Source: a virus | IMG/VR virus record: IMGVR_UViG_3300025853_009406 | Location: 1-64,000 of that record | Reading direction: 5' to 3' (one strand) | DNA length: 64,000 bases | Shown here: piece by piece, positions 1 through 64,000 of the stretch | How the letters are laid out: every line of letters starts with the position of its first letter | Position numbering within the stretch: position 1 is the stretch's first letter | Notes under the pieces: model-generated | Told to the model about the DNA's origin: nothing | The model's database searches: none | What the model saw: the letters and a program-made list of their open reading frames with translations, nothing else | Position numbers and translations under genes: made by a program

Positions 1-517
1 TAGCATCTTCGCCAGCAATAGTAATGGTGTTATCAGTTACTGTGGTGTCAATACCTTCACCACCAGTAAACGTAAGAGTATCAGTGAGAAGAGAAACTGA
101 GTCATTAGTTCCACTATCTGCACCGACTGTCAGAGATGCAACAGCATCAATGAATGAAAGATTACCTGATCCATCTGTTGCCAGAACCTGAGATGCAGAT
201 CCATCAGTTGCTGGAAGTGTGAGATCCAGATCAGATGCCATTGTAGCAGGAGCAATCAGACGAACTTTGTTAGTTCCGTTATCTGCATCCTCATAAAAAT
301 TAACAGCACCTGGACCAGCAGTCGTTGCTCTAGAAAGGATCTGAAGACTTGCTAAGAATGTTTCAGCATTGGCAATAGATGTTCCAGCACCTGTACCATT
401 GGCACCGCTATCGCCGACATATAGTGATTTATCAGATAAATCTAATACTGGTTCTCCCTCATAAAAAATACTTCCAGGGACTCCTGTACCTCTTTTGAGT
501 TGTAATCTATTTGCCAT
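1..517 (-). CDS. Tail-fibre-like structural protein, N-terminal part (runs off the window start)
   Basis: Manual translation from ATG at 517: MANRLQLKRGTGVPGSIFYEGEPVLDLSDKSLYVGD..., typical fibre N-terminus; late promoter upstream. Confidence 0.7.
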   Translation of the reverse strand, partial: MANRLQLKRGTGVPGSIFYEGEPVLDLSDKSLYVGDSGANGTGAGTSIANAETFLASLQILSRATTAGPGAVNFYEDADNGTNKVRLIAPATMASDLDLTLPATDGSASQVLATDGSGNLSFIDAVASLTVGADSGTNDSVSLLTDTLTFTGGEGIDTTVTDNTITIAGEDA

Positions 518-550
518 GGTAAAATAGTCTCTTATAAATTATGTCTATCT

Positions 551-558
551 TATTTATA
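551..558 (-). promoter_or_regulatory. T4-type late promoter
   Basis: TATAAATA on minus strand 34 nt upstream of ATG at 517. Confidence 0.65.
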
Positions 559-559
559 C

Positions 560-2254
560 CTAGTTATAAGTTCCATAGTCGTCCATATTAGGATCTGGGT
601 TAGCATCCGCATTAATGCCCATCGTAGATGGTGAAATAAATACAAACTTTTCTGAAGATGCATTGTAAGCGATCATGTCTCCATCAGCCAATCCAGTTTC
701 ATCAACATCAAATAGACCCGTCAATTTTCCAGTAAAGTCTCCCGATCCACCAACAACAGTAGTAAACTCAAACTTACGAATAGCATGATTATATTTTAGA
801 TATTTACCATCGTATGCTTCTGGATTAGATGAAATGCCAACAATATCATCCAAATATTTCAGTTGCGTTTCACCGCCACCTCCTAGTGTAGATATTTGTT
901 GTTGAATCCTATTGATAAAAGTTCTGTAATGATCTTGCAGTTGCTTGAATGTTACGAACTCTTGGTTTAATGGAGTTAATGGATCACTATTTTTTGTCTC
1001 AGGAGGTTCAGCAAGCTCTTCATTTAGTGCCTCTTCTTGAGACTTATTAAAGTACTCAAAAATTTCTTCTAAGTTTTTAATCTTTTCATTTAATATTTCA
1101 TTATTTTTTTGATAATCATCTTGAAGTTTTTCAATCTGTTTTCCATCAGTTATTTTAATCAAAGAAACTTTTTTAAATAAATCATTAACATCAGATTGTA
1201 ATGTACGGATTTCATCATCATAGTATTTTACTTCAGGCATAACCTGAGGTTTTGGAATAGACTCTTTGATTTCTTTTAGTTTGAAATCTAAAGATTTTAT
1301 TTCATCGTCATAGTATTTGGGTTCGGGTAAATCTAAAAGAGAAGATTTAAGATGACCAATCTTTTCTAACAACGACTTTATATCAGAATCATAGTACTTT
1401 ACCTGAGGTAAAGTATCAATACTTTTCTTTAGATTTTCTATCTGGTTTTCAATGAGTTCGATCTCACCATCATAGTATCTTACTTCAGGTACTACAGGTA
1501 TAGATTTTTTAACAGAATCAACTTTATCTTCAAGATAGGTTATATCATCATCATAATATTTTATTTCAGGTACTACAGGAATACATTTATTAACTTCTTC
1601 AATCTTTTCTTCAATCTTAGTTAGTTGATAATCATAATACTTTACTTCTGGTAGATTTTCTACTTGACTCCTAACATCTTTTATACTGTTTAATAACTCA
1701 TCAATCTGATCATCATAATATTTTACTTCTGGAACCTCTGGAATAGATTTTTTTACTTCTATAATAATATTTTTAAGTTCTTTTAAATCATTATCATATC
1801 TAATAGGTTCTGGAACTTCTGGGATTTCTTTTCTAATATTTTCAATAGTTTCTTTTAAGTCACAAATATTTGTGTAGATATAAGTTGCATCAAACTTTTC
1901 TTCTTCATCAATTTCTTTTTTAAAGTTATCAATAGTTCTTTTTAAAAACTTTATTTCTTTACCATACTTTTTATCAGAATCAATACGTTCTTTTAAGTAA
2001 TCTACATCACTGAGAAGCAGATTAAACTTTTCATCAAAATCTTCTTCTTGTGTTTCTTCTACATTTACAGTCTCTTGTATATTTTCTTCGACTATATTTT
2101 GTTCGCCAAATAATGTTCTAGGACTTACTATCCTCTTAGACATCTGTTTGTCTCTAAGAGATTGTTCTTCTATTATTTTTTGTCTTTCCAATCTATCTAA
2201 AAGATCCTGCCCTTTTTGTTCGAATAATTCTTTTGGTGACTTCATTTTTCTCAC
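560..2254 (-). CDS. Coiled-coil repeat protein, probably structural
   Basis: 8 copies of a P(E/Q)xxYYD/RYD-led ~27-30 aa repeat; C-terminal LGGGGE..LDD motif seen in cyanophage structural proteins. Confidence 0.6.
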   Translation of the reverse strand: MRKMKSPKELFEQKGQDLLDRLERQKIIEEQSLRDKQMSKRIVSPRTLFGEQNIVEENIQETVNVEETQEEDFDEKFNLLLSDVDYLKERIDSDKKYGKEIKFLKRTIDNFKKEIDEEEKFDATYIYTNICDLKETIENIRKEIPEVPEPIRYDNDLKELKNIIIEVKKSIPEVPEVKYYDDQIDELLNSIKDVRSQVENLPEVKYYDYQLTKIEEKIEEVNKCIPVVPEIKYYDDDITYLEDKVDSVKKSIPVVPEVRYYDGEIELIENQIENLKKSIDTLPQVKYYDSDIKSLLEKIGHLKSSLLDLPEPKYYDDEIKSLDFKLKEIKESIPKPQVMPEVKYYDDEIRTLQSDVNDLFKKVSLIKITDGKQIEKLQDDYQKNNEILNEKIKNLEEIFEYFNKSQEEALNEELAEPPETKNSDPLTPLNQEFVTFKQLQDHYRTFINRIQQQISTLGGGGETQLKYLDDIVGISSNPEAYDGKYLKYNHAIRKFEFTTVVGGSGDFTGKLTGLFDVDETGLADGDMIAYNASSEKFVFISPSTMGINADANPDPNMDDYGTYN

Positions 2255-2264
2255 AGGTTTTTAA

Positions 2265-2507
2265 TCAAAAGGGAATTACACCACCAGTTTTGTTAGGAAC
2301 CTCTGGTATTTCAGGCATTTCTGGGAGTGCTGCATCAATAATACCAGGCAGTGCTTCTGTAATTGCTTTTGTAACTTGCTCTGTTGCTTGCTTACGAATG
2401 TCTTCAATCATTGCATCCTTATTTGCATAAAGATAGTATCCACCACCAACTACTGAGAGTGATACAAGTCCTGAAAGAAGTGCGATTGTGTTAATGACTT
2501 TTTGCAT
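2265..2507 (-). CDS. Small membrane-anchored hypothetical protein
   Basis: 80 aa ORF, N-terminal hydrophobic helix, Pro-rich tail. Confidence 0.7.
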   Translation of the reverse strand: MQKVINTIALLSGLVSLSVVGGGYYLYANKDAMIEDIRKQATEQVTKAITEALPGIIDAALPEMPEIPEVPNKTGGVIPF

Positions 2508-2749
2508 TACTTTTTCCTGTAAAATTTCTTTTCCATTACAGAACGAAAATCATAATATCTTTGTCTACACTTATACCACTTCAGTTCTTTTATAATAGAG
2601 GGAGATTTCCAGATAGTGAGCAATAATCCAGATGTACTTAAAATTAAGATTAAATGTAATGTGCCAAAATCACCTAAACATCCCTCAATAGGACCCATTC
2701 TAACATAACCATTACATTCTTGCTGCTGGATAATATTTTGCCCCATCAT
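2507..2749 (-). CDS. Hypothetical membrane protein
   Basis: 80 aa ORF abutting neighbours, one hydrophobic segment. Confidence 0.5.
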   Translation of the reverse strand: MMGQNIIQQQECNGYVRMGPIEGCLGDFGTLHLILILSTSGLLLTIWKSPSIIKELKWYKCRQRYYDFRSVMEKKFYRKK

Positions 2750-2752
2750 AAT

Positions 2753-2899
2753 TTATTCTACTAAAGTTCCATGCTGTCTGCGAATTTCTCTTAACTGCTC
2801 AAAATCTTTCACCTTTGTACCACCATCGACTACTCTATCTATGCTGATCACTCGGAAGTTGTAACAACTCTTCCGACTCGGTGGTGTCATCACCCCCAT
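2753..2899 (-). pseudogene. Internally deleted SNase/thermonuclease-like endonuclease remnant (48 aa)
   Basis: MGVMTPPSRKSCYNFRVISIDRVVDG fused directly to GTKVKDFEQLREIRRQHGTLVE; these match the N- and C-termini of a common cyanophage nuclease as I recall it, with the core missing. Confidence 0.7.
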
Positions 2900-3035
2900 C
2901 TTCTAACTCCTGATATGCTAATGACATTAATGTATATATGTAATAACCTACTCCAAACAACAATATCAATAATGATATAATAACACTCCAAGTAGGATTA
3001 TTAATATCAGATAGAGGACGAAGTAGTAAGTTCAT
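2835..3035 (-). CDS. Small membrane protein
   Basis: 66 aa, single TM helix (WSVIISLLILLFGVGYYIY). Confidence 0.7.
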   Translation of the reverse strand: MNLLLRPLSDINNPTWSVIISLLILLFGVGYYIYTLMSLAYQELEDGGDDTTESEELLQLPSDQHR

Positions 3036-3037
3036 TT

Positions 3038-3364
3038 TTATTTAGCACTTTCTTCTTCTTTTTTCCTAGAAGTTTCTACTGATTTGTTGTTACCATTACC
3101 ATTACCATTACCATTAGACTTAGATGGAGTCACTCCAAAAGTAGCTAAAGTTCCAGTAAAAACACTAGCGATAAAAGTTGGATCAATTTTTTGCTGTGGT
3201 ATACCTGGAATAGAAACATAGTTAAGTGTTAATATAGCACCAGTCCATCCTAAAACAACAAGTCGCACTAGACTTGATATACCTTCTTCTCTCCAATCAA
3301 AATCATGATCATCTTCACCATCTTTTCTTTTTTTGGGAAGCATGGACTTTAATAGTGATTTCAT
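3038..3364 (-). CDS. Two-TM hypothetical membrane protein
   Basis: 108 aa, two hydrophobic segments, IDPTFIASVF motif, NG repeat. Confidence 0.7.
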   Translation of the reverse strand: MKSLLKSMLPKKRKDGEDDHDFDWREEGISSLVRLVVLGWTGAILTLNYVSIPGIPQQKIDPTFIASVFTGTLATFGVTPSKSNGNGNGNGNNKSVETSRKKEEESAK

Positions 3365-3370
3365 ATCTAT

Positions 3371-4039
3371 TTATTTAATAAAGCCATTCTCTTTTAACCA
3401 CTTATTAGTAAGTGGTGTTGGTTTATAATCAGTCCACATAGTGCCAGCAGCGCATGATTCAAGTGCTTTCATTGTCATGCCTTCGGTTCTACCTGCCCAC
3501 GATGCTTCTGCCTCCCAGGGAACAGAGTGTTTAGGATAAGTTTTCTCTGTCATATTACGCCAAATCTTAGGCACATCCTCTTCTGGTTTGATGATAGCAA
3601 TCATATTATTCTCAATGCTACCTGCCATACAGTCTTGTGCTGCGTGCCATCCTTCATGGCGCATGACTGACATAAGTGTTGATTGTCGATGCATAAAAGC
3701 ATCATTCAGAAAAAAGTTATTAGAAACTGTATGATAAACACCACGATGCCCAACTGGAAAATATTTTTGATCTGCTAAAAAAACCATAACTCCGATCTTA
3801 TCAAGGGATAGAAGCATTTGGTTAATCTCATGCCCAATAGCAGAATAAATAGAATCAGGATAAGCAGATTTAATATCTTCGATACTTCGGATTCGTCTAA
3901 CATTGTCGGTGCATTCTTGTAGTAACATGCAACCCATGGAACCCATAGTATTGAATTCTTTAAACCCATTTTCTTTTGCTAATGCTGCTTGAGATGTTGC
4001 TGCTAATCCCGCTAAAAGAATAGAGAATACTTTATTCAT
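3371..4039 (-). CDS. Signal-peptide protein with HExxH (putative zincin-like metallopeptidase)
   Basis: Signal peptide; MRHEGWHAAQD and downstream WEAEA. Confidence 0.6.
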   Translation of the reverse strand: MNKVFSILLAGLAATSQAALAKENGFKEFNTMGSMGCMLLQECTDNVRRIRSIEDIKSAYPDSIYSAIGHEINQMLLSLDKIGVMVFLADQKYFPVGHRGVYHTVSNNFFLNDAFMHRQSTLMSVMRHEGWHAAQDCMAGSIENNMIAIIKPEEDVPKIWRNMTEKTYPKHSVPWEAEASWAGRTEGMTMKALESCAAGTMWTDYKPTPLTNKWLKENGFIK

Positions 4040-4066
4040 AGTGATAAAATCATTTATTAGTATTTA

Positions 4067-4672
4067 TCACACATAAATCATCTTTTTAGTATAATCGTAG
4101 GCGTATTGCTCACGATACCCTTTAATACCCCATCCTAACCAATAGTAGGCAGGAACCATGTACTGAGAGACAGTTTGCCCACTGCCCTCAAACTCGGGCA
4201 GGTGACGTTGAAAGACTGATTCGTTAATCATATAGCGAGTCTGCCCTTCAAGACTGCTCGGGTCGCAGTCATACTTATTACAGAACTTTCCAAGGTTATT
4301 ATAACGATTTATGCTGGTCCATTGAATCAGTCCGTAACCACCGCTATAACAACGGTCGTAAGGAACTCTAGCCCCTCCCTCGCATATATTGGGAATGAAC
4401 TTGCTTTCCTGTTTAATGTTACCCATGATCGTTGCAAGAGCATTACGATCTGAGATCTTGGTGTGTTCTTGGAGTTGTTCGAGGACATACTGTTCGTTGG
4501 GGGAGCAAGTGGGGCAAGTCCAAGTCTTGTTGTCCACCTCAAGAGCGATTGCCTTGTCTTTGTTGACGCTGACATCAACAGTGGGGGGAGCGTCAATCTG
4601 ACTGATGCTCGGGTAAGCACCAGCAGAACTCGTAAGTCCCAAACTCAAAAATATTAGAACTCGTTTTAACAT
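4067..4672 (-). CDS. Phage tail lysozyme-like muramidase with signal peptide
   Basis: ALATIMGNIKQESKF and GYGLIQWT motifs. Confidence 0.75.
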   Translation of the reverse strand: MLKRVLIFLSLGLTSSAGAYPSISQIDAPPTVDVSVNKDKAIALEVDNKTWTCPTCSPNEQYVLEQLQEHTKISDRNALATIMGNIKQESKFIPNICEGGARVPYDRCYSGGYGLIQWTSINRYNNLGKFCNKYDCDPSSLEGQTRYMINESVFQRHLPEFEGSGQTVSQYMVPAYYWLGWGIKGYREQYAYDYTKKMIYV

Positions 4673-4674
4673 AT

Positions 4675-4703
4675 AAAAAAATAGGAGACCATTGGGTCTC
4701 CTT
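4675..4703 (-). terminator. Intrinsic terminator
   Basis: GGAGACC-CAAT-GGTCTCC stem followed by ATTTTTTT on minus strand. Confidence 0.6.
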
Positions 4704-4728
4704 ATAGTAACGTATTTTATTTAGGTTG

Positions 4729-4854
4729 TCAAGGGGTGTAGACAGAAGCAGGAACCATCATTCCTCCTTGATGATCATCGTCATCGTCAATATCTTCCGA
4801 AAATACAGCATGAATTATAAAAGCACCCAACATAAAGGTTGCTAATAACATCAT
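4729..4854 (-). CDS. Small membrane protein with acidic DDDDD-GGM motif (41 aa)
   Basis: Manual translation MMLLATFMLGAFIIHAVFSEDIDDDDDHQGGMMVPASVYTP; GGAG RBS. Confidence 0.65.
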   Translation of the reverse strand: MMLLATFMLGAFIIHAVFSEDIDDDDDHQGGMMVPASVYTP

Positions 4855-4921
4855 TTTATTTCTCCATATATTACGCAACTACTTTTAATTATTTATAAAA
4901 ATAAGTAGTTGCTTATTAAAT

Positions 4922-5041
4922 CTACCAAATACCAGGAATTAAATCTCCGGTAAGGGTATAAGTTCCGACAGCAATCACGAAACCGAGCATTGCCAGACGG
5001 GAGTTGAGGATCTCTGCCTCAGGGGTGAATCCGAATTTCAT
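4922..5041 (-). CDS. hli: High-light-inducible protein (39 aa)
   Basis: MKFGFTPEAEILNSRLAMLGFVIAVGTYTLTGDLIPGIW: AExxNxRxAMxG and TGxxIPG motifs; not in the ORF track. Confidence 0.92.
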   Translation of the reverse strand: MKFGFTPEAEILNSRLAMLGFVIAVGTYTLTGDLIPGIW

Positions 5042-5187
5042 TGGTTTTTCTCCAGTGTAGTGTTTGTGATGATGATCTTTTGACCATCGTGAGTAAATTG
5101 TAACTCATCGTCAGGATGCCATAGAAGTTCTTCATACATGTCATCCAGCTTTTGCATATCTTCGCGTAGTTGATTGGGGTTAGGCAT
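5038..5187 (-). CDS. Hypothetical protein (49 aa)
   Basis: MPNPNQLREDMQKLDDMYEELLWHPDDELQFTHDG...; ATGA overlap with hli. Confidence 0.65.
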   Translation of the reverse strand: MPNPNQLREDMQKLDDMYEELLWHPDDELQFTHDGQKIIITNTTLEKNQ

Positions 5188-5470
5188 ATTTTTCTACAGC
5201 AGATCTAATGTTTTGCGTGATTCCCATACCCCCAACATATTGTACAAGTTTATTACCTTCACTGTCAGTAATAACTAATACAGGTGTTGCAGTCACACCA
5301 TATTTTTTAACAAGATCTAGATTTTCTTGTGGAATAGGAATATCAGTAAAATCTTCCAAATCAATTTTTTCAATCATACTAGTATCTACTTTAATGTTAT
5401 TAAAGTATTTCTCAACTAAAGCACAAGGTCCGCAAGATTTTTTGGAAAAAAGATAAAACTTGTTCATCAT
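5180..5470 (-). CDS. Glutaredoxin/thioredoxin-fold protein
   Basis: CGPC active site, YGVTATPVLV cis-Pro loop. Confidence 0.85.
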   Translation of the reverse strand: MMNKFYLFSKKSCGPCALVEKYFNNIKVDTSMIEKIDLEDFTDIPIPQENLDLVKKYGVTATPVLVITDSEGNKLVQYVGGMGITQNIRSAVEKYA

Positions 5471-5760
5471 TAAATATTTTCTTCCTGTTCAGTCAGAACG
5501 GTAACATCACTAGTGGGATATGCAACACAGAGAAGTGTAAATCCTTGCTCTAGTTGTTCATCATCAAGAAAAGTTTGGTCACTATTATCTACAGAACCAG
5601 AGATAACTTTACCAGCACAGGCAGAACAAGCACCAGCACGGCAGGAAGAAGGAAGGTCTACACCTGCTTCTTCAGCAGCATCAAGGATGTACTGATCATC
5701 TTCACATTGAATAACACTTTCGGTGCCATCAGGTGTACGAAGAGTAATATTAAAATCCAT
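5470..5760 (-). CDS. petF: Plant-type [2Fe-2S] ferredoxin
   Basis: [27 protein letters not shown]...LLCVAYP. Confidence 0.97.
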
Positions 5761-5846
5761 TAGTAAGTTTCGGATAGTTTTTCTACAGAGTATGCCAACA
5801 ATACAAAGAAGGCAATGCTAGTTATTGTAAACAAAATTGAAGTCAT
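5760..5846 (-). CDS. Very small membrane peptide (28 aa)
   Basis: [28 protein letters not shown]; TAATG coupling to petF. Confidence 0.5.
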
Positions 5847-5855
5847 TGTCAATAT

Positions 5856-6059
5856 TCAAAAGATACCGAAGAAGAACTTACCATTAATGGCATATGCAAC
5901 GAATCCCATAATGAGACCCATCATAGCCCAGCGTCCATTATACATCTCCTTCTGTTGCCAGGGAGAGGAAAGACCCTTCTTATTGTAGTTTTCAACTACC
6001 ATTTGAGGTTCGACAGCCCACATATTTTGTTGACCGTGCTCGTTAGTTGTAACAGTCAT
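5856..6059 (-). CDS. hli: High-light-inducible protein (long type)
   Basis: MTVTTNEHGQQNMWAVEP N-terminus; EMYNGRWAMMG motif. Confidence 0.9.
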   Translation of the reverse strand: MTVTTNEHGQQNMWAVEPQMVVENYNKKGLSSPWQQKEMYNGRWAMMGLIMGFVAYAINGKFFFGIF

Positions 6060-6136
6060 GATACGTTTTGTAATGAATCTTTACATATTATATAGTAAGA
6101 AGGGGGGCGTTGTCAATCCCCCCCGTCTCATTATTA

Positions 6137-6325
6137 TCAGTAATCACTTACATAACTGGCACATATGTCCTTGTTCTTCTTACAGAACTGACGAACATAG
6201 GAGTCAGCATCTTGTTCCATAGTATGGTGAGCATGGTTATGAACGATACCCACCGCAATAAAAAATCCAACCAGTAACAAGTTAATCTGTGTTACTGGAT
6301 GGAAGATTACCTTTAAGTATTTCAT
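6137..6325 (-). CDS. Small membrane protein
   Basis: 62 aa, TM helix, HNHAHH, CxxxxxxC. Confidence 0.65.
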   Translation of the reverse strand: MKYLKVIFHPVTQINLLLVGFFIAVGIVHNHAHHTMEQDADSYVRQFCKKNKDICASYVSDY

Positions 6326-6332
6326 GGTTTAA

Positions 6333-6348
6333 GGGGACCGAAGTCCCC
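6333..6348 (-). terminator. Stable cUUCGg hairpin (terminator or mRNA stabiliser)
   Basis: GGGGAC-TTCG-GTCCCC just after the stop of the upstream gene; U-tract short. Confidence 0.5.
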
Positions 6349-6358
6349 CTAGGAAGGA

Positions 6359-6730
6359 TCAGAAGCTGTACGTCACACCTGCCTTAGCACCGTATCCACG
6401 GTCGATGTCGCTATCGCCGGAACCAACGAACGAGACTTCACCATAGAAACCAAGTTGCTCGGTAGCAGCGAAACCAAGACCTGCCTTACCAGAAGGAACA
6501 GTGTCAGCATCACCACCGTCAGGAGTCACTAGGGTAGCACCACCTTGGACGTAGTAGGAAGTACGCTCGCCAAGAGCACCTTCGTAACCGATGTGGAGAT
6601 CAGTCGCGGCACCATTATAGTCCGAACCGGTCCAACCAGCATTGGTTTCGACGTTTACATAAGGACCAGCGACAGCAGCGCCAGCGAACAGGGGAGCAGC
6701 AGCAAGGGCTGCGAAAGCGGATTTGATCAT
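6359..6730 (-). CDS. Small outer-membrane beta-barrel-like protein with signal peptide
   Basis: Start MIKSAFAALAAAPLF with GAGG RBS; alternating beta pattern; C-terminal GVTYSF (terminal Phe OMP signal). Confidence 0.75.
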   Translation of the reverse strand: MIKSAFAALAAAPLFAGAAVAGPYVNVETNAGWTGSDYNGAATDLHIGYEGALGERTSYYVQGGATLVTPDGGDADTVPSGKAGLGFAATEQLGFYGEVSFVGSGDSDIDRGYGAKAGVTYSF

Positions 6731-6838
6731 GTTTATACCTCTTAGATTTTTGCTTGTGGAATGGTTACCCACAGATGACAAAAGACTCGACGTGCCTTCG
6801 TTTGTTACAGTTCGTGAAGCAAGTGCTCTACGAATGTT

Positions 6839-6872
6839 TATTTATAATACTTGATATTTTGAACCTTGTCAA
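6839..6872 (-). promoter_or_regulatory. Overlapping early (sigma70) and late promoters
   Basis: TTGACA-N17-TATTAT overlapping TATAAATA. Confidence 0.65.
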
Positions 6873-6877
6873 CCCCC

Positions 6878-7297
6878 TTACAGGATCCCAAAAGGAAGGT
6901 TGCTGAGTCCTTTAAGAGCAGATCCACCTGAAGTGGGTGGTCTCATTGGCAAGTTTGCTTTCTCTCTCTTTTCAGCTTTAAGTTCTAGCTCATAGATTCT
7001 TTCTTCCATAACTTCAATAGAAGCATGTAGATTTGTTAGATACTCAATCAAGTCTTCCTTATTTTCTACAACTTGTTTAATATCTTCTCTAAGTTCTTTT
7101 TCCTTTTTCTCAACATCAAGTTGATCTGGATCTAAAGCTCCACTTTTTGCCATGTAGTAGTCGGCAATCTCTTGACTATTATCAAGATCAATACCTTCTA
7201 ACTTGGGCGAAACTTCTTCATTTTCTTGTTCTGGATATTCATCCTCAGCATATTTAATACTGTGGATTACTTCAGTGCGTCTTGGTTCTTCTGTCAT
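6878..7297 (-). CDS. Acidic coiled-coil hypothetical protein
   Basis: 139 aa ORF coupled to pcyA stop. Confidence 0.7.
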   Translation of the reverse strand: MTEEPRRTEVIHSIKYAEDEYPEQENEEVSPKLEGIDLDNSQEIADYYMAKSGALDPDQLDVEKKEKELREDIKQVVENKEDLIEYLTNLHASIEVMEERIYELELKAEKREKANLPMRPPTSGGSALKGLSNLPFGIL

Positions 7298-8001
7298 CAG
7301 ATCTCTGGGTAATCAAACAACATTTCTTTGATGTATTTATCGGCAAACTCTTCACCAAAAATACTCCTCAATACAGCTCTGGTCTTAGTATTTTGCCTCT
7401 GCTTATCACAATAATACTTATGACCTTCGTAGTTTTCTTTAATATTTTCTGAAATAGGTTTAGTATTATATGCAATAGCACAATGATAGTTTAAATATGT
7501 GAATGCAGTATTAATAAACTTCTGATATTCATCCTCGTTTGGACTCACAAAAACGCAGTACTCAGAAAATACATCTCCCCAGTCAGGCATCTTTTTATCT
7601 TTTTCAAACTCTGTATCGAGGATGTTTAAGATTTCATATTGCTGTGGCAAAGACCTGTCTGGTCTAATAGAGCTAATATCTACGATTGCTGCACCAACTG
7701 CTTTTTCTGATGCAACAATATCTGCACCATAAATGGGAATATCATATTGATATCTTGGGTACATATTAGTGTGAAGAATATCAAGACCCGATTTCATTTG
7801 AGCGACTTCCAAATGAATCTTTCTAAACTTTTCAGTCTCCCACACATAGTTTTCAACATAAACTTCTTCTTCGTCACCAGAAGACATCTCAATGAGTTTA
7901 AACTCATCAGCAATCTCTACTTCTTGAAGATCAAAATTCTCTTGCCAACTATCCAGAATAGAATCTGCTAGTCCTTGAATAAGTGGATGTAAGTCTCTCA
8001 T
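7297..8001 (-). CDS. pcyA: Phycocyanobilin:ferredoxin oxidoreductase
   Basis: LHPLI N-terminus, FRKIHLE (Glu76 equiv.), LDILH (His88), GAD (Asp105), WGDVFSEYC, YCDKQRQNTKTRAVL. Confidence 0.88.
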   Translation of the reverse strand: MRDLHPLIQGLADSILDSWQENFDLQEVEIADEFKLIEMSSGDEEEVYVENYVWETEKFRKIHLEVAQMKSGLDILHTNMYPRYQYDIPIYGADIVASEKAVGAAIVDISSIRPDRSLPQQYEILNILDTEFEKDKKMPDWGDVFSEYCVFVSPNEDEYQKFINTAFTYLNYHCAIAYNTKPISENIKENYEGHKYYCDKQRQNTKTRAVLRSIFGEEFADKYIKEMLFDYPEI

Positions 8002-8423
8002 AATAGTCCCATATACTTTTCAGGTGGTGTACTGAGAACATAAAGTTCTCTTACTTTTGGAAGTTCTTCCTTAGTCAAATCAATACCATTGTCCCAAACA
8101 TATCCCATTAAAAACATTTGTTTATTTATCGAATGATCAAACTGTTCTGTGTAGATATTGCCCCACATATAGTCATCATGATAGTCAGTAACCTCTACAT
8201 ATAATGTTCCAACTAAATCATCTTTTATGAAATGACGAAGTTTATTCATAGCATTATATGCATAAAACTTTGTCTCTCGATCAGTAGACTTTGGGTCTGG
8301 AGAATCTATTCCAGACAAATATATAACTTTCTTGAGATAGACTCCCATACCCAAATCTATAACTGCTTCAAATGAAGATCCATCAAATACCTCAAGAACT
8401 CTGCTTATTTGGTATTTGTACAT
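7998..8423 (-). CDS. Divergent SNase-like (thermonuclease-fold) protein
   Basis: VFDGSSFEAVIDLG, LSGIDSP, SINKQM..GY pattern; several canonical residues altered. Confidence 0.6.
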   Translation of the reverse strand: MYKYQISRVLEVFDGSSFEAVIDLGMGVYLKKVIYLSGIDSPDPKSTDRETKFYAYNAMNKLRHFIKDDLVGTLYVEVTDYHDDYMWGNIYTEQFDHSINKQMFLMGYVWDNGIDLTKEELPKVRELYVLSTPPEKYMGLL

Positions 8424-8431
8424 TTAAGTTT

Positions 8432-11425
8432 TTAATCGGTAAACATATACTTAACAACATTAACGGTTTTATCTGATACAGTCTTCATCTCATTAACTAC
8501 TTCTGGATCGATGAGATCAGGATGATACCACCAATCCTCAAAAGGACTGTTATCGTTTGGAGAAACATTAGCGACTAACATTTCATATCCCATTAACTTA
8601 AGATATCTCCTAGACTTATCACGATAAGATCTAGTCATATCAACATAATGATCATGTTCATATGTAATAATACTAAACCTATACTTCTCGAATGGCATTG
8701 CTAACAAGCATTCAAAAGTAGTCCTAGAGGGTTCAACATCTAGTTGAAGATAATCAAAATCAGTTCCTTTATCAAAGTTATCAAGCAACTTCAAATAATC
8801 GATAGTTGTTGCATCTTTGCAAATGATCTGATTTTTGCGCTCTCTTGAAAACTGAGCGCACAAATCAGGAAGAATCTCAATAGAAATACCATCCCATTCA
8901 TATTTAGTCTCAAGAAGAGCAGTGTTATTTTGATAGAAAGGTTGCTGAGCACCTATTTCAAGATAAAGTCCATTAGTTTTACCTTGAGTTGCAGCAAGAA
9001 TAAACATGTCCTGGAATGCTTGAGAATGATTTTTTTCAATCGTTTCTGATCCAGGGAACTTAAACCTCAATCTATCATGCTTTCTCTTCTGATACTTAAT
9101 CACTTCATCTGGGATATGTCCAGATCCCATTCTCATTAGATTGTTAGCAACCATGTCATAGTGGCGATCATCCATTTCATAGTTGTTCTTCATGTCTTGA
9201 AGAAGCGTTCTGGACTCATCACCTTTACCCCACCACCAAGCAGCAAGTTGCTTCTCAAAAAGAAGACCATACTTACCAGGATATTCCACATCAGTCTTCA
9301 ATGGTTTACAATCAAAATCACAGAAGTCTATTGCCCATTGAGAAAAGATATAGCAATCTTGCCACCATTGACGTTTCTCAGCAAACCTCGCTAGAAGGTA
9401 ATACGCTTCAGGTCTTTTAGGACGAATACAAAGTGCTTGCTGAAGAAGTCCTTTTGCTGTTTGATCTCTCGTCCCTTGCCTGTCATAGGCATTGGAAGCA
9501 TGGATCAATGCTTCATAAGCAAGATCAAGATCATCTGTACGCTCAGCACATCTCAGGAAGAATGATAGTGCTGGAGCATTATGTCTGTAATGCTCGTACC
9601 ACATACCAATGTTAAAGTTCTTCACTGGGTTCTCAGTATCTAATGCATACTCTAAAAGTAAATCATTTAGATTTGCATTAGAAGCATCCGTCAATAATAG
9701 ATCTTTCTTTACAACAAACTCAGAAGCAACTCTTAATTCTTCTTCTACTTGTTGCTCTTTAACTTCAAATGATTTTCCCATAAGTTCCTCAACTGTTCTA
9801 TTAGAACCATTATCTTTCCACCAGTTTATAACATAGTCGTGGGTATAATAGTGATTACGTTTCTGACCATATTTTACATCTCCATCTCCACCTTCAAAGG
9901 TAGAAGTAAAACGAACATCCTCTACAAACATTGAAATAGTATAAACTTTTCCAGCATTGGTATAAAGAATATTTTCAATAAGTGGTTGAACTCCATTATC
10001 TAGTTGAAGATGATATGTGCCGTCAACGATATAAGTATCTATAATATATTTTGCATAGTCTCTTTTAATAATATATGCAGTAACTGACCAATCATCCCAG
10101 TACCTGTCTCGGATTTTAATATCTTCAAAATCACCACGAATAGGAAGCATTTGAACACATCCCCAATCTTCTGGAAGTGCATCAACAAACTGTTTCCAAG
10201 TGAAGTTCCAGTAATCAACAGTATCAAGACTCAGATCATCTTCACAAAAGAAACCATACTCTTCCTCAGTTTCATAATACCAGTTTAAAATAGATTTTAA
10301 ATGGGAAACACAACACCCTTTCGTACCATCATTTAATGTGTGAACATACTCACCCGTAACTACATCATCACACTCTGCAAATCTTTTTGAGATCAATGGT
10401 CTAATGTTTGTAACTCCATGATCTTTGAGAGATTGATCAAGTTTCTTACGTCGTTCTACACTTTCTTCTAAACTAACATAAGAAACACTACTTAGTTCTA
10501 ATAACTTTTTCATTTTTTCTTTTCTAGTAGCAACATAGTTTTGGTCATCAATGTTCATCACATCCCATTCATATATCCTATCAATATAATAGTAATCTAA
10601 ATCAGAAAATCTTTTCTCATTTTCTTCTACATTCATTTTTGCTAGAAGATATTCAAGATTCCAACGATCAGAGTCACTTGTATCAGGATTAGCAATCTTT
10701 CTTTTTACATTTTCAATATTGCTATCGTCAGAATCTTCACCATACCCCTCAAAGTTTTCGTATCTTTTCTTATCTGGATGTGGCAAATGAATAATATTAT
10801 AGTTTTGAGTTAGTTTTTTGCACTCTAGACCCATCATAGTAAGTCTTTTAGTCATTTGATCATCTTCATAGGCATAATACTTACCCATGCGTTCATCATA
10901 TCCACCAACTTTCCAAAAGTTTTCTCTAGTCACAAAACATAGTCCAGTCAAATATTTAAACAAAGGACTATAGGTATGAGAATATTTCATCAACTCCCCA
11001 ACATCCATGTTATGGAAGTTAATCGCATATCCTTTTAGATTCCCATCCCAATACTCATGATTACACACATAATCATCTTGTCCACATAGGAAAGAGTTTT
11101 CATCAACTTTATAAAACTGAAAAAAATCAAAGTAAGGATTAATAATATAATCAGTATCTACTTTAATAATATAATCTCCAGTAGCAATACTGGCAGCAAG
11201 ATTTAATGGTTGAGGTTGGTTAAAATACTTTTCATCATTGACTCGTATAACTTTTATTCTTTTATCCAGTTTTGTAAGATGACTGATTGGTTCATCAGAA
11301 CTCCAATCAACCACAATAATCTCTTTTATTTCATAAAAAGATAACCAAGAGTTTAAAGAAACTCTCAGTGCATTATAGCGATTTTTACATGCACAAATTA
11401 AAGAAACATTCATATTGAAATCCAA
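8432..11425 (-). CDS. Multidomain GT2/GT7-like + GT25-like + TPR + FkbM-like methyltransferase fusion
   Basis: IIVVDWSS/KVDTD/GGYDE..YEDD; SHLKSI/FCEDD; TPR-like helices (RPEAYYLLA); SQAFQD/YLEIGA/DYLQLDVE. Confidence 0.8.
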   Translation of the reverse strand: MDFNMNVSLICACKNRYNALRVSLNSWLSFYEIKEIIVVDWSSDEPISHLTKLDKRIKVIRVNDEKYFNQPQPLNLAASIATGDYIIKVDTDYIINPYFDFFQFYKVDENSFLCGQDDYVCNHEYWDGNLKGYAINFHNMDVGELMKYSHTYSPLFKYLTGLCFVTRENFWKVGGYDERMGKYYAYEDDQMTKRLTMMGLECKKLTQNYNIIHLPHPDKKRYENFEGYGEDSDDSNIENVKRKIANPDTSDSDRWNLEYLLAKMNVEENEKRFSDLDYYYIDRIYEWDVMNIDDQNYVATRKEKMKKLLELSSVSYVSLEESVERRKKLDQSLKDHGVTNIRPLISKRFAECDDVVTGEYVHTLNDGTKGCCVSHLKSILNWYYETEEEYGFFCEDDLSLDTVDYWNFTWKQFVDALPEDWGCVQMLPIRGDFEDIKIRDRYWDDWSVTAYIIKRDYAKYIIDTYIVDGTYHLQLDNGVQPLIENILYTNAGKVYTISMFVEDVRFTSTFEGGDGDVKYGQKRNHYYTHDYVINWWKDNGSNRTVEELMGKSFEVKEQQVEEELRVASEFVVKKDLLLTDASNANLNDLLLEYALDTENPVKNFNIGMWYEHYRHNAPALSFFLRCAERTDDLDLAYEALIHASNAYDRQGTRDQTAKGLLQQALCIRPKRPEAYYLLARFAEKRQWWQDCYIFSQWAIDFCDFDCKPLKTDVEYPGKYGLLFEKQLAAWWWGKGDESRTLLQDMKNNYEMDDRHYDMVANNLMRMGSGHIPDEVIKYQKRKHDRLRFKFPGSETIEKNHSQAFQDMFILAATQGKTNGLYLEIGAQQPFYQNNTALLETKYEWDGISIEILPDLCAQFSRERKNQIICKDATTIDYLKLLDNFDKGTDFDYLQLDVEPSRTTFECLLAMPFEKYRFSIITYEHDHYVDMTRSYRDKSRRYLKLMGYEMLVANVSPNDNSPFEDWWYHPDLIDPEVVNEMKTVSDKTVNVVKYMFTD

Positions 11426-12246
11426 TGTGGTAATCTTAATCCATCAGAATCGATGTAATCGCAGTATGGCAAAAACCACTGCTTAGGTGAAATAGTTTTT
11501 TTACTTTTTGCTAACCAAGAACCCCACCAACTAAAAGAGCTGTTGGCAATAATATGATAATCACATTTAGACATTAAGCACATATCAACATAAGTGTTAT
11601 TAGTTTTTATTATAATAAACCTATCGTCTTGGAATATTTTTTGCTCTTTACACCACTCAGTATCGTCAGAAAATACTAGAACTGGTAAAGATTTGTCGAA
11701 AAAACTTAATGCTTCCTCATAATAATTTATATCCAAACTATTGAGGACATGTGAGTTAACGTAGTCAGTCCTCCTTACATGCATCGAGATTACTTCAGTA
11801 TCAGAAAACATCTGAGAAAAATACTGTTCTGATATATCAAAATATTTTTTTCTGAATACAAACTTGTTTCTTAGTTTATCTTCGACATGAGAAAAATATT
11901 TATGATTTTGAAAAAAACCTAAGATACTTTTATTGTCATGATTAGTATTTAAAAACTCTTGATCAAAATGTGTTGATAAGAACTTTGCATTCTCTTCTTC
12001 TGAAGGAATGTAAATAACATGCCCATCAACCACAACATTAGAATTTAGTTTATTTGGACAATGAAACTCTTTATTATAAAATGAAAATATTTTTGTGTCA
12101 ATATCAAAGCATTCATAGAGTTGTATATTTTTTCTTGCTAAAGCATAATCTAAACCATATTTATCTGCTATGCCTACCAAGGCAGAGTATTGGAACATTT
12201 GATTTCCAAGTCTTCCAATAAATCCTATATGTGGAAATGTAATCAT
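11410..12246 (-). CDS. Alpha-1,2-fucosyltransferase-like (GT11)
   Basis: GRLGNQMFQY, HVRRTDY, NSSFSWWGSWL. Confidence 0.9.
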   Translation of the reverse strand: MITFPHIGFIGRLGNQMFQYSALVGIADKYGLDYALARKNIQLYECFDIDTKIFSFYNKEFHCPNKLNSNVVVDGHVIYIPSEEENAKFLSTHFDQEFLNTNHDNKSILGFFQNHKYFSHVEDKLRNKFVFRKKYFDISEQYFSQMFSDTEVISMHVRRTDYVNSHVLNSLDINYYEEALSFFDKSLPVLVFSDDTEWCKEQKIFQDDRFIIIKTNNTYVDMCLMSKCDYHIIANSSFSWWGSWLAKSKKTISPKQWFLPYCDYIDSDGLRLPHWISI

Positions 12247-12989
12247 AGTTCCAATATCTTATGCATATATTCTCTAGTCAGTTTCATATTATAATCCAAC
12301 TCTTGTACAAAATAGTTTCCTGGTCTTATTCTGTGATGATGATAAAACCCATCAACGATAGTGAATGTGTTTTTATATCTCAACCAACAATAAGAAAATA
12401 GTAAAACATCAGCACCTTTTGGGTCTTTAAACTTTTTACCTCCTCTCCTTAAACTTTGAACAGCACTTTTTTGAGAATCAATATAGCTATTTTTATTTAC
12501 AATAAAGTTACCAGTATTTAATAACCAATCAATATAGTTAGTGCTTTCTTGAATATTTTTCTTTGCTACTGAAAGATCTATAAAGTTATCTCTATAGTCA
12601 AAGTTAACAATATTTCCACCAGTCATATGAAGTTGTTTCACATGATAACACGTATCTTCTTTTGAAAAATCTATATTTCTTACGACATCCAATACTGATT
12701 TATCAAACCAGTTATCGCTATCTATAAGATAAACCCAATCATTTTTACATTTTGATACGGCAAGATATTTATTAATATATGCTTTTTCATTTTTAGAACC
12801 ACGATACAACTTTATTTTATTAGTATCAATATTTGAAATCGTTTCAATAAGATTATAATATTCTACTTCAGAAGATTTATCATCGTGAATAATAATCTCA
12901 GATATAATATCGCTATCAATGGCAGGTTTAATACAATCCCAAAGATATTGAGAACTATTATAAGTTGGTATTGCTAATGATATTGTCAT
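12243..12989 (-). CDS. GT2-family glycosyltransferase
   Basis: ISLAIPTYN, IIHDDKS, LIDSD. Confidence 0.8.
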   Translation of the reverse strand: MTISLAIPTYNSSQYLWDCIKPAIDSDIISEIIIHDDKSSEVEYYNLIETISNIDTNKIKLYRGSKNEKAYINKYLAVSKCKNDWVYLIDSDNWFDKSVLDVVRNIDFSKEDTCYHVKQLHMTGGNIVNFDYRDNFIDLSVAKKNIQESTNYIDWLLNTGNFIVNKNSYIDSQKSAVQSLRRGGKKFKDPKGADVLLFSYCWLRYKNTFTIVDGFYHHHRIRPGNYFVQELDYNMKLTREYMHKILEL

Positions 12990-12990
12990 T

Positions 12991-13644
12991 TTAAACAAAG
13001 ATTGTGTTTATATGATCACGATATACTTCAGTATATCCCACACTGTTTATGTATTCCCTCAACTTTCGACATGACGTTATCAGTTTTATATTATCTTGAA
13101 AATAAGAATGATCATCAACAAGTTCAATGATCATCATCTTTGGTTTCCACAAATCAAGTCTAAAAGAGTTAAAAACATCTTCCTCTCTTCCTTCAACATC
13201 AACAACTAACAAATCAAAGTTTTTAGGAACATCTGCCATTTGCATATAAGTATCCAATCTTACTTGTTTACATTCTGATTCTGTAAACTGAGGATAACCA
13301 AATAGATGCATTGAAGAAACAATATCAGCTTGTTCTTTATCTAAAGTTGAGACTATTCCAGAACAATAAACTGGTTTATATCCAACTTCTGTTCCAATAG
13401 CATAGTTAGATACTTTAATCTTTTTGTTATTTTTGTGCCTGTTAACACACTGATTAAAGTGCTCTTTTACAGGTTCAATATAAAACCCTTTCCATCCAGC
13501 ATCAGCAAGACAAGATGTGTTGGATACAGATTCACCATCAAAAGCACCAACTTCTACAAAGGTTCCTTTTTTTGATCCAAAATATTTTAGATAAATCTGA
13601 TCAAGATCAGGTATCTGACAAGTAGGAGATAAGTTATAGATCAT
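12991..13644 (-). CDS. FkbM-family methyltransferase
   Basis: FVEVGAFDG, IEP, DLLVVDVEGRE. Confidence 0.88.
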   Translation of the reverse strand: MIYNLSPTCQIPDLDQIYLKYFGSKKGTFVEVGAFDGESVSNTSCLADAGWKGFYIEPVKEHFNQCVNRHKNNKKIKVSNYAIGTEVGYKPVYCSGIVSTLDKEQADIVSSMHLFGYPQFTESECKQVRLDTYMQMADVPKNFDLLVVDVEGREEDVFNSFRLDLWKPKMMIIELVDDHSYFQDNIKLITSCRKLREYINSVGYTEVYRDHINTIFV

Positions 13645-14290
13645 AATACTCTTTATGTGTCCACAGTTGTTCTCTACCAGAAGTTAAAACTTCTTCGTAA
13701 CCACAATATTTTAACGATCTTGCGACTTCATGTGCAGGGGGAATATTTTTATCTGGAAGTCCATACTCAAACTGAACATATTTAATATTATGTCTCATTA
13801 AAAGATCTTTAGCTCCTTGAATGATTTTTAACTCAGCACCTTCGGCATCTATTTTTAAATAATCAATATGATCTAAAGATAGTTCTTTACATAAAGTATC
13901 AAGTGTTTTGCATTCTACTTTTTCGGTATGTAATGATTCTCCCAAAAAATCATCTTGCATATAAAAACTTGATAAGACGTGACGATCTCCAGGATAAAAA
14001 ATAAACTCATGTCCATTTTTATTTGAAAGAGCAAGTTTTATTAACTCAACCCTTTCATCATCTCTCCATCTATTTTCAAACTCTTGCCAATGCAAAGGTT
14101 CTACAGCATAGCATTTAGCGTCTTGAAATCTATCTAGAAATAATAAAGTAAAATCATCATTCCAGTTTTCAATCCATACTGCATTATCTTCTTCTACAAT
14201 TTTATTAATGTTACATCCAATATCAAATACAATAGGATTAGATGGAAGATATGGAACTGTTTCAATACATTTACGATAATCAAAACTCAT
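13634..14290 (-). CDS. FkbM-family methyltransferase
   Basis: FDIGCN, TLDT, IDYLKIDAEGAE, QFEY. Confidence 0.88.
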   Translation of the reverse strand: MSFDYRKCIETVPYLPSNPIVFDIGCNINKIVEEDNAVWIENWNDDFTLLFLDRFQDAKCYAVEPLHWQEFENRWRDDERVELIKLALSNKNGHEFIFYPGDRHVLSSFYMQDDFLGESLHTEKVECKTLDTLCKELSLDHIDYLKIDAEGAELKIIQGAKDLLMRHNIKYVQFEYGLPDKNIPPAHEVARSLKYCGYEEVLTSGREQLWTHKEYYDL

Positions 14291-14291
14291 A

Positions 14292-14909
14292 TCACATAAA
14301 TGCTCCTTTCTTTACATACCAAATGTGAACTGGACCATCAATACCAACAAGTTGATCTTCATCATAATGATTTTTTAGGAAGGAAGTAATATTTCCAAAT
14401 GAAGGGTGATTCCAATCATGACCCATGATATATCCACCATCACGAACTTTTGTTTCCCAATACTTTAGATCATTTTCAAGATCAAAATGATCGCCGTCAA
14501 TAAAAATAAAATCTAAACTTTCATTCTTAAACTTCTTTGCTGCTGCTTCAGATGTCATACGAGCAATTTTTCCTCTAGTTCCATACGGCTTAAGCATAGC
14601 AACAACGTGCTGATATAAACCCTCAAAGGATACAAAGTCATTTTTTATATTTACATCACCAACATTCCACCTTTTTTCAGAATAAGTATCTACTCCCCAA
14701 AGTTTAGTCAGTTTTGTTTCTTCGAGAAGAAGTTTCATATTAGATCCAAAAGCAACTCCAATCTCAACACCTGTTGAAATATCATCACTTCTTTCATTAA
14801 TAAAATCTTTTAACCATTGATGGGATTCATCCCAATACTGATGATACTTGTAAAGGTTTTCTAGATTAATATCTACTGTAGTAGTCGTAGTTGTTGCCAT
14901 TGTAATCAT
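14292..14909 (-). CDS. Class I SAM-dependent methyltransferase (Methyltransf_24-like)
   Basis: VEIGVAFG, DFIFIDGDH, GGYIMGHDW. Confidence 0.85.
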   Translation of the reverse strand: MITMATTTTTTVDINLENLYKYHQYWDESHQWLKDFINERSDDISTGVEIGVAFGSNMKLLLEETKLTKLWGVDTYSEKRWNVGDVNIKNDFVSFEGLYQHVVAMLKPYGTRGKIARMTSEAAAKKFKNESLDFIFIDGDHFDLENDLKYWETKVRDGGYIMGHDWNHPSFGNITSFLKNHYDEDQLVGIDGPVHIWYVKKGAFM

Positions 14910-15526
14910 TTCTCCTGTTTTGTATAAAGGGCATCACCCCAATCATGATCTTGCCACCAGTTAGTTTCAGTTCTTTCAAATGAATACTGTAACAAAAACT
15001 TATCGATGTCTTCTATATATGCGTTGTTCTCATATATCTCTGCACGATTAACTTCACAGTAAACATAATCAATATGATTTAAAGTGTTTTTAGCACCTTT
15101 TAGAACCTCAAGTTCATATCCCTGTACATCCATATTTAAAAAGTTATACTTTGTAAAGTTATAATCATCTAATAACTTTACTTCAATAGTTTCAGTTTCA
15201 TTAAATGTAATGTCTGGATATAAATTGAGATGTTCTTTAGGTTTGAGAATAGAACTACTCTCACACATATTACTGCTTAGATACATATCAACTGTTTTAT
15301 GTTCACTACCTAAAGCAACTTGATACCCTAAAATATTTGCATCGTAGTTTGCTGCATGTTTAGCAACAATATCAAAGTTTCTTTCTACTGGTTCAAACAA
15401 GACAATATTTTTAATTCCATTATTGATATATAAAGGAATCTCTTCTCCATGATGAGCCCCTACGTGAATAACTCCATTAATATTCATATCATACTTTGTA
15501 GTAATATTATTAAATGTTAGAATCAT
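14906..15526 (-). CDS. FkbM-family methyltransferase
   Basis: HVGAHHGEE, FEP, MDVQGYELEVLKG, WGDALY. Confidence 0.88.
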   Translation of the reverse strand: MILTFNNITTKYDMNINGVIHVGAHHGEEIPLYINNGIKNIVLFEPVERNFDIVAKHAANYDANILGYQVALGSEHKTVDMYLSSNMCESSSILKPKEHLNLYPDITFNETETIEVKLLDDYNFTKYNFLNMDVQGYELEVLKGAKNTLNHIDYVYCEVNRAEIYENNAYIEDIDKFLLQYSFERTETNWWQDHDWGDALYTKQEK

Positions 15527-16539
15527 GTTTCACTATAGATAAACTTTTTGACATAATCAATATTCACTCTTAAAAGATAAGCAGAGTTATCTTGGAATCC
15601 AAATGTAATCAAATAATCATCACCATATTCACACATACCAACAGCAAACTCAATCTCTGCTTCCATAAAAGAAAACTGTTTAGACACTGTTTCAATCTGC
15701 CAGTTCTTATCCCAAACAATAAATCTATGTCTATAGATACCATCTTTACGATCTTGTTCACTTTTGGTTAAGTATGTTTCATGGCAAAGTGTAATATGTT
15801 TACCGTCACCAAAAGGAAGAACCTGAGATCCTCCTCTTAGATCAATACAACCAATATCTTTCCAATCAGTAATAACTACTGTCTCAGTTGTATTGGTTTC
15901 AATATCATATCTTACAACTTCTGTGCCATTAGTCCACTTAACAAAATGCCATGGCATATCAACAATAGGCATCCAGTTCTTTTCACAATAAGATTGCCTA
16001 TTACCTGGTGTAGGAATACGATATTGAGCAATCTCTTTCACATAATCAGGACCAATCTCAATCTCAGATAGTTCCATTCTACCAGTACCAACAGTGTCTA
16101 GATCTCTTCTGACACCACACATAAAAAGTCTTCCATCCCAACGGAAAATCCTGGAATCTTCAAGACCTACAAAATCCCAAAGCTCTTTATCGGGGAAGTC
16201 TGATGTATCAATATGTCTTTGCCATACTGGATTCATATTAGAATCATACTCACACAGAATATTCTTTGTGCGAAGCTTCCAATCATTTTCTGGATGAATA
16301 TAAACTAAAGGACCCCATGGATGTTCATAGGTCTTCTTCTCAGAATGATATAATGTATAGTTAATATTTCTTAGATTTACTAGAATCTTATCCCCATCCA
16401 AATAAATCGAAGGATTTGTTAGAGAAGGTCCTTTAAGAATAGAAGAATCTGTTACCAGTGGATGAATACTACCTCCATTCTCAATACACTCTTTCACAAA
16501 ATTCATACTATGTGATGATTCATGCAATGGTCTGTTCAT
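15523..16539 (-). CDS. Putative beta-propeller glycosidase/phosphorylase-like protein
   Basis: NPSI, GLEDSRIF, EKNWMP, RGGS, IEFAVGM, FGFQD motifs resemble 5-bladed propeller GH families. Confidence 0.55.
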   Translation of the reverse strand: MNRPLHESSHSMNFVKECIENGGSIHPLVTDSSILKGPSLTNPSIYLDGDKILVNLRNINYTLYHSEKKTYEHPWGPLVYIHPENDWKLRTKNILCEYDSNMNPVWQRHIDTSDFPDKELWDFVGLEDSRIFRWDGRLFMCGVRRDLDTVGTGRMELSEIEIGPDYVKEIAQYRIPTPGNRQSYCEKNWMPIVDMPWHFVKWTNGTEVVRYDIETNTTETVVITDWKDIGCIDLRGGSQVLPFGDGKHITLCHETYLTKSEQDRKDGIYRHRFIVWDKNWQIETVSKQFSFMEAEIEFAVGMCEYGDDYLITFGFQDNSAYLLRVNIDYVKKFIYSET

Positions 16540-16615
16540 ATTATTTCAATAATAACAAAGTATCTATAAGATTTTTAAAGGTCTTAAATTAATCCCAATC
16601 AAACCTGACAAAGGT

Positions 16616-16644
16616 ATTATATCAATATCTGATTACTATGTCAA
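16616..16644 (-). promoter_or_regulatory. Consensus sigma70 (early) promoter for the left glycosylation cluster
   Basis: TTGACA-TAGTAATCAGATATTGA(17)-TATAAT. Confidence 0.8.
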
Positions 16645-16688
16645 TATCAAAAGAAAATAAGATTAAGTGAAGTGTCTAAATTAACACT

Positions 16689-19600
16689 TTACTTATTTTC
16701 AAGATTACTAACTCTATTCTCCAATACTTTTATGTAATTGTGGTCTTCAACAAGAGCATTAATTAGGAATGGAATTAATCCAGAATAATTTACAGTTTTA
16801 TTATTTCCATTATTATTAACTAGTTCTGGAATAATGTTTTCCAATTCTTGTGCTATAACACCATAACTTACATTTCCATTATCTTTCCAAGTAAATCTTA
16901 TTGATGAAATTTTTTCTAATTTGTCAATACTATTACTCAGATAACTGATATTTTCTTTTAACTGTATATCGGATGTAGAATTAAAATCAGTTGCTGACAG
17001 TTGACCAGTACTTGGATTGAATTGGAGTTTTGTTGAAGAAACATATTCTGTTGATACTGTCCCAGAAGTCTGGTTTACAAACGTAGGATATCTTGTGGCA
17101 TTTGTTGTTGTGTCATTAGTAATTGAAATTTCAGTTCCCGATTTACCTTGAACACCCTGAGATGATTGTGTACCTTGAACGCCTTGAGTACCTTGGAGAC
17201 CCTGGTTTCCTTGAACACCTTGATTACTTAAACCTTGGAGACCCTGATTACCTTGGAGACCTTGAGTACCTTGAGTTGCTTGTGTACCTTGAGTACCTTG
17301 GCGTCCTTGTAATCCCTGGTTACCCTGGTTACCTTGGTTACCCTGGTTACCTTGGCGGCCTTGTGTACCTTGAGTTGCTTGTGTACCTTGAGTACCTTGG
17401 TTACCTTGGTTACCTTGGTTACCTTGAGTTGCTTGTGTACCTTGGTTACCCTGAACGCCTTGGTTACTTCTACCTTGGTTACCTTGGTTACCTTGAGTTG
17501 CTTGTGTACCTTGGTTACCCTGAACGCCTTGGTTACTTCTACCTTGGTTTCCTTGATTACCTTGATTACCTTGGCGTCCTTGGTTACCTTGAAGACCTTG
17601 GTTTCCTTGGTTTCCTTGGTTACCCTGAGTTCCTTGGTTACCCTGGTTACCCTGGCGTCCCTGACGACCCTGGTTTCCTTGGTTGCCCTGTAGACCTTGG
17701 TTTCCTTGATTACCTTGATTACCTTGGCGTCCTTGGTTACCTTGAAGACCTTGGTTACCTTGATTACCTTGATTGCCTTGATTACCTTGATTACCTTGGC
17801 GTCCTTGGTTACCTTGAAGACCTTGGTTACCTTGATTACCTTGATTGCCTTGATTACCTTGGTTACCTTGGCGTCCTTGGTTACCTTGGAGACCTTGATT
17901 ACCCTGATTACCTTGGTTACCCTGGTTACCTTGATTACCTTGGTTACCCTGGTTGCCTTGGTTGCCTTGAAGACCTTGGACACCAGATCTTGTAAATGCT
18001 AATGTTACTTCTTCACTTACTGATGGCGAAGCACCTGCAAGATAGTTGACTGGAATGGTATAGTAAGAACCATTATCAGTTATATTTCCATCAACTTCAA
18101 AAATAACAACAGTATTATCTGAAGATAGAGCTGAGATTATGTAAATATAACCCCTGTTTAATCCACCAGTTAATGTAGTATCATCCCAACTTGCAATCCA
18201 TCCCGATTGATTATTGCTTAAAGCGTCAATATCATTAACTGTAATAGAAGTTACAGAAGATGCTGTGGCATTATTAAATCTAATCTGACCAGAAGATGGT
18301 GCTCCAGTTCCTCCATATGCATAAGGAACTCCACCACGGTTACCGATGTTACCCTGGTTACCCTGGTTACCTTGGTTACCTTGGTTACCTTGGTTACCTT
18401 GGTTACCTTGAAGACCTTGGTTACCTTGATTACCTTGATTTCCTTGGTTTCCTTGGTTACCCTGGTTACCCTGTAGACCTTGGTTTCCTTGGTTGCCCTG
18501 ATTACCTTGATTACCCTGGTTTCCTTGGAGACCTTGATTACCCTGGTTACCTTGGAGACCTTGATTACCTTGGTTTCCTTGGAGACCTTGATTACCTTGG
18601 TTTCCTTGATTGCCTTGGAGACCTTGGTTTCCTTGATTGCCTTGGAGACCTTGATTACCTTGGTTACCTTGGTTACCTTGAAGACCTTGGACACCAGATC
18701 TTGTGAATGCTAAAGTAACTTCTTCACTTACTGATGGTGTAGATCCACTAATGGGATTAACTGGGATAGTATAATATGTACCATTATTTGTTGCAGAACC
18801 ATCAACTTCAAAAATATTAACGGTATTATCGGATGAAAGTGCCGAAATAACGTAAATATAACCTCTATTTAATCCACCAGTTAACGCTGTATCATCCCAA
18901 CTTGCAATCCAGTTTGATTGATCATTACTTAACTGATCAATATCATGGACTTGAATCGCAGTGATGCTAGCAAATGTAGAGTTATTATATCTGATCTGTC
19001 CACTAGAAGGAGCTCCAGTTCCACTATAAGTATAAGGAACTCCACCACGGTTACCAATATTACCTTGGTTACCTTGGAGACCCTGGTTTCCTTGGTTACC
19101 TTGGTTTCCTTGATTACCTTGATTTCCTTGGTTACCCTGTAGACCTTGGTTACCTTGGTTGCCCTGATTTCCTTGGTTTCCTTGGTTGCCCTGATTTCCT
19201 TGATTACCTTGAAGACCCTGAAGTCCTTGATTACCTTGATTACCTTGGTTACCCTGATTACCTTGGTTACCTTGATTACCTTGAAGACCCTGAAGTCCTT
19301 GGTTACCTTGGTTACCCTGTAGACCTTGATTGCCCTGGTTGCCTTGGTTTCCTTGATTACCTTGATTTCCTTGGTTACCTTGGAGACCTTGGTTACCTTG
19401 ATTACCCTGGTTGCCTTGGTTTCCTTGATTGCCTTGGTTTCCTTGGTTTCCTTGGAGACCCTGAACACCCTGAACACCAGATCTTGTAAATGTTAAAGTA
19501 ACTTCTTCACTTGCAGTAGGAGTACTACCAGATAAGTAGTTGACAGGAATAGAATAATATGAACCGTTATCAGTTATATTTCCATCAACTTCAAGGATTG

Positions 19601-22600
19601 TTACAGTATTGTCAGAAGATAGTGCAGAAATAATATAAATGTAACCTCTATTCAGACCACCATTTAATGTAGTATCATCCCAACTTGTAATCCAGTTTGA
19701 TTGATTGTTACCAAGATCATCAATATCGTTAACATAAACTACTGTAGGATTGGATCCATTGTTGAATCTAATCTCACCAGATGTTCCCGATGATGTTCCC
19801 GTACCAGCATAGGTATAAGGAACTCCACCACGGTTACCAATGTTTCCTTGTAGACCTTGGTTGCCCTGATTACCTTGGTTACCCTGGTTGCCCTGGTTTC
19901 CTTGATTACCTTGGCGTCCTTGGTTACCCTGTAGACCTTGGTTGCCCTGATTACCTTGGTTACCTTGATTACCTTGGCGTCCTTGGTTACCTTGGCGTCC
20001 TTGGTTACCCTGTAGACCTTGGTTGCCCTGGTTGCCCTGGTTACCTTGATTGCCCTGGTTGCCTTGATTACCTTGGCGTCCTTGGTTGCCCTGTAGACCT
20101 TGGTTTCCTTGGTTGCCCTGGTTTCCTTGGTTTCCTTGGTTGCCCTGGTTTCCTTGGTTACCTTGCAGACCCTGGACACCTTGAACACCAGATCTTGTGA
20201 ACGCTAAGGTAAGTTCTGTTCCATTTGAGGGAACAGTACCACTAATAGGATTGACTGGGATGGTCCAATATGTTCCATTATTTGTCGCAGTACCATCAAC
20301 TTCAAAGATATTAACCGTATTTGCATCAGATGAAGCGGAGATTAGATAGATATAACCCCTATTCAATCCGCCAGTTAATGCTGTATCATCCCAACTTGAA
20401 ATCCAGTTAGTTTGGTCATTACTTAACTGGTCAATATCATGAATTCTAAGTTGAGTAATAGAACTAAAAGTTGAACTGTTATAAGTGACTGTACCTGATC
20501 CAGGAACTCCTCCAGTCGATCCTTGGAAGTCATAAGGAACTCCACCACGGTTACCAATGTTTCCTTGCAGACCCTGAACACCTTGGTTACCTTGGTTTCC
20601 TTGGTTACCCTGGTTTCCTTGGTTACCCTGGTTTCCTTGGTTACCTTGAAGACCTTGGTTACCAACTGGTTGAATAACAACAAATACTCTGTCACCATCG
20701 GTAAATGTACCAGTCTGTGCAATCTTTGTGACAGTAAAGTATCTCCAAGTACCTTGATCATTTCTATAAGATTCAACGGAGAAGACAATATAATCTAAGT
20801 TATTTGCTTCTCTTTGAACTGTAATAACCGATCTTGGGCTGTTATTTGAATAGTCAATAGAAGAAAGAATACCCTGCACATCAGTAGTTTCAATATCAAT
20901 CTCACTGATTCTAAACTGTGTAAAGTTTGCTGTTGGTGCAGCGTTAAATCCAATATGACCATTTCCAGGATTAGTATTAGCCGTTGACGAGTTATATTCA
21001 AATACAGAACCTAGGGATCTTGCTGCAGAAATACCTTGTAAACCTTGGAGACCTTGGTTACCCTGATTACCCTGGTTGCCTTGGTTACCCTGGTTTCCTT
21101 GGTTACCCTGATTCCCTTGTAAACCCTGGTTGCCCTGGTTACCTTGGTTTCCTTGGTTACCCTGGTTTCCTTGGTTACCCTGATTCCCTTGTAAACCCTG
21201 GTTGCCCTGGTTACCTTGGTTGCCTTGATTACCTTGGCGTCCTTGGTTGCCCTGTAGACCTTGGTTTCCTTGGTTGCCCTGGTTGCCTTGATTTCCTTGG
21301 TTGCCTTGGTTACCCTGATTACCTTGATTGCCTTGTAGACCTTGTATTCCAGAAGCAACAAAGTTTACTGAAAGTTCTTCATTATTTGCTGGTAATGAAC
21401 CAGATACATGACTGACTGGAATCTTATAATATCCAGAAGCAACTGTTACTGCACCAGTAATCTGGAATACATCAACAGTTGTTTCATTACTATCAGATGA
21501 TGTTAGATATAAGTAACCTCTAACAAGACCTGGGTTGACCTGAGTATCATCCCAAGTGTTATACCATCCTGTCTGATTGTTTCCTAAACCATCTAGGTTA
21601 TCGATAAAGATCTGTGTTACAGATCCAATAGTGCCATTATTATATCTTATAGTTCCATTTCCAGGATCAAAATCTCCAGTTGCTGTAGAGAAGACATATG
21701 GAGTTCCACCGCGACTACCATAGTTACCTTGTAGACCTTGGTTACCCTGGTTTCCTTGGTTGCCTTGGTTTCCTTGCAGACCTTGGTTACCTTGATTACC
21801 TTGATTACCCTGGTTGCCTTGATTACCTTGTAGACCTTGATTACCCTGGTTACCCTGGTTTCCTTGGCGTCCTTGGTTGCCCTGTAAACCTTGAAGACCT
21901 TGAAGACCCTGGTTTCCTTGATTACCCTGGTTTCCTTGGTTTCCTTGGTTTCCTTGGTTACCTTGTAGACCCTGTAGACCTTGGTTTCCCTGGGGTTGAA
22001 TGCTAAAGAAACAATCTTCAAGGTTATTAAATGTTCCGTTAGAGATTAAAATCTCAACAGTATATTGTCTCCAAGTACCTTGATCAATTCTATCTGATTT
22101 AATAACACCAACAACATAAACAGATGCATCTCCAATCTTTTGGATTGCAAAGGTAGATTTAAGTTCATTGTCGGAATAATCTAATAGATTTAATACTGCA
22201 CTTTGATCTACTCCAACAGTATCAAACTCACTGATCGCAAGAGTAGTTGCACTTGTAAATGTAGTATTATTTAATCTAAAATTTCCACTACCAGGATTTG
22301 CGATTGTTGTATTATTGCTGTATCTTACGTTACTTCCTAACGTTCTTGCTGCAGCAACACCCTGCAATCCTTGTAGACCTTGGTTTCCTTGGTTGCCCTG
22401 GTTGCCTTGATTGCCCTGGTTGCCTTGGTTGCCTTGGTTACCTTGCAGACCTTGGTTACCCTGGTTGCCTTGATTTCCTTGATTTCCTTGGTTACCTTGC
22501 AGACCTTGGTTACCCTGGTTGCCCTGGTTACCTTGATTTCCTTGGTTGCCTTGGTTACCTTGGTTACCTTGTAGACCTTGGTTGCCTTGATTGCCTTGTA

Positions 22601-25600
22601 GACCTTGGTTACCCTGGTTGCCCTGGTTACCTTGATTTCCTTGGTTGCCTTGTAGACCTTGGTTGCCTTGGTTGCCTTGATTACCCTGGTTTCCTTGGTT
22701 ACCTTGTAGACCTTGGTTGCCTTGGAGACCCTGAACACCCTGAATGCCTGTCTTAGTGAAGAAAACAGTTACCTCTTGTCCATTTGAAGGCAGAGTACCT
22801 GTCAGATAGTTGACAGGGATAGTGTGATAAGTGGTATTATCTGTTACTGCACCATCTACTTCAAATACTGCACTGACATTAGTTGATGAATCTGCAGAAG
22901 TAATATAAATGAATCCTCTATTGAGGCCAGGGTCCATTGTTGTATCATCCCAAGTTTCATACCATGCAGTCTGATCAATACCAAACTCATCAGTATCATC
23001 AAAATACATGCTTGTGACACTTGCAATACTTGAAGCATTAAATCTAAGTCTTCCTTGACCACCAGATCCAGCAGTGGTAGTGGTATCAAAGAGATAAGGA
23101 ATACCACCACGATCTCCAAGCATACCTTGTAGACCCTGTAGACCTTGGTTACCTTGGTTTCCTTGATTACCCTGGTTGCCCTGGTTGCCTTGGTTGCCTT
23201 GATTACCTTGTAGACCTTGGTTACCTTGATTGCCCTGATTACCTTGATTGCCCTGGTTTCCTTGGTTGCCCTGGTTTCCTTGCAGACCTTGATTGCCTTG
23301 ATTTCCTTGGTTTCCTTGGCGTCCTTGGTTGCCTTGTAGACCTTGAAGACCTTGAAGACCTTGGAGACCTTGGTTACCCTGATTACCTTGGTTTCCCTGG
23401 TTTCCTTGGTTTCCTTGATTACCCTGATTACCTTGTAAACCTTGGCGTCCTTGGTTACCCTGTAGACCTTGATTGCCCTGGTTACCTTGATTGCCCTGGT
23501 TTCCTTGGTTACCTTGATTTCCTTGGTTACCCTGTAGACCTTGATTACCTTGGTTACCTTGGTTGCCCTGGTTTCCTTGATTGCCCTGGTTACCTTGGTT
23601 TCCTTGGTTACCCTGAACACCCTGAACACCTGTTTTGGTGAAGAATATAGTTAACTCTTGATTATTTGTTGGTAGAACACCTGTCAAATAAGTAACTGGA
23701 ACTGTATAATATGCTCCATTATCAACTACAGAATCATCTACAAAAAATACGGCAGATACATTAGATGATGCATCAGCAGAAGTTATATAAACGTAACCTC
23801 TATTAAGACCTGAGTTAACAATCGTATCGTCCCAAGTGTCATACCAAGCAGTTTGATCTACACCAAATAAGTCGGTATCATCAATATAAAGTTGAGTTAC
23901 TGATCCAATAGTAGAGTTGTTGAATCTAAGTCTTCCTTGACCACCAGAATTTGCTGTAGTTGTTGTGTCAAAGAGATAAGGAATACCACCACGATCTCCA
24001 AGCATACCCTGGTTACCCTGGTTTCCTTGGTTACCCTGGTTTCCTTGGTTACCTTGCAGACCCTGGTTGCCTTGATTACCTTGATTACCCTGGTTACCTT
24101 GATTGCCCTGGTTTCCTTGATTGCCTTGTAGACCTTGGTTACCCTGGTTTCCTTGGTTGCCCTGGTTGCCTTGATTTCCCTGTAGACCTTGATTGCCTTG
24201 ATTACCCTGGTTTCCTTGGTTGCCCTGGTTGCCTTGATTTCCCTGTAGACCTTGATTGCCTTGATTACCCTGGTTTCCTTGGTTACCTTGATTTCCTTGG
24301 TTGCCCTGGTTACCTTGTAAACCTTGTAGTCCTTGATTGCCCTGGTTTCCTTGGTTACCTTGATTTCCTTGGTTGCCCTGGTTACCTTGGTTACCTTGTA
24401 AACCTTGGAGACCTTGGTTTCCTTGGTTGCCCTGGTTTCCTTGGTTGCCTTGAGTACCTTGAATACCTGCTAAACCAAAACTAATAAAGATCTCATCATT
24501 ATTACTAAATCCAGATCCAACTGAAACAGAATCAGTTAAATCTAAAGTACTCCATCCATTAACACCAGCAGACTCTAGAGTAACTCCACCAAGTCTAAAA
24601 ATATAGAAGTTATTTGAATTTGTTTGGGACTGGATTTTAATAAATCCTTTGTTACCTGGTGATCCATATGCATTAACAAAACTATAAAAGTCACTTAAAT
24701 CTGAACCATTTTGATCTGCGTGGTCCAGATACATTTCTGTAGAGTTTTCAATAGTAGTATTATCAAATCTAAAGTATCCGCTTCCAGGATCTCCTGATGT
24801 AGTGCTTGTTGAATAGAAGTATTCAAAAGTATCTCCAGAACTTACACCATCTGGACCCTGAAGACCCTGTAAACCTTGAAGACCTTGGACACCAGATCTT
24901 GTAAAGTTAAATACTAATTTTTCAGAGTTGGTTGGTAAAGATCCAGATACATATGCAACAGGAACTCTGTAATATCCAGTTTCTGCTGTAACTGCTCCTA
25001 CAACATTAAAGACATTTACGTTGGTTCCAGTAACATCTGCAGATGTTATTACAAGATTACCACGACTTAAACCTGCATTTAGTTGAGTATCATCCCAAAC
25101 ATCATACCAAACGGTCTGATCATTACCTAAGTCATCTAAGTTATCAATATAAATTTCAGTTACAGATCCAATGGTTGCGTTGTTATATCTAAAGATACCA
25201 TTGCCAGGATCCGCATTAGTTGTAGTTGTAGAGAAGATATAGGGAACTCCACCACGGTTACCAATGTTTCCTTGTAGACCTTGTAATCCTTGATTGCCCT
25301 GATTACCTTGGTTACCTTGATTACCTTGGTTGCCTTGATTACCTTGGAGACCCTGGTTGCCCTGGTTACCTTGATTGCCCTGGTTGCCTTGATTACCTTG
25401 GCGTCCTTGGTTGCCCTGTAGACCTTGGTTTCCCTGGTTACCTTGGTTACCTTGGTTTCCTTGGTTGCCCTGTAAACCTTGGAGACCTTGTAATCCTTGA
25501 TTGCCCTGATTACCTTGGTTGCCCTGGTTTCCTTGGTTGCCCTGGTTTCCTTGCAGACCTTGATTGCCTTGATTTCCTTGGTTTCCTTGGTTACCCTGAT

Positions 25601-28600
25601 TACCTTGATTACCCTGAAGACCTTGTAAACCTTGTACACCTTGTGGACCAATCAGTGAGAATGATAAGAATACCGTATCATTTGCACTGAAGTTGCCAGA
25701 AGATGCATAGAATGATTCAATATCAAATGAGAACCATCCAGTAGCACCACCAGTTTGTAGTGTAGTATTACCAACAACAAACAGATGATACTGAGATGAA
25801 TCAACAGGATCTACAATCTTACATAGTGCCTGTCTTGTTGGAATGCCATATGCCGAAATATCAGCAAAGAAATCTGCTAGAGATGTTCCGCCTCCATCAC
25901 TATTTGAAACATACATCTCAGTAGCACTTGACTGAGTTGTAAAGTTATCAAATCTTAAGTTACCTGAACCTGGATTGGCAGATGCAGTTTGTGATGTAAA
26001 AGTATAAACATAAGTAGTTTCAGCATTTCTACCACTTAAACCTTGTAGACCTTGTAGACCTTGAGCACCACTCTGGGTAAAAAATGCTGTTAAATCTTGC
26101 CCGTTATTAGGTGCAGTACCAGTCAAATATTCAACAGGAACAGTATAATATGTTCCATTACTTGTCACTGCTCCATTGACGGAGAAGATCATACTAATAT
26201 TATTAACACTATCTGCAGAAGTTAGATAGATATAACCACGATTTTCTCCAACAGATACTTGGGTATCGTCCCAAGTATCATACCAAAGTGATTGATCAAT
26301 ACCGAATAAATCATTATCATTAAAATATAGAGCAGTAATATTTGATGGATTACTATTATTAAATCTTAAGTCTCCGTCTGATGTTGTACCAGCAGTAGTC
26401 GAAGTGTCAAAGTTATAAGGAATACCACCACGATCTCCAAGCATACCTTGCAAACCTTGGAGACCTTGGTTGCCCTGGTTTCCTTGATTACCTTGGTTGC
26501 CCTGGTTACCTTGGTTTCCTTGGTTACCTTGGAGTCCTTGTAATCCCTGGTTGCCTTGATTACCCTGATTACCTTGGTTACCCTGGTTACCCTGATTACC
26601 TTGAGTGCCTTGGTTACCTTGGAGTCCTTGTAATCCCTGGTTACCCTGATTACCTTGGTTACCCTGATTACCTTGGTTACCTTGGAGTCCTTGATTACCT
26701 TGGTTGCCCTGAACACCTTGAGTACCACTCTTAGTGAATAGAACTGTTATTTCTTGACCATTTGAGGGAATATCTCCACTTACATAAGTAACAGGTACAG
26801 TCCAGTAGGTAGTATTATCAGTTACAGCACCATCAACATAGAATATTGAGGTTACATTACCACCAGAATCTGCTGATGTTACATAAATATAACCACGATT
26901 TAAACCACTATTAAGAATAGTGTCATCAAAAGTATCATACCAACCAGTTTGATCTGATCCAAATGAATCAGTATCATCAAAATAGATTTCTGTAATGCTT
27001 GCAGCAGTTGCATTATTGTATCTTAGTGACCCTTGTCCGCTAGTACCTGCTGCGGTAGTAGAATCAAAGTCATAACGAACACCGCCACGATCTCCAAGCT
27101 TACCTTGCAAACCTTGGAGACCTTGATTGCCTTGATTTCCTTGGTTACCTTGGAGACCTTGGTTACCTTGATTACCCTGGTTGCCTTGGTTTCCTTGATT
27201 TCCCTGGAGACCTTGATTACCCTGGTTACCTTGGTTACCTTGGTTACCCTGGTTGCCTTGGTTACCTTGGTTACCTTGAACACCTTGAATACCTGTTCTG
27301 GTATGGAACAGGGTTAAGATGTCTCCATTAGATGGTAAAGTACCAGTTACATACTCTACAGCAATCTTATAATATCCAGATGCTACTTGATTAGCACCAT
27401 TAATTCTAAAAATATTTACTGTAGTTCCAGATAAAATATCTGCAGAGATAAAGTATAAGTATCCCCTATCTGGATTCTCAGTATCATCCCAAACATCATA
27501 CCAGTTAGTTTGGTTGTTACCTAAATCATCTTCATTATCAATATAGATTTCTGTTACTGCGCTGATTGAAGAGTTGTTATATGCAAAGTTTCCTAATCCT
27601 GGATCAGCATCGGTAGTTGATGAAACATACTGGAATCTAATACCACCACGGTCACCAATACCACCTTGCAGACCTTGAAGACCCTGAGAACCTACACCTT
27701 GGAGACCTTGGTTGCCCTGGTTGCCCTGGTTGCCTTGGTTACCTTGTAAACCTTGATCTCCAACACCCTGTAGACCTTGATTACCCTGTAAACCTTGGAG
27801 ACCTTGATTGCCTTGATTACCCTGGTTACCTTGGTTTCCTTGGCGTCCTTGGTTACCCTGTAGTCCCTGGTTACCTTGGTTACCTTGATTACCTTGATTA
27901 CCTTGATTACCTTGGCGTCCTTGATTACCTTGATTTCCCTGACGACCTTGTGTTCCCTGAACACCCTGAATAGATACATCAGTGATAGTTGCTTTCTTTA
28001 AGTTACCAGCACTCGTATCATATAAGAGTAAATAATCAGATCCTTGAATGTCACCAGTTAACTGAGGCCTATCAAAAATAAGATTTGGATTGACATTTCT
28101 TAGATTAGAATCAGTGACTCCAGTTCCAAGAGAGGTTGAATCTACTACAACATTACCGCCAATCTTATAAGCTTCTGTAGCAGGAATATTTACATTTGCA
28201 TTGATACCAATAGATTCGGTTGCATATTCCCAGACAATAGTTTTCTCAATACTGGTTGAACCGATACCAATACCAGCGCCATCAAGTAAAACTTCACTAC
28301 TAACACTTTTTGCAATAGCAACTTTGAAGTCGGGAATATCAAGTGTACCACTACTAATTGTAATAGTTTCACCGTCAACAACTAGGTTACCCTTAATCCT
28401 AACAAGACCTGTATTATCACCAACTCCTGCTGGGTCAATAAGAATAGTTCCTGGACCAGTAATAGAGTTACTGGTAACTATGATTGCTTGTCCCTCTTCA
28501 CCTAACTCAAGAGAAGATGCACTGACAATACCTGCAACATATAAGTCTTGATTATTAAAGAATCTTAGGTTATCATTACCTACAGGTAGATTAGAAGCAT

Positions 28601-29936
28601 TTTTGTATATGATTTGATCAACATCACCTTCTACTGGACCTGCAACACCTTGCAAACCCTGTAGACCTTGTAAACCTTGGTTACCTTGTAGACCCTGTAA
28701 ACCCTGGTTGCCTTGTAAACCTTGTAAACCTTGGTTACCTTGTAGACCCTGCATACCTTGCAGGGCAGCACTTAAGATAGTATCTTTCTTAAGTTGACCA
28801 TCATCCTGATCATAAAATAAGATATAATCTTCAGGAGCTGCTTGTGTTTGTATTCTATCTGAGATTGCACCTGGGTTAAAACTAGTTAAGTTTGATGCTG
28901 TAACACCAGATCCTAGTGTTGTAGCACTAAGAACTTCGTCGATATCAACATAATATTTTCCTCCGGCGGATGATACTCCTATATTTGCATTTGACTGCCA
29001 TGCATCAATATCATATTCATAAAGAAGAGCTCTTCTGATGCTTGTTGAACCAATACCAATAAAATTACCATCAAGATTCTGTAGATCAGTTTCCCTAGCA
29101 TTAAAGATAATAGATTCAGTAGTTAAAATAACGTCATCATTAAAGAAACTAATGCCATCACTGTTAAATCCAATAGGTGTTCCTTTAATAGACAAGTCAC
29201 CTTCAATATATACCAAACCATCTGAGAATGGTGCGATAGTAATAGAAGCAGGACCAGTAATCCTTGTTTGAGTAATACTTAGTGATGAAGTAGTATCAAA
29301 TCCAGTATAAAATGCATCTGCAGTTAGAATACCAGAAACTACGTTTTCAAATGATGGACTAGATCCAGAGGTAACTACACCAAAGTCGCCAATGTAGCGA
29401 TAGGCAACAATGTAAATATTACTTGAAGTTACTCCACTCGGAACAACTGATCCATTAAAGTTTAGGATGCCCGATGAATAATCAAAAAACCAAGTATCGT
29501 TTGATCCTGCACCAGCAGCAGATAGCTGCACCCCACCAGATGCAGGATCCCCTCTATAAACTTTAACAATGTAATCTGGACCAAAGCTAGGATCAATCCA
29601 GTTATTAACAGTACTTGAACTATTATTTCCGTATATTGATCTTGCAATAAATGCTCTATTACCACTAACAGTAGGGTCTACTGTCATTCTAAGGGCACTA
29701 CTAGTGCCATACACCTGTACAACAGGACCAGATGATGAAGGCGGTGTAGAAGGAATAAGACTAGATTCTGCCCAAATAGTATCTGCGCGTGTTACTATAG
29801 GGGAGGGTATAGCTTCTGCGAAAGGAGCTTTTTTAGTACCTGATAAAGTAGAATCCTCAGCTATACCAGTTTTGGATGCGGTATAACCTATCTTTTTTAA
29901 TAGAAAATCTAGCTTTTGTTCTTGAGATGCTGCCAC
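16689..29936 (-). CDS. Giant collagen-like fibre protein with C-terminal S74-type intramolecular chaperone
   Basis: GTG start; long (Gly-X-Gln)n tracts alternating with 15 ~120-130 aa globular repeats; C-terminal TSDIQLKENI...GVIAQELE...VNYSGL. Confidence 0.85.
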   Translation of the reverse strand: MAASQEQKLDFLLKKIGYTASKTGIAEDSTLSGTKKAPFAEAIPSPIVTRADTIWAESSLIPSTPPSSSGPVVQVYGTSSALRMTVDPTVSGNRAFIARSIYGNNSSSTVNNWIDPSFGPDYIVKVYRGDPASGGVQLSAAGAGSNDTWFFDYSSGILNFNGSVVPSGVTSSNIYIVAYRYIGDFGVVTSGSSPSFENVVSGILTADAFYTGFDTTSSLSITQTRITGPASITIAPFSDGLVYIEGDLSIKGTPIGFNSDGISFFNDDVILTTESIIFNARETDLQNLDGNFIGIGSTSIRRALLYEYDIDAWQSNANIGVSSAGGKYYVDIDEVLSATTLGSGVTASNLTSFNPGAISDRIQTQAAPEDYILFYDQDDGQLKKDTILSAALQGMQGLQGNQGLQGLQGNQGLQGLQGNQGLQGLQGLQGVAGPVEGDVDQIIYKNASNLPVGNDNLRFFNNQDLYVAGIVSASSLELGEEGQAIIVTSNSITGPGTILIDPAGVGDNTGLVRIKGNLVVDGETITISSGTLDIPDFKVAIAKSVSSEVLLDGAGIGIGSTSIEKTIVWEYATESIGINANVNIPATEAYKIGGNVVVDSTSLGTGVTDSNLRNVNPNLIFDRPQLTGDIQGSDYLLLYDTSAGNLKKATITDVSIQGVQGTQGRQGNQGNQGRQGNQGNQGNQGNQGNQGLQGNQGRQGNQGNQGNQGNQGLQGLQGNQGLQGVGDQGLQGNQGNQGNQGNQGLQGVGSQGLQGLQGGIGDRGGIRFQYVSSTTDADPGLGNFAYNNSSISAVTEIYIDNEDDLGNNQTNWYDVWDDTENPDRGYLYFISADILSGTTVNIFRINGANQVASGYYKIAVEYVTGTLPSNGDILTLFHTRTGIQGVQGNQGNQGNQGNQGNQGNQGNQGLQGNQGNQGNQGNQGNQGLQGNQGNQGNQGLQGLQGKLGDRGGVRYDFDSTTAAGTSGQGSLRYNNATAASITEIYFDDTDSFGSDQTGWYDTFDDTILNSGLNRGYIYVTSADSGGNVTSIFYVDGAVTDNTTYWTVPVTYVSGDIPSNGQEITVLFTKSGTQGVQGNQGNQGLQGNQGNQGNQGNQGNQGLQGLQGNQGTQGNQGNQGNQGNQGNQGNQGLQGLQGNQGNQGNQGNQGNQGNQGNQGLQGLQGMLGDRGGIPYNFDTSTTAGTTSDGDLRFNNSNPSNITALYFNDNDLFGIDQSLWYDTWDDTQVSVGENRGYIYLTSADSVNNISMIFSVNGAVTSNGTYYTVPVEYLTGTAPNNGQDLTAFFTQSGAQGLQGLQGLSGRNAETTYVYTFTSQTASANPGSGNLRFDNFTTQSSATEMYVSNSDGGGTSLADFFADISAYGIPTRQALCKIVDPVDSSQYHLFVVGNTTLQTGGATGWFSFDIESFYASSGNFSANDTVFLSFSLIGPQGVQGLQGLQGNQGNQGNQGNQGNQGNQGLQGNQGNQGNQGNQGNQGNQGLQGLQGLQGNQGNQGNQGNQGNQGLQGNQGRQGNQGNQGNQGNQGNQGLQGNQGNQGNQGNQGNQGNQGLQGLQGNIGNRGGVPYIFSTTTTNADPGNGIFRYNNATIGSVTEIYIDNLDDLGNDQTVWYDVWDDTQLNAGLSRGNLVITSADVTGTNVNVFNVVGAVTAETGYYRVPVAYVSGSLPTNSEKLVFNFTRSGVQGLQGLQGLQGPDGVSSGDTFEYFYSTSTTSGDPGSGYFRFDNTTIENSTEMYLDHADQNGSDLSDFYSFVNAYGSPGNKGFIKIQSQTNSNNFYIFRLGGVTLESAGVNGWSTLDLTDSVSVGSGFSNNDEIFISFGLAGIQGTQGNQGNQGNQGNQGLQGLQGNQGNQGNQGNQGNQGNQGNQGLQGLQGNQGNQGNQGNQGNQGNQGNQGLQGNQGNQGNQGNQGNQGNQGLQGNQGNQGNQGNQGNQGLQGNQGNQGNQGNQGNQGNQGNQGLQGNQGNQGNQGNQGNQGMLGDRGGIPYLFDTTTTANSGGQGRLRFNNSTIGSVTQLYIDDTDLFGVDQTAWYDTWDDTIVNSGLNRGYVYITSADASSNVSAVFFVDDSVVDNGAYYTVPVTYLTGVLPTNNQELTIFFTKTGVQGVQGNQGNQGNQGNQGNQGNQGNQGNQGLQGNQGNQGNQGNQGNQGNQGNQGLQGNQGRQGLQGNQGNQGNQGNQGNQGNQGNQGLQGLQGLQGLQGNQGRQGNQGNQGNQGLQGNQGNQGNQGNQGNQGNQGNQGLQGNQGNQGNQGNQGNQGNQGNQGLQGLQGMLGDRGGIPYLFDTTTTAGSGGQGRLRFNASSIASVTSMYFDDTDEFGIDQTAWYETWDDTTMDPGLNRGFIYITSADSSTNVSAVFEVDGAVTDNTTYHTIPVNYLTGTLPSNGQEVTVFFTKTGIQGVQGLQGNQGLQGNQGNQGNQGNQGNQGLQGNQGNQGNQGNQGNQGLQGNQGNQGLQGNQGNQGNQGNQGNQGNQGNQGLQGNQGNQGNQGNQGNQGLQGNQGNQGNQGNQGNQGNQGNQGLQGLQGVAAARTLGSNVRYSNNTTIANPGSGNFRLNNTTFTSATTLAISEFDTVGVDQSAVLNLLDYSDNELKSTFAIQKIGDASVYVVGVIKSDRIDQGTWRQYTVEILISNGTFNNLEDCFFSIQPQGNQGLQGLQGNQGNQGNQGNQGNQGNQGLQGLQGLQGNQGRQGNQGNQGNQGLQGNQGNQGNQGNQGNQGLQGNQGNQGNQGNQGLQGNYGSRGGTPYVFSTATGDFDPGNGTIRYNNGTIGSVTQIFIDNLDGLGNNQTGWYNTWDDTQVNPGLVRGYLYLTSSDSNETTVDVFQITGAVTVASGYYKIPVSHVSGSLPANNEELSVNFVASGIQGLQGNQGNQGNQGNQGNQGNQGNQGNQGLQGNQGRQGNQGNQGNQGNQGLQGNQGNQGNQGNQGNQGNQGNQGLQGNQGNQGNQGNQGNQGNQGNQGLQGLQGISAARSLGSVFEYNSSTANTNPGNGHIGFNAAPTANFTQFRISEIDIETTDVQGILSSIDYSNNSPRSVITVQREANNLDYIVFSVESYRNDQGTWRYFTVTKIAQTGTFTDGDRVFVVIQPVGNQGLQGNQGNQGNQGNQGNQGNQGNQGVQGLQGNIGNRGGVPYDFQGSTGGVPGSGTVTYNSSTFSSITQLRIHDIDQLSNDQTNWISSWDDTALTGGLNRGYIYLISASSDANTVNIFEVDGTATNNGTYWTIPVNPISGTVPSNGTELTLAFTRSGVQGVQGLQGNQGNQGNQGNQGNQGNQGNQGLQGNQGRQGNQGNQGNQGNQGNQGNQGLQGNQGRQGNQGRQGNQGNQGNQGNQGLQGNQGRQGNQGNQGNQGNQGNQGNQGLQGNIGNRGGVPYTYAGTGTSSGTSGEIRFNNGSNPTVVYVNDIDDLGNNQSNWITSWDDTTLNGGLNRGYIYIISALSSDNTVTILEVDGNITDNGSYYSIPVNYLSGSTPTASEEVTLTFTRSGVQGVQGLQGNQGNQGNQGNQGNQGNQGNQGLQGNQGNQGNQGNQGNQGNQGLQGNQGNQGLQGLQGNQGNQGNQGNQGNQGNQGLQGLQGNQGNQGNQGNQGNQGNQGNQGLQGNQGNQGNQGNQGNQGNQGLQGNQGNIGNRGGVPYTYSGTGAPSSGQIRYNNSTFASITAIQVHDIDQLSNDQSNWIASWDDTALTGGLNRGYIYVISALSSDNTVNIFEVDGSATNNGTYYTIPVNPISGSTPSVSEEVTLAFTRSGVQGLQGNQGNQGNQGLQGNQGNQGLQGNQGNQGNQGLQGNQGNQGLQGNQGNQGLQGNQGNQGNQGNQGNQGLQGNQGNQGNQGNQGNQGNQGLQGNQGNQGNQGNQGNQGNQGNIGNRGGVPYAYGGTGAPSSGQIRFNNATASSVTSITVNDIDALSNNQSGWIASWDDTTLTGGLNRGYIYIISALSSDNTVVIFEVDGNITDNGSYYTIPVNYLAGASPSVSEEVTLAFTRSGVQGLQGNQGNQGNQGNQGNQGNQGNQGNQGLQGNQGRQGNQGNQGNQGNQGNQGLQGNQGRQGNQGNQGNQGNQGNQGLQGNQGRQGNQGNQGNQGLQGNQGNQGRQGRQGNQGNQGTQGNQGNQGNQGLQGNQGRQGNQGNQGNQGRSNQGVQGNQGTQATQGNQGNQGRSNQGVQGNQGTQATQGNQGNQGNQGTQGTQATQGTQGRQGNQGNQGNQGNQGLQGRQGTQGTQATQGTQGLQGNQGLQGLSNQGVQGNQGLQGTQGVQGTQSSQGVQGKSGTEISITNDTTTNATRYPTFVNQTSGTVSTEYVSSTKLQFNPSTGQLSATDFNSTSDIQLKENISYLSNSIDKLEKISSIRFTWKDNGNVSYGVIAQELENIIPELVNNNGNNKTVNYSGLIPFLINALVEDHNYIKVLENRVSNLENK
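17130..28760 (-). repeat. 9-nt-unit tandem repeat tracts encoding GNQ/GLQ/GRQ/GTQ
   Basis: Recurrent GGTAACCAA/GGAAACCAA/GGTCTACAA units with synonymous variation. Confidence 0.95.
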
Positions 29937-29956
29937 AGATCTTACTTTCCCTTAAC

Positions 29957-32086
29957 TTATGTAGACGTGAATGACATGGTAGTTATTGACTGCCCAGAGT
30001 TCAATCTCCAACGAATCAAAATGCGATTATTCGAATCATTAGATGAAGATTCTGTACCAAATACGCAAGTAAATGTTCCACTATTACCATTCATCGCTCC
30101 ACCTGAAGAACATCCTGGTTCTGCTGATGTTGGCACACCAGCACCTCTGTATGCTTGGAACATATCTGCCCAACCATTTGTTCCTGACAAAGATGATGTC
30201 CAAGTAGAGTTGTTTGGCATACAAACCCAACAACCAGCATAAGAACCAGTTACGACAATTTTAAACTCAGATACCTGAGATCTAATAAAATCCATTTGAA
30301 AATACTGTGCCCCAGTTCTACCAGAAGAATAATCTGGTCCTGCTGGTAACCAAGATCCATTTGAATAATCAGTTACATCATGACGCAGTACAGCACCTCT
30401 AACGATAGATTCATATGTAGCAGCAGTGTTAGATGCTGTAAATGTTGTAAAGACTGGTGATGGATTATCACCAGTAGAACCTGCATTTACTCTTTTAGCG
30501 TTACCAGAACCAGTTCCTAAAGAACTCACTAAGATGTTATCCTCATCAATTTTATTAGTTCTTGCAGTTGTTCCCATCATATTAACTGCCTGAGTTATAG
30601 TTGCTCTGACAGAATTTGATCCATAAGGAGTAGTTGCAGTATAGTTAGAGAACCTTGTCGTATCAGTATTAACAGTTTGATGGAGATCTCTGGGTGTCTG
30701 AGAAACTAAGCAGGTTACACCAGTACCTACACCATAATTCTGGACTGGTGGATTCGTCCCACCATCAAAATCTGTATAACTCTTAGTACCTCCATTTTGG
30801 AATCCTGTGGTTTGACCACCAGATGCCAAGAAAGTGTTCTGAGTGTACATATCACCACTAGCATTCTCACAAGTTATTACATAAGTGAATGCATTGCTAG
30901 AAGATTGTGTGTAATGTGGTACACCTGAAGAATAATTTAAGGTTGGTGAAGGTGGTGTTACTGGAGTAGTAGCACTTAATACAGGTGCAGAGACTGTACT
31001 TGGATCTTCATACCAAAAAGCGCGTTGAGTTTTATATCCAAACTGCTGAATATATCCTCTATTAAACCCATTTGGAGATGTGGCATTAATCAATCTAGCA
31101 TCATAAACTTCATAAAACTCTGAGTTAATACCAGGATTTCTAGTTGAGAAAAACGCATCCTTATCATTTGAAATCTGTAACGCACCGTAAATGCCGTCAT
31201 TTGATCCAGTTGTCAGAGTAACTACTCCAACAGAACCATCATTTATATACCCCGTTACAGTCCCTGCATCACCAGGACCATACTCTGTAATGTAGTTTGA
31301 AGTTACTGAGTTAGTGATGTTCCTATTATATTGTGTACCTGCTGATGGAGTTAACTCTCCACTAGTACTATTTGTTGGCGCAAAACCAGCACATAATCTA
31401 CCAACACCTGTCAATCCAGTCATAGTAAATACTACGTTTGAAATAGTATCGGGTGGTTTTGGTACTAGTTTTCCTAAAATAAAGTTGATTTCATTAACAG
31501 AATCTTTTGTATAATCTGCAGTCTCAATGCCAACTGCTCCTGGAAGGAATCCTCCGTTAGGAGTTCCAATGACTTGATCACCATAAAACTCTGAAGCTGT
31601 TATAAATCCAGTTACTTTTACGTCATCAATAATAGATAATCTATGATCTGGTAAGGGAAAAGATGTTCCAATACCTACACTATTTGTAGAAGGAGAAAAA
31701 ACAAATAAAGGATCAACAGATAATGATGTAATAATACCAGAAGTTGCTGTTAAAAACCCAACATACCTAGCATCATTACCAGTGGGATCTGCTAGTTTAT
31801 TTGATAAAACATTAGATAATGTGGATCCATCACCATAATATTCCGTTGCAGTAATAAATCCAGATACTATGGCATCACCATCAACGGTGATATCATTAGA
31901 TACATTAATATCTGAGGCAGTTAGTGCCCCAGATACTAAAACATCTCCTGTAACGGTTAGATCTGCGGATGCATATGTTGTACCAATGCCAACCCTACCA
32001 GTTACCTCAAGTACAGTAGAGTTTTCGGTATAAGAAGATATACCGACGCTAAGATTCCTTTTACGTTCGCTTAAAAACTTTGGCAT
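29957..32086 (-). CDS. Putative virion structural protein; paralog of 45107-47125
   Basis: Shared INFILGKLVPKPP, SSGVPHYTQ, GWADMF, FGTESSSND motifs. Confidence 0.75.
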   Translation of the reverse strand: MPKFLSERKRNLSVGISSYTENSTVLEVTGRVGIGTTYASADLTVTGDVLVSGALTASDINVSNDITVDGDAIVSGFITATEYYGDGSTLSNVLSNKLADPTGNDARYVGFLTATSGIITSLSVDPLFVFSPSTNSVGIGTSFPLPDHRLSIIDDVKVTGFITASEFYGDQVIGTPNGGFLPGAVGIETADYTKDSVNEINFILGKLVPKPPDTISNVVFTMTGLTGVGRLCAGFAPTNSTSGELTPSAGTQYNRNITNSVTSNYITEYGPGDAGTVTGYINDGSVGVVTLTTGSNDGIYGALQISNDKDAFFSTRNPGINSEFYEVYDARLINATSPNGFNRGYIQQFGYKTQRAFWYEDPSTVSAPVLSATTPVTPPSPTLNYSSGVPHYTQSSSNAFTYVITCENASGDMYTQNTFLASGGQTTGFQNGGTKSYTDFDGGTNPPVQNYGVGTGVTCLVSQTPRDLHQTVNTDTTRFSNYTATTPYGSNSVRATITQAVNMMGTTARTNKIDEDNILVSSLGTGSGNAKRVNAGSTGDNPSPVFTTFTASNTAATYESIVRGAVLRHDVTDYSNGSWLPAGPDYSSGRTGAQYFQMDFIRSQVSEFKIVVTGSYAGCWVCMPNNSTWTSSLSGTNGWADMFQAYRGAGVPTSAEPGCSSGGAMNGNSGTFTCVFGTESSSNDSNNRILIRWRLNSGQSITTMSFTST

Positions 32087-32154
32087 TAGTCAACCTATAC
32101 ATTTGTGGTATATACCGCAGATCCAGTTATATAACTGAATATAATAATATTTAT

Positions 32155-32442
32155 TCAATTAAATATTTCTTCATTATCCAAAATACTTTCTTCTTCGTCT
32201 TGTTTTGCTAACGTTACTTTAGTTTTTCTGGAGGTTCTTTTCTTCAGTTTTTCTTGTTCTTTAGTAATATCTCCAATAGTTTCGTTGAGATTTTCTACCA
32301 TAGAACTAAGAGTTGCTACCTTAGCTTCCAATGAGATGTTTTCATTAAACAACTTAAAAGTTTTTTGTTGATATACTGAGATTAAAGTTTTATAGTCATC
32401 CTCAGAGATATACTGAAACTCATCTTCTTTATTTCTAGACAT
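32155..32442 (-). CDS. Small coiled-coil hypothetical protein
   Basis: Start MSRNK after hairpin; LISVYQQK..LFNENISLEAK. Confidence 0.7.
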   Translation of the reverse strand: MSRNKEDEFQYISEDDYKTLISVYQQKTFKLFNENISLEAKVATLSSMVENLNETIGDITKEQEKLKKRTSRKTKVTLAKQDEEESILDNEEIFN

Positions 32443-32474
32443 AAAAAAATAGGTGTAATAATACACCTATTTAT
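32443..32474 (-). terminator. Terminator hairpin overlapping a late-promoter-like motif
   Basis: ATAGGTGTA-TTAT-TACACCTAT followed by T-run; CATAAATA overlaps the 5' arm. Confidence 0.55.
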
Positions 32475-32502
32475 GTGGATTTGATTATATTATTTTTTTA
32501 AA

Positions 32503-32844
32503 TCAGTTTAGGGTCTCAAGAACTGAAACGATAAACTTGACATCACTACTTGTACTTCCTTCAACCTTGAGGGAATCTCCCTGCTCCATAACTAGTTTTC
32601 CTGCTAATAGATTGACAGCATCATTTGCTGGGATTGGAAACTCACGGAATAGTTCGGTTGTTACCGCAATACCAGATTTGGTTCTTACATGAGAAACGCT
32701 AATATCTTGACTAGATGCTCCCACGTTTGATGCTTGTGCCAGGAGGAGTACTCCCGTGTAACCCACGGGAGCAGTATAAATTCCTACTGGTTCTGTTGAG
32801 ACAACATTAGTGATTGTCTTGAATACGTTAAGGGCTAATGCCAT
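32503..32844 (-). CDS. Small virion-associated hypothetical protein
   Basis: 113 aa, IYTAP...KLVMEQGD...SVLETLN beta-rich pattern. Confidence 0.75.
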   Translation of the reverse strand: MALALNVFKTITNVVSTEPVGIYTAPVGYTGVLLLAQASNVGASSQDISVSHVRTKSGIAVTTELFREFPIPANDAVNLLAGKLVMEQGDSLKVEGSTSSDVKFIVSVLETLN

Positions 32845-32847
32845 GGA

Positions 32848-35800
32848 TTACTCTCCTCCGAGTGCTAGAATGAATGGGGTTAGGGTTGAGAACAACGACT
32901 TGGAATATGCCGTTCCAGAGATAGTACCAGTATTCTGGTTAATGATTAGTCCGTCACCAATCTTGAAGTTACCTGACTGATCAGTACTGGTGAATACGAC
33001 CAGACCACCATTCAGATTCACAGTTTCATTTTCAGCAATAGTAACGCCACCATTCTGAGGAAGTGCAGCTTTTACATCGATACCAGAACCAATGTATTCA
33101 AATGCATGAGATGATGCGAGAACTCTACTTTGCTTGTAGAACTCAACTTCCATTCCAGCGGTTACTTCATATGGAACCTGTGCGTCAAGGGTGATTGTTG
33201 AGATTCCTGCAGAAGGATATGTTGCCTTATTAACTGTGTAGTAACTTGGATACATATCAATCACGATTCTTGCAGGTGTTCCTCCACCTATAGGAGCACC
33301 GATTGTAACGGTTGGAGGAACAATGAATCCTCTACCGCTAGAAACAACTTCAACTCCAGTTACCTGACCATTCTCGACTGTTGCGATTGCCTGTGCAGGT
33401 ACGCCCCAAGCAGTTGTTGGATTACCAATAGTAACTTCTGGAGTACTGGTATAACCAGAACCTTTAGTTGTTACTCTAATCTTGTCAACCTGATAGTATA
33501 ACTTATCAAACACAGTTACTTGACCGTCGAATGGTCTCTGTGGATTAATCTGTACTGTACCACCAGAAGTATAGAAGTGTGGGAATGGACCTTTACCTAC
33601 GTTAGCGGTAAAGTCTGTTGAAGTTGTAGCAACCGAGCATGTGGTTGGTTGACCCTTAACGATTGCGTCAGTTGCGATACCAATGAGGTTATCAATAGTA
33701 TCTTGAACATTTTGGCAAGCGTCTGGATCGTTATTGGAGTTAAGAACAGGATCAGGAGCGAGCTTGAAGTTCTTGCTATTTAGTTGATTATTGATAGCAA
33801 GTTGCATATAGTCAGCAGATGCACGGAAAGCAGTTACGGTTTCAACTTCTTCACCGATTAGTGCATCAGAGAGTGGCTTGCCAGTCTCTTGATCGAAGTA
33901 GTAGTTGGTTGCACTAATGATATTTTTATTAGTGAAGTTAAGAAGATCATTCTTAACTGCATCAACGATGTAACCAATGTCTCTTCTGCACTTAGTCTCT
34001 TGATCTAGGAGTCTACCTGCATTAGGTAAGAAGTTATCTAGTTCAGTTAGAGTACCGATTCCGATTACAGTTGTAACGATTCCGATTCTATTGTCAACTA
34101 CGTCCTGAACATCTTGACAGGTTTCAGGATTACCCGATCTTGTATAAGTGATTACTGGACCAACACCGTAGTTTGCACCACCGAAGGATAGAGTTAGATC
34201 CTTAGTATAGAGTTGGTTAGTTAGAGCACCCTTCATGTAATCACCTGCCTTACCGAAAGCAGTTACAGATTCAGATCTTTCACCATACAGACCTGGAGTT
34301 AGTGGTTGACCAGTTCCAGTGAAGTATTGCTTAGTGAAGTCTCTTGAATAAGTATTACCTCCGAGGAATACGTCAGTTGAAACAGCGTCAACTAGGTATC
34401 CAATGTCTCTTGCACACTTATAACCACCTGGGGAAGAAGTAGTTCCGAGACCAACGAAGTCATCTGCATCAGTTCCATAACCAACTGTCTGACCAAACTC
34501 GCCTGGTTGTAAGTAGAAATAACCATTGTTGATACCGTATGTTCCATCATAAAGTGCTGCAGTGTTACCTGCGGCAACTACGACTGTTACAATACCAACT
34601 AGGTTTTCAATGTTTGCCTGAACATCTGCACAGGTTTCACCATTACCCGAAGCATTATACTGGATATTACCACCAGCACCATTGTAAGATGCAGGACCGA
34701 AGGTTAAAGTTAGATCCTTAGAATATAGTTGGTTAGTTACTGCTCGCTTCATGAGAGGTTCAGCAGCTTCAAATGCGGTTAGTGAAGGTGCGAGTTCACC
34801 GTCTAGTCCGCCTCTGATTACTGATCCATCAGCGTAGTAGTATTGCTCAGAGAATCCTCTGGAATATCTATTACCACCAGTAAACACGTCAGTTGATACT
34901 GCATCAACTAAGAATCCAAGGTCTCTAGCACACTTGTAACCGCCAGGGTTCTCAGTGGTTCCGATACCAGTTCCTCTGTCGAAGATTCCAGTATCATAAG
35001 TTAGAGCGCCGAATGAAGCAGTGCTTCCAGCACCAAGAGAAACAGTTACAATACCAACCAGAGTATCAATGTTATCCTGAACATCTAAGCAGGAATTCTC
35101 GTTTCCAGACTGTAGAACAGGGATAGAGGAACCGATACCATAGTACTGAGGACCAGATGAAATACCAAGATCCTTAGTATAGAGTTGGTTAGTGATTGCA
35201 TCCTTCATCCACTCACCGCCACCCATTAAACCAACGATTGTTGGAGCAACTTCATTTCCATCAATGTGAATAGCACCAGACTGGTTGAAGTATTGCTTGG
35301 TAAACTCTTGTGAGTATCTGTTACCAGAAGTGAATACGTCGGTTGCGACGGCATCAACAAAGAATCCAACGTCTCTTGCACACTTATAACCACCTGGAGT
35401 GTTAGTTGTACCAACACCAACTGATTGATCAAATAGACCAGTGTTGAGTGGGAATGTAATAGAAGCAGTGCTTCCAGCACCAAGAGAAGATGTTACGATT
35501 CCAGCGAGAGTATCAATGGTATCTTGAATATCCTGACATGCAGTTGAAGAAGTGTTAGCAACGTCTGAACCCTCATTTCCTGCATTATATGTTGGGTTAC
35601 CAACTGAGATTGTTAGATCAGAGTATGTAGCGCCAACTAAAGAGTTAGTAATTGCATTGAGCATGTACCCTCTTGCTTGATCAAAGACATAGAGTGACTC
35701 ATCCATCTCACCCTGTAGACCATTAGAGATTAGTGAACCATTTTCAAAATATTGGAAGGTGAACTCAGAAGCATAAGTATTACCACCAGTTAGTACATCA

Positions 35801-38800
35801 AGAGCAACTGCATCAATGAAGAATCCAGTATCTCTCTTACACTTCTCTTCAACTGAAGCGAAGTTGAATGAACTGAATAGTGGGTTATTGACTGCATCGG
35901 TGAACGCTGCGCCAACGATTACCTCCTTATTGAGTTGAATCATTCTGTAAGCATCATAATATCTTGATCTTCCGTTAGACTGTGCGTCACCTGGGAAGTA
36001 GAATGCATCATAAGCATCATAACCTTGAGCAATAGAACCGATAGATCTATCGATAACTTCTTGCTTGTTCTGTTGGATTAGACGATATGAATCGAAGTAT
36101 CTGTACTGCTCATCATCTCTCTCATCAAATCCAGTGTTAAGAGTTGGGAGTTGTGAAGTGGTTCCTAGACCAACTGCAACAGTTGCAATACCAACTAGGT
36201 TCTCGATTAGGTCTTGAACATCTGCACAAGATGATGCGCTTCTGTTATCATTAGTGACGTAATCGGGAGAAATAGTTAGGTCTTGAGCATTGAGTTGGTT
36301 AGTTACTGCTCCTCTTGCGAGATCGCCAAGTGCAGTGAATGCGGTAACTGACTCAGACTCTTCACCGAGTAGACCATCAGAGATTGGATTACCATTACCA
36401 TCGAAGTATGATAGAGCGAATCCAACAACATTATCGTTAGAACCTGCCCATACATCCTCTGCGAGTGCGGAGTGTAGATAACCAAGATCTCTAGCACACT
36501 TAAATCCGCCTGGGGATGCTACAGTACCAACACCCGACTGGTTAAAGTAACCAACATTTAATGTTGGAAGACTATTGGTTGATCCAAATCCTACTGCAGT
36601 GGTAACCACTCCAACTAGGTTTTCAATGTTTGCTTGGACATCAACACAAGCTTCAGCATTACCAGAAGGTAGTACAGGGATGGAAGAACCAGCGCCTGCA
36701 TAAATCGCTTTACCTGGTGAGATTGTTAGATCTTTGACGTTGAGTTGGTTAGTGATTGCCTTTCTTGCATAGAATCCTGCGTAATCGAAGGAAACAACAC
36801 TTGGAGACTCTTCGCCAGTCAGACTTGCTGTTGGTGAACCTGCCCCATCAAAGTAGAATAGAGTGAAATCTCTTGTGTAGCTATTACCACCTGTAAATAC
36901 ATCAGTTGCAACGGCATCAACAAGGTAACCAATATCTCTTGCACACTTAGTACCACCAGGAGATAGAGTACCGAAGTCTTCCATCTGGAGTGATAACTTG
37001 GTGAATGGATCAGTGTTGACTACAAAGTTACCAGTATTGAGAGCATCGCCAGAAGGTAGTTGTGTAGTGGTTCCGAGACCAACTGCAACTGTTACGATAC
37101 CAACTAAGTTCTCAATAGCAGACTGAACATCAATACAAGCATTAGCATTACCAGAGATTAACACAGGTAGTTTAGTATCATCGGTACCGTATCTAGCAGT
37201 ACCAGAAGAAATGCCAACATCCTTAGAGTTAAGTTGGTTGGTAACTGCCTTCTTCATGAAGGTCTCTGCAGAATCAAATGCTACAAGTGATTGTGCTTCT
37301 TCACCAACCAGACCATTGCTGATTGGAAGTCCAGCGCCATCAAAGTATTGAAGAACGAACTCTCTAGAATAGCTGTTGCCTCCAGTAAATACGTCGGTTG
37401 AAACTGCATCAACTAAGAATCCAATATCTCTAGCACACTTGAATCCACCTGGGGATGAAGTAGTACCAATACCAGATTGTGAGAAGTAACCATCGTTGAT
37501 TGATGTAGGAACGTCTGCGAATGTTGCGGTTGTACCAATAGAAACAACTGCAGTAACAACTCCAACGAGAGTATCAATGTTATCCTGAACATCAATACAT
37601 GCTGCTGCATTACCCGAAGGAAGAACTGCAATATCTCCACCAGCACCACCATAAGTAGCAGCACCAGAAGAAATGCCAACATCCTTTCTATAAAGTTGGT
37701 TGGTGATTGCGTCCTTCATGAACTCACCAGCAGCAATGAATGCAGTGTTTGAAGGAGCTTCTTCGCCTAGTAGACCTGTCTTAATCCATCCACGATAGGT
37801 TGGTTCATATGACTTGACAGAATCGATTGTTGTTCTTACGAATGTATGTGCAGACTGTGGAAGATGCTTGATTGCTCCAGCGATTGCACTTACAAATGTA
37901 TGTGCTGTTTGTGGTTCATGTCTAATAGCATTACACTCAGCACGTACAAATGTGTGTACAGAACCTGATGCAGAACCAGCATTTCCAACATTAACTGTGA
38001 ATGTACCAGTCTGCCTCTCAAGACCGTTTGCAGATGCACTTACAAATGTGTGAGTTCCAGTGTAGTCAGCAGCACCAATATTAATCTTGAAGGTGTTATC
38101 AGTCTTCTCACTGATCTGTAACCAGCGACCTGATGGATAATCATATCCAGCGCGTGGATATGACTTAGATACTGTGTTACCATCTAGTTCGCAAGTGAAG
38201 GTTAGTGAACCATCATCAAGTTTAATATAATCTTCATTAGCAAATCCATGAGAAGCAACTGTTAGAACAACATCTCCAGTTGCAGGGTCATAAGTTGCTG
38301 CAGTTACAGTATGAGTGGAAACGCCAACTTCATTGATCGCAGTTGCGATACCTGAGATTGGATTGCCTGCTGCAGGATATGCATGTTCAGTAGCATTTCC
38401 ATCCTGGTCACAAGTGAAGATCATTGACTCATCTTCAATAATGACTGCACGACCAACGCCAAGACCATGCTGACCAACAGTAACAGTTAGATCACCAGTT
38501 GCTGCATTATAAGTAGCAGCAGTTGGATCAAAGTACTTGTTAGGACCAGACTTACCTACATTAACGGTTAGAGAATCATCTGTAACACCAGTAATCTTGA
38601 TTGATCTACCTGCGTATGGATCGATTCCTGGACGTGGATATGTCTTCTGTGCTTGATTATTATCAAATGCACAAGTGAAGGTGAAAGAGTTGTCCTCGAT
38701 GATAACACCCTCTCCAACACTCAGTGAGTGCTCACCAACAGTAACGGTGAAGTCACCAGTTGCAGGATCATATGTTGCTGCAGTTGGGTTGAATGACCAG

Positions 38801-41800
38801 TCAGTACCAGAAGCACCAACATTAACAGTCACTGATGTTGCACTAGTTCCAGTAATCGTTAGAGGAGAGTTATATGCAACTTGACCTTTTGCTGGTAGAG
38901 AGTGCTCACTCTTATTGCCATCCATTGCACAAGTGAAAGTGAAGCTTTCCTTGTCTAGGAAGATAACATCAGATGTTTGTAGTGGGTGATCTGCACCAAC
39001 AATCATCGTGAAGTCGCCAGTTGCAGGATTATAAGTTGCAGAAGTTGGTGTCCAACCTGCTGCCTCTTGGAAGTTATTTTGTAGATAACCAATAGCGTAG
39101 GAGTTACCTCCAGTAAATACGTCAGTTGAAACAGCGTCAACTAAGAATCCAAGATCTCTAGCACACTTAAGTCCACCAGGAGAATAGGAGCTAATACCAA
39201 GTGCCTGGTTAAACTCACCTACGTCTAGAGTTCCTTGACTTGTAGGTAGTTCTGAAGTTGTACCGATACCTACAGCGTAAGTAACAATTCCGACTAGTGC
39301 ATCAATACTATCCTGAACATCTAGACATGCATTTGCATTACCAGATCTTAGAACCTCAATGTTAGGACCGCCACCTCCGAAGTATGCTTTACCCGAAGAA
39401 ATGCCAACATCCTTATTGAAGAGTTGGTTAGTTACTGCATCCTTCATGTATTCGCCAGCAGATTCAAATGCGACGACTGAAGGACCTTCTTCACCTAGAA
39501 GACCATTAATGATTGGAGCAGCATTATCAAAATACTGCAATGCAAATCCATCTGCATAGTAGTTACCAGCAGTGAATAGGTCAGTTGAAATAGAATCGAT
39601 GAAGAAACCAAGGTCTCTTGCACACTTATAACCACCTGGTGATGAAGTAGTACCAACACCAACAGACTGGTTGAAGTAACCATAGTTGATAGTTGCCGTT
39701 ACATCAGATGCAGTTGCAGTGGTTCCTAGACCAACAACTGAAGTAACGATACCGATTAGGTTATCAATGTTGTTCTGAACGTCAATACATGAAGCTTCGT
39801 TACCAGATCTTAGAACAGCAATATCACCTCCACCACCACCATAAGAAGCAGGACCAGATGAAATACCAAGATCCTTAGTATAGAGTTGGTTAGTGATTGC
39901 GTCCTTCATGAACTCACCAGCTCCGATGAATCCATATAGAGACTGTAGTTCTTCTTCGTATAGACCCTCACTGATTGGATTACCAGTTCCATCATCGAAG
40001 TACTCAAGGATAAACTCTCTAGAATAGAGGTTACCGCCAGTAAATACGTCAGTTGAAACTGAATCGATTAGGAATCCGATGTCTCTAGCACACTTGAATC
40101 CTCCTGGAGTTGCAGTGGTTCCGATACCTGCTTGGTTGAAGATACCGAGATTTCTTGTACCAGCGAAGGAGGTTGTATTTGCCTCAGTAATAGCATCAGT
40201 TACGATTGTAACTAGGTTTTCAATGTTTGTTTGTACGTTAGCACAAGCACCAGTATCAGTATTTGAAGATGCTAGAGGATCAGTTGTAATACCAACATCA
40301 GTATAGGTTAGGTTGTTAGCAATAGCTAACTTCATTCTGTCTCTTGCTTCATTGAAAGCGTAGATGGATTGAACCTCTTCGCCACCAATACCATTATCAT
40401 AGATAGCATCATTCTCAAAATATTGTAGAGTAAAGTCTTGAGAATATGCGTTACCACCAGTTAGAATGTCAAGAGAAATGGCATCAATAAAGTAACCAAG
40501 GTCTCTCTTACACTTAGTTTCAGTGCTAAGGATACCAGGATACTGAGTTCTTGTAGCATTCCAAGAACCATTAATAATCTCATCTTTGTTTTTCTGGATC
40601 AGACGATATGAATCATAGTATCTGGAACGTGCATTTGTCTCTTCATCACCAGGGAATACCCAATCAGTTGGATAAAGATCATAGTTAACAGTGATGTTAC
40701 CAATAGATCTATCAATAATTTCTCTTCTGTTCTGTTGGATTAGACGATATGAATCGAAGAATCTTGATCTTTCATTAGTTTGAAGATCGTTAGGGAAGTA
40801 GAAATCAGGATAACTGATAGAGATAGATGCTAGTGACTTATCAATAATCTCCTGTCTATTCTGTTGGATTAGACGATATGAATCATAGTATCTGGATCTT
40901 GCTGTAGTTTGAGAATCGCCTGGGAAATAAAAGTCTGGATGCTCTAATGAAATAGCAGCAAGTGACTTATCAATAACTTCTTGTCTGTTCTGCTGGATTA
41001 GGCGATATGAATCGAAATATCTTGAGCGAGCATTGGTCTCAAGATCTCCAGGGAAGTAGAATTGATCATACTTAGTTGCAATAGAAGCAAGTGACTTATC
41101 AATAATCTCTTGCTTGTTCTCATTGATTAAACGATATGCATCATAGAATCTTGATCTTGCATTGGTCTCTGTATCGCCAGGGAAGAAGAAATCGTCATAG
41201 TTGTCATAATCTAATGAGATAGAAGCAAGGGACTTATCAACAATTTCTTGCTTGTTCTGAAGGATTAGACGATAAGAATCATAGAATCTAGATCTATCAG
41301 TCGTCTCTGCATCATCAGGGAAGTAGAAATCTGGGTGATATAGACCGATAGTCGCAAGAGACTTATCAATGATTTCATCTTTATTTGAGTTAATAAGATT
41401 AAATGAATCTTTAAATCTGTTTCTTGAAGTATCTGGGAAGTAGAAATCTGGGTGGCCAATAGCAATCTGTGCTAGCGACTTATCAATAACTTCCTGTCTG
41501 TTCTTCTGGATCAGACGATATGAATCAAAGAATCTTGATCTTGCGTTTGTCTGATTATCATTAGGGAAATAGAAATCAGGATGCTCAACAGCAATCTCTG
41601 CAAGTGATCTATCAATGATCTCTTGCTTATTATGTTGGATTAGACGATATGAATCAAAGAATCTTGATCTTGAGTTAGTCTCTTCTTCGCCTGGGAATAC
41701 AAAATCAGGATGCTTATAAGAGATAGAAGCAAGTGCCTTGTCAAGAATCTCAGTTTTGTTTGCTTCGATTGACTCGCTAGCATCACTATATCTACCAGGA

Positions 41801-42897
41801 GCAACAGACTTAACTTCAAAAATAGTACCGTAGTTACCTGTTGGATATAGAAGTGTCTCCTGACCACCGTCTGAAGTGCAAGTAAATCCTAAACCTGCAA
41901 TGGTAACACCCATACCAACACTTAGTTCGTGTTGTCTGTCGAGTGTGAATGAAGTAACTCCTGTTACATGATCATAAACAGCATCAACAACATTCATTAC
42001 AGGGGCGTTTGCATCAATCTTAATCTCAAAAGTAGATGCATCTACACCTGCATTTGATGTTACGACACCAACATATTTGAGAGGTCCGACGCCATCAGCG
42101 ACAAGACCGAAGTTGCCGAATGATGAGTTAGAGTTGGTAAGGTCGCAAGCACCACCTGACTGGCAGAGGATTGCGGTATCTGAACAGATGGTGAACATGG
42201 ACACCAACTGAGCGAATGCTTCGTTGAAGATTTTAGCACCTAAACCACCTGGGTTAATCTGGGTATAGGAGTCAAGAACCATGGACTTAATAGGTCCAAT
42301 GGCATACTTACCATCAATGTTTAGACCAATAGTGCCTGGAATGAAGTTTGTACAGTTCTGAATATATGGCGATTGGTCAATATAAGGAACAACTTCTGGG
42401 TTAAATGTAACGATTGCGCCATCGGATTTTTGTGCTGGTCCAATGAATGACATCTCTGCGATGTAGCATCCATTGTCTAACCAGAACAAGTCTCCTTGAT
42501 TTTTTGGTGTAACCGTAACTTCACGAAGTGAGTCGCCAACGACTGACACATTGTCGGGAAGTACGATTGGGTTATCTTCTAGATAAACTCCAGCACTAAT
42601 TTTAATAACAGTTCCTGGGACAGACTCTGCGACGGCAGCTTTAATGGTTCTTTTTGCGTCTCCGAGTTTCTTACCTGTGTTGTTGTCGTTACCATCTTGT
42701 GTTACATATAGGACATTAATAACGGTCGCACCAGCACCAACTCTTACAATGTCTGTTCCAATACCTGGCCTATTTCTGGCCATGTAAAGTTCGCCATCAT
42801 TAGTATTAATGGCCATTTCTCCTAGAGGGAGATCAGAGACTGTAGGTTTTTTGTTAGGTACTGAAGACCTTTTGAATCTAATTTTAGGACTTGCCAT
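32848..42897 (-). CDS. Giant putative virion protein with pectin-lyase-like N-terminal region and 12 nested phycobiliprotein-like domains
   Basis: Fibre-type N-terminus (IRFKRSS..P..L..GE.AIN), YVTQDGND/GDSLR/SPYIQNCT; 12x KC(A/K/R)RD; 12x C-x-(D/N)-(V/I)-Q; 12x D-x4-I-x2-N-x3-I. Confidence 0.8.
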   Translation of the reverse strand: MASPKIRFKRSSVPNKKPTVSDLPLGEMAINTNDGELYMARNRPGIGTDIVRVGAGATVINVLYVTQDGNDNNTGKKLGDAKRTIKAAVAESVPGTVIKISAGVYLEDNPIVLPDNVSVVGDSLREVTVTPKNQGDLFWLDNGCYIAEMSFIGPAQKSDGAIVTFNPEVVPYIDQSPYIQNCTNFIPGTIGLNIDGKYAIGPIKSMVLDSYTQINPGGLGAKIFNEAFAQLVSMFTICSDTAILCQSGGACDLTNSNSSFGNFGLVADGVGPLKYVGVVTSNAGVDASTFEIKIDANAPVMNVVDAVYDHVTGVTSFTLDRQHELSVGMGVTIAGLGFTCTSDGGQETLLYPTGNYGTIFEVKSVAPGRYSDASESIEANKTEILDKALASISYKHPDFVFPGEEETNSRSRFFDSYRLIQHNKQEIIDRSLAEIAVEHPDFYFPNDNQTNARSRFFDSYRLIQKNRQEVIDKSLAQIAIGHPDFYFPDTSRNRFKDSFNLINSNKDEIIDKSLATIGLYHPDFYFPDDAETTDRSRFYDSYRLILQNKQEIVDKSLASISLDYDNYDDFFFPGDTETNARSRFYDAYRLINENKQEIIDKSLASIATKYDQFYFPGDLETNARSRYFDSYRLIQQNRQEVIDKSLAAISLEHPDFYFPGDSQTTARSRYYDSYRLIQQNRQEIIDKSLASISISYPDFYFPNDLQTNERSRFFDSYRLIQQNRREIIDRSIGNITVNYDLYPTDWVFPGDEETNARSRYYDSYRLIQKNKDEIINGSWNATRTQYPGILSTETKCKRDLGYFIDAISLDILTGGNAYSQDFTLQYFENDAIYDNGIGGEEVQSIYAFNEARDRMKLAIANNLTYTDVGITTDPLASSNTDTGACANVQTNIENLVTIVTDAITEANTTSFAGTRNLGIFNQAGIGTTATPGGFKCARDIGFLIDSVSTDVFTGGNLYSREFILEYFDDGTGNPISEGLYEEELQSLYGFIGAGEFMKDAITNQLYTKDLGISSGPASYGGGGGDIAVLRSGNEASCIDVQNNIDNLIGIVTSVVGLGTTATASDVTATINYGYFNQSVGVGTTSSPGGYKCARDLGFFIDSISTDLFTAGNYYADGFALQYFDNAAPIINGLLGEEGPSVVAFESAGEYMKDAVTNQLFNKDVGISSGKAYFGGGGPNIEVLRSGNANACLDVQDSIDALVGIVTYAVGIGTTSELPTSQGTLDVGEFNQALGISSYSPGGLKCARDLGFLVDAVSTDVFTGGNSYAIGYLQNNFQEAAGWTPTSATYNPATGDFTMIVGADHPLQTSDVIFLDKESFTFTCAMDGNKSEHSLPAKGQVAYNSPLTITGTSATSVTVNVGASGTDWSFNPTAATYDPATGDFTVTVGEHSLSVGEGVIIEDNSFTFTCAFDNNQAQKTYPRPGIDPYAGRSIKITGVTDDSLTVNVGKSGPNKYFDPTAATYNAATGDLTVTVGQHGLGVGRAVIIEDESMIFTCDQDGNATEHAYPAAGNPISGIATAINEVGVSTHTVTAATYDPATGDVVLTVASHGFANEDYIKLDDGSLTFTCELDGNTVSKSYPRAGYDYPSGRWLQISEKTDNTFKINIGAADYTGTHTFVSASANGLERQTGTFTVNVGNAGSASGSVHTFVRAECNAIRHEPQTAHTFVSAIAGAIKHLPQSAHTFVRTTIDSVKSYEPTYRGWIKTGLLGEEAPSNTAFIAAGEFMKDAITNQLYRKDVGISSGAATYGGAGGDIAVLPSGNAAACIDVQDNIDTLVGVVTAVVSIGTTATFADVPTSINDGYFSQSGIGTTSSPGGFKCARDIGFLVDAVSTDVFTGGNSYSREFVLQYFDGAGLPISNGLVGEEAQSLVAFDSAETFMKKAVTNQLNSKDVGISSGTARYGTDDTKLPVLISGNANACIDVQSAIENLVGIVTVAVGLGTTTQLPSGDALNTGNFVVNTDPFTKLSLQMEDFGTLSPGGTKCARDIGYLVDAVATDVFTGGNSYTRDFTLFYFDGAGSPTASLTGEESPSVVSFDYAGFYARKAITNQLNVKDLTISPGKAIYAGAGSSIPVLPSGNAEACVDVQANIENLVGVVTTAVGFGSTNSLPTLNVGYFNQSGVGTVASPGGFKCARDLGYLHSALAEDVWAGSNDNVVGFALSYFDGNGNPISDGLLGEESESVTAFTALGDLARGAVTNQLNAQDLTISPDYVTNDNRSASSCADVQDLIENLVGIATVAVGLGTTSQLPTLNTGFDERDDEQYRYFDSYRLIQQNKQEVIDRSIGSIAQGYDAYDAFYFPGDAQSNGRSRYYDAYRMIQLNKEVIVGAAFTDAVNNPLFSSFNFASVEEKCKRDTGFFIDAVALDVLTGGNTYASEFTFQYFENGSLISNGLQGEMDESLYVFDQARGYMLNAITNSLVGATYSDLTISVGNPTYNAGNEGSDVANTSSTACQDIQDTIDTLAGIVTSSLGAGSTASITFPLNTGLFDQSVGVGTTNTPGGYKCARDVGFFVDAVATDVFTSGNRYSQEFTKQYFNQSGAIHIDGNEVAPTIVGLMGGGEWMKDAITNQLYTKDLGISSGPQYYGIGSSIPVLQSGNENSCLDVQDNIDTLVGIVTVSLGAGSTASFGALTYDTGIFDRGTGIGTTENPGGYKCARDLGFLVDAVSTDVFTGGNRYSRGFSEQYYYADGSVIRGGLDGELAPSLTAFEAAEPLMKRAVTNQLYSKDLTLTFGPASYNGAGGNIQYNASGNGETCADVQANIENLVGIVTVVVAAGNTAALYDGTYGINNGYFYLQPGEFGQTVGYGTDADDFVGLGTTSSPGGYKCARDIGYLVDAVSTDVFLGGNTYSRDFTKQYFTGTGQPLTPGLYGERSESVTAFGKAGDYMKGALTNQLYTKDLTLSFGGANYGVGPVITYTRSGNPETCQDVQDVVDNRIGIVTTVIGIGTLTELDNFLPNAGRLLDQETKCRRDIGYIVDAVKNDLLNFTNKNIISATNYYFDQETGKPLSDALIGEEVETVTAFRASADYMQLAINNQLNSKNFKLAPDPVLNSNNDPDACQNVQDTIDNLIGIATDAIVKGQPTTCSVATTSTDFTANVGKGPFPHFYTSGGTVQINPQRPFDGQVTVFDKLYYQVDKIRVTTKGSGYTSTPEVTIGNPTTAWGVPAQAIATVENGQVTGVEVVSSGRGFIVPPTVTIGAPIGGGTPARIVIDMYPSYYTVNKATYPSAGISTITLDAQVPYEVTAGMEVEFYKQSRVLASSHAFEYIGSGIDVKAALPQNGGVTIAENETVNLNGGLVVFTSTDQSGNFKIGDGLIINQNTGTISGTAYSKSLFSTLTPFILALGGE

Positions 42898-42979
42898 TAA
42901 CCCATCCAGAAAAATTTTCGGTACTTTTACTTTATTTATGAAATATCTTTATTAAGTTACATTACAATATTATAAATCT

Positions 42980-43492
42980 TTAAAGTCCGTAGAGTCCACA
43001 ATCAACAGTAATATTCTCCATCAATCTCTCACCATCTTCACAGGTGATGACTTGAGACTGACCAGCGCAATCATTCAACCATAGTGCTCCAATTTCAAGA
43101 GCAGCATATGCTTCTGCAAGAACACTATTACTATTTAATATAGCTCTCTGAGCAAACTTCATTCTATCATCATCATTATCATAATACATTGCTGCTTTCT
43201 CTGAAGAGTTAGTAGCAGTATCAAAATAGTTCAGAACAACGCCAACATCATTACCCAAATCTTGAGTTGGAGGAACTAACTCTCCAGTAGCCTCATCTAA
43301 TATTAAACCAAGTTCGATTAAAGGATCTCTGAGCGTGAAAGTTTCAGAATCTACAAGGAATCTTCCACCATCAATAAGCAAATCACCAGTAATATTGGCA
43401 TTACCAATAACTGTTAGTACAGTTTCAAAGTCAGTGTATCCCTGAACACCAAGTGTTAACTCCCTTTGAGTAGGACTTAAATATTTTGTCAT
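42980..43492 (-). CDS. Hypothetical structural protein
   Basis: 170 aa; N-terminus (KYLS..R.L.LG...YT) resembles the 29957 and 45107 ORFs. Confidence 0.7.
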   Translation of the reverse strand: MTKYLSPTQRELTLGVQGYTDFETVLTVIGNANITGDLLIDGGRFLVDSETFTLRDPLIELGLILDEATGELVPPTQDLGNDVGVVLNYFDTATNSSEKAAMYYDNDDDRMKFAQRAILNSNSVLAEAYAALEIGALWLNDCAGQSQVITCEDGERLMENITVDCGLYGL

Positions 43493-43541
43493 TTAGAAAT
43501 AACCCTTCTTAACCGTAAAGTTATTTAGTGAAATAATGTAC

Positions 43542-44108
43542 TTAATATTCCCCACCATCAAAATCGATACGGTTATCAAGATCTGTGTCAAGTTGATCAA
43601 TAAAGACTTCTGGTAGACCTGGATTCTCGGGTTCTTCAACAGCAGCAGAAAGAACGTTGTCTGGGTTTTCCGCTCTCCACTTATCGAGTAGTTCATTATA
43701 CATGAGAGTGTATCTATCTTTAGCATCATCGACATCAGTATCGACAAGATCGGATAGACGAAGACCACTAAGTTTATCAAGGATAGCTTGCAGAAGCTCG
43801 TTAGATGAGTCTAGTTGTAAGTTAGATCTTAAGTATGCTAAGAAATCTTCAGGTAATCCTGGTTGAGTAGTTTCAGTTAAAGCAGCAGCACTAAAAATCT
43901 CATCGGGGTTAACTGATTCATATTTTTCAGTATTCTCATTAAACATTAACACATATTTATCCAATGTGTTGTCTATGTCAACATCCTGAAGATCGGAAAG
44001 TTTCCTTGCCATTACTATTCCTGATTTAGTAACTACTTTAATATTTCCTAATGGGAGTTTACTTTTTACATTAAATAGTTTTTTTCTTACTCTGACTTTG
44101 ATTGTCAT
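43542..44108 (-). CDS. Hypothetical structural protein with internal duplication
   Basis: Two copies of LSDLxDxD...Y.LM.N....NPD....AA.......PGLPE.F; ends DGGEY. Confidence 0.75.
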   Translation of the reverse strand: MTIKVRVRKKLFNVKSKLPLGNIKVVTKSGIVMARKLSDLQDVDIDNTLDKYVLMFNENTEKYESVNPDEIFSAAALTETTQPGLPEDFLAYLRSNLQLDSSNELLQAILDKLSGLRLSDLVDTDVDDAKDRYTLMYNELLDKWRAENPDNVLSAAVEEPENPGLPEVFIDQLDTDLDNRIDFDGGEY

Positions 44109-44437
44109 ATGGTAGTATCCTCGACAATTATTGTTCCAGTTACAACTCTAGTGACAAAATCTAACTCACTATTTTGAATAAACACATCAAAATAGTTTCT
44201 TCCAGAGCTCAACTCCGTTGTCATGGATCTCCCCATGGAGATATTTACCTCTGCATCTGCTGTAGTAATACCAACAACAAAACTATGCGACTTAGTTGCT
44301 GTTGGATGTTTTTTGATCTTTGCAAATGCAGTAGTATATAGCAAGTTGAGCATGTCGCCGTCATCACCAGTTAGATAGAATGATGCTTCAAAATCTGCAC
44401 CTTTTTCTATTGTTAGGTTAACAACAGATGCACTCAT
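44105..44437 (-). CDS. Small baseplate/adaptor-like hypothetical protein
   Basis: NLTIEKGADF...GRNYFDV...RVVTG. Confidence 0.7.
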   Translation of the reverse strand: MSASVVNLTIEKGADFEASFYLTGDDGDMLNLLYTTAFAKIKKHPTATKSHSFVVGITTADAEVNISMGRSMTTELSSGRNYFDVFIQNSELDFVTRVVTGTIIVEDTTI

Positions 44438-44467
44438 TTTCTTATACCTTTACCGTAATTCTATTTA

Positions 44468-45094
44468 TTAAAAAGCACCGCCATCAAAATCTGTGATTGC
44501 TCCTACTGTTCCAACATACCTCCATCCTTTAATATAAACACTTGCGCCGCCAGTAACTAAAGTTGGTACATTTGTTCCCGCAAAGTTTAATATCCCAGAT
44601 GAGTAATCAAAAAACCATTCATCATTATTACCGCTACCTCCAGCAGAAAGTTTCGTCCCCCCAGATGCTGGATTTCCTGCATAAACTTCTACAATATAAT
44701 CTGACCCAAACTGAGTATCAATCCAGTTAGTTACATTGGCAGAAGTATTTACTCCAACTATCTCTCTGGCAATAAAGCTTCTTCTACCACCAACAGTGTT
44801 ATCCTCTGTCATTGGATAAGCATTGGATGTTCCATATGTTTCAATCAAAGTATATGATGGATATCCTTCTCCAGGAACAATGATCAAATCTCCTGTCGGT
44901 GGAGTTGATGGTATCCTAGCAGACTCAAACCAAAGACCGTTGTTTGGTATTATTATGGGTGATGGTATTGGTTCCGCAAACGGAGCTTTTTTAGTCCCCG
45001 AAAGAGTGGAATCCTCAGCAATACCAGTTTTACTTGATGAATATCCTAACTTCTTTAGAAGAAAGTCAACCTTTTGCTGTTGAGATAATGCCAT
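44468..45094 (-). CDS. Stand-alone paralog of the collagen fibre N-terminal domain
   Basis: Near-identical KTGIAEDSTLSGTKKAPFAE and WFFDYSSGILNF. Confidence 0.85.
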   Translation of the reverse strand: MALSQQQKVDFLLKKLGYSSSKTGIAEDSTLSGTKKAPFAEPIPSPIIIPNNGLWFESARIPSTPPTGDLIIVPGEGYPSYTLIETYGTSNAYPMTEDNTVGGRRSFIAREIVGVNTSANVTNWIDTQFGSDYIVEVYAGNPASGGTKLSAGGSGNNDEWFFDYSSGILNFAGTNVPTLVTGGASVYIKGWRYVGTVGAITDFDGGAF

Positions 45095-45106
45095 TAGATC
45101 CTAGTA

Positions 45107-47125
45107 TTAAGTATTGCGGAATGACAATGTGTTAATCTGATCTCCAGAATCCAATCTGATTCTTATGAGTATTCTATTAAAAGCATCATTAGACGATGAC
45201 TCAGTACCAAATACGCATGTAAAAGTTCCTGTCCCTCCAGTCATATTTCCTGCAAAAGCGCATCCAGGAAGGGCGCTATTAGGAATACCAGAACCTCTAT
45301 ATGCTTCGAACATATCTGCCCAACCATTGGTTCCAGATAGGGATGTATTCCATTGGGTATTGTTTGGCATACAAACCCAAAATCCACCATAAGATCCATT
45401 GATTGAAATCAAAAACTCTGAAACGTTTGTTCTAAACATTTCAAGTTGAATGTATTGAGCTCCAGTCCTACCAGAAGAATAATCTGGTCCTACTGGAAGA
45501 TATCCAGTAGAATAGTTTGTTTGATCGTGTCTTAAATCACCACCAACAACAACAGCTTCATAAGTTGCTATTGGGTTTGATGCAACCCAAGAAGTAGTAA
45601 CAGGTGTTGGATTATCTCCAGAAGAACCAGCATTAACTCTTCTAGCATTTCCAGATCCCGTTCCTAAAGTTTGAATGAGAATATTATCTTCATCTATCAC
45701 ATCAGTTCTAGCAGTTGTACCCATGATATTTACATTCTCAGTTATAGTTGCACGAACACTATTTGATCCATATGGAGTGGTTGCAGTATAGTTTGAGAAT
45801 TTCTGAGTGTTGGTGGTTACAGTGACATGAGAATTTCTAGGAACTTGAGACAATGTACATGTAACTCCAACACCAACACCAAAGTTTCTTACTGGTGGAT
45901 TAACACCGTCAGTAAAATCTGGATATGATTTATTTCCCCCATTTTGAAATCCAGTAGTTTGACCAGAAGAAGTCAAGAATGTATTTGTAGAATACATATC
46001 TCCAGTTGCATTCTGACAAACAATCTCATATACAAAAGCATTATTTGTTGCTTGTGTATAATGAGGAATACCCGAAGAATAGTTTAGTGTTGGTGATGCA
46101 GGTGTTACTGGAGTAGTTGCTGCCAAAACAGGAGCAGGTACTACACTAGGATCTTCATAATATAAGTATTTTTGAGATTCATATATGATAGTTCCAACTT
46201 GATGTTTAATATAACCCATATTAAATCCATCAGGTGATGAAGCATTTAATATTCTTGAGTCGTATACCTCATAAAAGTTTGATGTAATACCAGGATTTCT
46301 AGATGATAAAAATGCGTCTTTATCATTTGCAATCTCCAATGATGTGTAAACACCATTATCACTGTTAATATCATTAGAGATACTATTATCAGGATTGATA
46401 ACATCATTTGTTATCATCATCCTAGTTCCTTTAGGATCAAAGTTTATCATAGCAGAAACATCACCATCATCACCAGGACCATACTCAGTCAACCAGGTTG
46501 ATGTAACACTGTTGCTAGTATTTCTTGGATATTGTGTTCCTGCTACTGGAGAAAATACCCCAACAGTATTATTAGTAAAAGAAAATCCTGAGCACAATCT
46601 ACCAACATTAAGTCCAACTATACTAAAAGAAGCGTCAAGAATAGTTGCTGGTGGTTTTGGAACTAGTTTTCCTAGAATAAAGTTAATATCATTAATAGAG
46701 TTTTTTGTAAACTGAGTTTCATCTATTTCAATAGCGCCAGGTTTAAATCCACCAGCAGGTTCACCAAATCTTAAAGGACCATTATATTCACCAGCAGAAA
46801 CAGCATTACTTATATCAACGGTTCCTCTGAATAGTGAAGGACCATTAACATCAAAATCTGTAGTAGGTTCACTATCAGTATTTCCAATAGCAACCTTACC
46901 CCTAAAACTACTTATTCCAGTTGCAAACGTATCTTTTGGTTTTAATGTAGTATCAACACTCAAAACGCCAGAGACTAAACCGTCTCCAACGACATGAAAA
47001 TCTGATCTGGCAATATCAGTTTTAACTCCAACATTGCCAGTAACTTGTAGTGCTGTAGTGTTGTCAGTATATGATGGTATACCAACCCTAAGTGTTCTGT
47101 TAAGTTGACTTAAATACTTTGCCAT
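45107..47125 (-). CDS. Putative virion structural protein; paralog of 29957-32086
   Basis: Extensive colinear similarity over the C-terminal ~530 aa. Confidence 0.75.
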   Translation of the reverse strand: MAKYLSQLNRTLRVGIPSYTDNTTALQVTGNVGVKTDIARSDFHVVGDGLVSGVLSVDTTLKPKDTFATGISSFRGKVAIGNTDSEPTTDFDVNGPSLFRGTVDISNAVSAGEYNGPLRFGEPAGGFKPGAIEIDETQFTKNSINDINFILGKLVPKPPATILDASFSIVGLNVGRLCSGFSFTNNTVGVFSPVAGTQYPRNTSNSVTSTWLTEYGPGDDGDVSAMINFDPKGTRMMITNDVINPDNSISNDINSDNGVYTSLEIANDKDAFLSSRNPGITSNFYEVYDSRILNASSPDGFNMGYIKHQVGTIIYESQKYLYYEDPSVVPAPVLAATTPVTPASPTLNYSSGIPHYTQATNNAFVYEIVCQNATGDMYSTNTFLTSSGQTTGFQNGGNKSYPDFTDGVNPPVRNFGVGVGVTCTLSQVPRNSHVTVTTNTQKFSNYTATTPYGSNSVRATITENVNIMGTTARTDVIDEDNILIQTLGTGSGNARRVNAGSSGDNPTPVTTSWVASNPIATYEAVVVGGDLRHDQTNYSTGYLPVGPDYSSGRTGAQYIQLEMFRTNVSEFLISINGSYGGFWVCMPNNTQWNTSLSGTNGWADMFEAYRGSGIPNSALPGCAFAGNMTGGTGTFTCVFGTESSSNDAFNRILIRIRLDSGDQINTLSFRNT

Positions 47126-47181
47126 TTATTCGTTTACTAAAATGCAATGACAAAAAGATTATTATAGTTATATGTTTTTAT

Positions 47182-47706
47182 TTAGTCAATTTGTTTGTCG
47201 AACTCAAACATCCCATACTCTGATCCCCATACCATTTTTTTAGTTACAGGATCATATCCCCTATCAATAACTCTATAAGTATTTTTTCTCAATTCAGACA
47301 TGGTAAATAAGAACGATTCTTTACCATTTTTATTTACCATACATTCACACCCCATGATCATACCATAATAAACACCATTCTGTTTAGTAAAAATACAATC
47401 ACAGTTCTCATTCTTTTCTAAATCATCTTCAGTGATTTTATCTATATCAGTGAAATATAAAAATCTTTTACCATCCTTCACTTTATAACTACTAACTATT
47501 AGTTTATCTTCATACTGATTTATCTCCAGAACAAACTGTCTATAAGGAGGTTGTTTGCGAACAGAATATTTCTGTTCTCCATAAATCATATTATTACTTA
47601 ATAACTCATGACGTAAACTAATCTGAGAATATTGTGAAGGGTATGAAAATGCTTGTTTTCGATTATGAAAAGATCCAAGTAACCATTCTGTAAACTCCTC
47701 AATCAT
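47182..47706 (-). CDS. cpcT: T-type phycobiliprotein lyase (CpcT/CpeT family)
   Basis: G.F.NRKQA..P, YGEQ..PYRQ, C.C.F, DRGYD..VWGS..G.FEF. Confidence 0.9.
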   Translation of the reverse strand: MIEEFTEWLLGSFHNRKQAFSYPSQYSQISLRHELLSNNMIYGEQKYSVRKQPPYRQFVLEINQYEDKLIVSSYKVKDGKRFLYFTDIDKITEDDLEKNENCDCIFTKQNGVYYGMIMGCECMVNKNGKESFLFTMSELRKNTYRVIDRGYDPVTKKMVWGSEYGMFEFDKQID

Positions 47707-48398
47707 TCAGTACTACCTCTTCTTTGATGACGTATTAATGTAGAAAATAATACCTTACCAATAGCAGATATTAGATTACCTTCAATTTCATTAAAGACAT
47801 TCATATTTAGTTTGAATGCTAGATTAGCTTCTTTGATAATCTCATCGATTTCATTTTGATCGAAAGGAAGAGTATCTAATACATCTCTATAATCTCCCTT
47901 AAAAACTTTTTCATCTTTAATATCTTTAAAAATATAAAAGTTCATCCCAACATCAGGAACTTTTAAAGCAGATTGAGCAATATTTTTCAATACTTGTCCA
48001 CCAGAAAGATCGCCAATATACCTAGTATAATGATGTGCAATCAATAAGTCTTGATTTTCATTAGATACCTCTTTAATCCTGGCAACATATTCTTTGCAAG
48101 ATTTTGTTTGAGTAATCCTTTCTTTCCAATCATATCCTAGATAATATTCTAAATCTTTTTCTAAAGATTTTTTTCTGAAGAGTTGTGGAAAATAAATGTT
48201 TGACACAATCATATCATCTTTGTGTCTTTCAAACTCTTCTTCCATCGCGGAATAGATATGGTACAAGTCTGATAGTAATCTTACATAAGATTTCTTTTCA
48301 ACCACACCTTTGAGAAAACAGGTAATGAAACCTGTATTCTCTGCCATAGTGTGAGATTTTTTAGTACCTTCTCTTATTTGTTGTGATAGGTTAGACAT
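47703..48398 (-). CDS. ho1: Ferredoxin-dependent heme oxygenase
   Basis: REGTKKSHTMAENTGF, AHHYTRYIGDLSGGQ, EANLAFKLN. Confidence 0.96.
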   Translation of the reverse strand: MSNLSQQIREGTKKSHTMAENTGFITCFLKGVVEKKSYVRLLSDLYHIYSAMEEEFERHKDDMIVSNIYFPQLFRKKSLEKDLEYYLGYDWKERITQTKSCKEYVARIKEVSNENQDLLIAHHYTRYIGDLSGGQVLKNIAQSALKVPDVGMNFYIFKDIKDEKVFKGDYRDVLDTLPFDQNEIDEIIKEANLAFKLNMNVFNEIEGNLISAIGKVLFSTLIRHQRRGSTE

Positions 48399-48403
48399 AA
48401 GCT

Positions 48404-50173
48404 CTACTTGGTATTAGAATCCGACACCTTTCCAAGATATGGATCATAATCAGTAATCATGTTTACATCAATATCTGATCCGTTCGCTTTCCAGAAGTTT
48501 AAAACTCCTCGATAAGAAGCTTTATGGAATTTATCAACATGATCTGGGTGGATTGTCGATCCTAGGTCTGTTTTATAAAGTAAAAGTGGAGTGGCGTAAG
48601 TCGCACCAGAGTTGTAGATTAGATCATCTGCAACAGGTCTTGGTTTAACACCATTGTCAAGTTTATATTTAGCGCCTCTCACATGATTTTTTATGATTTT
48701 TTCTGCATGATGCCTTGTAATGACATAACATGCGGTTGAAAAATCATTAACAAACCTGTTATGTACGGGAACTACGATATTACCAGTACAAATAATAGCT
48801 AGTTGTAAAACATCCCAAGAGTAAGGTGCTTTAGCAATAAAGTCTTGCCAAGTAAAGTTCCAATAGAGAACAGTCTCTAAACTACAATCATCTTCCATGA
48901 TGACTGCATAAGGAGAATCTGATGTTTCATACCAATGTTTGATTGCTTTAATATGAGAAGTAACACATCCAATCTCACCTGATGACATCATCGGAGGATA
49001 AGTTCCTTTGATAATATCACTTAGATCATCTTCTCTACCATCGTATGCAGAGATACGCTCATAGTTTTCAATTTCCCAATACTTAAACTGATCTTCCATC
49101 CACTTACGACGCTCAGGTTGACCATCTAGATTTAGATAATAGATAGGACCAAAGTTTTTAAGTTTGTAAGCTGCTTTGTTTTTTTCTGAGAAATCAAAAT
49201 CCAACTCCATTTTTTCCTCTTCTTTAGGAACATAAGATTCAATAAGTTTTTCCATGAAGGGAATGTGATATTTCTCTAGAGTATTTTTCCACTCAAACTG
49301 TTTTGCATACTCTAGGATTTCTTGACGATTAGCGACTGAATACTCTCTGTTCTTGATGATTTCGGATTCAACATATTCAATGTCGTTGATTTTATCTTCA
49401 GGGATTACAGTAATAAATCCTCTATCAATATCAAGATTTGCTTTACCCCATTCGCTAACAACAACACCTAGTCCTGCAGCGAATGCTTCCATACACACTA
49501 ATGGATGAGCTTCTCCATCAGAAAGAAGAACTAGATTTCCATATTCAGTCAACTCATCATATAGAGTTTCTTTAGTCCATTCCCCAAGATAGTTTTTGTT
49601 AATATCAAACTTTTTATCATCAACAATACCAGCATAATAAAGAGAACTAATAGACTGGAATAGATGCTGTCGTTTCCGATAGTCTACCTTTGCGACATAA
49701 ATGCTTTTATCACTTTGTTTTGGTTCTTCAGTTACTCTAAAGTTTTTCGAGTTTACGCCATTAGGAGTAACGAATACTTGATCTTCTGGAATATTATTAT
49801 TGACGTATACTTCTTTAATGCCTTCAGAAAGAGCAAATACATTTGGTTTGTAAACCTTGAATGCATCTAGTACAGCTCGATAACCGCCAATCTTTTCTGG
49901 TTGCTCAAGATATGCATAATGTGTTGTAATCGCTGTCGGATATTTAAGATGGGGATATAGTCCGACCATATTGTCAAACTCGATATGAACAAAATCTGGA
50001 TTAAACTCATCAATCTGCTTAATCGCATCAGATCCATTTGTAGTATTGACAATCTGAACTTCATGTCCAAGTTCTTCATAGCAACACTTCATGTCCCAAA
50101 TAAGAATTTCTACAGCACCCCACCCTTTAGGTGGAATAGGCATCACGCCAGGACCTACGATTGATACTTTCAT
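48404..50173 (-). CDS. GT4-like + GT25-like glycosyltransferase fusion
   Basis: PIPPKGWGAVE, EAHPLVCMEA; YYLNLD..ERR, GEIGCVTSH, MEDD. Confidence 0.82.
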   Translation of the reverse strand: MKVSIVGPGVMPIPPKGWGAVEILIWDMKCCYEELGHEVQIVNTTNGSDAIKQIDEFNPDFVHIEFDNMVGLYPHLKYPTAITTHYAYLEQPEKIGGYRAVLDAFKVYKPNVFALSEGIKEVYVNNNIPEDQVFVTPNGVNSKNFRVTEEPKQSDKSIYVAKVDYRKRQHLFQSISSLYYAGIVDDKKFDINKNYLGEWTKETLYDELTEYGNLVLLSDGEAHPLVCMEAFAAGLGVVVSEWGKANLDIDRGFITVIPEDKINDIEYVESEIIKNREYSVANRQEILEYAKQFEWKNTLEKYHIPFMEKLIESYVPKEEEKMELDFDFSEKNKAAYKLKNFGPIYYLNLDGQPERRKWMEDQFKYWEIENYERISAYDGREDDLSDIIKGTYPPMMSSGEIGCVTSHIKAIKHWYETSDSPYAVIMEDDCSLETVLYWNFTWQDFIAKAPYSWDVLQLAIICTGNIVVPVHNRFVNDFSTACYVITRHHAEKIIKNHVRGAKYKLDNGVKPRPVADDLIYNSGATYATPLLLYKTDLGSTIHPDHVDKFHKASYRGVLNFWKANGSDIDVNMITDYDPYLGKVSDSNTK

Positions 50174-50292
50174 TCTACTTCTCCCATGTCATAGTCACAC
50201 ATTTCCTTTACAAGATCTTCAAAAGAATATTTTGGATCCCAGTTTAGAGTTTTTTTGGCAAAACTGGGATCTCCAACAAGAGTATTTATCTC
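50170..50292 (-). pseudogene. 3' remnant of a second GDP-mannose 4,6-dehydratase-like gene
   Basis: EINTLVGDPSFAKKTLNWDPKYSFEDLVKEMC aligns with gmd C-terminus [32 protein letters not shown]; in-frame TAA immediately upstream, no start codon. Confidence 0.75.
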
Positions 50293-51098
50293 TTAGATAA
50301 CTCCTGAATAAACTCGTAGTCTCTATGCTTTCCAGCATGATTTTCAAAGGCAATAAACATATCTGGATTATTTTTATAAACATATGCCATAGCACTTTGC
50401 TCATTGTTGATTAGATTGTTAGCGATCATTTTGTTTTGAAGGACATCATCTACAAGATCACAGAACTTACTCATGACTTCTGCTCCTCCACACCAAAGAC
50501 CTCCCATTACCCACGTTCTACCATCCCACAAATCTTCTAAGGTATATGATTTAGCATTAACCAAATCTCCATAGTAAGACATGAAGGTTTGTATTATAAC
50601 ATGGTCTTTGCAATCTAGCAATGTTTCCATGGCAGTCTGTGATGGATACTCCAAATCCATGCCAAAGAAAAATCTAGATAGACCAGCATCCATCCACATA
50701 AAAAGTTCAGTATTAAAGGGATTGTCGGAAATAATCCGATTTACCCATCGAAACTTAGAATAGATAACTGAGTTATAAAGAGCTAGTTTACATTCTACTC
50801 TGTTGGGAGCTTGAACTTTTTCCTTAAAGTTATCAGAGTTTAAAATACCATCAATCTTCTCAGTTAAATGATAGTAAGGAATATCTTCCAATGCTTGGGT
50901 GATTATCTTTGTAGGCAACCCTTCCCTACATTTTTCTACAAATGAAACAAGAGACTCTTCTACAAAGATTACCATCGGTCTGGTAACTTTTAGAGTTTCT
51001 TCAAACCAAGAAAGATATTCTTGAAACTTTCTACCATCTCCATCTTGTTCTCTATTGATATCATAAAGAGCAGTTACTATTGTGATAGAATCAGACAT
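50286..51098 (-). CDS. HtrL/YibB-like glycosyltransferase
   Basis: TIVTALYDI, YNSVIYSKF, WMDAG, GGLWCG, NNEQ. Confidence 0.7.
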   Translation of the reverse strand: MSDSITIVTALYDINREQDGDGRKFQEYLSWFEETLKVTRPMVIFVEESLVSFVEKCREGLPTKIITQALEDIPYYHLTEKIDGILNSDNFKEKVQAPNRVECKLALYNSVIYSKFRWVNRIISDNPFNTELFMWMDAGLSRFFFGMDLEYPSQTAMETLLDCKDHVIIQTFMSYYGDLVNAKSYTLEDLWDGRTWVMGGLWCGGAEVMSKFCDLVDDVLQNKMIANNLINNEQSAMAYVYKNNPDMFIAFENHAGKHRDYEFIQELSKR

Positions 51099-51807
51099 GA
51101 TATTTTGAATTATTTTTACTTAAATGAACAATCTTAGGTTCAAAATCACAGTATTGACCGAACATTTCTGGGTATGCAAACTGTGGTCCTAAGACATTTG
51201 TATTATCTCGGTTTTCTATAAGAAACTTATTAAGGTGACTTTCATCATGCCACTGAGCAATTACATCATTATCTAAATCTATTTGAACTCGACGATCGAG
51301 TTCACAAATAAGATTCATAATCTTTGAAGACTTTCCTCCCCATAAGCATCCTTGGAAATACACAGATAAATCATCATCCTCTGAAATGGCAGATGTAGAT
51401 TTTTTATTCGTCTCAAACGCACCAAACTTCTGATTATGTGGGGGCATCTTAAGAAAATGGCAAGGATGATGAACACCAAAGAAATCTTTAGTATCATCAA
51501 AGAACTCTTCTTCAGTTACAGTATCTACAACTAAAGCATCCGCATCAATAAAAACAAACCAATCTGTTTCTGAGATTACATCTTTTGCTTTTTGAATAAT
51601 CTCAAATCTTTTTAGTGTGATATAAGGCCATTCAATATGCTCATAGTCATAGGTATTAATATCTTCAGGAAAATCTCCATCACCATCAGTAAAAACTAAA
51701 AACTGTTTTTCGGTATTAGGCAAAAAATATTCATGAATATTTTCATAGTATCTGGGAAGAAAGTTTAAATACTTTCCTGTTCCAATAAAACAAATAGCAA
51801 CTTTCAT
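51091..51807 (-). CDS. GT6-family glycosyltransferase
   Basis: IGTGKY, FTD, WPYITLKRF, DAD, WHDESHLNK. Confidence 0.88.
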   Translation of the reverse strand: MKVAICFIGTGKYLNFLPRYYENIHEYFLPNTEKQFLVFTDGDGDFPEDINTYDYEHIEWPYITLKRFEIIQKAKDVISETDWFVFIDADALVVDTVTEEEFFDDTKDFFGVHHPCHFLKMPPHNQKFGAFETNKKSTSAISEDDDLSVYFQGCLWGGKSSKIMNLICELDRRVQIDLDNDVIAQWHDESHLNKFLIENRDNTNVLGPQFAYPEMFGQYCDFEPKIVHLSKNNSKYHV

Positions 51808-52433
51808 CGTTTTAAAAAATCATAGTTTACATGTTTACCTGCAATGTCAGAGAAGTCACTTCTTTGCCATGCCAAATGAGGTCTGAAAATATAAGTCCTT
51901 AAGTAAGATTGCAGTTTTGTATATATTACATCTAATGGTCCTTCCATCTTAGACACAAAATCAATAAGCAGATCATAGCAACTACTGTTTATTGCATATG
52001 CATGAGTAGCGTGAGCATTATAAACTTTATATACATGATCCGTTACTTTGATTGGCGGTCTATTCATGTATGGATAGCATAATGCATGAGTAGCACCAAG
52101 ATATAAAATATCCCATTCAGGAACTTCTTTTATATACTCTGAGAAAAGTTTATCAAAGTTTGAACAAAACTCAACATCATCTTCTAAGATCAAAACATTT
52201 GACACATTATCTTCTTTACACTTTTTTAAAATGTTTAAATGTGAAAGAAGACACCCTACTTCTCCATGACTCATTTTTCCAACACGATCATGTTTAGTGC
52301 CATCTACGGCTTCATACCTTTCAACATTAATATTATATTGAGAGAATACTTCTTTACAAATATCCCATCGTTCTGGTCTTCGTTCTAGATTGACACAATA
52401 GATTTTTTCAAAGCAGTCATTAAGAGTTTTCAT
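51804..52433 (-). CDS. GT25-family glycosyltransferase
   Basis: CVNLERRPERW, EAVDG, GCLLSH, LILEDD. Confidence 0.9.
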   Translation of the reverse strand: MKTLNDCFEKIYCVNLERRPERWDICKEVFSQYNINVERYEAVDGTKHDRVGKMSHGEVGCLLSHLNILKKCKEDNVSNVLILEDDVEFCSNFDKLFSEYIKEVPEWDILYLGATHALCYPYMNRPPIKVTDHVYKVYNAHATHAYAINSSCYDLLIDFVSKMEGPLDVIYTKLQSYLRTYIFRPHLAWQRSDFSDIAGKHVNYDFLKR

Positions 52434-53076
52434 CGTATCTTGTTAAATATTTTCTAAAAATAGAAGATCCTGCATTAAATTTTACTGCTTGAGTAAACAA
52501 ATCTTTTTGCCCACGATCATGGGCACTAATGTTATTATAGATTCTAATATATCCCTTCTTTGATTTGCTGTTTAACTCTTCAATATTATCCAAGTATCTT
52601 TGCCAATTTGGACGCTCTACAATATCATTACTGTCTAGTATTTTTTTAATACAGTCTGGTTGCAACTCAAGATTAATCAGATCTTCATAGTAAATAAAAG
52701 TTGCTTGATTTTTGCTCCAGTCATAATAACGAAGAAGATTGCAATAATCTTTTATTTGATCATTTAAAGATCTAGATGATCCTCTCTTTGAATGAGAAAC
52801 AATAGCATCATAATAATCTCTAATAATAAGAGTTACTTTTGAATCTTTGATAAGTTCTTTTTCATTGAGTGTTGGATCTACCAAATGAAACTTCCTAAGA
52901 ATCGGAGGATTCTTAGGTTTAACTTCTAGGTTTCCACCAACCAGATAGTCGATTGCACTATCTGGAATGTCTTCATTAAAATCAACAACAACCCTTTCGG
53001 TAATGTATTCAATCAAAAACCTCAATAAAGTATTACCACTTCTAGGGTAAGATATTAAACAGTTTGGTTCACTCAT
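52420..53076 (-). CDS. Sulfotransferase-like protein
   Basis: 5'-PSB motif SYPRSGNTLLR; 3'-PB motif IRDYYDAIVS; YEDL. Confidence 0.75.
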   Translation of the reverse strand: MSEPNCLISYPRSGNTLLRFLIEYITERVVVDFNEDIPDSAIDYLVGGNLEVKPKNPPILRKFHLVDPTLNEKELIKDSKVTLIIRDYYDAIVSHSKRGSSRSLNDQIKDYCNLLRYYDWSKNQATFIYYEDLINLELQPDCIKKILDSNDIVERPNWQRYLDNIEELNSKSKKGYIRIYNNISAHDRGQKDLFTQAVKFNAGSSIFRKYLTRYDENS

Positions 53077-53861
53077 AACACAATCCAATCACTACAATAT
53101 ATATCCTTAGTTTCAAGGTGTGCATTATTTGGACCAAACCATTCCTTAGGAGCAACAATAGTTTTTGCCTCCGATATATAAGCTCCCCACCAACTAAAAG
53201 TACTACTAGCAGTAATGATATATTGACACTTTGTCATCAGACATAGGTCAAGATATGCATCATCAGTTTCAGAAACTAAGAACCTATCAGAAGAAAAAAT
53301 AGATTGCTTTTTGCACCATGCAGGATCATCAGAAAAGATTAGAACCTCACAATCTCCAGGAATCTGATTCAAAGCTAGTTGAAAATAGTTTTCATTCTGA
53401 GAGTTATGACTCGGATTATTTACATAATCAGTTCTTCTAATGTGAATAGCGGCAACGTTTTCACTAAAAGAATCTCTTACTTCAGTTGCAACAGATTCAT
53501 ATTCCGATTTAAATTTAAAATCTTTTTTGATTTCATCTTTAATATGATCAAACCATTTAGCACTTTGAAAGAAACCAAATAAGTTTACGTTTCCTTCTGG
53601 TAGATTTTCAAATAACTCTGGATCAAATCCAAACCCTTTCTCCTGAACAGTAGGAAAATCAGAGATACCACGTTGGCAAACAATGTCAAAGCAATCGTCA
53701 ATATTACTTCTAAGTTTTGTATAATAATGTTTACCAAATACCTCAGTTGGAGGAATCATAAAATCCTTACCATGCTTTACAGCAATACCTTTAGTAGCTG
53801 CGTACTGGAACATTTGATTTCCCAAATGTCCATTATTACCAAGATGATTAAACGATATCAT
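53073..53861 (-). CDS. Alpha-1,2-fucosyltransferase-like (GT11)
   Basis: GHLGNQMFQYA, HIRRTDY, STFSWWGAY. Confidence 0.9.
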   Translation of the reverse strand: MISFNHLGNNGHLGNQMFQYAATKGIAVKHGKDFMIPPTEVFGKHYYTKLRSNIDDCFDIVCQRGISDFPTVQEKGFGFDPELFENLPEGNVNLFGFFQSAKWFDHIKDEIKKDFKFKSEYESVATEVRDSFSENVAAIHIRRTDYVNNPSHNSQNENYFQLALNQIPGDCEVLIFSDDPAWCKKQSIFSSDRFLVSETDDAYLDLCLMTKCQYIITASSTFSWWGAYISEAKTIVAPKEWFGPNNAHLETKDIYCSDWIVL

Positions 53862-54657
53862 AGTTTTCTAAAATAAAATCTTCTAGCACTCCAATCTTTT
53901 TAACACGCTCTAGATTATCTTCTATAGCATCCATTTTATCATAATAGATTTCTTCAGAAACTTCAAACTCCTCAGTGAGTTCAATAATACCTTCTGCATT
54001 AAAATACTCACTGATAGAAGGAGATCCCATATAGACTGGAATAGTTCCAGTTGCAAAACAATCTAAAATCTTTTCAGTATGATAGGAATCGTAGAATCCA
54101 TTCTCAATCGCCACTGAAAACATATAATCACAAAGTCCTTCTTCTTTCAAAGGGATTTCATTAAATCCTCTACCAAAAAGATCCACTTGATCACCAATCA
54201 TATCAACCCATTTTAGTCTGAGTTTATGTCCTGGTGTACTATTTTTATTTGATGTAATAAAAGATAGCATCTTTGTTTTTGGATATACTTGTGGATCTTT
54301 AATCCAAGTTCCATTTGGAGGACACCATTTAAATCTCTCATCAAGATCCAATAGTTCTTTATTGTGAGTGAAAATATATCTAAAAACTTCTAGATATTCT
54401 TTATAATCTCTTTTTACATCATTAACAATATCTGGAGTAACATACTTTGACTCTAGCAACCACCCATATTTAATACCTTTTACATTATCAGAGAATGCTT
54501 GTGTCATGCTCCGATCAACATAAAATGAAATCCCATTGCTATCATCAAAAACCCACTCTACAGTTTTTGCTTCTTTCCCATGAACAGAGTATCCTTTATT
54601 TCCATGAGTGAGATGGGTAAAAGAATCTCCAACCAAATTTAACTTAGTTTTACTCAT
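53848..54657 (-). CDS. GT10-like (alpha-1,3-fucosyltransferase-like) protein
   Basis: YMFSVAIEN...Y.TEKILDCFATGTIPVYMG. Confidence 0.75.
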   Translation of the reverse strand: MSKTKLNLVGDSFTHLTHGNKGYSVHGKEAKTVEWVFDDSNGISFYVDRSMTQAFSDNVKGIKYGWLLESKYVTPDIVNDVKRDYKEYLEVFRYIFTHNKELLDLDERFKWCPPNGTWIKDPQVYPKTKMLSFITSNKNSTPGHKLRLKWVDMIGDQVDLFGRGFNEIPLKEEGLCDYMFSVAIENGFYDSYHTEKILDCFATGTIPVYMGSPSISEYFNAEGIIELTEEFEVSEEIYYDKMDAIEDNLERVKKIGVLEDFILENYDIV

Positions 54658-55003
54658 CAAATACACCCTTGTAAAGTTTAACACTATCTTCCCTGATAGG
54701 AGTTCCATTAACAATGGAATCTTCAACTAGAAGATTAATAGCTTGGACCAGTTTAGGTCTTTTTACTTTGAAGCAGATATCGATCTTTTTCTTTAGTTGA
54801 GCAATCTCTTCATCAGTTGTTGCTTCCTGAATGGCATCTTCTAACATCCAAGTTCTAATATGAAGAATAGCAAGTTTCTCCACAACTTCCCCAAGATTAT
54901 CTGTTGCAATATACTCAACATCAGGGATCTCTCTCTTGGAAAGAAATGTTTTAATAGTTTCTTGAAGACAATCTTCTAAAAGTGTTCCGAATGTAGTAAT
55001 CAT
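54650..55003 (-). CDS. Helical hypothetical protein (DUF4254-like)
   Basis: LGEVVEKLAILHIRTWMLED...KID. Confidence 0.6.
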   Translation of the reverse strand: MITTFGTLLEDCLQETIKTFLSKREIPDVEYIATDNLGEVVEKLAILHIRTWMLEDAIQEATTDEEIAQLKKKIDICFKVKRPKLVQAINLLVEDSIVNGTPIREDSVKLYKGVFDE

Positions 55004-55004
55004 T

Positions 55005-55871
55005 TTAGTACATAATAGGTTTTTTGATTTCAGTTTCAATCAAATCATATACAACATTTAAGTTGTGTTGATCTGTATTAACTTGCTTTGCTACTGAGTT
55101 GTCATACCAAATGCCTTCACTAGGATACTTAGAAAAACTAATATAAGTTTTTGTCTTATCCAAAAGATTTTTTTTAGTATGTGTGTAGCAATATGGACCA
55201 GATGCCCTTCCAATTATTATATCACATGATATTGAAATATATGATATTAGGAGAAGGTCGCAATCGATATTACCAGTTATCTGAGGAACTCTGATAATGC
55301 TTTCATGATTTATCTTTGTTTTATTAGTCATCAAGAAAGCAACCTTAGGATATTCTTTAGCAAGGCGCTCTATAACTGGATCAAAATCAAAGTTTTTAAT
55401 CTGACCAGACATGCAATCATTATTACATACCAAAACTATTTTGTCATAACAGGCTCTTATTGTACACAAATCATTGATTACATTATCTGGAACATATGGA
55501 TCCATATCAAAGAACTTTACTGTAGGCAAAAGATCTTCTTCATGATCATATTTAATGCCATAGTATTGAAAGATTTCATCTGCTAGAGGAACATATCCCC
55601 TAAAAGAACATGCATCTTTTTTAACAAACTTTGCTTTTTCTTTCCCAATCCAAGTGTTGATAAGATTTTCCTTATAGTTGTTTGCACCTCTTGGGATATG
55701 AATATTTGGGTTTGTGGGACCAGCATACAATCCTGGATAATCATTTAGAATTTTAGGATTCATTCTATGATAATACTTTACATCAAAATCATTTTTTAAA
55801 AACTGATCGATGATTATCCTAGAATAAAAAACATCACCATTATGAAAATCATTATAAAGTTTAATAGTCAT
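55005..55871 (-). CDS. Hypothetical protein, possibly GT-B glycosyltransferase
   Basis: HNGDVF, SGQ, CDIIIGRASGP. Confidence 0.55.
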   Translation of the reverse strand: MTIKLYNDFHNGDVFYSRIIIDQFLKNDFDVKYYHRMNPKILNDYPGLYAGPTNPNIHIPRGANNYKENLINTWIGKEKAKFVKKDACSFRGYVPLADEIFQYYGIKYDHEEDLLPTVKFFDMDPYVPDNVINDLCTIRACYDKIVLVCNNDCMSGQIKNFDFDPVIERLAKEYPKVAFLMTNKTKINHESIIRVPQITGNIDCDLLLISYISISCDIIIGRASGPYCYTHTKKNLLDKTKTYISFSKYPSEGIWYDNSVAKQVNTDQHNLNVVYDLIETEIKKPIMY

Positions 55872-57028
55872 AATACTTCTAAAATATCAGATAAAAGTTG
55901 TAGATGATCTGGACCAACAAACTGACTGTTACCAATATAAATCCCATTTTCATGAATAAGATCTACATTTAAAGTACCTTCTTTGTTACTGCAGATTTCA
56001 TAGTTTAAGTATGGTTGTCGTAACAAGTTTCCACCAACAACTGGTCGATATTCAACTCCACGGTCAATAAGAAGATCAATAAGACGCTTCTTAACTTCAA
56101 CCGTTTTACAGATTAATGGAAAGCAAAAAGAACTATTTCCAAGGTTATGTGCAATGGGGTAAAGTTTAGAGCAGTTGTTTACAATATCAACATACTCATC
56201 ATAGTTTTCTCTCCTAATATCAATAATTGTATCAAGACGTTTTAGTTGAGAAGATCCAAGCACGGCACCTAACTCAGTATTCCTAAAGTTATACCCATCA
56301 GTTACAAACAAAAAAGACTTTTCAATCTCTGGGTTTTGTTTAGAATAATAGTCAAAATGATCAGATGCTCTAGCAAGACCATGCGTTCTTTTCATCTTCA
56401 TCAGATCATATAGCTCACTATTGTTAGTAGAAATCATTCCACCTTCAATGGTTGACATATGGTGTCCAAAGTAAAAACTGAACGTAGATCCTAGACTATT
56501 AGAACCAACTTTTTCTCCAAGTAGTTCACATCCATGAGATTCGCATACATCATCTAAAAAGATGGCGTCTGGAAAATAGGACTTATATACAGGAACATTG
56601 GCAGGAATACCAAGCAAGTGTGTTACAAAAACTAACTTAATATCTGGATGTTGTTCTTTAACATACTGCAAGGATTCTAAATCAAATCCATAATCTTCCA
56701 AACTAACGTCACAAAAAATAGGAGTAAGTCCAAGTTGAAAGATGGGATTAATATTTGTCACCCATGTACATGCTGGTAGCAAAACTTTATCTCCTCTCTT
56801 GAGTCCATAAAGTTCCATAACTGCAGCAATAAGAAGAAAGTTTGCCGTACTGCCAGAGGTTACATAAAGAGAATGTTTACAACCTAACCAGTTAGACCAC
56901 TCATCCTCAAACTTTTTTACTCTTTCTCCTTGAGTAAATCTATCTGACGTAAGAATAAACTTTGCTAATTTTAATCTGTCCATAAAAGACAGAGTATTTT
57001 TCATCAATGGCCAGTTATACCCTTTCAT
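55868..57028 (-). CDS. DegT/DnrJ-family PLP enzyme with His in place of the catalytic Lys (ColD-like 3-dehydratase)
   Basis: SGSTAN, DDVCESHG, FSFYFGHHMSTIEGG, GYNFR. Confidence 0.8.
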   Translation of the reverse strand: MKGYNWPLMKNTLSFMDRLKLAKFILTSDRFTQGERVKKFEDEWSNWLGCKHSLYVTSGSTANFLLIAAVMELYGLKRGDKVLLPACTWVTNINPIFQLGLTPIFCDVSLEDYGFDLESLQYVKEQHPDIKLVFVTHLLGIPANVPVYKSYFPDAIFLDDVCESHGCELLGEKVGSNSLGSTFSFYFGHHMSTIEGGMISTNNSELYDLMKMKRTHGLARASDHFDYYSKQNPEIEKSFLFVTDGYNFRNTELGAVLGSSQLKRLDTIIDIRRENYDEYVDIVNNCSKLYPIAHNLGNSSFCFPLICKTVEVKKRLIDLLIDRGVEYRPVVGGNLLRQPYLNYEICSNKEGTLNVDLIHENGIYIGNSQFVGPDHLQLLSDILEVL

Positions 57029-57959
57029 ATGTGCTCCTATTCTTCAAGAACCAATCAATAGTAATCTTAAGACCATCTTCTAAATTTGTTTTAGCAGACC
57101 AGTTTAATGATTTCATTTTAGAAGTATCCAACGCTCTCCTCGGAGTTCCGTTGGGTTTTGACGTATCCCATGAGATAAGTCCTTCATAACCAACATACTT
57201 TGCAACGATTTCTGATAACTCCCTGATACTAACTTCCCGATCTGGTCCAATATTTATAATCTCTGGATCATCATAGTTATTCATCAAAAAGATAAGACCA
57301 TCTGCTAAATCATCAGAGAATAAAAACTCTCTAGTAGGACTACCATCACCAAAACAAGTTACAATAAGACTATTATTATCTTTTGCAGTGATAAACTTAT
57401 TAATAAAACTTGGAATAACATGACACTTTTCGATATTGAAGTTGTCATTGATTCCATATAGATTGTTTGGCATTACAGAAATAGTATCAAAACCATATTG
57501 CTCTGAATACTTTTTACACATAATGTAACCAGAGATTTTTGCCAGTGAATATGCAATGTTAGTCTCCTCTAAAGGAGAAGTCATTAAATATTCTTCTTTG
57601 ATTGGTACTGGAGCATGTTTAGGATAGATACATGCTGATCCAAGAAATGCAAGTTTTTTAGCTGCGTTTTGATATGCTGCATCTATAACATTTGTTTGGA
57701 TCTGTAGATTATCTCTAATAAAATCGGCAGGGATTGCTTTGTTATAACTAATACCACCTACTCTTGCAGCAGAAAGAAACACATACTCAGGTTTATGATA
57801 TTCAAAAAAGTCTTCTACATCAACTTGACGAGTAAGATCTACTTTTGATTTATCTGCTGTAATAATATTGGAATATCCTTGGTTTGTAAGTTGCCTGATT
57901 AGAGCAGATCCTACTAGACCTTTATGTCCTGCAACATAAATTTTCGAATCATGATTCAT
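57015..57959 (-). CDS. fcl: GDP-L-fucose synthase (or ColC-like epimerase-reductase)
   Basis: [46 protein letters not shown]. Confidence 0.93.
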
Positions 57960-58950
57960 TTTGACACATCTCCATAACTAGATCACAAAAAGATACAGTT
58001 GGTTCCCAACCAAGTTGTTCTTTTGCTTTTGTTGGATCTCCCAAAAGAGTTTTTACTTCTGCTGGTCGATAATATTTTGGATTAACTGTAACAATGGTTT
58101 TTTTAGTCTTTTGATCCATACCAATCTCATCTTCACCACTACCATGCCACTCAATATCCATTCCAAAATAAGGAGCTGCTTTTTCTACAAACTCTCGAAC
58201 AGAATGCTGAACACCAGTAGCAATGACATAATCTTCAGGAGTTTCTTGCTGGAGCATCATCCACATTGCTTTACAATAGTCTCTGGCATGTCCCCAATCC
58301 CTCTTTGCATCTAGATTTCCAAGTTGCAGAAGAGTTTGCTTCCCTTCAGAGATTGCTTTTAGTCCTCGTACAATTTTACGAGTTACAAATGTCTCACCGC
58401 GTCGTGGAGATTCGTGATTAAAAAGAATACCACTACAGGCATACATTCCATATGACTCACGATAGTTCTTTACAATCCAATATCCATACAGTTTTGCAAC
58501 ACCATATGGAGAACGTGGATAAAAAGGTGTCGTTTCTGTTTGAGGAATCTCTTGCACCTTTCCATAGAGTTCGCTAGTAGATGCTTGGTAAATACGAATC
58601 TTATCTTCCATACCCAGAAGACGAACTGCCTCAAGGACTCTAAGAGTGCCCAGTCCATCAGTCTGTCCTGTGTACTCAGGCATCTCAAACGATACCTTGA
58701 CGTGACTCTGAGCGCCAAGATTATAGATTTCGTCTGGTTGAACTTGCTGAATAACCCCTACTAGGTTAGTAGAATCAGTCAAATCTCCATAATGAAGATT
58801 AAGTTTATCGTAAATATGATCAATACGATGTGTGTTGATCAAAGAAGCACGACGAACAATACCATGAACTTCATAACCTTTTTCAAGGAGAAGTTCTGCG
58901 AGGTATGAACCGTCTTGTCCCGTAATACCAGTGATTAAAGCTTTTTTCAT
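57949..58950 (-). CDS. gmd: GDP-mannose 4,6-dehydratase
   Basis: [52 protein letters not shown]. Confidence 0.97.
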
Positions 58951-58953
58951 AAA

Positions 58954-59295
58954 TCAAACTCTTCCAAAATCATCTTCAAGTCTAACAATGTCATCCTCAT
59001 CGCAAGGATCACCAATCTGAACTTCAATAAGGGTTATTCCTGTTTCGCCTCCCGTAACTCTATGCACAGTAGTTCTTGGTACAAAAATAAAGTCTCCAAC
59101 TTTTACATCTCTTTCAGACTCACCCACAATAACTTTAGCATCTCCTTGAACAACTGTCCAGTATTCGTTTCTTAAGTTATGATACTGGAGAGAAAAACTT
59201 TTTCCAGGATCGACATAAAGTCTTTTACATTTATAGTTGGAGGTTTCGGAAAAAACTTCCTCATACCACCCCCAAGGTTTTTCAACTCTTTCCAT
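58954..59295 (-). CDS. Mannose-6-phosphate isomerase type II cupin domain
   Basis: KPWGWY, SLQYHNLRNEYW, HRV, IEVQ.G..EDDIVRLEDDFGR. Confidence 0.88.
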   Translation of the reverse strand: MERVEKPWGWYEEVFSETSNYKCKRLYVDPGKSFSLQYHNLRNEYWTVVQGDAKVIVGESERDVKVGDFIFVPRTTVHRVTGGETGITLIEVQIGDPCDEDDIVRLEDDFGRV

Positions 59296-59328
59296 GTACA
59301 TAAACATAGTGACTATGATATGTATACA

Positions 59329-59510
59329 AGAAAAAAGGAGGGTTATTACACCCCCCTTTGTAGGTCTTTTCATGCACGCCACTTGCTCTTTAGAGAAGCA
59401 AGAAACTCATATTAGGGTCATATGACTCCACCACACATTTTTGAGAGAAATGAGAAACTCCAGGGGTCAATGACCATCCCGACCAGGATTTTTATAGACT
59501 CTCCATGTCT
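59329..59510 (-). ncRNA. Structured leader RNA, probably the manA RNA motif, ending in an intrinsic terminator
   Basis: Intergenic, upstream of the M6P isomerase gene, near tRNAs; duplicated GGTCA/GAGTCA..TGACC hairpins plus GAGTTTC..TTCTCT modules; AAAGGGGGGT..ACCCTCCTTTTTT terminator. Confidence 0.6.
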
Positions 59511-59743
59511 TAGGCAACTTCAACAGTTTCAAGATCATTATAAAGATATTCCATTAAAATCTCATAATCATCAAGAGGATCTCCAGAGAAAACTACTCCA
59601 CTATTTCCATAAAAGCGTCGAACTTTTTTATAAAGTTTTGGATTTTTAACATCCAAAAAGATTTCTCCATTTGCAGCAGACCTAAGTGTATTGATGTCTT
59701 TTTTGAACTTTTCTGTAAGTGCCATTTTTTTGAGTGTTGACAT
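59510..59743 (-). CDS. Hypothetical protein
   Basis: 77 aa; LDVKNPKLYKKVRRFY..GV.FSGDPLDDYE. Confidence 0.75.
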   Translation of the reverse strand: MSTLKKMALTEKFKKDINTLRSAANGEIFLDVKNPKLYKKVRRFYGNSGVVFSGDPLDDYEILMEYLYNDLETVEVA

Positions 59744-59747
59744 TTAT

Positions 59748-59776
59748 ATTATAATGGTTTGACAGTTTACTGTCAA
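59748..59776 (-). promoter_or_regulatory. Consensus sigma70 promoter with palindromic -35 region
   Basis: TTGACA-N17-TATAAT; TTGACAGTAAACTGTCAA inverted repeat. Confidence 0.75.
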
Positions 59777-59800
59777 TAGGACATAAGTGGTTATGTCCAA

Positions 59801-59874
59801 TGCAGGTTAAGGGAATTGAACCCTTCTTAGCCGCTTTATGAGAACGGAGCATTCAACCAGATTGCTAAACCTGC
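59801..59874 (-). tRNA. tRNA with CAT anticodon (Met or Ile2)
   Basis: GCAGGTT/AACCTGC acceptor; CCGTT-CTCATAA-AGCGG anticodon arm; GGTTCAATTCC T-loop. Confidence 0.88.
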
Positions 59875-59897
59875 TCGTCTAGAAACTCTGCTAGAAG

Positions 59898-60098
59898 TCA
59901 AGATCCTTCTTGGTGATCTGTGTACAAGCGTATGAGTTCATCATCTGCTGGAACCATAACTGCAGTTTGCTCATTTTCTTCGTTTTTGATTCCTATATGC
60001 TCCCCATTCTCAACTCTTTCAATCAAAGTTTCCCAGTTATTTTGCCAATATTCCACTGTGTAAATTTCAATAGTTGTTGTATTTATCATATGATTCAA
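59898..60098 (-). CDS. Small hypothetical protein
   Basis: YTVEYWQNNWETLIERVENGEHIGI...AVMVP. Confidence 0.65.
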   Translation of the reverse strand: MNHMINTTTIEIYTVEYWQNNWETLIERVENGEHIGIKNEENEQTAVMVPADDELIRLYTDHQEGS

Positions 60099-60657
60099 AG
60101 AATATTTTTTTGTAATCAGAAATAAAATTATAGAATGCTTTTGAAGGTCTTTGAGATTTTAGATTAAATGTCAATGAAGTTGATATATGTTCTTTAGGAA
60201 TAACATTTTCCAACTCGTAAACTTTTAGATAATCTATAATAAACAAAGAACAGATTTCTGGATCTAAACTTTGCATGAATAATCTCTCAAGTCTTTCCGT
60301 AGATTCTTGACAGTTTTGAGGTATTTTATAATAGTTATCAGAAAAGTCTTTGGTTTCTATTCTATTGTTTTCTATGTGGTCTTCAATCGGGGATGTATTT
60401 TTTTCCAAATAATATCTGCAGAATCTTGTAAAGATATTTTCCATATAAACTGCATTATATTCTGCAACCTCATTGACATCTAGTTTAAAGTTCCAAGGCA
60501 TTCCACTGAAGCAACATACGATATGTGCAATATCATGTGTTGGAGTTGTTGGAGGAACCTCATCACTATGTAAAGTTAAAACTTGATTGTCAGAATAAAA
60601 AACTTTAAAGAGTGTATTTCCTTTATCCCAAGACCAAAAAATTTCTTTTACTTCCAT
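60067..60657 (-). CDS. Hypothetical protein
   Basis: 196 aa; PTHDIAH and later EYNA motif. Confidence 0.7.
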   Translation of the reverse strand: MEVKEIFWSWDKGNTLFKVFYSDNQVLTLHSDEVPPTTPTHDIAHIVCCFSGMPWNFKLDVNEVAEYNAVYMENIFTRFCRYYLEKNTSPIEDHIENNRIETKDFSDNYYKIPQNCQESTERLERLFMQSLDPEICSLFIIDYLKVYELENVIPKEHISTSLTFNLKSQRPSKAFYNFISDYKKIFFESYDKYNNY

Positions 60658-60675
60658 CAGAATAATAAAGGGTAA

Positions 60676-60696
60676 TCGGAATGACAGGATTGGAAC
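60676..60696 (-). pseudogene. tRNA 3'-end remnant (Pro-like)
   Basis: GTTCCAATCCTGTCATTCCGA: T-loop remnant plus 3' acceptor strand; 5' part absent. Confidence 0.55.
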
Positions 60697-60724
60697 GTCT
60701 CAAGTTCCTGATGTAGTAATCATA

Positions 60725-60946
60725 CTACTTTTTATGCCGTTTGTCAAATGGTTCCCAATGTTCCCATCCATATTTGTGAACTGCCCACATACCAAGGATA
60801 GGGACAAAGACGAGAGACGCTGAAAGAAATCCCATAGTCCATGGATTATTTAGTACCCATCGAGAAAAATGTGCTACTTCATGTATCATGGATTTTAAGG
60901 TATAAAACATGAAAGTAAAATTAAAGTTTCCATTACATACTCCCAT
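60725..60946 (-). CDS. Small membrane protein (start uncertain)
   Basis: TM helix, VPILGMWAVHKYGWEHWEPF. Confidence 0.6.
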   Translation of the reverse strand: MGVCNGNFNFTFMFYTLKSMIHEVAHFSRWVLNNPWTMGFLSASLVFVPILGMWAVHKYGWEHWEPFDKRHKK

Positions 60947-61148
60947 TTCTAAATCCTACTATATACCCAAGTAGAAGTCCGCACATAAATGATACCCACA
61001 GGTATAGCACATGAGATGTAAATGCAATAAACTCCATCCATTCAGTATACGTCATCATCCCCCTCGTAAAGTGGGCATGGTTCTTCGAATAACAATAGCA
61101 TTCGCATCTCTTTAACTTTTTCCTGCAACTTTTCGTAGTCTTCTTCAG

Positions 61149-61352
61149 TCATAATGTGATGTTCATCCATGAGAATACGGGTGGTATTACTCCAATAAGT
61201 CGAAGTAAACCCTCAGCAAAAAGTGCAAGAACAACCCAACCAACACACATACTAATAATCGAAGCATTCCGATTATGACGACGTATTGCAGCATCGATCA
61301 TCTCCTGGACTTCACTGCGACTTACATAATCATCATCAAAAGGACTCATCAT
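61149..61352 (-). CDS. Small membrane protein
   Basis: EVQEMIDAAIRRHNRNASIISMCVGWVVLALFAEG. Confidence 0.7.
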   Translation of the reverse strand: MMSPFDDDYVSRSEVQEMIDAAIRRHNRNASIISMCVGWVVLALFAEGLLRLIGVIPPVFSWMNITL

Positions 61353-61498
61353 TTCTCGTCCCCCAGATACTTTGCTGCTGGATCTTTTTTAGTCTTTACT
61401 ATAGCACAAGCTCTTTTGTAAAACATGTTGTCTGTATTCCCAGACTCTTCAAAAACAGCTTTGACCTTTACCCAGTTTTGATAAGTATGATCGTCCAT
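61349..61498 (-). CDS. Small hypothetical protein (49 aa)
   Basis: MDDHTYQNWVKVKAVFEESGNTDNMFYKRACAIV...; ATGA overlap with next gene. Confidence 0.65.
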   Translation of the reverse strand: MDDHTYQNWVKVKAVFEESGNTDNMFYKRACAIVKTKKDPAAKYLGDEK

Positions 61499-61619
61499 GT
61501 GTTTTTAGCTTATTTACTAGTTATGATATTATTCTAGTGACTAGTAAAAAACTTGCATGGTTTATATCGATACCGTAACACTGTTTAAGAAAATATTAAA
61601 TATTAAATATTAAATAAAA

Positions 61620-61639
61620 AGGAAGATCAGGGATTCGAA
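61620..61639 (-). pseudogene. tRNA 3'-end remnant (Ser-like)
   Basis: TTCGAATCCCTGATCTTCC(T) directly after an ORF stop; 5' part absent. Confidence 0.5.
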
Positions 61640-61642
61640 GTT

Positions 61643-61903
61643 TTAGCGGACTTCAAAGTCCAACTTACGAACATTGCGTTGTCTTCTTGCCTCTTGCCAG
61701 GCAATATCTTCAGGACTTAAAACATTATTTGATTGCTTTGACTTGTAAGTGTTTAACATAACTACCTGAGATAAGTCAACTGCAGAAATATTTTCATAAT
61801 CTCTAATGGTTGCCATATTTGGACAACCACAAGTAACAGTTTTTCCGACAACCCCTAAAAGTTCTTTAGAACATGACTTGCATCTTATTTTTACAGGATC
61901 CAT
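61643..61903 (-). CDS. Zinc-ribbon hypothetical protein
   Basis: Start MDPVKIRCKSC...TCGCPN; the longer ORF call runs through tRNA-Ala. Confidence 0.75.
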   Translation of the reverse strand: MDPVKIRCKSCSKELLGVVGKTVTCGCPNMATIRDYENISAVDLSQVVMLNTYKSKQSNNVLSPEDIAWQEARRQRNVRKLDFEVR

Positions 61904-61932
61904 AATATAACATGCTTTCTTATTATTTATAA

Positions 61933-62005
61933 TGGAGAATAGCGGACTCGAACCGCTGACAGCCTGCTTGCAAAGCAGATACTCTACCAACTGAGCTAAT
62001 TCCCC
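61933..62005 (-). tRNA. trnA: tRNA-Ala(TGC)
   Basis: GGGGAATTAGCTCAGTTGGTAGAG...TTTGCAA...GGTTCGAGTCC; G3:U70 present. Confidence 0.96.
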
Positions 62006-62006
62006 T

Positions 62007-62035
62007 TGCCCGTTAGGTTGGACTCGAACCAACTA
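62007..62035 (-). pseudogene. tRNA 3'-half remnant
   Basis: GTTGG-TTCGAGT-CCAAC T-arm plus AACGGGCA acceptor strand; no matching 5' strand upstream. Confidence 0.65.
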
Positions 62036-62062
62036 CTGAATGTAAGGAACCAAAAGGTTCAG

Positions 62063-62133
62063 AGCGAAATACGGGATTCGAACCCGTGACACCAACTTGG
62101 AAGGATGGGATGTTACCACTACACCAATTTCGC
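62063..62133 (-). tRNA. trnG: tRNA-Gly(TCC)
   Basis: GCGAAAT/ATTTCGC acceptor, CTTCCAA loop, GGTTCGAATCC, U discriminator. Confidence 0.92.
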
Positions 62134-62225
62134 ATTTGATGGAGTAAGTGTGATATATCTCATAAGGATATAACAGTGACTTACCCTCTATCACTTTTAT
62201 ATATTACACCAGTTCTTGGATATTG

Positions 62226-62696
62226 TCAAGTCCAAAGGTTATGGTCATATTCCCAGTGGCAATTTGGACATAATGGCATTATGTTTTCCTTTGAGTTTAT
62301 AACACTAATCATAACTTCTTCACTAAAAGAAGATATTGGTTTTATGTGAGCAATTTCTATATGTTTATTATATCCACATTTAACACATTCGGTAAATCCA
62401 AGTTTTTTTCCAAATGCTCTTGCTCGTGTTCTTACCAAAGCAAATGCTGAGGACTTGTGATGTTTTTCATATATTGCTTCTTTAAGGGTCATATCTTTTA
62501 CTTCTCTATCTTTTAACCATATCAAATAGTGTTCTTTACAACGAGCACGATTTGCTGTTATTGCTTTTCCACAATCAATACATTTATGCTCTGGTTTTCT
62601 TTTAGGAACTTTTTTATTATTATAAGAAGCAGCACAACTTCTTCCACAAAATTTTGGATTTTTTGTTTCTACTTTACAAAACAAGCACTTATTCAT
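62226..62696 (-). CDS. Free-standing HNH homing endonuclease with N-terminal zinc-finger motifs
   Basis: CxxC/FCGRSC, CIDCG..RCKEH, CVKCG..IEIAHIKPI...ENIMPLCPNCHWEYD. Confidence 0.9.
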   Translation of the reverse strand: MNKCLFCKVETKNPKFCGRSCAASYNNKKVPKRKPEHKCIDCGKAITANRARCKEHYLIWLKDREVKDMTLKEAIYEKHHKSSAFALVRTRARAFGKKLGFTECVKCGYNKHIEIAHIKPISSFSEEVMISVINSKENIMPLCPNCHWEYDHNLWT

Positions 62697-62700
62697 AATG

Positions 62701-62739
62701 GAACCTTAAAGTTATTTTTATTTATAAACCTTAAGGTTC
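62701..62739 (-). promoter_or_regulatory. RBS-sequestering hairpin with late promoter in its loop
   Basis: GAACCTTAAGGTT / AACTTTAAGGTTC 13-bp stem (one G-U); TATAAATA at 62719-62726 in the loop; AAGG in the 3' arm just before ATG 62696. Confidence 0.8.
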
Positions 62740-62745
62740 AAAAAA

Positions 62746-63028
62746 CGTCTCAGGAGGGACTCGAACCCCCGACCAACTGCTTAGCTTACCACTACGGATT
62801 TCCCCGCCATTTCTGTTTGTGGTCTGGACTTTCTCTTTACCATATCCTAAAAGGACTTAGGCACTTCCCGTCAAGTCTCTACACCTTCATCTTACGATGC
62901 TTGGCTCGGGATTATCATAGTCTTAAGACTTTAGAGTTCCCCGAATTTGAGAAGTTACATTTATAAAGTTTCCCTTATAAAGCTCCTTTGTTAAAGGCAG
63001 ATGCTCTTTCCAACTGAGCTACTGAGAC
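62746..63028 (-). tRNA. trnR: tRNA-Arg(TCT), intron-split (exons 63028-62994 and 62784-62746)
   Basis: Spliced: GTCTCAGTAGCTCAGTTGGAAAGAGCATCTGCCTT^CTAAGCAGTTGGTCGGGGGTTCGAGTCCCTCCTGAGACG. Confidence 0.92.
62785..62993 (-). mobile_element. Group I (IC3-like) self-splicing intron, 209 nt, no ORF
   Basis: Core elements AAATTCGGGGAA (P), AATCCCGAGC (Q), GTAGAGACTTGACGGG (R), GAGAAAGTCC (S); exon CUU pairs with GAG; terminal G. Confidence 0.92.
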
Positions 63029-63114
63029 AAGAGACCTCCCTGTTTGTGCATCGTTGAGAGGCATGGGAGGGGTGAGACTTATACGAAGTGTGGACCTTCG
63101 CTGCTCATAAGACA

Positions 63115-63143
63115 ATCATACCAGTTAAAGATTTGATTGTCAA
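63115..63143 (-). promoter_or_regulatory. Sigma70-type promoter for the tRNA cluster
   Basis: TTGACA-N17-TATGAT. Confidence 0.7.
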
Positions 63144-63210
63144 GTGTTTTGAGGTCTTACTGGATTTATGAAGTGGCCAGTTTCTACACTAGTTAAAACC
63201 TCATTTTTAT

Positions 63211-63396
63211 TTATTCATCGCCCAAAACAAGATATGTCATTTCTTCTTGATCTGGAGGAATATTGATCCATTCATCAAACTCTTCTGCAATCGCTACTGC
63301 GTCAAACTGAGATTCAATATCACCTTCTGCAAGGTCATGGATTCTATTGATTGACCATTCACGAATAAGTTTTACTGGTTCAATCGTCTTTTCCAT
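63211..63396 (-). CDS. Small hypothetical protein (61 aa)
   Basis: MEKTIEPVKLIREWSINRIH...AIAEEFDEWI. Confidence 0.7.
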   Translation of the reverse strand: MEKTIEPVKLIREWSINRIHDLAEGDIESQFDAVAIAEEFDEWINIPPDQEEMTYLVLGDE

Positions 63397-63637
63397 AATA
63401 ATCTTTTCTGAAGTATCTGCTGAGGATGTTACTATTGTAGTATGCTGGTTCTCCTGTGTCAAGGGATTCGGTGAGGACGTTGTTCTGGAAGAGTTGTTTT
63501 GTTTCTTCAAAGTTTGTTTTGCCTTTTGTTTTGTGGAGGGAGAGGATAGTCCGTCTGAATATCCCCTTGCCATATTTTTCCACATCTTCTTTAAGTTCTG
63601 GGCAAGATCCATAATAGTTTTTATAGGTGTTATCATC
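63380..63637 (-). pseudogene. 5'-truncated GIY-YIG (Seg-like) endonuclease
   Basis: KNYYGSCPELKEDVEKYGKGIFRRTILSLH...YYNSNI; in-frame TAA at 63638-63640, GIY-YIG half absent. Confidence 0.7.
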
Positions 63638-63675
63638 TTAAGATATTTATGGAATAAAGTCAAGAATATTTTCAG

Positions 63676-63683
63676 TATAAATA
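63676..63683 (+). promoter_or_regulatory. T4-type late promoter
   Basis: TATAAATA upstream of the plus-strand ORF. Confidence 0.6.
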
Positions 63684-63706
63684 TTTTTATGGTAGAAAAT
63701 ATTTTT

Positions 63707-64000
63707 ATGACTTGGAAGTATAACAGTGAAGATTTTATAGAGTCCCCAAAGGGGATAGAAGGATTTGTTTATCTAATAACAAACTTAACCAATGATAGAA
63801 AATATATTGGAAAGAAATCTTTTTGGACAAGAAGAAAAGATAAAAAAACTGGTAGAAGAAAAACAAAAGAAAGTGATTGGAAAAATTATTTTGGTTCCTG
63901 CGATGAACTAAATGAAGATGTAAAACTTCTTGGTAAAGATATTTTTTTGAGGGAAATTCTTTATTTGTGCCCTCACAAAAAATCAATGTCTTACTATGAA
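63707..64000 (+). CDS. GIY-YIG (Seg-like) endonuclease, runs off the window end
   Basis: MTWKYNSEDF...GFVYLITNLTNDRKYIGKK...SDWKNYFGSCDEL; alternative ATG at 63689. Confidence 0.85.
   Translation, partial: MTWKYNSEDFIESPKGIEGFVYLITNLTNDRKYIGKKSFWTRRKDKKTGRRKTKESDWKNYFGSCDELNEDVKLLGKDIFLREILYLCPHKKSMSYYE

What the first reader, a model, noticed from the sequence alone, without database searches (positions are those of the whole stretch)
33560..41990. Matryoshka architecture: half-domains balance like nested brackets
Seen: order along the chain is 10 N-halves, 7 C-halves, 2 N-halves, 5 C-halves (12 and 12, never more closings than openings). Only the two innermost units (..YPGILSTETKCKRD, ..FASVEEKCKRD) are contiguous. 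The whole array also sits inside a split beta-domain (AVYDHVTG..FTC..YP..FEV before; FTANVG..PHFYTSGG after). Inference: each domain was inserted into the same loop of the previous one, so the chain runs out and back as a stalk that branches at domain 3 into 7-domain and 2-domain arms.
Basis: partly seen in the sequence, partly recalled or inferred. Interest (0 to 1): 0.82.

Follow-up and report, generated by a model that had tools for sequence, protein, structure and literature searches.

The report
Nested pigment-protein-like domains in cyanophage fibre
A giant tail-fibre-like protein of a marine cyanobacterial virus appears to be built by inserting copies of one domain, a relative of the host's light-harvesting pigment proteins, into each other about ten levels deep, deeper than the six levels a 2026 survey of protein structures gives as its most complex example.

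Summary
One 3349-aa ORF (32848-42897, minus strand) carries 12 N-halves and 12 KCxRD C-halves in the order 10N 7C 2N 5C, which is a balanced bracket word.

The two halves belong to one phycobiliprotein-like globin domain. Pfam PF00502, PDB phycocyanin alignments that span both halves, and Foldseek top hits all agree. The domain is split at one loop, profile positions about 35-40.

Among 45 complete ORFs (44 homologous loci plus the window), 42 are balanced under strict calling and 44 under permissive calling. The one exception looks like a fragment.

AlphaFold2 models of natural two-layer and three-layer nests are confident (pTM 0.89 and 0.85). N-half and C-half divergence is congruent under nested pairing (r=0.73; 15 of 50,000 permutations reach it).

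The array sits inside a split beta domain. A second nest of four beta domains sits inside globin unit 7, and a 77%-identical relative lacks that nest. Maximum depth is 11-12 levels. A 2026 survey names six levels as its example of complex nesting.

Limits:
- No model coordinates could be read.
- The complementation test in trans gave only weak support.
- Automated calls are unbalanced in 46 of 150 distant representatives, mostly tandem arrays and fragments.

This scan has found the same family before on other genomes. Eight literature searches found no description of it.

The parts
32848..42897 (-). Whole gene, 3349 aa, tail-fibre-like virion protein
   Evidence: ORF list and translation. PHROG tail-fibre families phrog_4527, phrog_5342 and phrog_17885.
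41986..42897 (-). N-terminal region, aa 1-304, tail-fibre N-terminus with a beta-helix-like part
   Evidence: phrog_17885 'tail fiber protein' covers aa 5-296, E 2e-170.
41800..41985 (-). Opening part of the outer beta domain (beta0), aa 305-366
   Evidence: Aligns with the four internal beta units. Conserved directly before N1 in L002, L017 and L042.
40531..41799 (-). Ten N-halves N1-N10 (helices A and B of the globin-like domain), aa 367-789
   Evidence: Motif scan, N-half HMM, and N-only matches to profile positions 1-28..35.
40105..40635 (-). Tip unit G10 (N10+C1, contiguous), aa 755-931
   Evidence: Pfam PF00502 best stretch aa 762-828. Phycocyanin alpha residues 42-112 align across both halves. 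Full profile match 1-158.
36157..40515 (-). C-halves C1-C7 (helices E to H, each starting KCxRD), aa 795-2247. They close N10 down to N4.
37786..39051 (-). Second nest, aa 1283-1704: four beta-domain openings, then four HTFV-type closings. Inserted in C4 (unit G7) at profile position 76.
   Evidence: Sequence. C4 is split exactly at profile position 76. The nest is absent from the 77%-identical relative P0002.
35863..36117 (-). N-halves N11 and N12, which open the two-domain arm, aa 2261-2345
35452..35976 (-). Tip unit G12 (N12+C8, contiguous)
   Evidence: Full profile match 2-159. Inner domain of the AF2 model.
33649..35844 (-). C-halves C8-C12, aa 2352-3083. They close N12, N11, N3, N2 and N1.
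33550..33630 (-). Closing strands of the outer beta domain (..FTANVG..PHFYTSGG), aa 3090-3116
   Evidence: Matches the closing strands of contiguous beta4. Conserved after the last C-half in L002, L017 and L042.
32851..33549 (-). C-terminal region, aa 3117-3349
   Evidence: phrog_3442 covers aa 3117-3346, E 1.7e-123, function unknown.

Best explanation
The middle 2800 residues of this cyanomyovirus fibre protein form a tree of 17 nested domains.

The repeated unit is a globin-like domain related to phycobiliproteins. Its N-half is helices A and B. Its C-half is helices E to H and begins with the Cys84-type motif KCxRD. The phycobiliprotein X/Y arm is absent. In 10 of the 12 copies the loop between helix B and helix E holds further complete domains. 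Each N-half therefore completes its fold with the bracket-matched C-half that returns hundreds to more than 2500 residues later.

Topology:
- beta0 holds G1, which holds G2, which holds G3.
- G3's loop holds two arms in series: G4 to G10, and G11-G12.
- G7 carries a second insertion, four nested beta domains, in its next loop.
- Greatest depth is 11 (at G10) to 12 (at beta4).

Consequences (inferred). The chain runs out and back, so the N- and C-terminal regions of the protein meet at the base. The three contiguous units (G10, G12, beta4) are the far tips. The array is a protrusion whose length changes in whole-domain steps.

Shown: the balanced order, the homology of the halves to one fold, balance in relatives, confident models of nested fragments, and congruent divergence of paired halves.

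Inferred: the actual contacts, rod shape, oligomeric state, and role as a reach or spacer element of the tail.
For: (a) One fold, two halves.
- The Pfam PF00502 whole-protein score is 36.4 bits against a cut-off of 22.2, with the best stretch at aa 762-828 spanning N10 and C1.
- phmmer of the contiguous unit hits phycocyanin alpha residues 42-112 across both halves. KCKRD aligns on KCARD. E is 0.007.
- The 35-row profile A5 gives 33 PDB hits at E<=1, all phycobiliproteins, best E 0.011.
- Foldseek of the AF2 model lists phycobiliprotein or phycobilisome entries, plus one entry titled 'Bacterial fluorescent protein', throughout the printed hit list. Probability is 1.00 on most rows and TM to target 0.54-0.74 for the single-domain hits.

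(b) One insertion site. The same profile matches in full twice. It matches its positions 1-28..35 alone 9 times and its positions 31..40-159 alone 10 times. In relatives, hmm_from for hits containing the KC position is bimodal: 1-16 or 18-41.

(c) Balance in relatives.
- 42 of 45 complete ORFs are balanced under strict calling and 44 of 45 under permissive calling, across 12 architectures.
- Among the 150 best of 1035 representative proteins, those with depth 3 or more are 26 balanced and 4 not.

(d) Models.
- The NNCC arm (aa 2261-2632, 35-row alignment) has pLDDT 88 and pTM 0.89. The outer N-half blocks score 83/96/95.
- The NNNCCC nest (aa 664-1220, 17 rows) has pLDDT 80.5 and pTM 0.85. The outermost N-half blocks score 77/92/90.
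- A BFVD model of an S-WAM2 tail protein superposes over 269 columns at 2.7 A, TMq 0.61.

(e) Complementation in trans, N11 (48 aa) against C9 (148 aa). The verdict is weak support: score 0.49, best of 3 controls 0.01. That mark was reached by 58 of 80 solved complexes and 2 of 110 mismatched pairs. At 0.60 or under it was reached by only 7 of those 80 and by both mismatches that passed. The runs agree in at least 83% of contacts and the partner's pLDDT is at least 56. Because phycobiliprotein structures are solved, the pass may reflect likeness to them.

(f) Congruence. Window Mantel r is 0.727, reached by 15 of 50,000 permutations. G9 and G11 are close in both halves: they are mutual nearest neighbours by N-half, and G9 is G11's nearest neighbour by C-half. 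Across 20 proteins with innermost units excluded, 0 of 5000 permutations reach the observed sum.

(g) A natural indel. P0002 has the same N9-U-C6-N-U-C4 order (U = contiguous N+C unit). It lacks the 422-aa beta nest, which leaves C4 uninterrupted.
Against: - No coordinates or error maps of the models could be read. Which N-half touches which C-half is therefore inferred from confidence values, not seen.
- The complementation test gave only weak support.
- Single-sequence similarity to phycobiliproteins is marginal. PDB E-values are 0.007-0.011 and Foldseek E is about 0.1. In Pfam no single stretch passes on its own (the 'stretches' column is 0).
- Automated calls are unbalanced in 46 of the 150 representatives, with 68 unmatched C and 22 unmatched N tokens among 1428 C tokens.
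- Many of those are short fragments. Others are long tandem arrays in which a diverged N part is missed; I checked this by eye only in P0011, P0017 and P0085.
- A recurrent 'C U3 N U10' order in several tandem-array proteins is not explained.
- The proteins in the congruence tests are related, so the permutation counts are not true probabilities.
- Fibres are usually oligomers, and pairing between chains is not excluded.
Confidence: 0.8

Rival explanations
1. Complementation between chains. The fibre is an oligomer, and N-halves of one chain complete C-halves of another chain (domain swapping), so the domains are real but the intrachain 'out and back' hairpin is not.
For: Tail fibres are commonly trimers (general knowledge, not tested here). 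An N-half and a C-half given as separate chains were placed together with weak support: score 0.49, best control 0.01. So pairing in trans is feasible in principle.
Against: Swapping would need equal totals only, not the prefix rule. Yet the order is a proper bracket word in 44 of 45 complete ORFs. Single-chain models of two- and three-layer nests are confident, with pTM 0.89 and 0.85. The tip units are contiguous, as expected for hairpin turns.
Confidence: 0.1
2. Two independent repeat families: an array of helical hairpins (N) and an array of four-helix modules (C) that fold separately. Equal counts would then be a by-product of duplication history.
For: N-halves and C-halves form separate runs in the sequence. 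DNA repeats of 60-86% identity exist within each type.
Against: Contiguous N+C units align as one domain to phycocyanin and to PF00502. One profile matches as a whole, as its first part only, or as its last part only, with a sharp boundary. Balance holds in 12 different architectures. Paired halves diverge together.
Confidence: 0.05
3. The nesting is real in evolution but the present fold is shifted in register: each N-half packs on a neighbouring layer's C-half rather than on its bracket partner.
For: All layers are similar (N-halves 12-74% different), so the chemistry would allow promiscuous pairing. The contacts could not be read.
Against: Bracket pairing gives the best congruence: 0.727 against 0.434 and 0.536 for the two ordered alternatives. 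The short 'neck' linkers between layers (about 12-25 residues) favour the nearest closure.
Confidence: 0.05

Closest known systems
Phycobiliproteins (Pfam PF00502; CpcA/CpcB, CpeB, ApcA/B)
   Same: The globin-like fold is shared, with Foldseek TM to target 0.54-0.74. The sequence aligns across helix B to helix E. The Cys84-type C-x-R-D motif is kept in all 12 copies here and in 1322 of 1428 copies in 150 relatives.
   Different: There is no X/Y arm: the alignments start near phycocyanin residue 39-42, and the N-half has only two helices. The domain is part of a virion fibre, and it is split by whole domains. Bilin binding has not been tested.
ApcE (core-membrane linker) alpha-APC domain with its PB-loop
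   Same: A phycobiliprotein domain that tolerates an extra 50-70-residue loop inside it and still binds bilin (PMC11789067, passages read). I recall the loop lying between helices B and E, which would be the same site as here. That position is from memory and was not in the passages I read. ApcE (7eyd_09) also appeared among the Foldseek hits.
   Different: ApcE carries a loop, not a folded domain, at a single level, in a cellular antenna protein.
Si3 insertion of cyanobacterial RNA polymerase beta-prime (nested domains)
   Same: Recursive insertion of domains into one another. A 2026 survey of 2.7 million classified domains names its 'six-level nested structures' as the example of complex nesting (PMC13114784, abstract and passages read).
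   Different: The fold and the host protein differ. Depth is six levels there, against 10 globin levels here (11-12 counting the beta domains). Here the recursion makes most of a fibre protein, and its depth varies between relatives (1 to 10).
Tandem ('beads on a string') arrays of the same domain in other giant cyanophage proteins
   Same: The same domain with the same motif. 51 of the 150 best representatives are pure tandem arrays of contiguous units, and one protein has up to 34 units.
   Different: In those proteins the units follow each other instead of sitting inside each other.

Membership tests
Phycobiliprotein fold (PF00502) | Significant match to the family profile | tested here: met
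   The whole-protein score is 36.4 bits against a cut-off of 22.2, E 6.3e-9. No single stretch passes alone. The A5 profile hits only phycobiliproteins in the PDB, 33 hits at E<=1, best 0.011.
Phycobiliprotein fold (PF00502) | Globin-like helical fold (helices A, B, E, F, G, H) | tested here: met
   The AF2 model (pLDDT 88) has phycobiliproteins as its best PDB matches, with probability 1.00 and TM to target 0.54-0.74.
Phycobiliprotein fold (PF00502) | Cys84 with Arg86 and Asp87 (C-x-R-D) at the start of helix E | tested here: met
   12 of 12 copies in the window. Invariant in the 35-row alignments. 1322 of 1428 copies in relatives.
Phycobiliprotein fold (PF00502) | N-terminal X/Y helix pair used for alpha/beta pairing | tested here: not met
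   Alignments begin at phycocyanin residue about 39-42. The N-half has two helices only.
Phycobiliprotein fold (PF00502) | Covalently bound bilin | not testable with these tools
   No bilin ligand is offered by the tools. cpeT and ho1 lie about 4.3 kb upstream, but they are common in cyanophages (recalled).
Nested domain insertion (A1-B1-C-B2-A2 type) | The host domain's sequence is interrupted by a complete domain, and both host parts are still present | tested here: met
   The profile matches as a whole, as its first part or as its last part, with sharp boundaries. C4 is cut exactly at position 76. Relative P0002 lacks that insert.
Nested domain insertion (A1-B1-C-B2-A2 type) | The two parts of the host domain pack together in 3-D | tested here: inconclusive
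   Model confidence is high (pTM 0.89 and 0.85), and the test in trans gave weak support (0.49 against 0.01). No coordinates could be inspected.
Phage tail fibre / tail protein | Similarity to annotated tail-fibre families and a place among tail genes | tested here: met
   PHROG tail-fibre families at E 0 to 2e-170. Relatives in 260 cyanophage records are annotated as tail fibre, tail protein, baseplate wedge or structural protein. One neighbour has a sub-threshold LtfC-like match, 20.7 bits against a cut-off of 27.
Phage tail fibre / tail protein | Presence in the virion | not testable with these tools
   No proteomic data were examined.

The most novel reading that the evidence does not exclude
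The nested tree is a working biliprotein. The 12 helix-E cysteines (C-x-R-D), and perhaps also the 12 second cysteines (AC-DVQ), would carry bilins. Those bilins would be made and attached with the help of the neighbouring ho1 and cpeT genes. The virus particle would then carry a pigmented fibre that absorbs or senses light.
Probability: 0.12. Interest if true: 0.95.

Novelty: new variant of a known kind. Interest (0 to 1): 0.8.

Why it matters
Domain-in-domain insertion is known, but it is usually one level deep. A 2026 survey of 2.7 million classified domains names six levels as its example of complex nesting (PMC13114784). Here one domain is inserted into its own loop ten times over, with a second domain type nested by the same rule. 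The depth varies from 1 to 10 among relatives.

That makes this family a natural system for three questions:
- How a chain folds when the two parts of a domain lie up to about 2600 residues apart.
- How fibre length can evolve in whole-domain steps that must stay balanced.
- How a host light-harvesting fold was turned into a building block of a virus tail.

The bilin-site motif is kept almost without exception. That makes a simple and striking question testable: does the virion carry pigment?

Tried and rejected
- DNA search against GenBank phages gave only two short hits at 73% and 81% identity. There is no close sequenced relative in that collection.
- My first tokenising wrongly showed imbalance, for example 12 N against 13 C in L001. 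C4 was counted twice because of its insert, and the N-half HMM was too narrow. Iterated HMMs and head/tail rules corrected this.
- The N-half HMM alone fails on distant tandem-array proteins (48 of 150 balanced). A whole-unit HMM raised this to 104 of 150. The remaining 46 are not all explained.
- The beta domain has no known family. phmmer against the PDB gave one chance-level hit at E 0.11. The protein atlas gave only unnamed viral clusters, with a weak lead to E1_FCCH at score 0.92.
- DNA repeats within the gene are 60-86% identical. I therefore rejected recent slippage or an assembly artefact as the source of the pattern.
- I considered, and did not pursue, a test of whether the domain co-occurs with cpeT across phages.

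Literature. Searches found no paper describing phycobiliprotein-like or nested domains in cyanophage fibres. One search found the survey PMC13114784, of which I read the abstract and passages. One search found PMC11789067, of which I read passages. Supplementary files were not opened.
Full report
What is there. The finding lies inside one intact ORF, window 32848-42897 on the minus strand, 3349 aa. PHROG profiles place it among cyanophage tail-fibre and virion proteins. The record is a 116,740-base virus contig, estimated 61% complete. A motif scan finds 12 N-half cores and 12 KCxRD motifs in the order 10 N, 7 C, 2 N, 5 C. Only N10-C1 and N12-C8 are contiguous.

The halves are parts of one known fold. 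Pfam gives a single family for the whole protein, PF00502 (phycobilisome protein). The score is 36.4 bits against a cut-off of 22.2, and the best stretch (aa 762-828) spans N10 and C1. No single stretch passes on its own. The contiguous unit aligns with phycocyanin alpha residues 42-112. The N-half lies on helix B and KCKRD lies on the Cys84 motif KCARD (E 0.007). A 35-row profile of contiguous units (A5) hits 33 PDB sequences at E<=1. All are phycobiliproteins, best E 0.011. These E-values are marginal one by one, but they agree with each other and with the fold search below.

One insertion site. I scanned profile A5 over the phage record.
- It matches in full twice, at the two tips.
- It matches its first 28-35 positions alone 9 times.
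- It matches positions 31..40 to 159 alone 10 times.
- All matches are in this gene.
- N1 is too diverged for this profile, but the N-half HMM finds it.
- One C-half (C4) is cut exactly at profile position 76.
In relatives, the profile start of matches that contain the KC position is bimodal: 1-16 or 18-41. Compared with phycocyanin, the break lies in the stretch between helix B and Cys84 (alignments).

Balance in relatives. A scan of viral contigs gave 78 loci. After iterating the HMMs, I sorted these 78 loci plus the window.
- 45 ORFs are complete and carry at least one C-half.
- 31 ORFs run off a contig end.
- 3 loci have no such domains.
Of the 45 complete ORFs, 42 are balanced bracket words under strict N calling (E<=0.01) and 44 under permissive calling (E<=1). 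The exception, L028, is a 967-aa piece resembling the longer L019 type with its first N missing. Twelve distinct architectures occur, among them NNNNCCCC, NNCCNNCC, NCNNNCCC and NNCNNNNCCCCNCC. Three apparent exceptions had a weak N-half at exactly the expected place.

A wider search of 1.84 billion representative proteins found 1035 relatives at E<=0.001. I analysed the best 150.
- 104 of the 150 are balanced.
- 51 are pure tandem arrays of contiguous units.
- Of the 99 with split halves, 53 are balanced and 46 are not.
- Among those with depth 3 or more, 26 are balanced and 4 are not. One of the four has a single unmatched C, and three are fragments of 329-858 aa.
- Most other failures are long tandem arrays. 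By eye, in the three I inspected (P0011, P0017, P0085), every KCxRD is preceded by an N-like helix that the HMM missed.
- A recurrent 'C U3 N U10' order is unexplained, and I list it as evidence against a universal rule.

Structure prediction. Only natural contiguous fragments were used.
- The two-layer arm N11-N12-C8-C9 (aa 2261-2632, 35-row alignment) gave pLDDT 88 and pTM 0.89. The outer N-half blocks scored 83/96/95.
- The three-layer nest N8-N10/C1-C3 (aa 664-1220, 17 rows) gave pLDDT 80.5 and pTM 0.85.
The one other title is a chain called 'Bacterial fluorescent protein'. TM to target is 0.54-0.74 for the single-domain hits.
- No listed chain covers more than one domain's worth of the model (TM to query at most 0.32), so no listed solved structure shows such a nest.
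- Against predicted viral structures, a tail protein of phage S-WAM2 superposes over 269 columns at 2.7 A.
- I could not read coordinates, so the pairing itself is inferred.

Complementation test. The separate-chain test of N11 against C9 gave weak support: score 0.49, best of 3 controls 0.01. That mark was reached by 58 of 80 solved complexes and 2 of 110 mismatches. At 0.60 or under it was reached by only 7 of those 80 and by both mismatches that passed. The runs agree in at least 83% of contacts and the partner's pLDDT is at least 56. Likeness to solved phycobiliproteins may contribute to the pass.

Congruence of halves. In the window protein, the distance matrices of N-halves and C-halves correlate at r=0.727 under bracket pairing. 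15 of 50,000 random pairings reach this value. Parallel pairing gives 0.434 and simple reverse pairing 0.536. G9 and G11, the layers just below the two tips, are close in both halves: they are mutual nearest neighbours by N-half, and G9 is G11's nearest neighbour by C-half. This fits an origin of the short arm as a copy of the long arm's end. Across 20 proteins with innermost units excluded, the summed r is 17.9, against a permuted mean of -0.06 (sd 2.6). None of 5000 permutations reaches it. The proteins are related, so this is an effect size rather than a probability.

The beta domains follow the same rule. Before N1 lies a beta opening (aa 305-366). After C12 lie its closing strands (..FTANVG..PHFYTSGG). 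Both parts align with the contiguous unit beta4, and the split is conserved in L002, L017 and L042. Inside C4, at profile position 76, lie four beta openings followed by four HTFV-type closings. The representative P0002 (2927 aa, about 77% identical) has the same globin order but lacks these 422 residues, which leaves C4 whole. In other relatives, globin nests sit inside beta openings and closings (for example L013: NNCC BB NNCC hh, where B is a beta opening and h a closing) or inside the beta-helix-like N-terminal part (L008).

Topology and comparison. Bracket matching gives this tree: beta0(G1(G2(G3([G4(G5(G6(G7{G8(G9(G10)); beta1(beta2(beta3(beta4)))})))][G11(G12)])))). That is 17 domains and three tips, with depth 11 at G10 and 12 at beta4. 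Among the 150 representatives the next deepest globin nests are 7 and 6. A 2026 survey of 2.7 million classified domains names six-level nesting in cyanobacterial RNA polymerase as its example of complex organisation (PMC13114784, abstract and passages).

How it probably works (inferred). The chain runs out through the N-halves and back through the C-halves, closing one domain per step. The protein's two ends therefore meet at beta0, next to the tail-attachment region, and the array projects from it. Length can change only by balanced steps. One way to keep balance would be recombination that exchanges an inner nest between layers, with a left crossover in an N-half and a right crossover in the matching C-half. 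The 60-86% identical DNA repeats could serve as substrate for this. I did not test that idea.

Range and context. The domain is confined to cyanophages among 50,697 phage records. It occurs in 260 records, all labelled Synechococcus, Prochlorococcus, cyanophage or marine. That fits capture of the fold from the host. C-x-R-D is kept in 1322 of 1428 copies, and cpeT and ho1 lie about 4.3 kb upstream. Whether bilin is bound is open.

Novelty. Eight literature searches found no description of this domain, or of its nesting, in phage fibres. This scan has noted the same family on other genomes before.

Noticed in passing
window 47182-48398 (minus strand): cpeT (PF06206, E 4e-36) and heme oxygenase ho1 (PF01126, E 1.2e-78) overlap by 4 bases. 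They lie about 4.3 kb upstream of the fibre gene on the same strand.
   Followed up: partly
window 33646-40520 (the C-halves): Every C-half has a second conserved cysteine (..AC.DVQ..) just before its last helix. It is invariant in the 35-row alignments (C194 and C343 of A1). It could be a second bilin site, one partner of a disulfide, or purely structural.
   Followed up: no
P0011, P0012, P0014, P0017, P0020: Other giant proteins (up to 6382 aa) carry 20-34 copies of the same domain as plain tandem arrays, not nests. Several show an odd 'C-only ... N-only' order such as C U3 N U10 that bracket rules do not explain.
   Followed up: partly
L019:7166-19930 and relatives: There is a second insertion site in the globin-like domain, near profile positions 77-102 and before the last helix. 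Whole units are inserted there, and the tail of the host C-half follows later.
   Followed up: partly
L008:7391-12961: In this relative the nests appear to sit inside the beta-helix-like N-terminal domain. In the window protein the corresponding stretch of that domain is uninterrupted.
   Followed up: no
I did not examine it.
   Followed up: no
window 44105-44437 (minus strand): A 110-aa ORF has a weak LtfC-like beta-sandwich match (PF23926, E 6e-4, below the curated cut-off). This is in keeping with a tail-fibre gene neighbourhood.
   Followed up: no

Follow-up and report, generated by a model that had tools for sequence, protein, structure and literature searches.

The window analysed here, a stretch of 64,000 nucleotides, raises the question of what is built by a giant phage protein in which two cysteine motifs resembling the bilin sites of phycobiliproteins (PBPs) recur, and whether these motifs hold pigment. 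The region that first drew attention (33652-41796) corresponds to residues 368-3082 of a minus-strand open reading frame (32848..42897; ORF list and translation), which encodes a tail-fibre-type virion protein of 3,349 aa (P0001). The protein matches phrog_4527, phrog_5342 and phrog_17885, each a tail-fibre family, and is close in size to S-PM2 p091 (3,338 aa), recorded as 'tail fiber protein' and placed among the virion structural proteins; a probable virion protein had been proposed, and both comparisons bear this out. The gene product is a giant fibre of a marine T4-like cyanophage. Its N-terminal region (aa 1-367; 41797..42897, minus strand) matches the tail fiber protein family phrog_17885 over aa 5-296, contains six further cysteines, is common to other phage fibre proteins and recurs in similar form in P0011 and P0013, relatives of the tandem type. 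The C-terminal domain (aa 3081-3349; 32851..33657, minus strand) matches phrog_3442 over aa 3117-3346 and is kept in relatives of both the nested and the tandem type (P0011, P0013, P0024, P0090).

Between these ends the motif KCxRD occurs 12 times, with its lysine at aa 795, 935, 1091, 1244, 1820, 1984, 2133, 2352, 2505, 2655, 2827 and 2969, and Cx[DN][IV]Q also 12 times, at aa 885, 1037, 1191, 1767, 1921, 2084, 2224, 2454, 2603, 2756, 2927 and 3061. Shuffling the protein 2,000 times yielded on average 0.002 and 0.0165 occurrences, respectively, with a maximum of 1 for either motif, and KC[AKRQ]RD was found in no other frame of the window. The original observation of 12 copies, each with both cysteines, is matched by the counts in the 3,349-aa frame, and the computed codons of the first cysteine, Cys1 (40510-40512 to 33988-33990), agree with all 12 positions given there. 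In an alignment of 57 complete units, the K, C, R and D of KCxRD never vary. CXRD is described, in the accessible part of Rockwell et al. 2023 (PMC10151467), as the bilin-binding motif of PBPs and of some bilin biosynthesis-associated globins (BBAGs).

The arrangement of the pieces, all on the minus strand, was resolved mainly by HMM matches. A first array of ten N-halves of about 43 aa, each predicted to supply globin-core helices A and B (aa 368-796; 40510..41796; ten matches to the N-half HMM), leads into unit C1 (40186..40521; helices E-H, KCKRD at aa 795, Cys2 at aa 885), assigned from AlphaFold2, Foldseek, VIA and PF00502. There follow unit C2 (39730..40101; helices E-H, Cys 936 and 1037), an HMM match that also lies within a 355-aa model, unit C3 (39268..39633; helices E-H, Cys 1092 and 1191; HMM match at model positions 1-122, and motifs) and the first part of unit C4 (39058..39174; helix E and the start of F, Cys 1245), matched at model positions 1-39 only. 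The second part of C4 (37540..37788; helices G-H, Cys2 at aa 1767; model positions 41-122) comes after an insert of 423 aa (aa 1281-1703; 37789..39057), delimited by the two HMM-matched halves, which consists of beta-rich repeats, about five in number and some 86 aa long, with one cysteine each (1323, 1409, 1496, 1569 and 1655) and matches phrog_1276 over aa 1364-1458. Units C5, C6 and C7 (36169..37446; Cys pairs 1821/1921, 1985/2084 and 2134/2224; HMM matches and motifs), a second array of two N-halves (aa 2262-2350; 35848..36114; HMM matches) and units C8-C12 (33658..35850; Cys pairs 2353/2454, 2506/2603, 2656/2756, 2828/2927 and 2970/3061; HMM matches and motifs) complete the series.

As judged from sequence profiles and predicted structures, the units are real, distant relatives of PBPs, the pigment proteins with which the host harvests light, and have a globin-like fold. 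The PBP-like character that had been claimed for them is upheld by PF00502, PDB profile searches, AlphaFold2, Foldseek and VIA alike. The protein scored 36.4 bits against PF00502 (cut-off 22.2, E 6.3e-9; best stretch aa 762-828), and 5 of 8 relatives scanned also exceeded the cut-off; among PDB matches at E<=1, PBPs accounted for 26 of 27 in one profile search and 28 of 28 in the other. Modelling of aa 757-907 (unit C1 with the tenth N-half) by AlphaFold2 without templates gave pLDDT 90.0 and pTM 0.87, and the fold was globin-like, not the non-globin fold that would have refuted the original idea. Foldseek returned TM 0.63-0.76 for this model, the matches listed all being PBPs or the 'bacterial fluorescent protein' 8u0f, and VIA aligned 128-135 of its 151 residues with PBP beta chains (Z 16.0-17.7, rmsd 1.9-2.3 Å), the 50 matches listed all being beta-type chains or 8u0f. 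Identity to PBPs is only 11-17% and the X-Y hairpin is missing; the two helices of the modelled N-half overlie the beta chain from residue 34 onward. Profiles and models together show residues 368-3082 as 12 predicted PBP globin cores (helices A, B, E, F, G and H) lacking that hairpin.

The register of the cysteines was examined by alignment and superposition. HMMER against solved phycocyanin alpha chains placed Cys1 on residue 84, with the GG turn in register, and so reproduced the proposed alignment of KCARDIG with Cys84, Arg86 and Asp87. Two further ungapped alignments to the beta chain, one of them covering Cys155, were too weak for HMMER but are consistent with the superposition ranges, in which model residues 1..148 lie on beta-chain residues 34..172 (phycocyanin) or 34..177 (phycoerythrin). 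Cys129 of the modelled unit directly precedes helix H (130-150) and falls at beta-153/158 by arithmetic from the range ends, not by residue-level alignment. Sequence alignment for Cys1, and superposition ranges only for Cys2, support a location of both kept cysteines at beta-subunit bilin positions.

Only 2 of the 12 units are contiguous domains (KC at 795 and 2352): C1 is continuous with the tenth N-half, forming a complete domain, and C8 with the twelfth, the other ten consisting of helices E-H only. The order of the 12 N-halves and 12 E-H units is 10, 7, 2, 5, and from this order PBP copies would be threaded one within another, each inner domain occupying the B-E loop of the domain that encloses it; the chain would run out through ten A/B halves, back through seven E-H halves, out again through two at a fork, and back through five. 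Among 51 other nested-type proteins, piece numbers are equal in 13, of which 12 are perfectly balanced (3.3 expected at random). A 355-aa model of two N-halves and two E-H units including C2 reached pLDDT 85.3 and pTM 0.87. Complex prediction for the ninth N-half with C2 gave 0.53 (runs 0.53, 0.52 and 0.58), the best of three controls giving 0.02; at least 71% of contacts agreed between runs and partner pLDDT was at least 58. Of 157 solved complexes, 116 reach the mark used, as do 2 of 215 mismatched pairs, and passing scores at 0.60 or below belong to only 18 of the 157 but to both passing mismatches; these counts apply only roughly to a prediction made with its own alignments, and the pass may reflect memory of solved PBP structures. 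The result hints at pairing of the ninth N-half with C2.

Genes for bilin metabolism are present on the same strand. A T-type bilin lyase gene, cpeT (47182..47706; PF06206 E 4e-36, 125 bits, cut-off 21; phrog_488), lies 4.3 kb upstream of the fibre gene; its start is overlapped by 4 bases by a heme oxygenase gene (47703..48398; PF01126 at 47787-48392, E 5.1e-80, 264 bits), and the two span 4.3-5.5 kb upstream. A ferredoxin-dependent bilin reductase gene is at 7297..8001 (PF05996 E 5.4e-53, 180 bits, cut-off 31). Scheer and Zhao 2008 (PMC2327270), in the excerpt consulted, describe T-type lyases as site-specific for Cys-beta155. In S-RSM4, Syn1 and S-WAM2 the homologous giant gene has a full-length cpeT 0.7-1.3 kb upstream; cpeT is no more than 2 kb from the domain matches in S-PM2, and in S-CAM3, S-RIM44, S-CAM4, Sf-FP1 and Sf-CH1a it precedes the first domain match by 1.3-2.4 kb. 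This adjacency can be explained by gene order conserved among related phages. Of 28 complete cyanomyovirus genomes tested, 25 encode the domain, with 1 to 14 matches each, in giant proteins of fibre or baseplate type. None of the 19 with cpeT lacks it and 6 of the 25 have no cpeT (one-sided Fisher 0.026, kinship ignored and 8 of the 28 chosen for having cpeT), a co-occurrence that carries little weight because the domain is so widespread. Since P-SSM2 has the reductase and not the domain, phage bilin genes do not serve the fibre protein alone.

A tandem-type subfamily allows the two cysteines to be considered separately. Of its 1,178 units, 1,159 retain Cys1, 1,149 Arg and 1,172 Asp, and a second cysteine occurs in 7 of the 79 units with helix H aligned, these proteins having about 1.5 cysteines per unit. 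As CxRD is kept there without a conserved second cysteine, a disulfide with Cys2 does not in general account for Cys1, and the disulfide alternative is weakened, if only indirectly, by this comparison. The two bilin sites also lie far apart in the PBP fold. Cys2 itself is kept with or without a phage cpeT (B23 5/5, DSL-LC03 3/3 and 1/1, S-SSM4 2/2, S-RIM14 4/4, ACG-2014f 1/2), an independence that counts against bilin attachment. Tandem-type carriers mostly have no bilin gene on the contig; psbA was found in none of 18 contigs, and one 96%-complete genome lacks psbA, cpeT, reductase and heme oxygenase. The hosts of these phages may be without bilin synthesis.

Light-dependent adsorption offers a further comparison. 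According to the part of PMC6628666 available, P-HM1 and P-HM2 fail to adsorb without light, S-PM2 adsorption depends on light and does not require host photosynthesis, and darkness does not prevent the adsorption of P-SSM2, P-SSP7 and P-GSP1. The domain is present in P-HM1, P-HM2 and S-PM2 and absent, even at E<=0.1, from P-SSM2, P-SSP7 and P-GSP1, a correlation over six phages that include two pairs of close kin and two podoviruses. PBP-bound bilins are generally photo-inert. The BBAG holoproteins tested were likewise reported to be photoinactive or photoinert (PMC10151467), and this inertness counts against gating by light.

It is very improbable that the likeness to PBPs is a convergent helical bundle with a chance motif. 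A single unit scores 18.7 bits against PF00502, under the cut-off, the best PDB E-values were 0.003 and 0.016, and helical models may reach Z of about 13-14 in VIA through arrangement alone; the Z values of C1, at about 2 Å, exceed that background, PBPs make up 54 of the 55 PDB matches, and sequence and structure share their register at Cys84. Some other pocket ligand (heme, another tetrapyrrole or a metal), or a catalytic or redox Cys1, is improbable too: a globin-superfamily fold with a lone kept cysteine beside Arg and Asp could do other chemistry, and the motif persists in tandem-type phages without bilin genes, but the helix E motif and its spacing exactly match the phycocyanin alpha bilin site, no position of proximal-histidine type is prominent among the invariant columns, and bilin genes are close by.

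A more serious possibility, though rated below even, is that a PBP fold captured from a host was reused as a rigid helical module setting fibre length, free of bilin, its Cys, Arg and Asp being kept for folding, inter-chain contacts, or disulfides or other thiol links making the particle tougher in sea water. The presence of the domain in giant fibre and baseplate-type proteins at varying number suits a building block, copy number being free to vary with the pieces still balanced, and the persistence of Cys2 without cpeT and the scarcity of bilin genes in tandem-type carriers agree with this. So does the insertion site, which adjoins the pocket: an inserted domain in place of the B-E loop, as in 10 of the 12 units, could ruin it. 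Against a purely structural role, about 98% of tandem units, and every complete unit aligned, retain the three residues of CxRD that contact bilin, the remaining sequence having drifted to about 25-45% identity, and neither the lone Cys1 of the tandem type nor the distance between the two sites favours a general disulfide.

That the fibre units bind bilin is possible, at just short of an even chance, and the best explanation overall, offered with the same reserve, is a fibre of nested PBP-like units loaded with bilin, which would give the virion a pigmented fibre. In the infected cell the heme oxygenase and bilin reductase of the phage would supply the units with bilin. Autocatalysis or an S-type lyase of the host would load Cys1, a T-type lyase, either the phage CpeT or that of the host, would load Cys2, and the virion would be released with its fibre pigmented. 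Up to 24 bilin sites might be occupied, as originally supposed, with photoprotection, light sensing or phycobilisome mimicry as conceivable roles; the role of the pigment is the least certain step, with light-gated adsorption as a first guess. Pigmented cyanophage particles are not known to have been reported. Fibre domains related to PBPs, with the pigment-attachment residues kept, now make virion pigment and light sensing testable.

Among known systems the closest in structure are the PBP beta subunits (CpcB, CpeB, cryptophyte beta chains; PF00502), with which the phage units share the globin core from helix A to H, CxRD on helix E in register with Cys84, and a long G-H loop ending, by range arithmetic, in a second cysteine at beta-153/158. 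They differ in the lack of the X-Y hairpin, in the low identity and in showing no sign of alpha/beta pairing or ring assembly; a free PBP subunit has about 170 aa, whereas the virion protein holds 12 copies in one chain, ten of them split by the next copy. ApcE, the core-membrane linker, likewise has a PBP domain within a large multi-domain protein, and this domain carries a loop insertion; unlike the fibre, it has one PBP domain followed by linker repeats, is an intracellular part of the phycobilisome and shows no recursive nesting. Its bilin domain attaches bilin autocatalytically, as stated in the excerpt of PMC2327270. In the accessible part of Rockwell, Martin and Lagarias 2023 (PMC10151467), BBAGs are distantly related PBP paralogues that do not belong to the antenna; some have CXRD, and those tested attached bilins without lyases. 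Their genes lie near those for heme oxygenase and bilin reductase, much as heme oxygenase and cpeT lie near the fibre gene, but they are cellular, single-domain proteins found in bacteria, and phages are mentioned in that part only for PcyX/PcyA. Full-text literature searches found no description of PBP-like domains in a cyanophage fibre, and the records of the family, which read tail fiber, short tail fiber, baseplate wedge or virion structural protein, do not mention such a domain. S-PM2 p091, Syn1_032 and SRSM4_214 (PHROG 4527, 5342) belong to this same family and share the N- and C-terminal regions and the units, so that the 3,349-aa protein is one more member of the giant fibre and baseplate proteins of T4-like cyanophages.

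The fibre gene is a single reverse-strand ORF (32848-42897, 3,349 aa), and the interval 33652-41796, to which the original prediction had assigned twelve phycobiliprotein-like copies with both bilin-attachment cysteines, corresponds exactly to residues 368-3082 of its product. Twelve KCxRD motifs carrying the first cysteine (Cys1) and twelve Cx[DN][IV]Q motifs carrying the second (Cys2) were counted in alternating order, which bears out the number of copies, and all twelve computed Cys1 codons agree with those predicted. Cys1 and Cys2 are 89-101 residues apart in eleven units and 522 residues apart in the fourth. In 2,000 shuffles of the fibre protein each motif occurred at most once, and no KCxRD-type motif was found in the remaining frames of the 64-kb window.

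The phycobilisome protein family PF00502 matched the whole protein with 36.4 bits (E 6.3e-9), above the curated cut-off of 22.2, while only one of eleven units gave a match when taken alone, at 18.7 bits and thus under that cut-off. The halves of unit 4 were kept unjoined, and this unit was excluded from alignments A1-A3. A profile built from 11 units retrieved 27 sequences from the PDB at E<=1, namely 26 phycocyanin or related chains and one antibody (E 0.92). All 28 sequences retrieved with a profile from 57 complete units, drawn from this window and 55 distinct IMG/VR relatives, were phycobiliproteins; the best individual E-values of the PDB searches, 0.003 and 0.016, are marginal. HMM alignments reproduced the proposed match to Cys84, Arg86 and Asp87 of phycocyanin alpha, with the following IGY and the GG turn also in register. 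This CxRD motif of helix E is present in 12/12 units, and its K, C, R and D are invariant in 57/57 complete units. Identity to phycobiliproteins is only 11-17%, a weak point for the bilin reading. Homology of the units to phycobiliproteins, together with the shared fold, is considered as good as shown.

The fold was predicted with AlphaFold2, without templates, for residues 757-907 (pLDDT 90.0, pTM 0.87). The model is globin-like, with helices A, B, E, F, G and H, and the AlphaFold and Foldseek check that had been suggested thus turned out in favour of the original prediction. Among the matches listed by Foldseek, at TM 0.63-0.76, there were only phycobiliproteins or 8u0f ('bacterial fluorescent protein'). 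VIA-align gave Z 16.0-17.7 and rmsd 1.9-2.3 Å over 128-135 aligned residues in 50 rows, the partner being a beta-type chain or 8u0f in all 50 rows listed; these values exceed the Z of ~13-14 that, according to the tool, helical models may score through arrangement alone. Model residues 1-148 superpose on chain residues 34-172 of phycocyanin beta or 34-177 of phycoerythrin beta, hence the unit amounts to the A-B-E-F-G-H globin core minus the X-Y hairpin. This N-terminal hairpin, the builder of the alpha-beta monomer, is absent from the single-unit superpositions, every one of whose 50 rows has its start between chain residues 32 and 35; with a two-unit model certain rows extend to chain residue 1-7 by borrowing helices from the neighbouring N-terminal half. 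In the model Cys2 is residue 129 of the unit, one residue ahead of helix H (130-150). Counted back from the ends of the superposed ranges, and not by residue-level alignment, it would fall on beta-153 of phycocyanin and beta-158 of phycoerythrin, the second bilin sites of the beta subunits.

Only the units KC 795 and KC 2352, named by the position of the K of KCxRD, are directly preceded by their own A and B helices, and the other ten start a few residues before Cys1. The A/B halves, pieces of ~43 residues corresponding to the DSYRLIQ repeats noticed earlier, were located by HMM search, ten within aa 368-796 and another two within aa 2262-2350, giving 12 halves for 12 E-H units. The pieces follow one another as 10 halves, 7 units, 2 halves and 5 units, which corresponds to a balanced string of brackets. 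The same nested type was found in 51 other proteins of the family set, which comprised the best 150 representatives of 904 proteins at E<=0.001. The numbers of halves and units are equal in 13 of the 51, and 12 of these 13 are perfectly balanced, versus 3.3 expected under random order. A single surplus unit is seen in 27 of the 51, mostly a leading one, whose matching half the HMM may overlook.

A 355-residue model of two halves and two units had pLDDT 85.3 and pTM 0.87, with the outer half at pLDDT 94-96. Complex prediction for the ninth half with unit C2 scored 0.53, the best of 3 controls scoring 0.02; 71% or more of the contacts recurred between runs, and the pLDDT of the partner was at least 58. 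The verdict was 'weak support'. Of 157 solved complexes, 116 reach the mark applied, as do 2 of 215 mismatched pairs; for scores of 0.60 or less, the passes comprise only 18 of the 157 together with both of these mismatches. The alignments supplied were made for this analysis, and the predictor may have drawn on solved phycobiliproteins. Taken together, it is likely that the units are nested, copy inside copy. Unit 4 is further interrupted between helices F and G by a 423-residue insert of beta-rich repeats, which may be a tip or receptor-binding module on a side branch. The insert (37789-39057, reverse strand, aa 1281-1703) consists of about five 86-aa repeats with one Cys each and matches phrog_1276, as does a small ORF (32503-32844, reverse strand) directly downstream of the fibre gene.

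That the units belong to a virion protein, as had been proposed, is upheld by matches to tail-fibre/baseplate giant families of Kyanoviridae (phrog_4527, E 0; phrog_5342, E 1e-259; phrog_17885, E 2e-170) and by terminal regions in common with such proteins. With tblastn, 318 phage records came up, each bearing the name of a cyanophage, of Synechococcus or Prochlorococcus, or of a marine virus. Public records name the relatives tail fibre, baseplate or structural proteins, and ten relatives are annotated 'hypothetical protein' or carry no annotation. In many cyanomyoviruses, among them S-RIM2, Syn9, P-RSM4, S-RIM8, S-RIM14, S-SSM4 and S-WAM1, the units lie in frames of 6,000-6,900 aa at ~50-76 kb whose annotation reads hypothetical protein or virion structural protein; in DSL-LC03 and MED4-213 they lie in frames of 4,110-4,460 aa annotated as baseplate wedge. 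The domain is thus not limited to one fibre gene.

Other genes on the reverse strand of the window were also recorded. A second giant ORF (16689-29936, 4,415 aa) has long collagen-like G-x-Q triplet repeats in its later part and a C-terminus resembling a fibre chaperone or trimerisation end; it contains no KCxRD and only 2 Cys. The fibre gene region is bracketed by two paralogous ORFs of phrog_8578 (29957-32086, 709 aa, and 45107-47125, 672 aa), and the same region includes large glycosyltransferase-like genes at 8432-11425 (phrog_2835) and 48404-50173 (phrog_33732). The ORF 6359-6781, adjoining the bilin reductase gene, matches the family of the cyanophage outer-membrane-protein-like beta-barrel (PF24653, E 1.6e-50).

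A second fibre subfamily, the tandem type, accounts for 95 of the best 150 representatives and has 6 to 34 complete units per protein in a plain row. Among its 1,178 units, 1,159 keep Cys1, 1,149 the Arg and 1,172 the Asp, while Cys2 is found in just 7 of 79 whose helix H could be aligned; three such proteins have 29-48 Cys in total for 20-34 units. Nested-type units scorable for the second Cys keep it in 182 of 184 cases. Since the tandem type retains Cys1 without Cys2, Cys1, Arg and Asp are selected independently of Cys2, and a Cys1-Cys2 disulfide is not the general reason for Cys1. [quoted passage not shown] 2023, PMC10151467). [quoted passage not shown] Close behind ranks a purely structural role of the units, a serious contender if not the favoured one. 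The B-E insertion site of the nested units adjoins the putative bilin pocket, which counts as a weakness of bilin attachment. The 18 contigs carrying the tandem type contain psbA in 0, cpeT in 4, a reductase in 3 and heme oxygenase in 3 cases; the last three genes occur together in just one tandem-type lineage, and one 96%-complete genome is devoid of all four. If the hosts of tandem-type phages are without bilins, CxRD must have another use. A psbA-less lineage in IMG/VR (G045, G046, G047 and G050; loci L165, L168, L169 and L172) combines a tandem-type fibre with CxRD units, cpeT and an adjoining pair of heme oxygenase and bilin reductase genes, and one of its genomes, of 271 kb, is rated 100% complete.

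Three bilin-related genes are found on the reverse strand of the window: heme oxygenase (47703-48398; PF01126, E 5e-80), cpeT (47182-47706; PF06206, E 4e-36), overlapping it by four bases, and a bilin reductase (7297-8001) ~25 kb from the fibre gene. Heme oxygenase and cpeT are 4.3-5.5 kb upstream of the fibre gene, separated from it by five ORFs, one of which resembles a fibre-assembly protein. T-type lyases such as CpcT are described as acting specifically at the Cys-beta155 site (Scheer and Zhao 2008, PMC2327270), and in the model Cys2 appears to hold this position. In S-RSM4, Syn1 and S-WAM2 the homologous giant gene has a full-length, high-scoring cpeT 0.7-1.3 kb upstream; a cpeT of this form also lies within 2 kb of the domain matches in S-PM2 and 1.3-2.4 kb ahead of the first domain match in S-CAM3, S-RIM44, S-CAM4, Sf-FP1 and Sf-CH1a. 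Among IMG/VR contigs carrying the domain, most of which are fragments, cpeT was found in 8 of 40 and in 2/2 of those at least 90% complete; it is ~10 kb or less from the domain in 7 of the 8.

Among 28 complete genomes, the domain is present in 25, 19 with cpeT (the call for P-HM1 being by tblastn alone) and 6 without, none has cpeT only and 3 have neither. This co-occurrence was given little weight because the domain is near-universal, eight genomes were chosen for cpeT, and S-CAM9 and S-8S56, which both lack the domain, are of one genus. Several genomes speak against a strict link of cpeT and domain: the 6 of 25 domain-bearing complete genomes without cpeT still keep Cys2, for which no dependence on cpeT was found, P-SSM2 has the reductase and lacks both domain and cpeT, and in some phages cpeT is remote from the domain. 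Phage cpeT comes in two forms: the full-length one (E 1e-35 to 1e-44 vs PF06206) tends to sit just upstream of a nested-type fibre gene, and the shorter one (frames of ~135-165 aa, two weak partial matches) lies far from the domain, e.g. in P-HM2 and Syn9; contigs G026 and G036 carry both.

Adsorption in the dark was reported as absent for P-HM1 and P-HM2 and present for P-SSM2, P-SSP7 and P-GSP1, and light-sensitive receptors or tail fibres are among the possible causes named (Liu et al. 2019, PMC6628666). Adsorption of S-PM2 is reported to depend on light and not on host photosynthesis (Jia et al. 2010, cited in Liu et al. 2019, PMC6628666). P-HM1, P-HM2 and S-PM2 all carry the domain, which was not detected in P-SSM2, P-SSP7 and P-GSP1, even at E<=0.1. 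All six phages therefore agree, but P-HM1 and P-HM2 belong to a single species, podoviruses make up two of the three negatives, and the domain is carried by most cyanomyoviruses; the correlation is a lead that further phages could easily break. A light-sensing role of the fibre is a bold guess, with the chances well against it. Similarly improbable as a whole is a joint reading, in which the fibre would be a virion-borne biliprotein whose twelve units receive their bilin while the cell is infected, at Cys2 through the phage CpeT, the pigmented fibre then acting as light sensor in the light-dependent adsorption, known for long, of cyanomyoviruses such as S-PM2 and P-HM2. If true, a phage-side substrate would exist for phage cpeT and for some of the bilin pathway of the phage.

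The role of phage cpeT has been called 'unresolved', and that of phage pcyA and pebS 'a mystery' (Sullivan et al. 2010, PMC3037559). One candidate answer to the roles of these genes and to light-dependent adsorption lies in a fibre that bears a conserved bilin-site motif and whose gene has heme oxygenase and a T-type lyase close by on its upstream side. Even without bilin binding, the capture of a host fold by a virus and its unusually deep domain nesting would stand. No description of a phycobiliprotein-like domain in a phage virion protein was found in the published literature, where supplementary tables could hold a mention, and a full-text search for 'PF00502' together with 'phage' returned no paper.

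Phycobiliproteins are known as antenna subunits. Use of their fold as the unit repeated along a virus fibre, with copies probably threaded inside one another, gives the family a setting and an architecture that are both new. Phycobiliproteins are free subunits of ~160-185 residues that form rings and phycobilisome rods, whereas the units described here are segments of a single chain of 3,349 aa whose ends are of fibre type. BBAG paralogues of phycobiliproteins have been known in bacteria since 2023 (Rockwell et al. 2023, PMC10151467). The globin gene of BBAGs is clustered with heme oxygenase or bilin reductase. For the fibre gene, heme oxygenase and cpeT are 4.3-5.5 kb and the reductase ~25 kb away.

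Follow-up and report, generated by a model that had tools for sequence, protein, structure and literature searches.

The intron-split tRNA-Arg(UCU) gene of an uncultured T4-like cyanophage (cyanomyovirus) and the free-standing HNH endonuclease gene behind it are best read as a linked selfish pair that spreads by collaborative homing. We hold this reading with about even confidence; cleavage by the nuclease is predicted, and the DNA of related phages appears to fit a nuclease attack on the uninterrupted tRNA gene at the intron site. The locus lies within a tRNA cluster, in a stretch of 64,000 nt referred to below as the window (positions 1-64,000 of IMG/VR virus record IMGVR_UViG_3300025853_009406).

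Organization of the locus

On the minus strand the order is intron-split tRNA-Arg(UCU), a 49-nt spacer and an HNH ORF of 156 aa. The last tRNA base is 62746 and the ATG starts at 62696, with 49 nt between them; counted from the tRNA, the A of the ATG is thus base 50, in agreement with the reading from the sequence alone (HNH ATG 50 nt downstream of the split tRNA). In the direction of transcription the features are as follows.

63115..63143, minus strand: sigma-70-like promoter (TTGACA, 17 nt, TATGAT, with TG); consensus matches only (11/12)
63034..63070, minus strand: abiF-like RNA motif, leader element of the tRNA-Arg slot; RF03085, 53.8 bits (gathering 37)
62994..63028, minus strand: tRNA-Arg(UCU) 5' exon, ending C32 U33 U34; ARAGORN with the intron option
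62785..62993, minus strand: ORF-less group I intron, 209 nt, between U34 and C35; RF00028 and the ARAGORN intron option
62746..62784, minus strand: tRNA-Arg(UCU) 3' exon; ARAGORN with the intron option
62701..62739, minus strand: 13-bp hairpin; folding and conservation, with paired changes among relatives
62226..62696, minus strand: free-standing HNH endonuclease gene, 156 aa; ORF, Pfam, PHROG and conserved residues
62201..62229, minus strand: sigma-70-like promoter whose -35 TTGACA contains the HNH stop codon; consensus matches only (10/12)
62137..62195, minus strand: conserved element of ~60 nt (GATAGAGGGTAAG...CTTACTCCATCA), downstream edge of the HNH insertion; conservation

The promoter at 63115..63143 is the likely source of an early read-through RNA over the tRNA-Arg and HNH genes, with a predicted 5' end close to 63108; matches of the sigma-70-like type in the region total 10, versus 9.0 in shuffled sequence, and are thus not above the shuffles. 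The abiF-like motif lies 5 nt upstream of tRNA-Arg and is kept there in many loci, whether the HNH gene is present or absent. At the other end, the promoter at 62201..62229 points outward, to the downstream element and a tRNA-Gly gene. Its TTGACA is followed 17 nt later by a -10-like box; this arrangement is kept in all clades that have the HNH gene downstream of the tRNA, even though the spacers are unrelated. The ~60-nt element also occurs in HNH-less loci, with identities of 93% (L099) and 96% (L089).

The intron of tRNA-Arg(UCU)

Plain ARAGORN missed the tRNA gene; with its intron option it reported tRNA-Arg(tct) with a 209-nt intron. The intron region matches Rfam RF00028 with 66.5 bits (gathering 50) at 62803-63004 on the minus strand, covering model positions 1-253, the full length. 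Both results uphold the earlier proposal that an ORF-less intron splits trnR. The 5' exon ends in U, the last base of the intron is G, and removal of the intron restores a normal tRNA; as read from the sequence, the CUU at the end of the 5' exon faces a GAG guide. The element has the make-up of a self-splicing-type group I intron, and splicing is predicted. The spliced tRNA-Arg would equal the intron-less tRNA of locus L099, whose allele is 100% identical in the 5' exon, and the 3' exon has an exact match in 24 viral contigs. In contigs from four metatranscriptome runs, where mature tRNAs are poorly captured, no spliced joint was found.

Other tRNA-Arg introns share 88-92% identity with this one; its closest relatives in other genes are the tRNA-Leu(UAA)-type introns of phage tRNA genes in viral contigs, at about 75%. 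No isolate phage record holds it, and two uncultured 735-kb records alone match its core, at 72%. Group I introns are known from tRNA-Leu(UAA) in cyanobacteria and plastids, and from tRNA-Arg(CCU) and tRNA-Ile in proteobacteria. Like these, the present intron is small, ORF-less and placed in the anticodon loop, and it shares with the tRNA-Leu(UAA) intron an insertion point after U34. Unlike them, it interrupts a phage tRNA-Arg(UCU) gene and is linked to a free-standing HNH gene. A literature search, with subscription-journal papers and supplements outside its scope, returned no report of a cyanophage tRNA gene that contains a group I intron, and no description of tRNA-Leu(UAA)-type introns residing in phage tRNA genes.

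The HNH gene and its probable mobility

The HNH ORF matches the Pfam families HNH_2 (PF13391; E 2.4e-8, 34.1 bits, cut-off 21) and HNH (PF01844; E 1.2e-4, 22.6 bits, cut-off 21.4), and its product matches five PHROG HNH families. In the protein, two Cys4-type modules at the N terminus precede a C-terminal HNH domain. Nine residues are invariant in 26 sequences and the window protein (C104, C107, H112, H117, N134, N138, C143, C146 and H147), and these would provide the catalytic His/Asn/His and the two zinc-binding Cys pairs of a beta-beta-alpha-metal motif. A structure model with a pLDDT of 91.3 gave HNH nucleases as its best Foldseek rows (4h9d at E 0.053, 6ghc, 8fmh), all at E > 0.001, so that no PDB row was obtained at E <= 0.001; a sequence search of solved structures yielded a single zinc-finger noise match (E 0.072). 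Isolate phage records contain no close relative, the best being that of Erwinia phage Ep030 (49.7%). Relatives with 30-50% identity lie between other tRNA genes in FelixO1 and Ep030.

In all locus counts given here, an HNH relative is a tblastn match at E <= 1e-3, and other HNH families were not counted. By this definition there are 74 HNH loci, of which 48 are full-length and 26 partial, the latter comprising 24 decayed remnants and 2 genes cut by contig ends. The distance of the gene from the tRNA is fixed, at 45-58 nt where the gene follows and 4-13 nt where it precedes. The window shares homology with other carriers up to about 63029-63120 on one side and about 62133 on the other, and the flanks beyond are unrelated. 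Locus L099 represents an empty site, with both exons 100% identical to those of the window and 40 nt in place of the HNH block; together with L089, which matches it in exons and downstream element, it documents a presence/absence polymorphism. In L036, the hairpin and HNH gene are joined to a 19-nt fragment from the 5' part of another tRNA-Arg, and between HNH clades the N-terminal module has been exchanged. The gene is under strong purifying selection: dN/dS against the window copy ranges from 0.044 to 0.111 with a median of 0.088, at a dS of 0.51-0.89 (about 0.7). Empty sites, the decay series, unrelated flanks and low dN/dS all agree with the earlier view of a free-standing homing HNH gene, and an assignment to the homing type is supported, with cleavage predicted.

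L089 is of further interest in that its tRNA and intron are 99.6% identical to those of L008 over 281 nt, within flanks of 72-90% identity, and the HNH block is absent. This island of identity is suggestive of an intron-only conversion by non-reciprocal transfer.

Co-distribution of nuclease and intron

Approximately 190 tRNA-Arg(UCU) alleles were tabulated. The common allele, type A, has the arm CTGCCTTCTAAGCAG and is uninterrupted in 120 cases; 24 alleles carry the intron, and 43 are of type B, which has a different anticodon stem. To these are added L027 and L028, in which the HNH gene lies beside a type-A-like gene with a 44-45-nt insert in the anticodon loop.

With respect to type A the association is tight. 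None of the 120 uninterrupted type-A junction contigs has a relative of this HNH, versus 22 of the 24 contigs with the tRNA-Arg intron (raw counts, which ignore shared descent of the cassette); 72 of the 120 extend at least 550 nt downstream. The uninterrupted CTGCCTTCTAAGCAG is likewise missing from all 74 loci with a full or partial HNH gene. Gapped patterns running from the arm to the HNH leader found the uninterrupted arm in neither viral_contigs nor metagenome_contigs (0 and 0), versus 20 and 6 matches for the 3' end of the intron. Mature tRNAs with and without the intron are identical (L099 and the window; L088 and L097 and L008), and the intron is therefore the sole difference inside the gene.

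The two elements also come apart, in both directions. In L014 and L017, HNH copies of 92-93% identity lie 48 nt past a type-B tRNA-Arg that has no intron. Full HNH genes from several clades accompany 7 of the 43 type-B contigs, remnants 9 and no HNH the other 27 (16/43 with HNH, remnants included), so that the gene is polymorphic beside an identical arm. Of the 24 intron alleles, two are without this HNH, L238 carrying an HNH-like ORF of a different kind and L089 no HNH at all. Among the 33 loci with a tRNA-Leu(UAA)-type intron, none has a relative of this HNH, and 17 hold another HNH family or pieces of one; a description of these loci and L238 as HNH-less was rejected for this reason. Another HNH family is also found in 8 of the 120 type-A loci. 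Since other HNH families occupy tRNA slots, the tRNA slot may simply be permissive. The sequence-only reading had proposed co-occurrence as a check on a candidate collaborative homing pair. For type A the check shows a tight link (0/120 versus 22/24; 0 versus 20 and 0 versus 6 with gapped patterns). It also reveals HNH genes without the intron at other tRNA-Arg alleles and intron kin without this HNH in tRNA-Leu, which speaks against a strictly obligate pair. What stands of the proposed pair is the homing-type HNH, the late control described below and the type-A linkage.

The intron might instead be a passenger, an explanation that we consider unlikely while giving it some weight. Here the HNH would home to the tRNA-Arg slot by cutting somewhere other than the intron insertion site, for example at the tRNA 3' end and trailer, at a generic feature such as the T-psi-C arm (SegB-like) or in nearby spacer; its own insertion would replace the site and render the donor immune, and the intron, within ~100 nt, would be co-converted. 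Such a scheme accommodates the polymorphism of the HNH gene by identical intron-less type-B arms, its insertion at a fixed 45-58 nt after or 4-13 nt before the tRNA, and the use of tRNA-cluster slots by other HNH families. Its components have parallels in T4, where SegB is described as recognizing the T-psi-C motif of tRNA genes (PMC2330249) and MobE as letting a neighbouring intron home in trans (PMC2790892). The difficulty is to find the target. The post-tRNA sequence of HNH-less alleles is diverse (70 distinct 25-mers among the 120 loci), which leaves no conserved target outside the tRNA, and donors share identical mature tRNAs with empty alleles, so that a target within the tRNA and distant from the intron would make the nuclease attack its own carrier. 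Two observations would also go unexplained, namely the lack of any recombinant that joins an uninterrupted type-A gene to the HNH (0/120; 0 versus 20; 0 versus 6) and the existence of L089, with the intron and without the HNH.

Predicted hairpin and late-promoter control of the HNH gene

The hairpin ahead of the HNH gene has its 5' arm at 62739-62727, its loop at 62726-62714 and its 3' arm at 62713-62701. It comprises 13 pairs including one G-U and has a predicted energy of -14.7 kcal/mol (z = -2.99; 1 of 200 shuffles folds as well). The sequence TATAAATA lies inside the loop at 62726-62719, and an AAGG ribosome site lies in the 3' arm at 62707-62704, 7 nt before the ATG. Folding and coordinates thus reproduce what the sequence-only reading had described, a 13-bp hairpin with AAGG in the arm and the box in the loop. 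In the window TATAAATA occurs 7 times against 6.49 expected, which is chance level; what raises the hairpin and box above chance is conservation in relatives, not the frequency of TATAAATA.

Three HNH clades supply 17 distinct upstream variants, each of which is predicted to form a hairpin (-5.1 to -21.0 kcal/mol), and ATAAATA is invariant in the 17 aligned variants at a constant distance to the ATG. In the nine outer pairs 86.2% of cells are paired, versus 22-60% when the partner is slid. Four pairs are changed on both sides, and the covariation score is equalled by 8 of 500 shuffles. Located 7-8 nt ahead of the ATG, a purine-rich site is always part of the 3' arm. The ATAAATA box is retained without a hairpin in one HNH clade (L038-L046). 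Genes for a gp55-type late sigma factor (phrog_234, E 4e-67; G000 101346-101819) and a sliding clamp (phrog_223, E 8.4e-87) are present on the contig. ATAAATA is found 31-32 nt ahead of the ORFs for scaffold, portal and sheath, and 22 nt ahead of the HNH ORF. The T4 late-promoter rule places the transcription start relative to the late box, and by this rule a late start is predicted at about 62713.

Because the hairpin and ATAAATA recur in 17/17 variants and the contig encodes a gp55-type sigma factor, the predicted control of the HNH gene by a T4-style late promoter and ribosome-site hairpin is well supported in silico. The T4-style late control suggested earlier is in this way strengthened by a design conserved across diverged copies. 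In contigs of four metatranscriptome runs, depth was ~3-4 over the HNH gene and ~32 from the upstream ORF to the 5' part of the intron, values to which DNA carry-over may contribute; no HNH transcription start was visible in these contigs.

It is rather improbable that the hairpin is no translational gate, being instead an element for tRNA stability or 3' processing, or else a palindromic protein site such as an autorepressor operator, with ATAAATA fortuitous in AT-rich DNA. The UUUUUU of the tRNA trailer directly precedes the hairpin, yet the hairpin travels with the HNH gene and not with the tRNA: it is present after tRNA-Ile or a tRNA fragment (L030-L036) and absent behind tRNA-Arg in HNH-less loci. 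The chance frequency of TATAAATA in the window would suit a fortuitous box, and the clade L038-L046, putatively expressed without the hairpin, also speaks for this reading; against it, ATAAATA is invariant in 17/17 variants, is kept even after loss of the hairpin, and the purine-rich site 7-8 nt before the ATG always falls in the 3' arm. An operator finds a precedent in I-TevI, which is described as repressing its own late promoter (PMC2988022); when the hairpin/promoter region was compared by eye with the proposed target, the likeness was unconvincing. A role as terminator was also rejected, the hairpin being terminator-like on neither strand.

Strong purifying selection at deep synonymous divergence, a predicted late promoter dedicated to the gene, and an outward promoter that may favour retention through the downstream genes of the cassette could all be expected of a domesticated or non-homing nuclease (degrading host or competitor DNA, or acting in recombination) for which the tRNA-Arg position is a historical accident, but this is very improbable given the patchy distribution with clean empty sites, the 24 of 74 loci reduced to decayed remnants (2 more are cut by contig ends), the constant adjacency to one tRNA species on either side, the swapping of N-terminal modules between clades and the unrelated flanks of carriers.

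A model of collaborative homing

Under collaborative homing, the upstream sigma-70-type promoter would early in infection give a read-through RNA in which the hairpin buries the AAGG, and the nuclease would not be made. Late in infection, a gp55-type sigma would start RNA from the ATAAATA in the loop (at ~62713); this RNA would be missing the 5' arm and could be translated. In a mixed infection the nuclease would then cut the uninterrupted type-A tRNA-Arg in or near the anticodon arm CTGCCTTCTAAGCAG, and repair would copy the donor intron, as well as the HNH gene where homology permits. With its target site split by the intron, the donor itself would be immune. Type B and other anticodon stems would have an immunity based on sequence; since the HNH gene is polymorphic beside type B, the model requires type B to be resistant and to spread together with the HNH.

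A broader version, offered tentatively, joins these elements in an arms race in which one HNH family contests the anticodon arm of tRNA-Arg(UCU) and the intron has been recruited as a shield. An intron of the tRNA-Leu(UAA) type would have moved to the homologous CUU| site of tRNA-Arg(UCU) and would persist there because it splits the nuclease target. Other phages would evade the nuclease with an exchanged anticodon stem (types B, C and others) or with a short insert that wrecks the gene. The nuclease gene, equipped with an outward promoter as well as a late promoter of its own, would spread whichever resistant allele it is linked to.

Comparison with known systems and significance

Collaborative homing by F-CphI and the psbA intron was reportedly the subject of a 2009 study by Zeng, Bonocora and Shub. 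The present locus shares with that system of S-PM2 a T4-like cyanophage as its carrier. It differs in having a tRNA gene as the target and a small HNH protein with Cys4 modules whose cleavage is predicted, F-CphI being set beside it by description, and in that natural alleles show alternative states (intron, short insert, different stem). The S-PM2 and T4 records are absent among the 20 phage records matched by the HNH protein in tblastn at E <= 1e-5. In S-PM2, the ORF-less psbA group I intron and F-CphI are described as a case of collaborative homing (PMC3984707, PMC3037559).

In T4, MobE is described as promoting homing in trans of the nrdB intron (I-TevIII) (PMC2790892), and the present gene may resemble it as a free-standing HNH gene that promotes the mobility of a neighbouring intron without a working nuclease. 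Compared by description, the two differ in the target gene, and here the intron has no ORF at all. T4 SegB, according to PMC2330249, cuts tRNA genes of relatives, and a hairpin occludes its translation start; a hairpin over the start and tRNA genes of relatives as the (predicted) target are common to both. SegB differs, as described there, in being a GIY-YIG enzyme directed at the T-psi-C motif of many tRNAs, with no intron involved, and that account reports no promoter close to the 5' end of segB, whereas here ATAAATA lies in the hairpin loop.

The late-promoter and hairpin design has been described for I-TevI, I-TevII, I-TevIII, segB and Aeh1 mobE (PMC2988022). As in I-TevI, I-TevII, I-TevIII and Aeh1 mobE, the ribosome site here would be sequestered on a long early or middle RNA, and the predicted late promoter, for a gp55-type sigma, is placed so that the late RNA would lack the 5' arm. 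In contrast to that group, the control proposed here is drawn from sequence conservation, and the gene is free-standing and follows a tRNA. The late-box consensus in the present phage is NATAAATA, not strictly TATAAATA.

Collaborative homing has been proposed as the way in which free-standing nucleases and ORF-less introns come to merge into mobile introns, and according to a 2014 review the evidence for it comes from two phages (PMC3984707). The locus shows that tRNA-Leu(UAA)-type group I introns live in phage tRNA genes. It would add a tRNA-gene case of collaborative homing with an unusually rich natural record, comprising sensitive-looking empty sites, intron-protected, stem-swapped and insert-disrupted alleles, decaying nuclease genes and one apparent intron-only conversion, and by virtue of this record the cut site, immunity and late-only expression are directly testable with short synthetic substrates.

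Organization of the tRNA-Arg locus

The source of the window is a T4-like cyanomyovirus. It covers the opening 64 kb of a viral record that spans 116.7 kb, with an estimated completeness of 61%. The T4-type core genes of the record include those for a gp55-type late sigma factor (phrog_234, E 4e-67), the sliding clamp, the clamp loader, a RegA-like repressor, the major head protein, portal, sheath, UvsX, UvsY and gp46/47-like nuclease subunits; the record also encodes the cyanophage auxiliary genes hli, ferredoxin and CpeT-like. The ORFs lie predominantly on the minus strand (119 of 125), and the nearest isolate matches to the tRNA region are Synechococcus phages. A wcaG RNA motif (59368-59462, minus strand, 53.9 bits, gathering 42) is located upstream of an ORF in a sugar-modification gene block.

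Every part of the tRNA-Arg/HNH locus lies on the minus strand, and its anatomy is certain:

63143-63115 (-): sigma-70-like promoter; TTGACA, 17 nt, TATGAT; 11 of 12 matches, a consensus match only
63070-63034 (-): abiF-like RNA motif; RF03085, 53.8 bits (gathering 37)
63028-62994 (-): tRNA-Arg(UCU) 5' exon, ending in CUU; ARAGORN with intron option
62993-62785 (-): group I intron of 209 nt, ending in G; RF00028, 66.5 bits against a gathering threshold of 50
62784-62746 (-): tRNA-Arg(UCU) 3' exon; ARAGORN with intron option
62696-62226 (-): HNH ORF, 156 aa, ATG 49 nt after the tRNA; Pfam HNH_2 and HNH above cut-offs

The intron is inserted between U34 and C35, and the split tRNA, which default ARAGORN missed, was called with the intron option. 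The HNH gene, the split tRNA, a 13-bp hairpin, the box TATAAATA in its loop and the AAGG were all found where the sequence-only reading had placed them.

The abiF-like motif lies 5 nt upstream of tRNA-Arg, between the sigma-70-like promoter and the first tRNA. It also precedes the tRNA-Arg(UCU) genes of many viral contigs, irrespective of whether an HNH gene or intron is present. A conserved element of ~60 nt (GATAGAGGGTAAG...CTTACTCCATCA, 62137-62195, minus strand) precedes tRNA-Gly and could form a long hairpin; it matches no Rfam family, and it also occurs in loci without HNH and in the Synechococcus phage records S-SRM01 and S-RIM8. A SegE-like GIY-YIG endonuclease ORF (Pfam SegE_GIY-YIG, E 1e-31) occupies 63689-64000 on the plus strand and extends to 64411 in the record (L001:2387-3109), opposite to almost all other genes, with TATAAATA just upstream (63676-63683). 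This gene appears to be independent of the HNH/intron pair, since parts of it are also present in another viral locus, L081, that has neither intron nor HNH.

Probable mobility of the HNH gene

The HNH gene is very probably a free-standing gene of the homing type. An empty site is found in viral contig L099, where both exons are 100% identical to those of the window and are followed by 40 nt and then by the same ~60-nt element that follows the HNH gene in the window. When the window is compared with other carriers (87-88% identity), homology ends at the tRNA or the abiF-like motif on one side and at the ~60-nt element on the other; outside these limits the carrier flanks are unrelated or rearranged.

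The HNH protein located 74 loci, and a pattern scan matched 80 stretches. The copies in the 74 loci comprise 48 full-length ORFs and 26 partial ones; of the latter, 2 are cut by contig ends and 24 are decayed remnants, in most of which the final 15-50 codons are left. Intact copies are under purifying selection: over 117 pairs the median dN/dS is 0.088, and comparisons with the window's copy range from 0.044 to 0.111, with dS between 0.51 and 0.89. Across 26 sequences the catalytic and zinc-binding residues do not vary, and the best structural neighbours of the confident AlphaFold model (pLDDT 91.3) are HNH nucleases, as weak matches. A domain swap within the family marks the clade L038-L046, in which a different Cys-rich N-terminal half is joined to a C-terminal half that is 85-93% identical in DNA to that of the window over 271 nt.

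A TTGACA hexamer encloses the HNH stop codon, with a -10-like box 17 nt further on (62201-62229, minus strand). This pair is kept in all clades with HNH downstream of the tRNA, despite differing spacers and downstream DNA, and by its sequence resembles an outward-facing promoter that belongs to the cassette. PMC2988022 describes the same feature for several T4 seg and mob genes.

Across the 74 loci the HNH gene or its remnant lies, with few exceptions, 45-58 nt downstream or 4-13 nt upstream of tRNA-Arg(UCU). Relatives in isolate phages (30-50% identity) likewise reside within tRNA clusters: between tRNA-Lys and tRNA-Ile in FelixO1, between tRNA-Gln and tRNA-Leu in Erwinia phage Ep030, and ~280 nt after tRNA-Asn in Synechococcus phage MA01. 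In L036 the hairpin and HNH directly adjoin a 5' fragment of 19 nt (1723-1741), comprising the acceptor stem and D arm, from a different type of tRNA-Arg, and beyond HNH stands a complete tRNA-Arg of yet another type than the fragment; a similar 20-nt piece lies 53-73 nt upstream of the HNH start in L032, L034 and L035. These pieces look like fossils of insertions that would have broken a resident tRNA-Arg in its 5' half. Homing endonuclease genes have rarely been observed in phage tRNA clusters, according to PMC2330249.

Hairpin and probable late-promoter control

The 49-nt spacer between the tRNA and HNH contains the 13-bp hairpin (-14.7 kcal/mol, z -2.99, 1 of 200 shuffles equally good), whose loop contains TATAAATA (62726-62719); AAGG lies in the 3' arm, 7 nt ahead of the HNH ATG. 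When the 75 nt before the HNH start were taken from every locus with an intact N-terminus, a hairpin with its 3' arm over a purine-rich site folded in all 17 distinct variants, which span three clades at 55-93% protein identity to the window, and ATAAATA was invariant at a fixed distance from the ATG across the alignment. Of the cells in the 9 outer pairs that align well, 86.2% are paired, compared with 22-60% for slid partners; 4 pairs are altered on both sides, and the covariation score was reached by 8 of 500 shuffles. These paired changes give moderate support to the hairpin, the compared sequences being related.

The hairpin travels with HNH: it is present where the gene follows tRNA-Ile or a tRNA fragment, and no such hairpin follows tRNA-Arg in HNH-less loci. 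The exception is the clade L038-L046, which lacks the hairpin and retains the ATAAATA box.

The scaffold, portal and sheath ORFs of the record are also preceded by ATAAATA, at a distance of 31-32 nt; for the HNH ORF the distance is 22 nt. By the T4 rule for placing the late RNA start relative to the late-promoter box, late RNA would be predicted to begin at about 62713, where the 3' arm starts, and would thus lack the 5' arm. PMC2988022 describes this design for I-TevI, I-TevII, I-TevIII, segB and Aeh1 mobE. T4-style late control of HNH, as put forward in the sequence-only reading, is likely. TATAAATA by itself is no more frequent in the window than expected by chance. Late-type boxes are frequent in the tRNA region, and another TATAAATA (61924-61931, minus strand) stands 8 nt ahead of the start codon (ATG, 61915) of phrog_8074, a small ORF that comes after tRNA-Ala.

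Co-distribution of the HNH gene and the intron

Alleles were classed by their anticodon arm, with type A, the common tRNA-Arg(UCU) form, defined by CTGCCTTCTAAGCAG and type B having another anticodon stem.

Occurrence of this HNH family by tRNA allele (raw counts, shared descent of the cassette included)
Uninterrupted type-A junction: at least 120 contigs; HNH in 0 of those listed
tRNA-Arg intron, window excluded: 24 contigs; HNH in 22
Type-B anticodon arm, no intron: 43 contigs; 7 full HNH genes and 9 remnants
tRNA-Leu(UAA)-type intron: 33 contigs; HNH in 0

In 72 of the 120 listed uninterrupted type-A loci the room downstream amounts to 550 nt or more; 70 distinct downstream 25-mers were counted, so these loci are not one clone. 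The uninterrupted arm is absent from all 74 HNH loci. A gapped-pattern scan, whose counts are complete for the two collections, gave no matches in viral_contigs or metagenome_contigs for this arm followed by the HNH leader; with the intron 3' end in place of the arm, there were 20 and 6 matches, respectively. The mature tRNA is identical in intron-bearing and intron-less alleles; the intron is thus the sole within-gene difference between carriers and empty sites.

Two tRNA-Arg intron alleles are without this HNH family. In L238 (1355-1771) the intron splits a tRNA-Arg of a third backbone, type C, and the gene after it is a 119-aa HNH-like ORF of another kind, whose Pfam HNH score of 17.3 bits is below cut-off; a separate 13-bp hairpin, its loop again containing TATAAATA, gives this unrelated gene the same design. 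L089 has no HNH: it shares with L008 a 281-nt island of tRNA plus intron at 99.6% identity, set between flanks of 72-90% identity, with a clean absence of the HNH block. This single case is what intron-only conversion primed by a break within the tRNA would leave. In L027 (2333-2453) and L028 an intact HNH lies beside a type-A-like tRNA-Arg gene with a 44-45-nt anticodon-loop insert in place of the intron; either the gene is dead or the intron has collapsed, in all probability.

Other cases count against a strict pair. Copies of the HNH gene at 92-93% identity lie beside an intron-less type-B tRNA-Arg with a differing anticodon stem in L014 and L017. The type-B contigs divide into 7 with full genes (of several clades), 9 with remnants and 27 with none, so that HNH is polymorphic where the arm is identical. 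The closest relatives of the intron (~75% identity, identical 33-nt core) occur in the tRNA-Leu(UAA)-type genes of the 33 contigs, likewise inserted at U34; relatives of the window's HNH are absent from all 33, and 17 contain other HNH families, whole or in pieces.

These 33 are among the 51 loci L222-L272, split after U34. A different full-length HNH family lies ~25 nt downstream in 8; another HNH type is full-length in 1 and present as short N-terminal pieces in 6, and a third type occurs in 2. Six intron-split genes with anticodon UAA (L232, L235, L242, L246, L260, L266) have a short variable arm, unusual for a leucine tRNA.

It may simply be that tRNA spacers readily admit such genes; other HNH-type ORFs occur in 8 of the 120 listed uninterrupted type-A loci. 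The sequence-only reading had proposed that the HNH cuts the intron-less allele and that the intron protects the resident copy. Co-occurrence of the two is tight for type A (0 of the 120 uninterrupted contigs listed against 22 of 24 with intron), but HNH also lies beside intron-less type B, and the tRNA-Leu(UAA) intron is without this HNH. Cutting of the uninterrupted type-A arm by the nuclease, with the intron as shield, fits the distribution data well and has, in our judgement, an even chance of being correct; it requires type B to be resistant and to spread along with HNH at the expense of type A.

The precedents cited for such a system (T4 I-TevI, T4 SegB, and F-CphI with the psbA intron of S-PM2) are borne out by PMC3984707, PMC2988022 and PMC2330249. 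In the literature as far as it was accessible to our search, no description of a group I intron in a cyanophage tRNA gene was found. The natural allele set of the locus is unusually informative.
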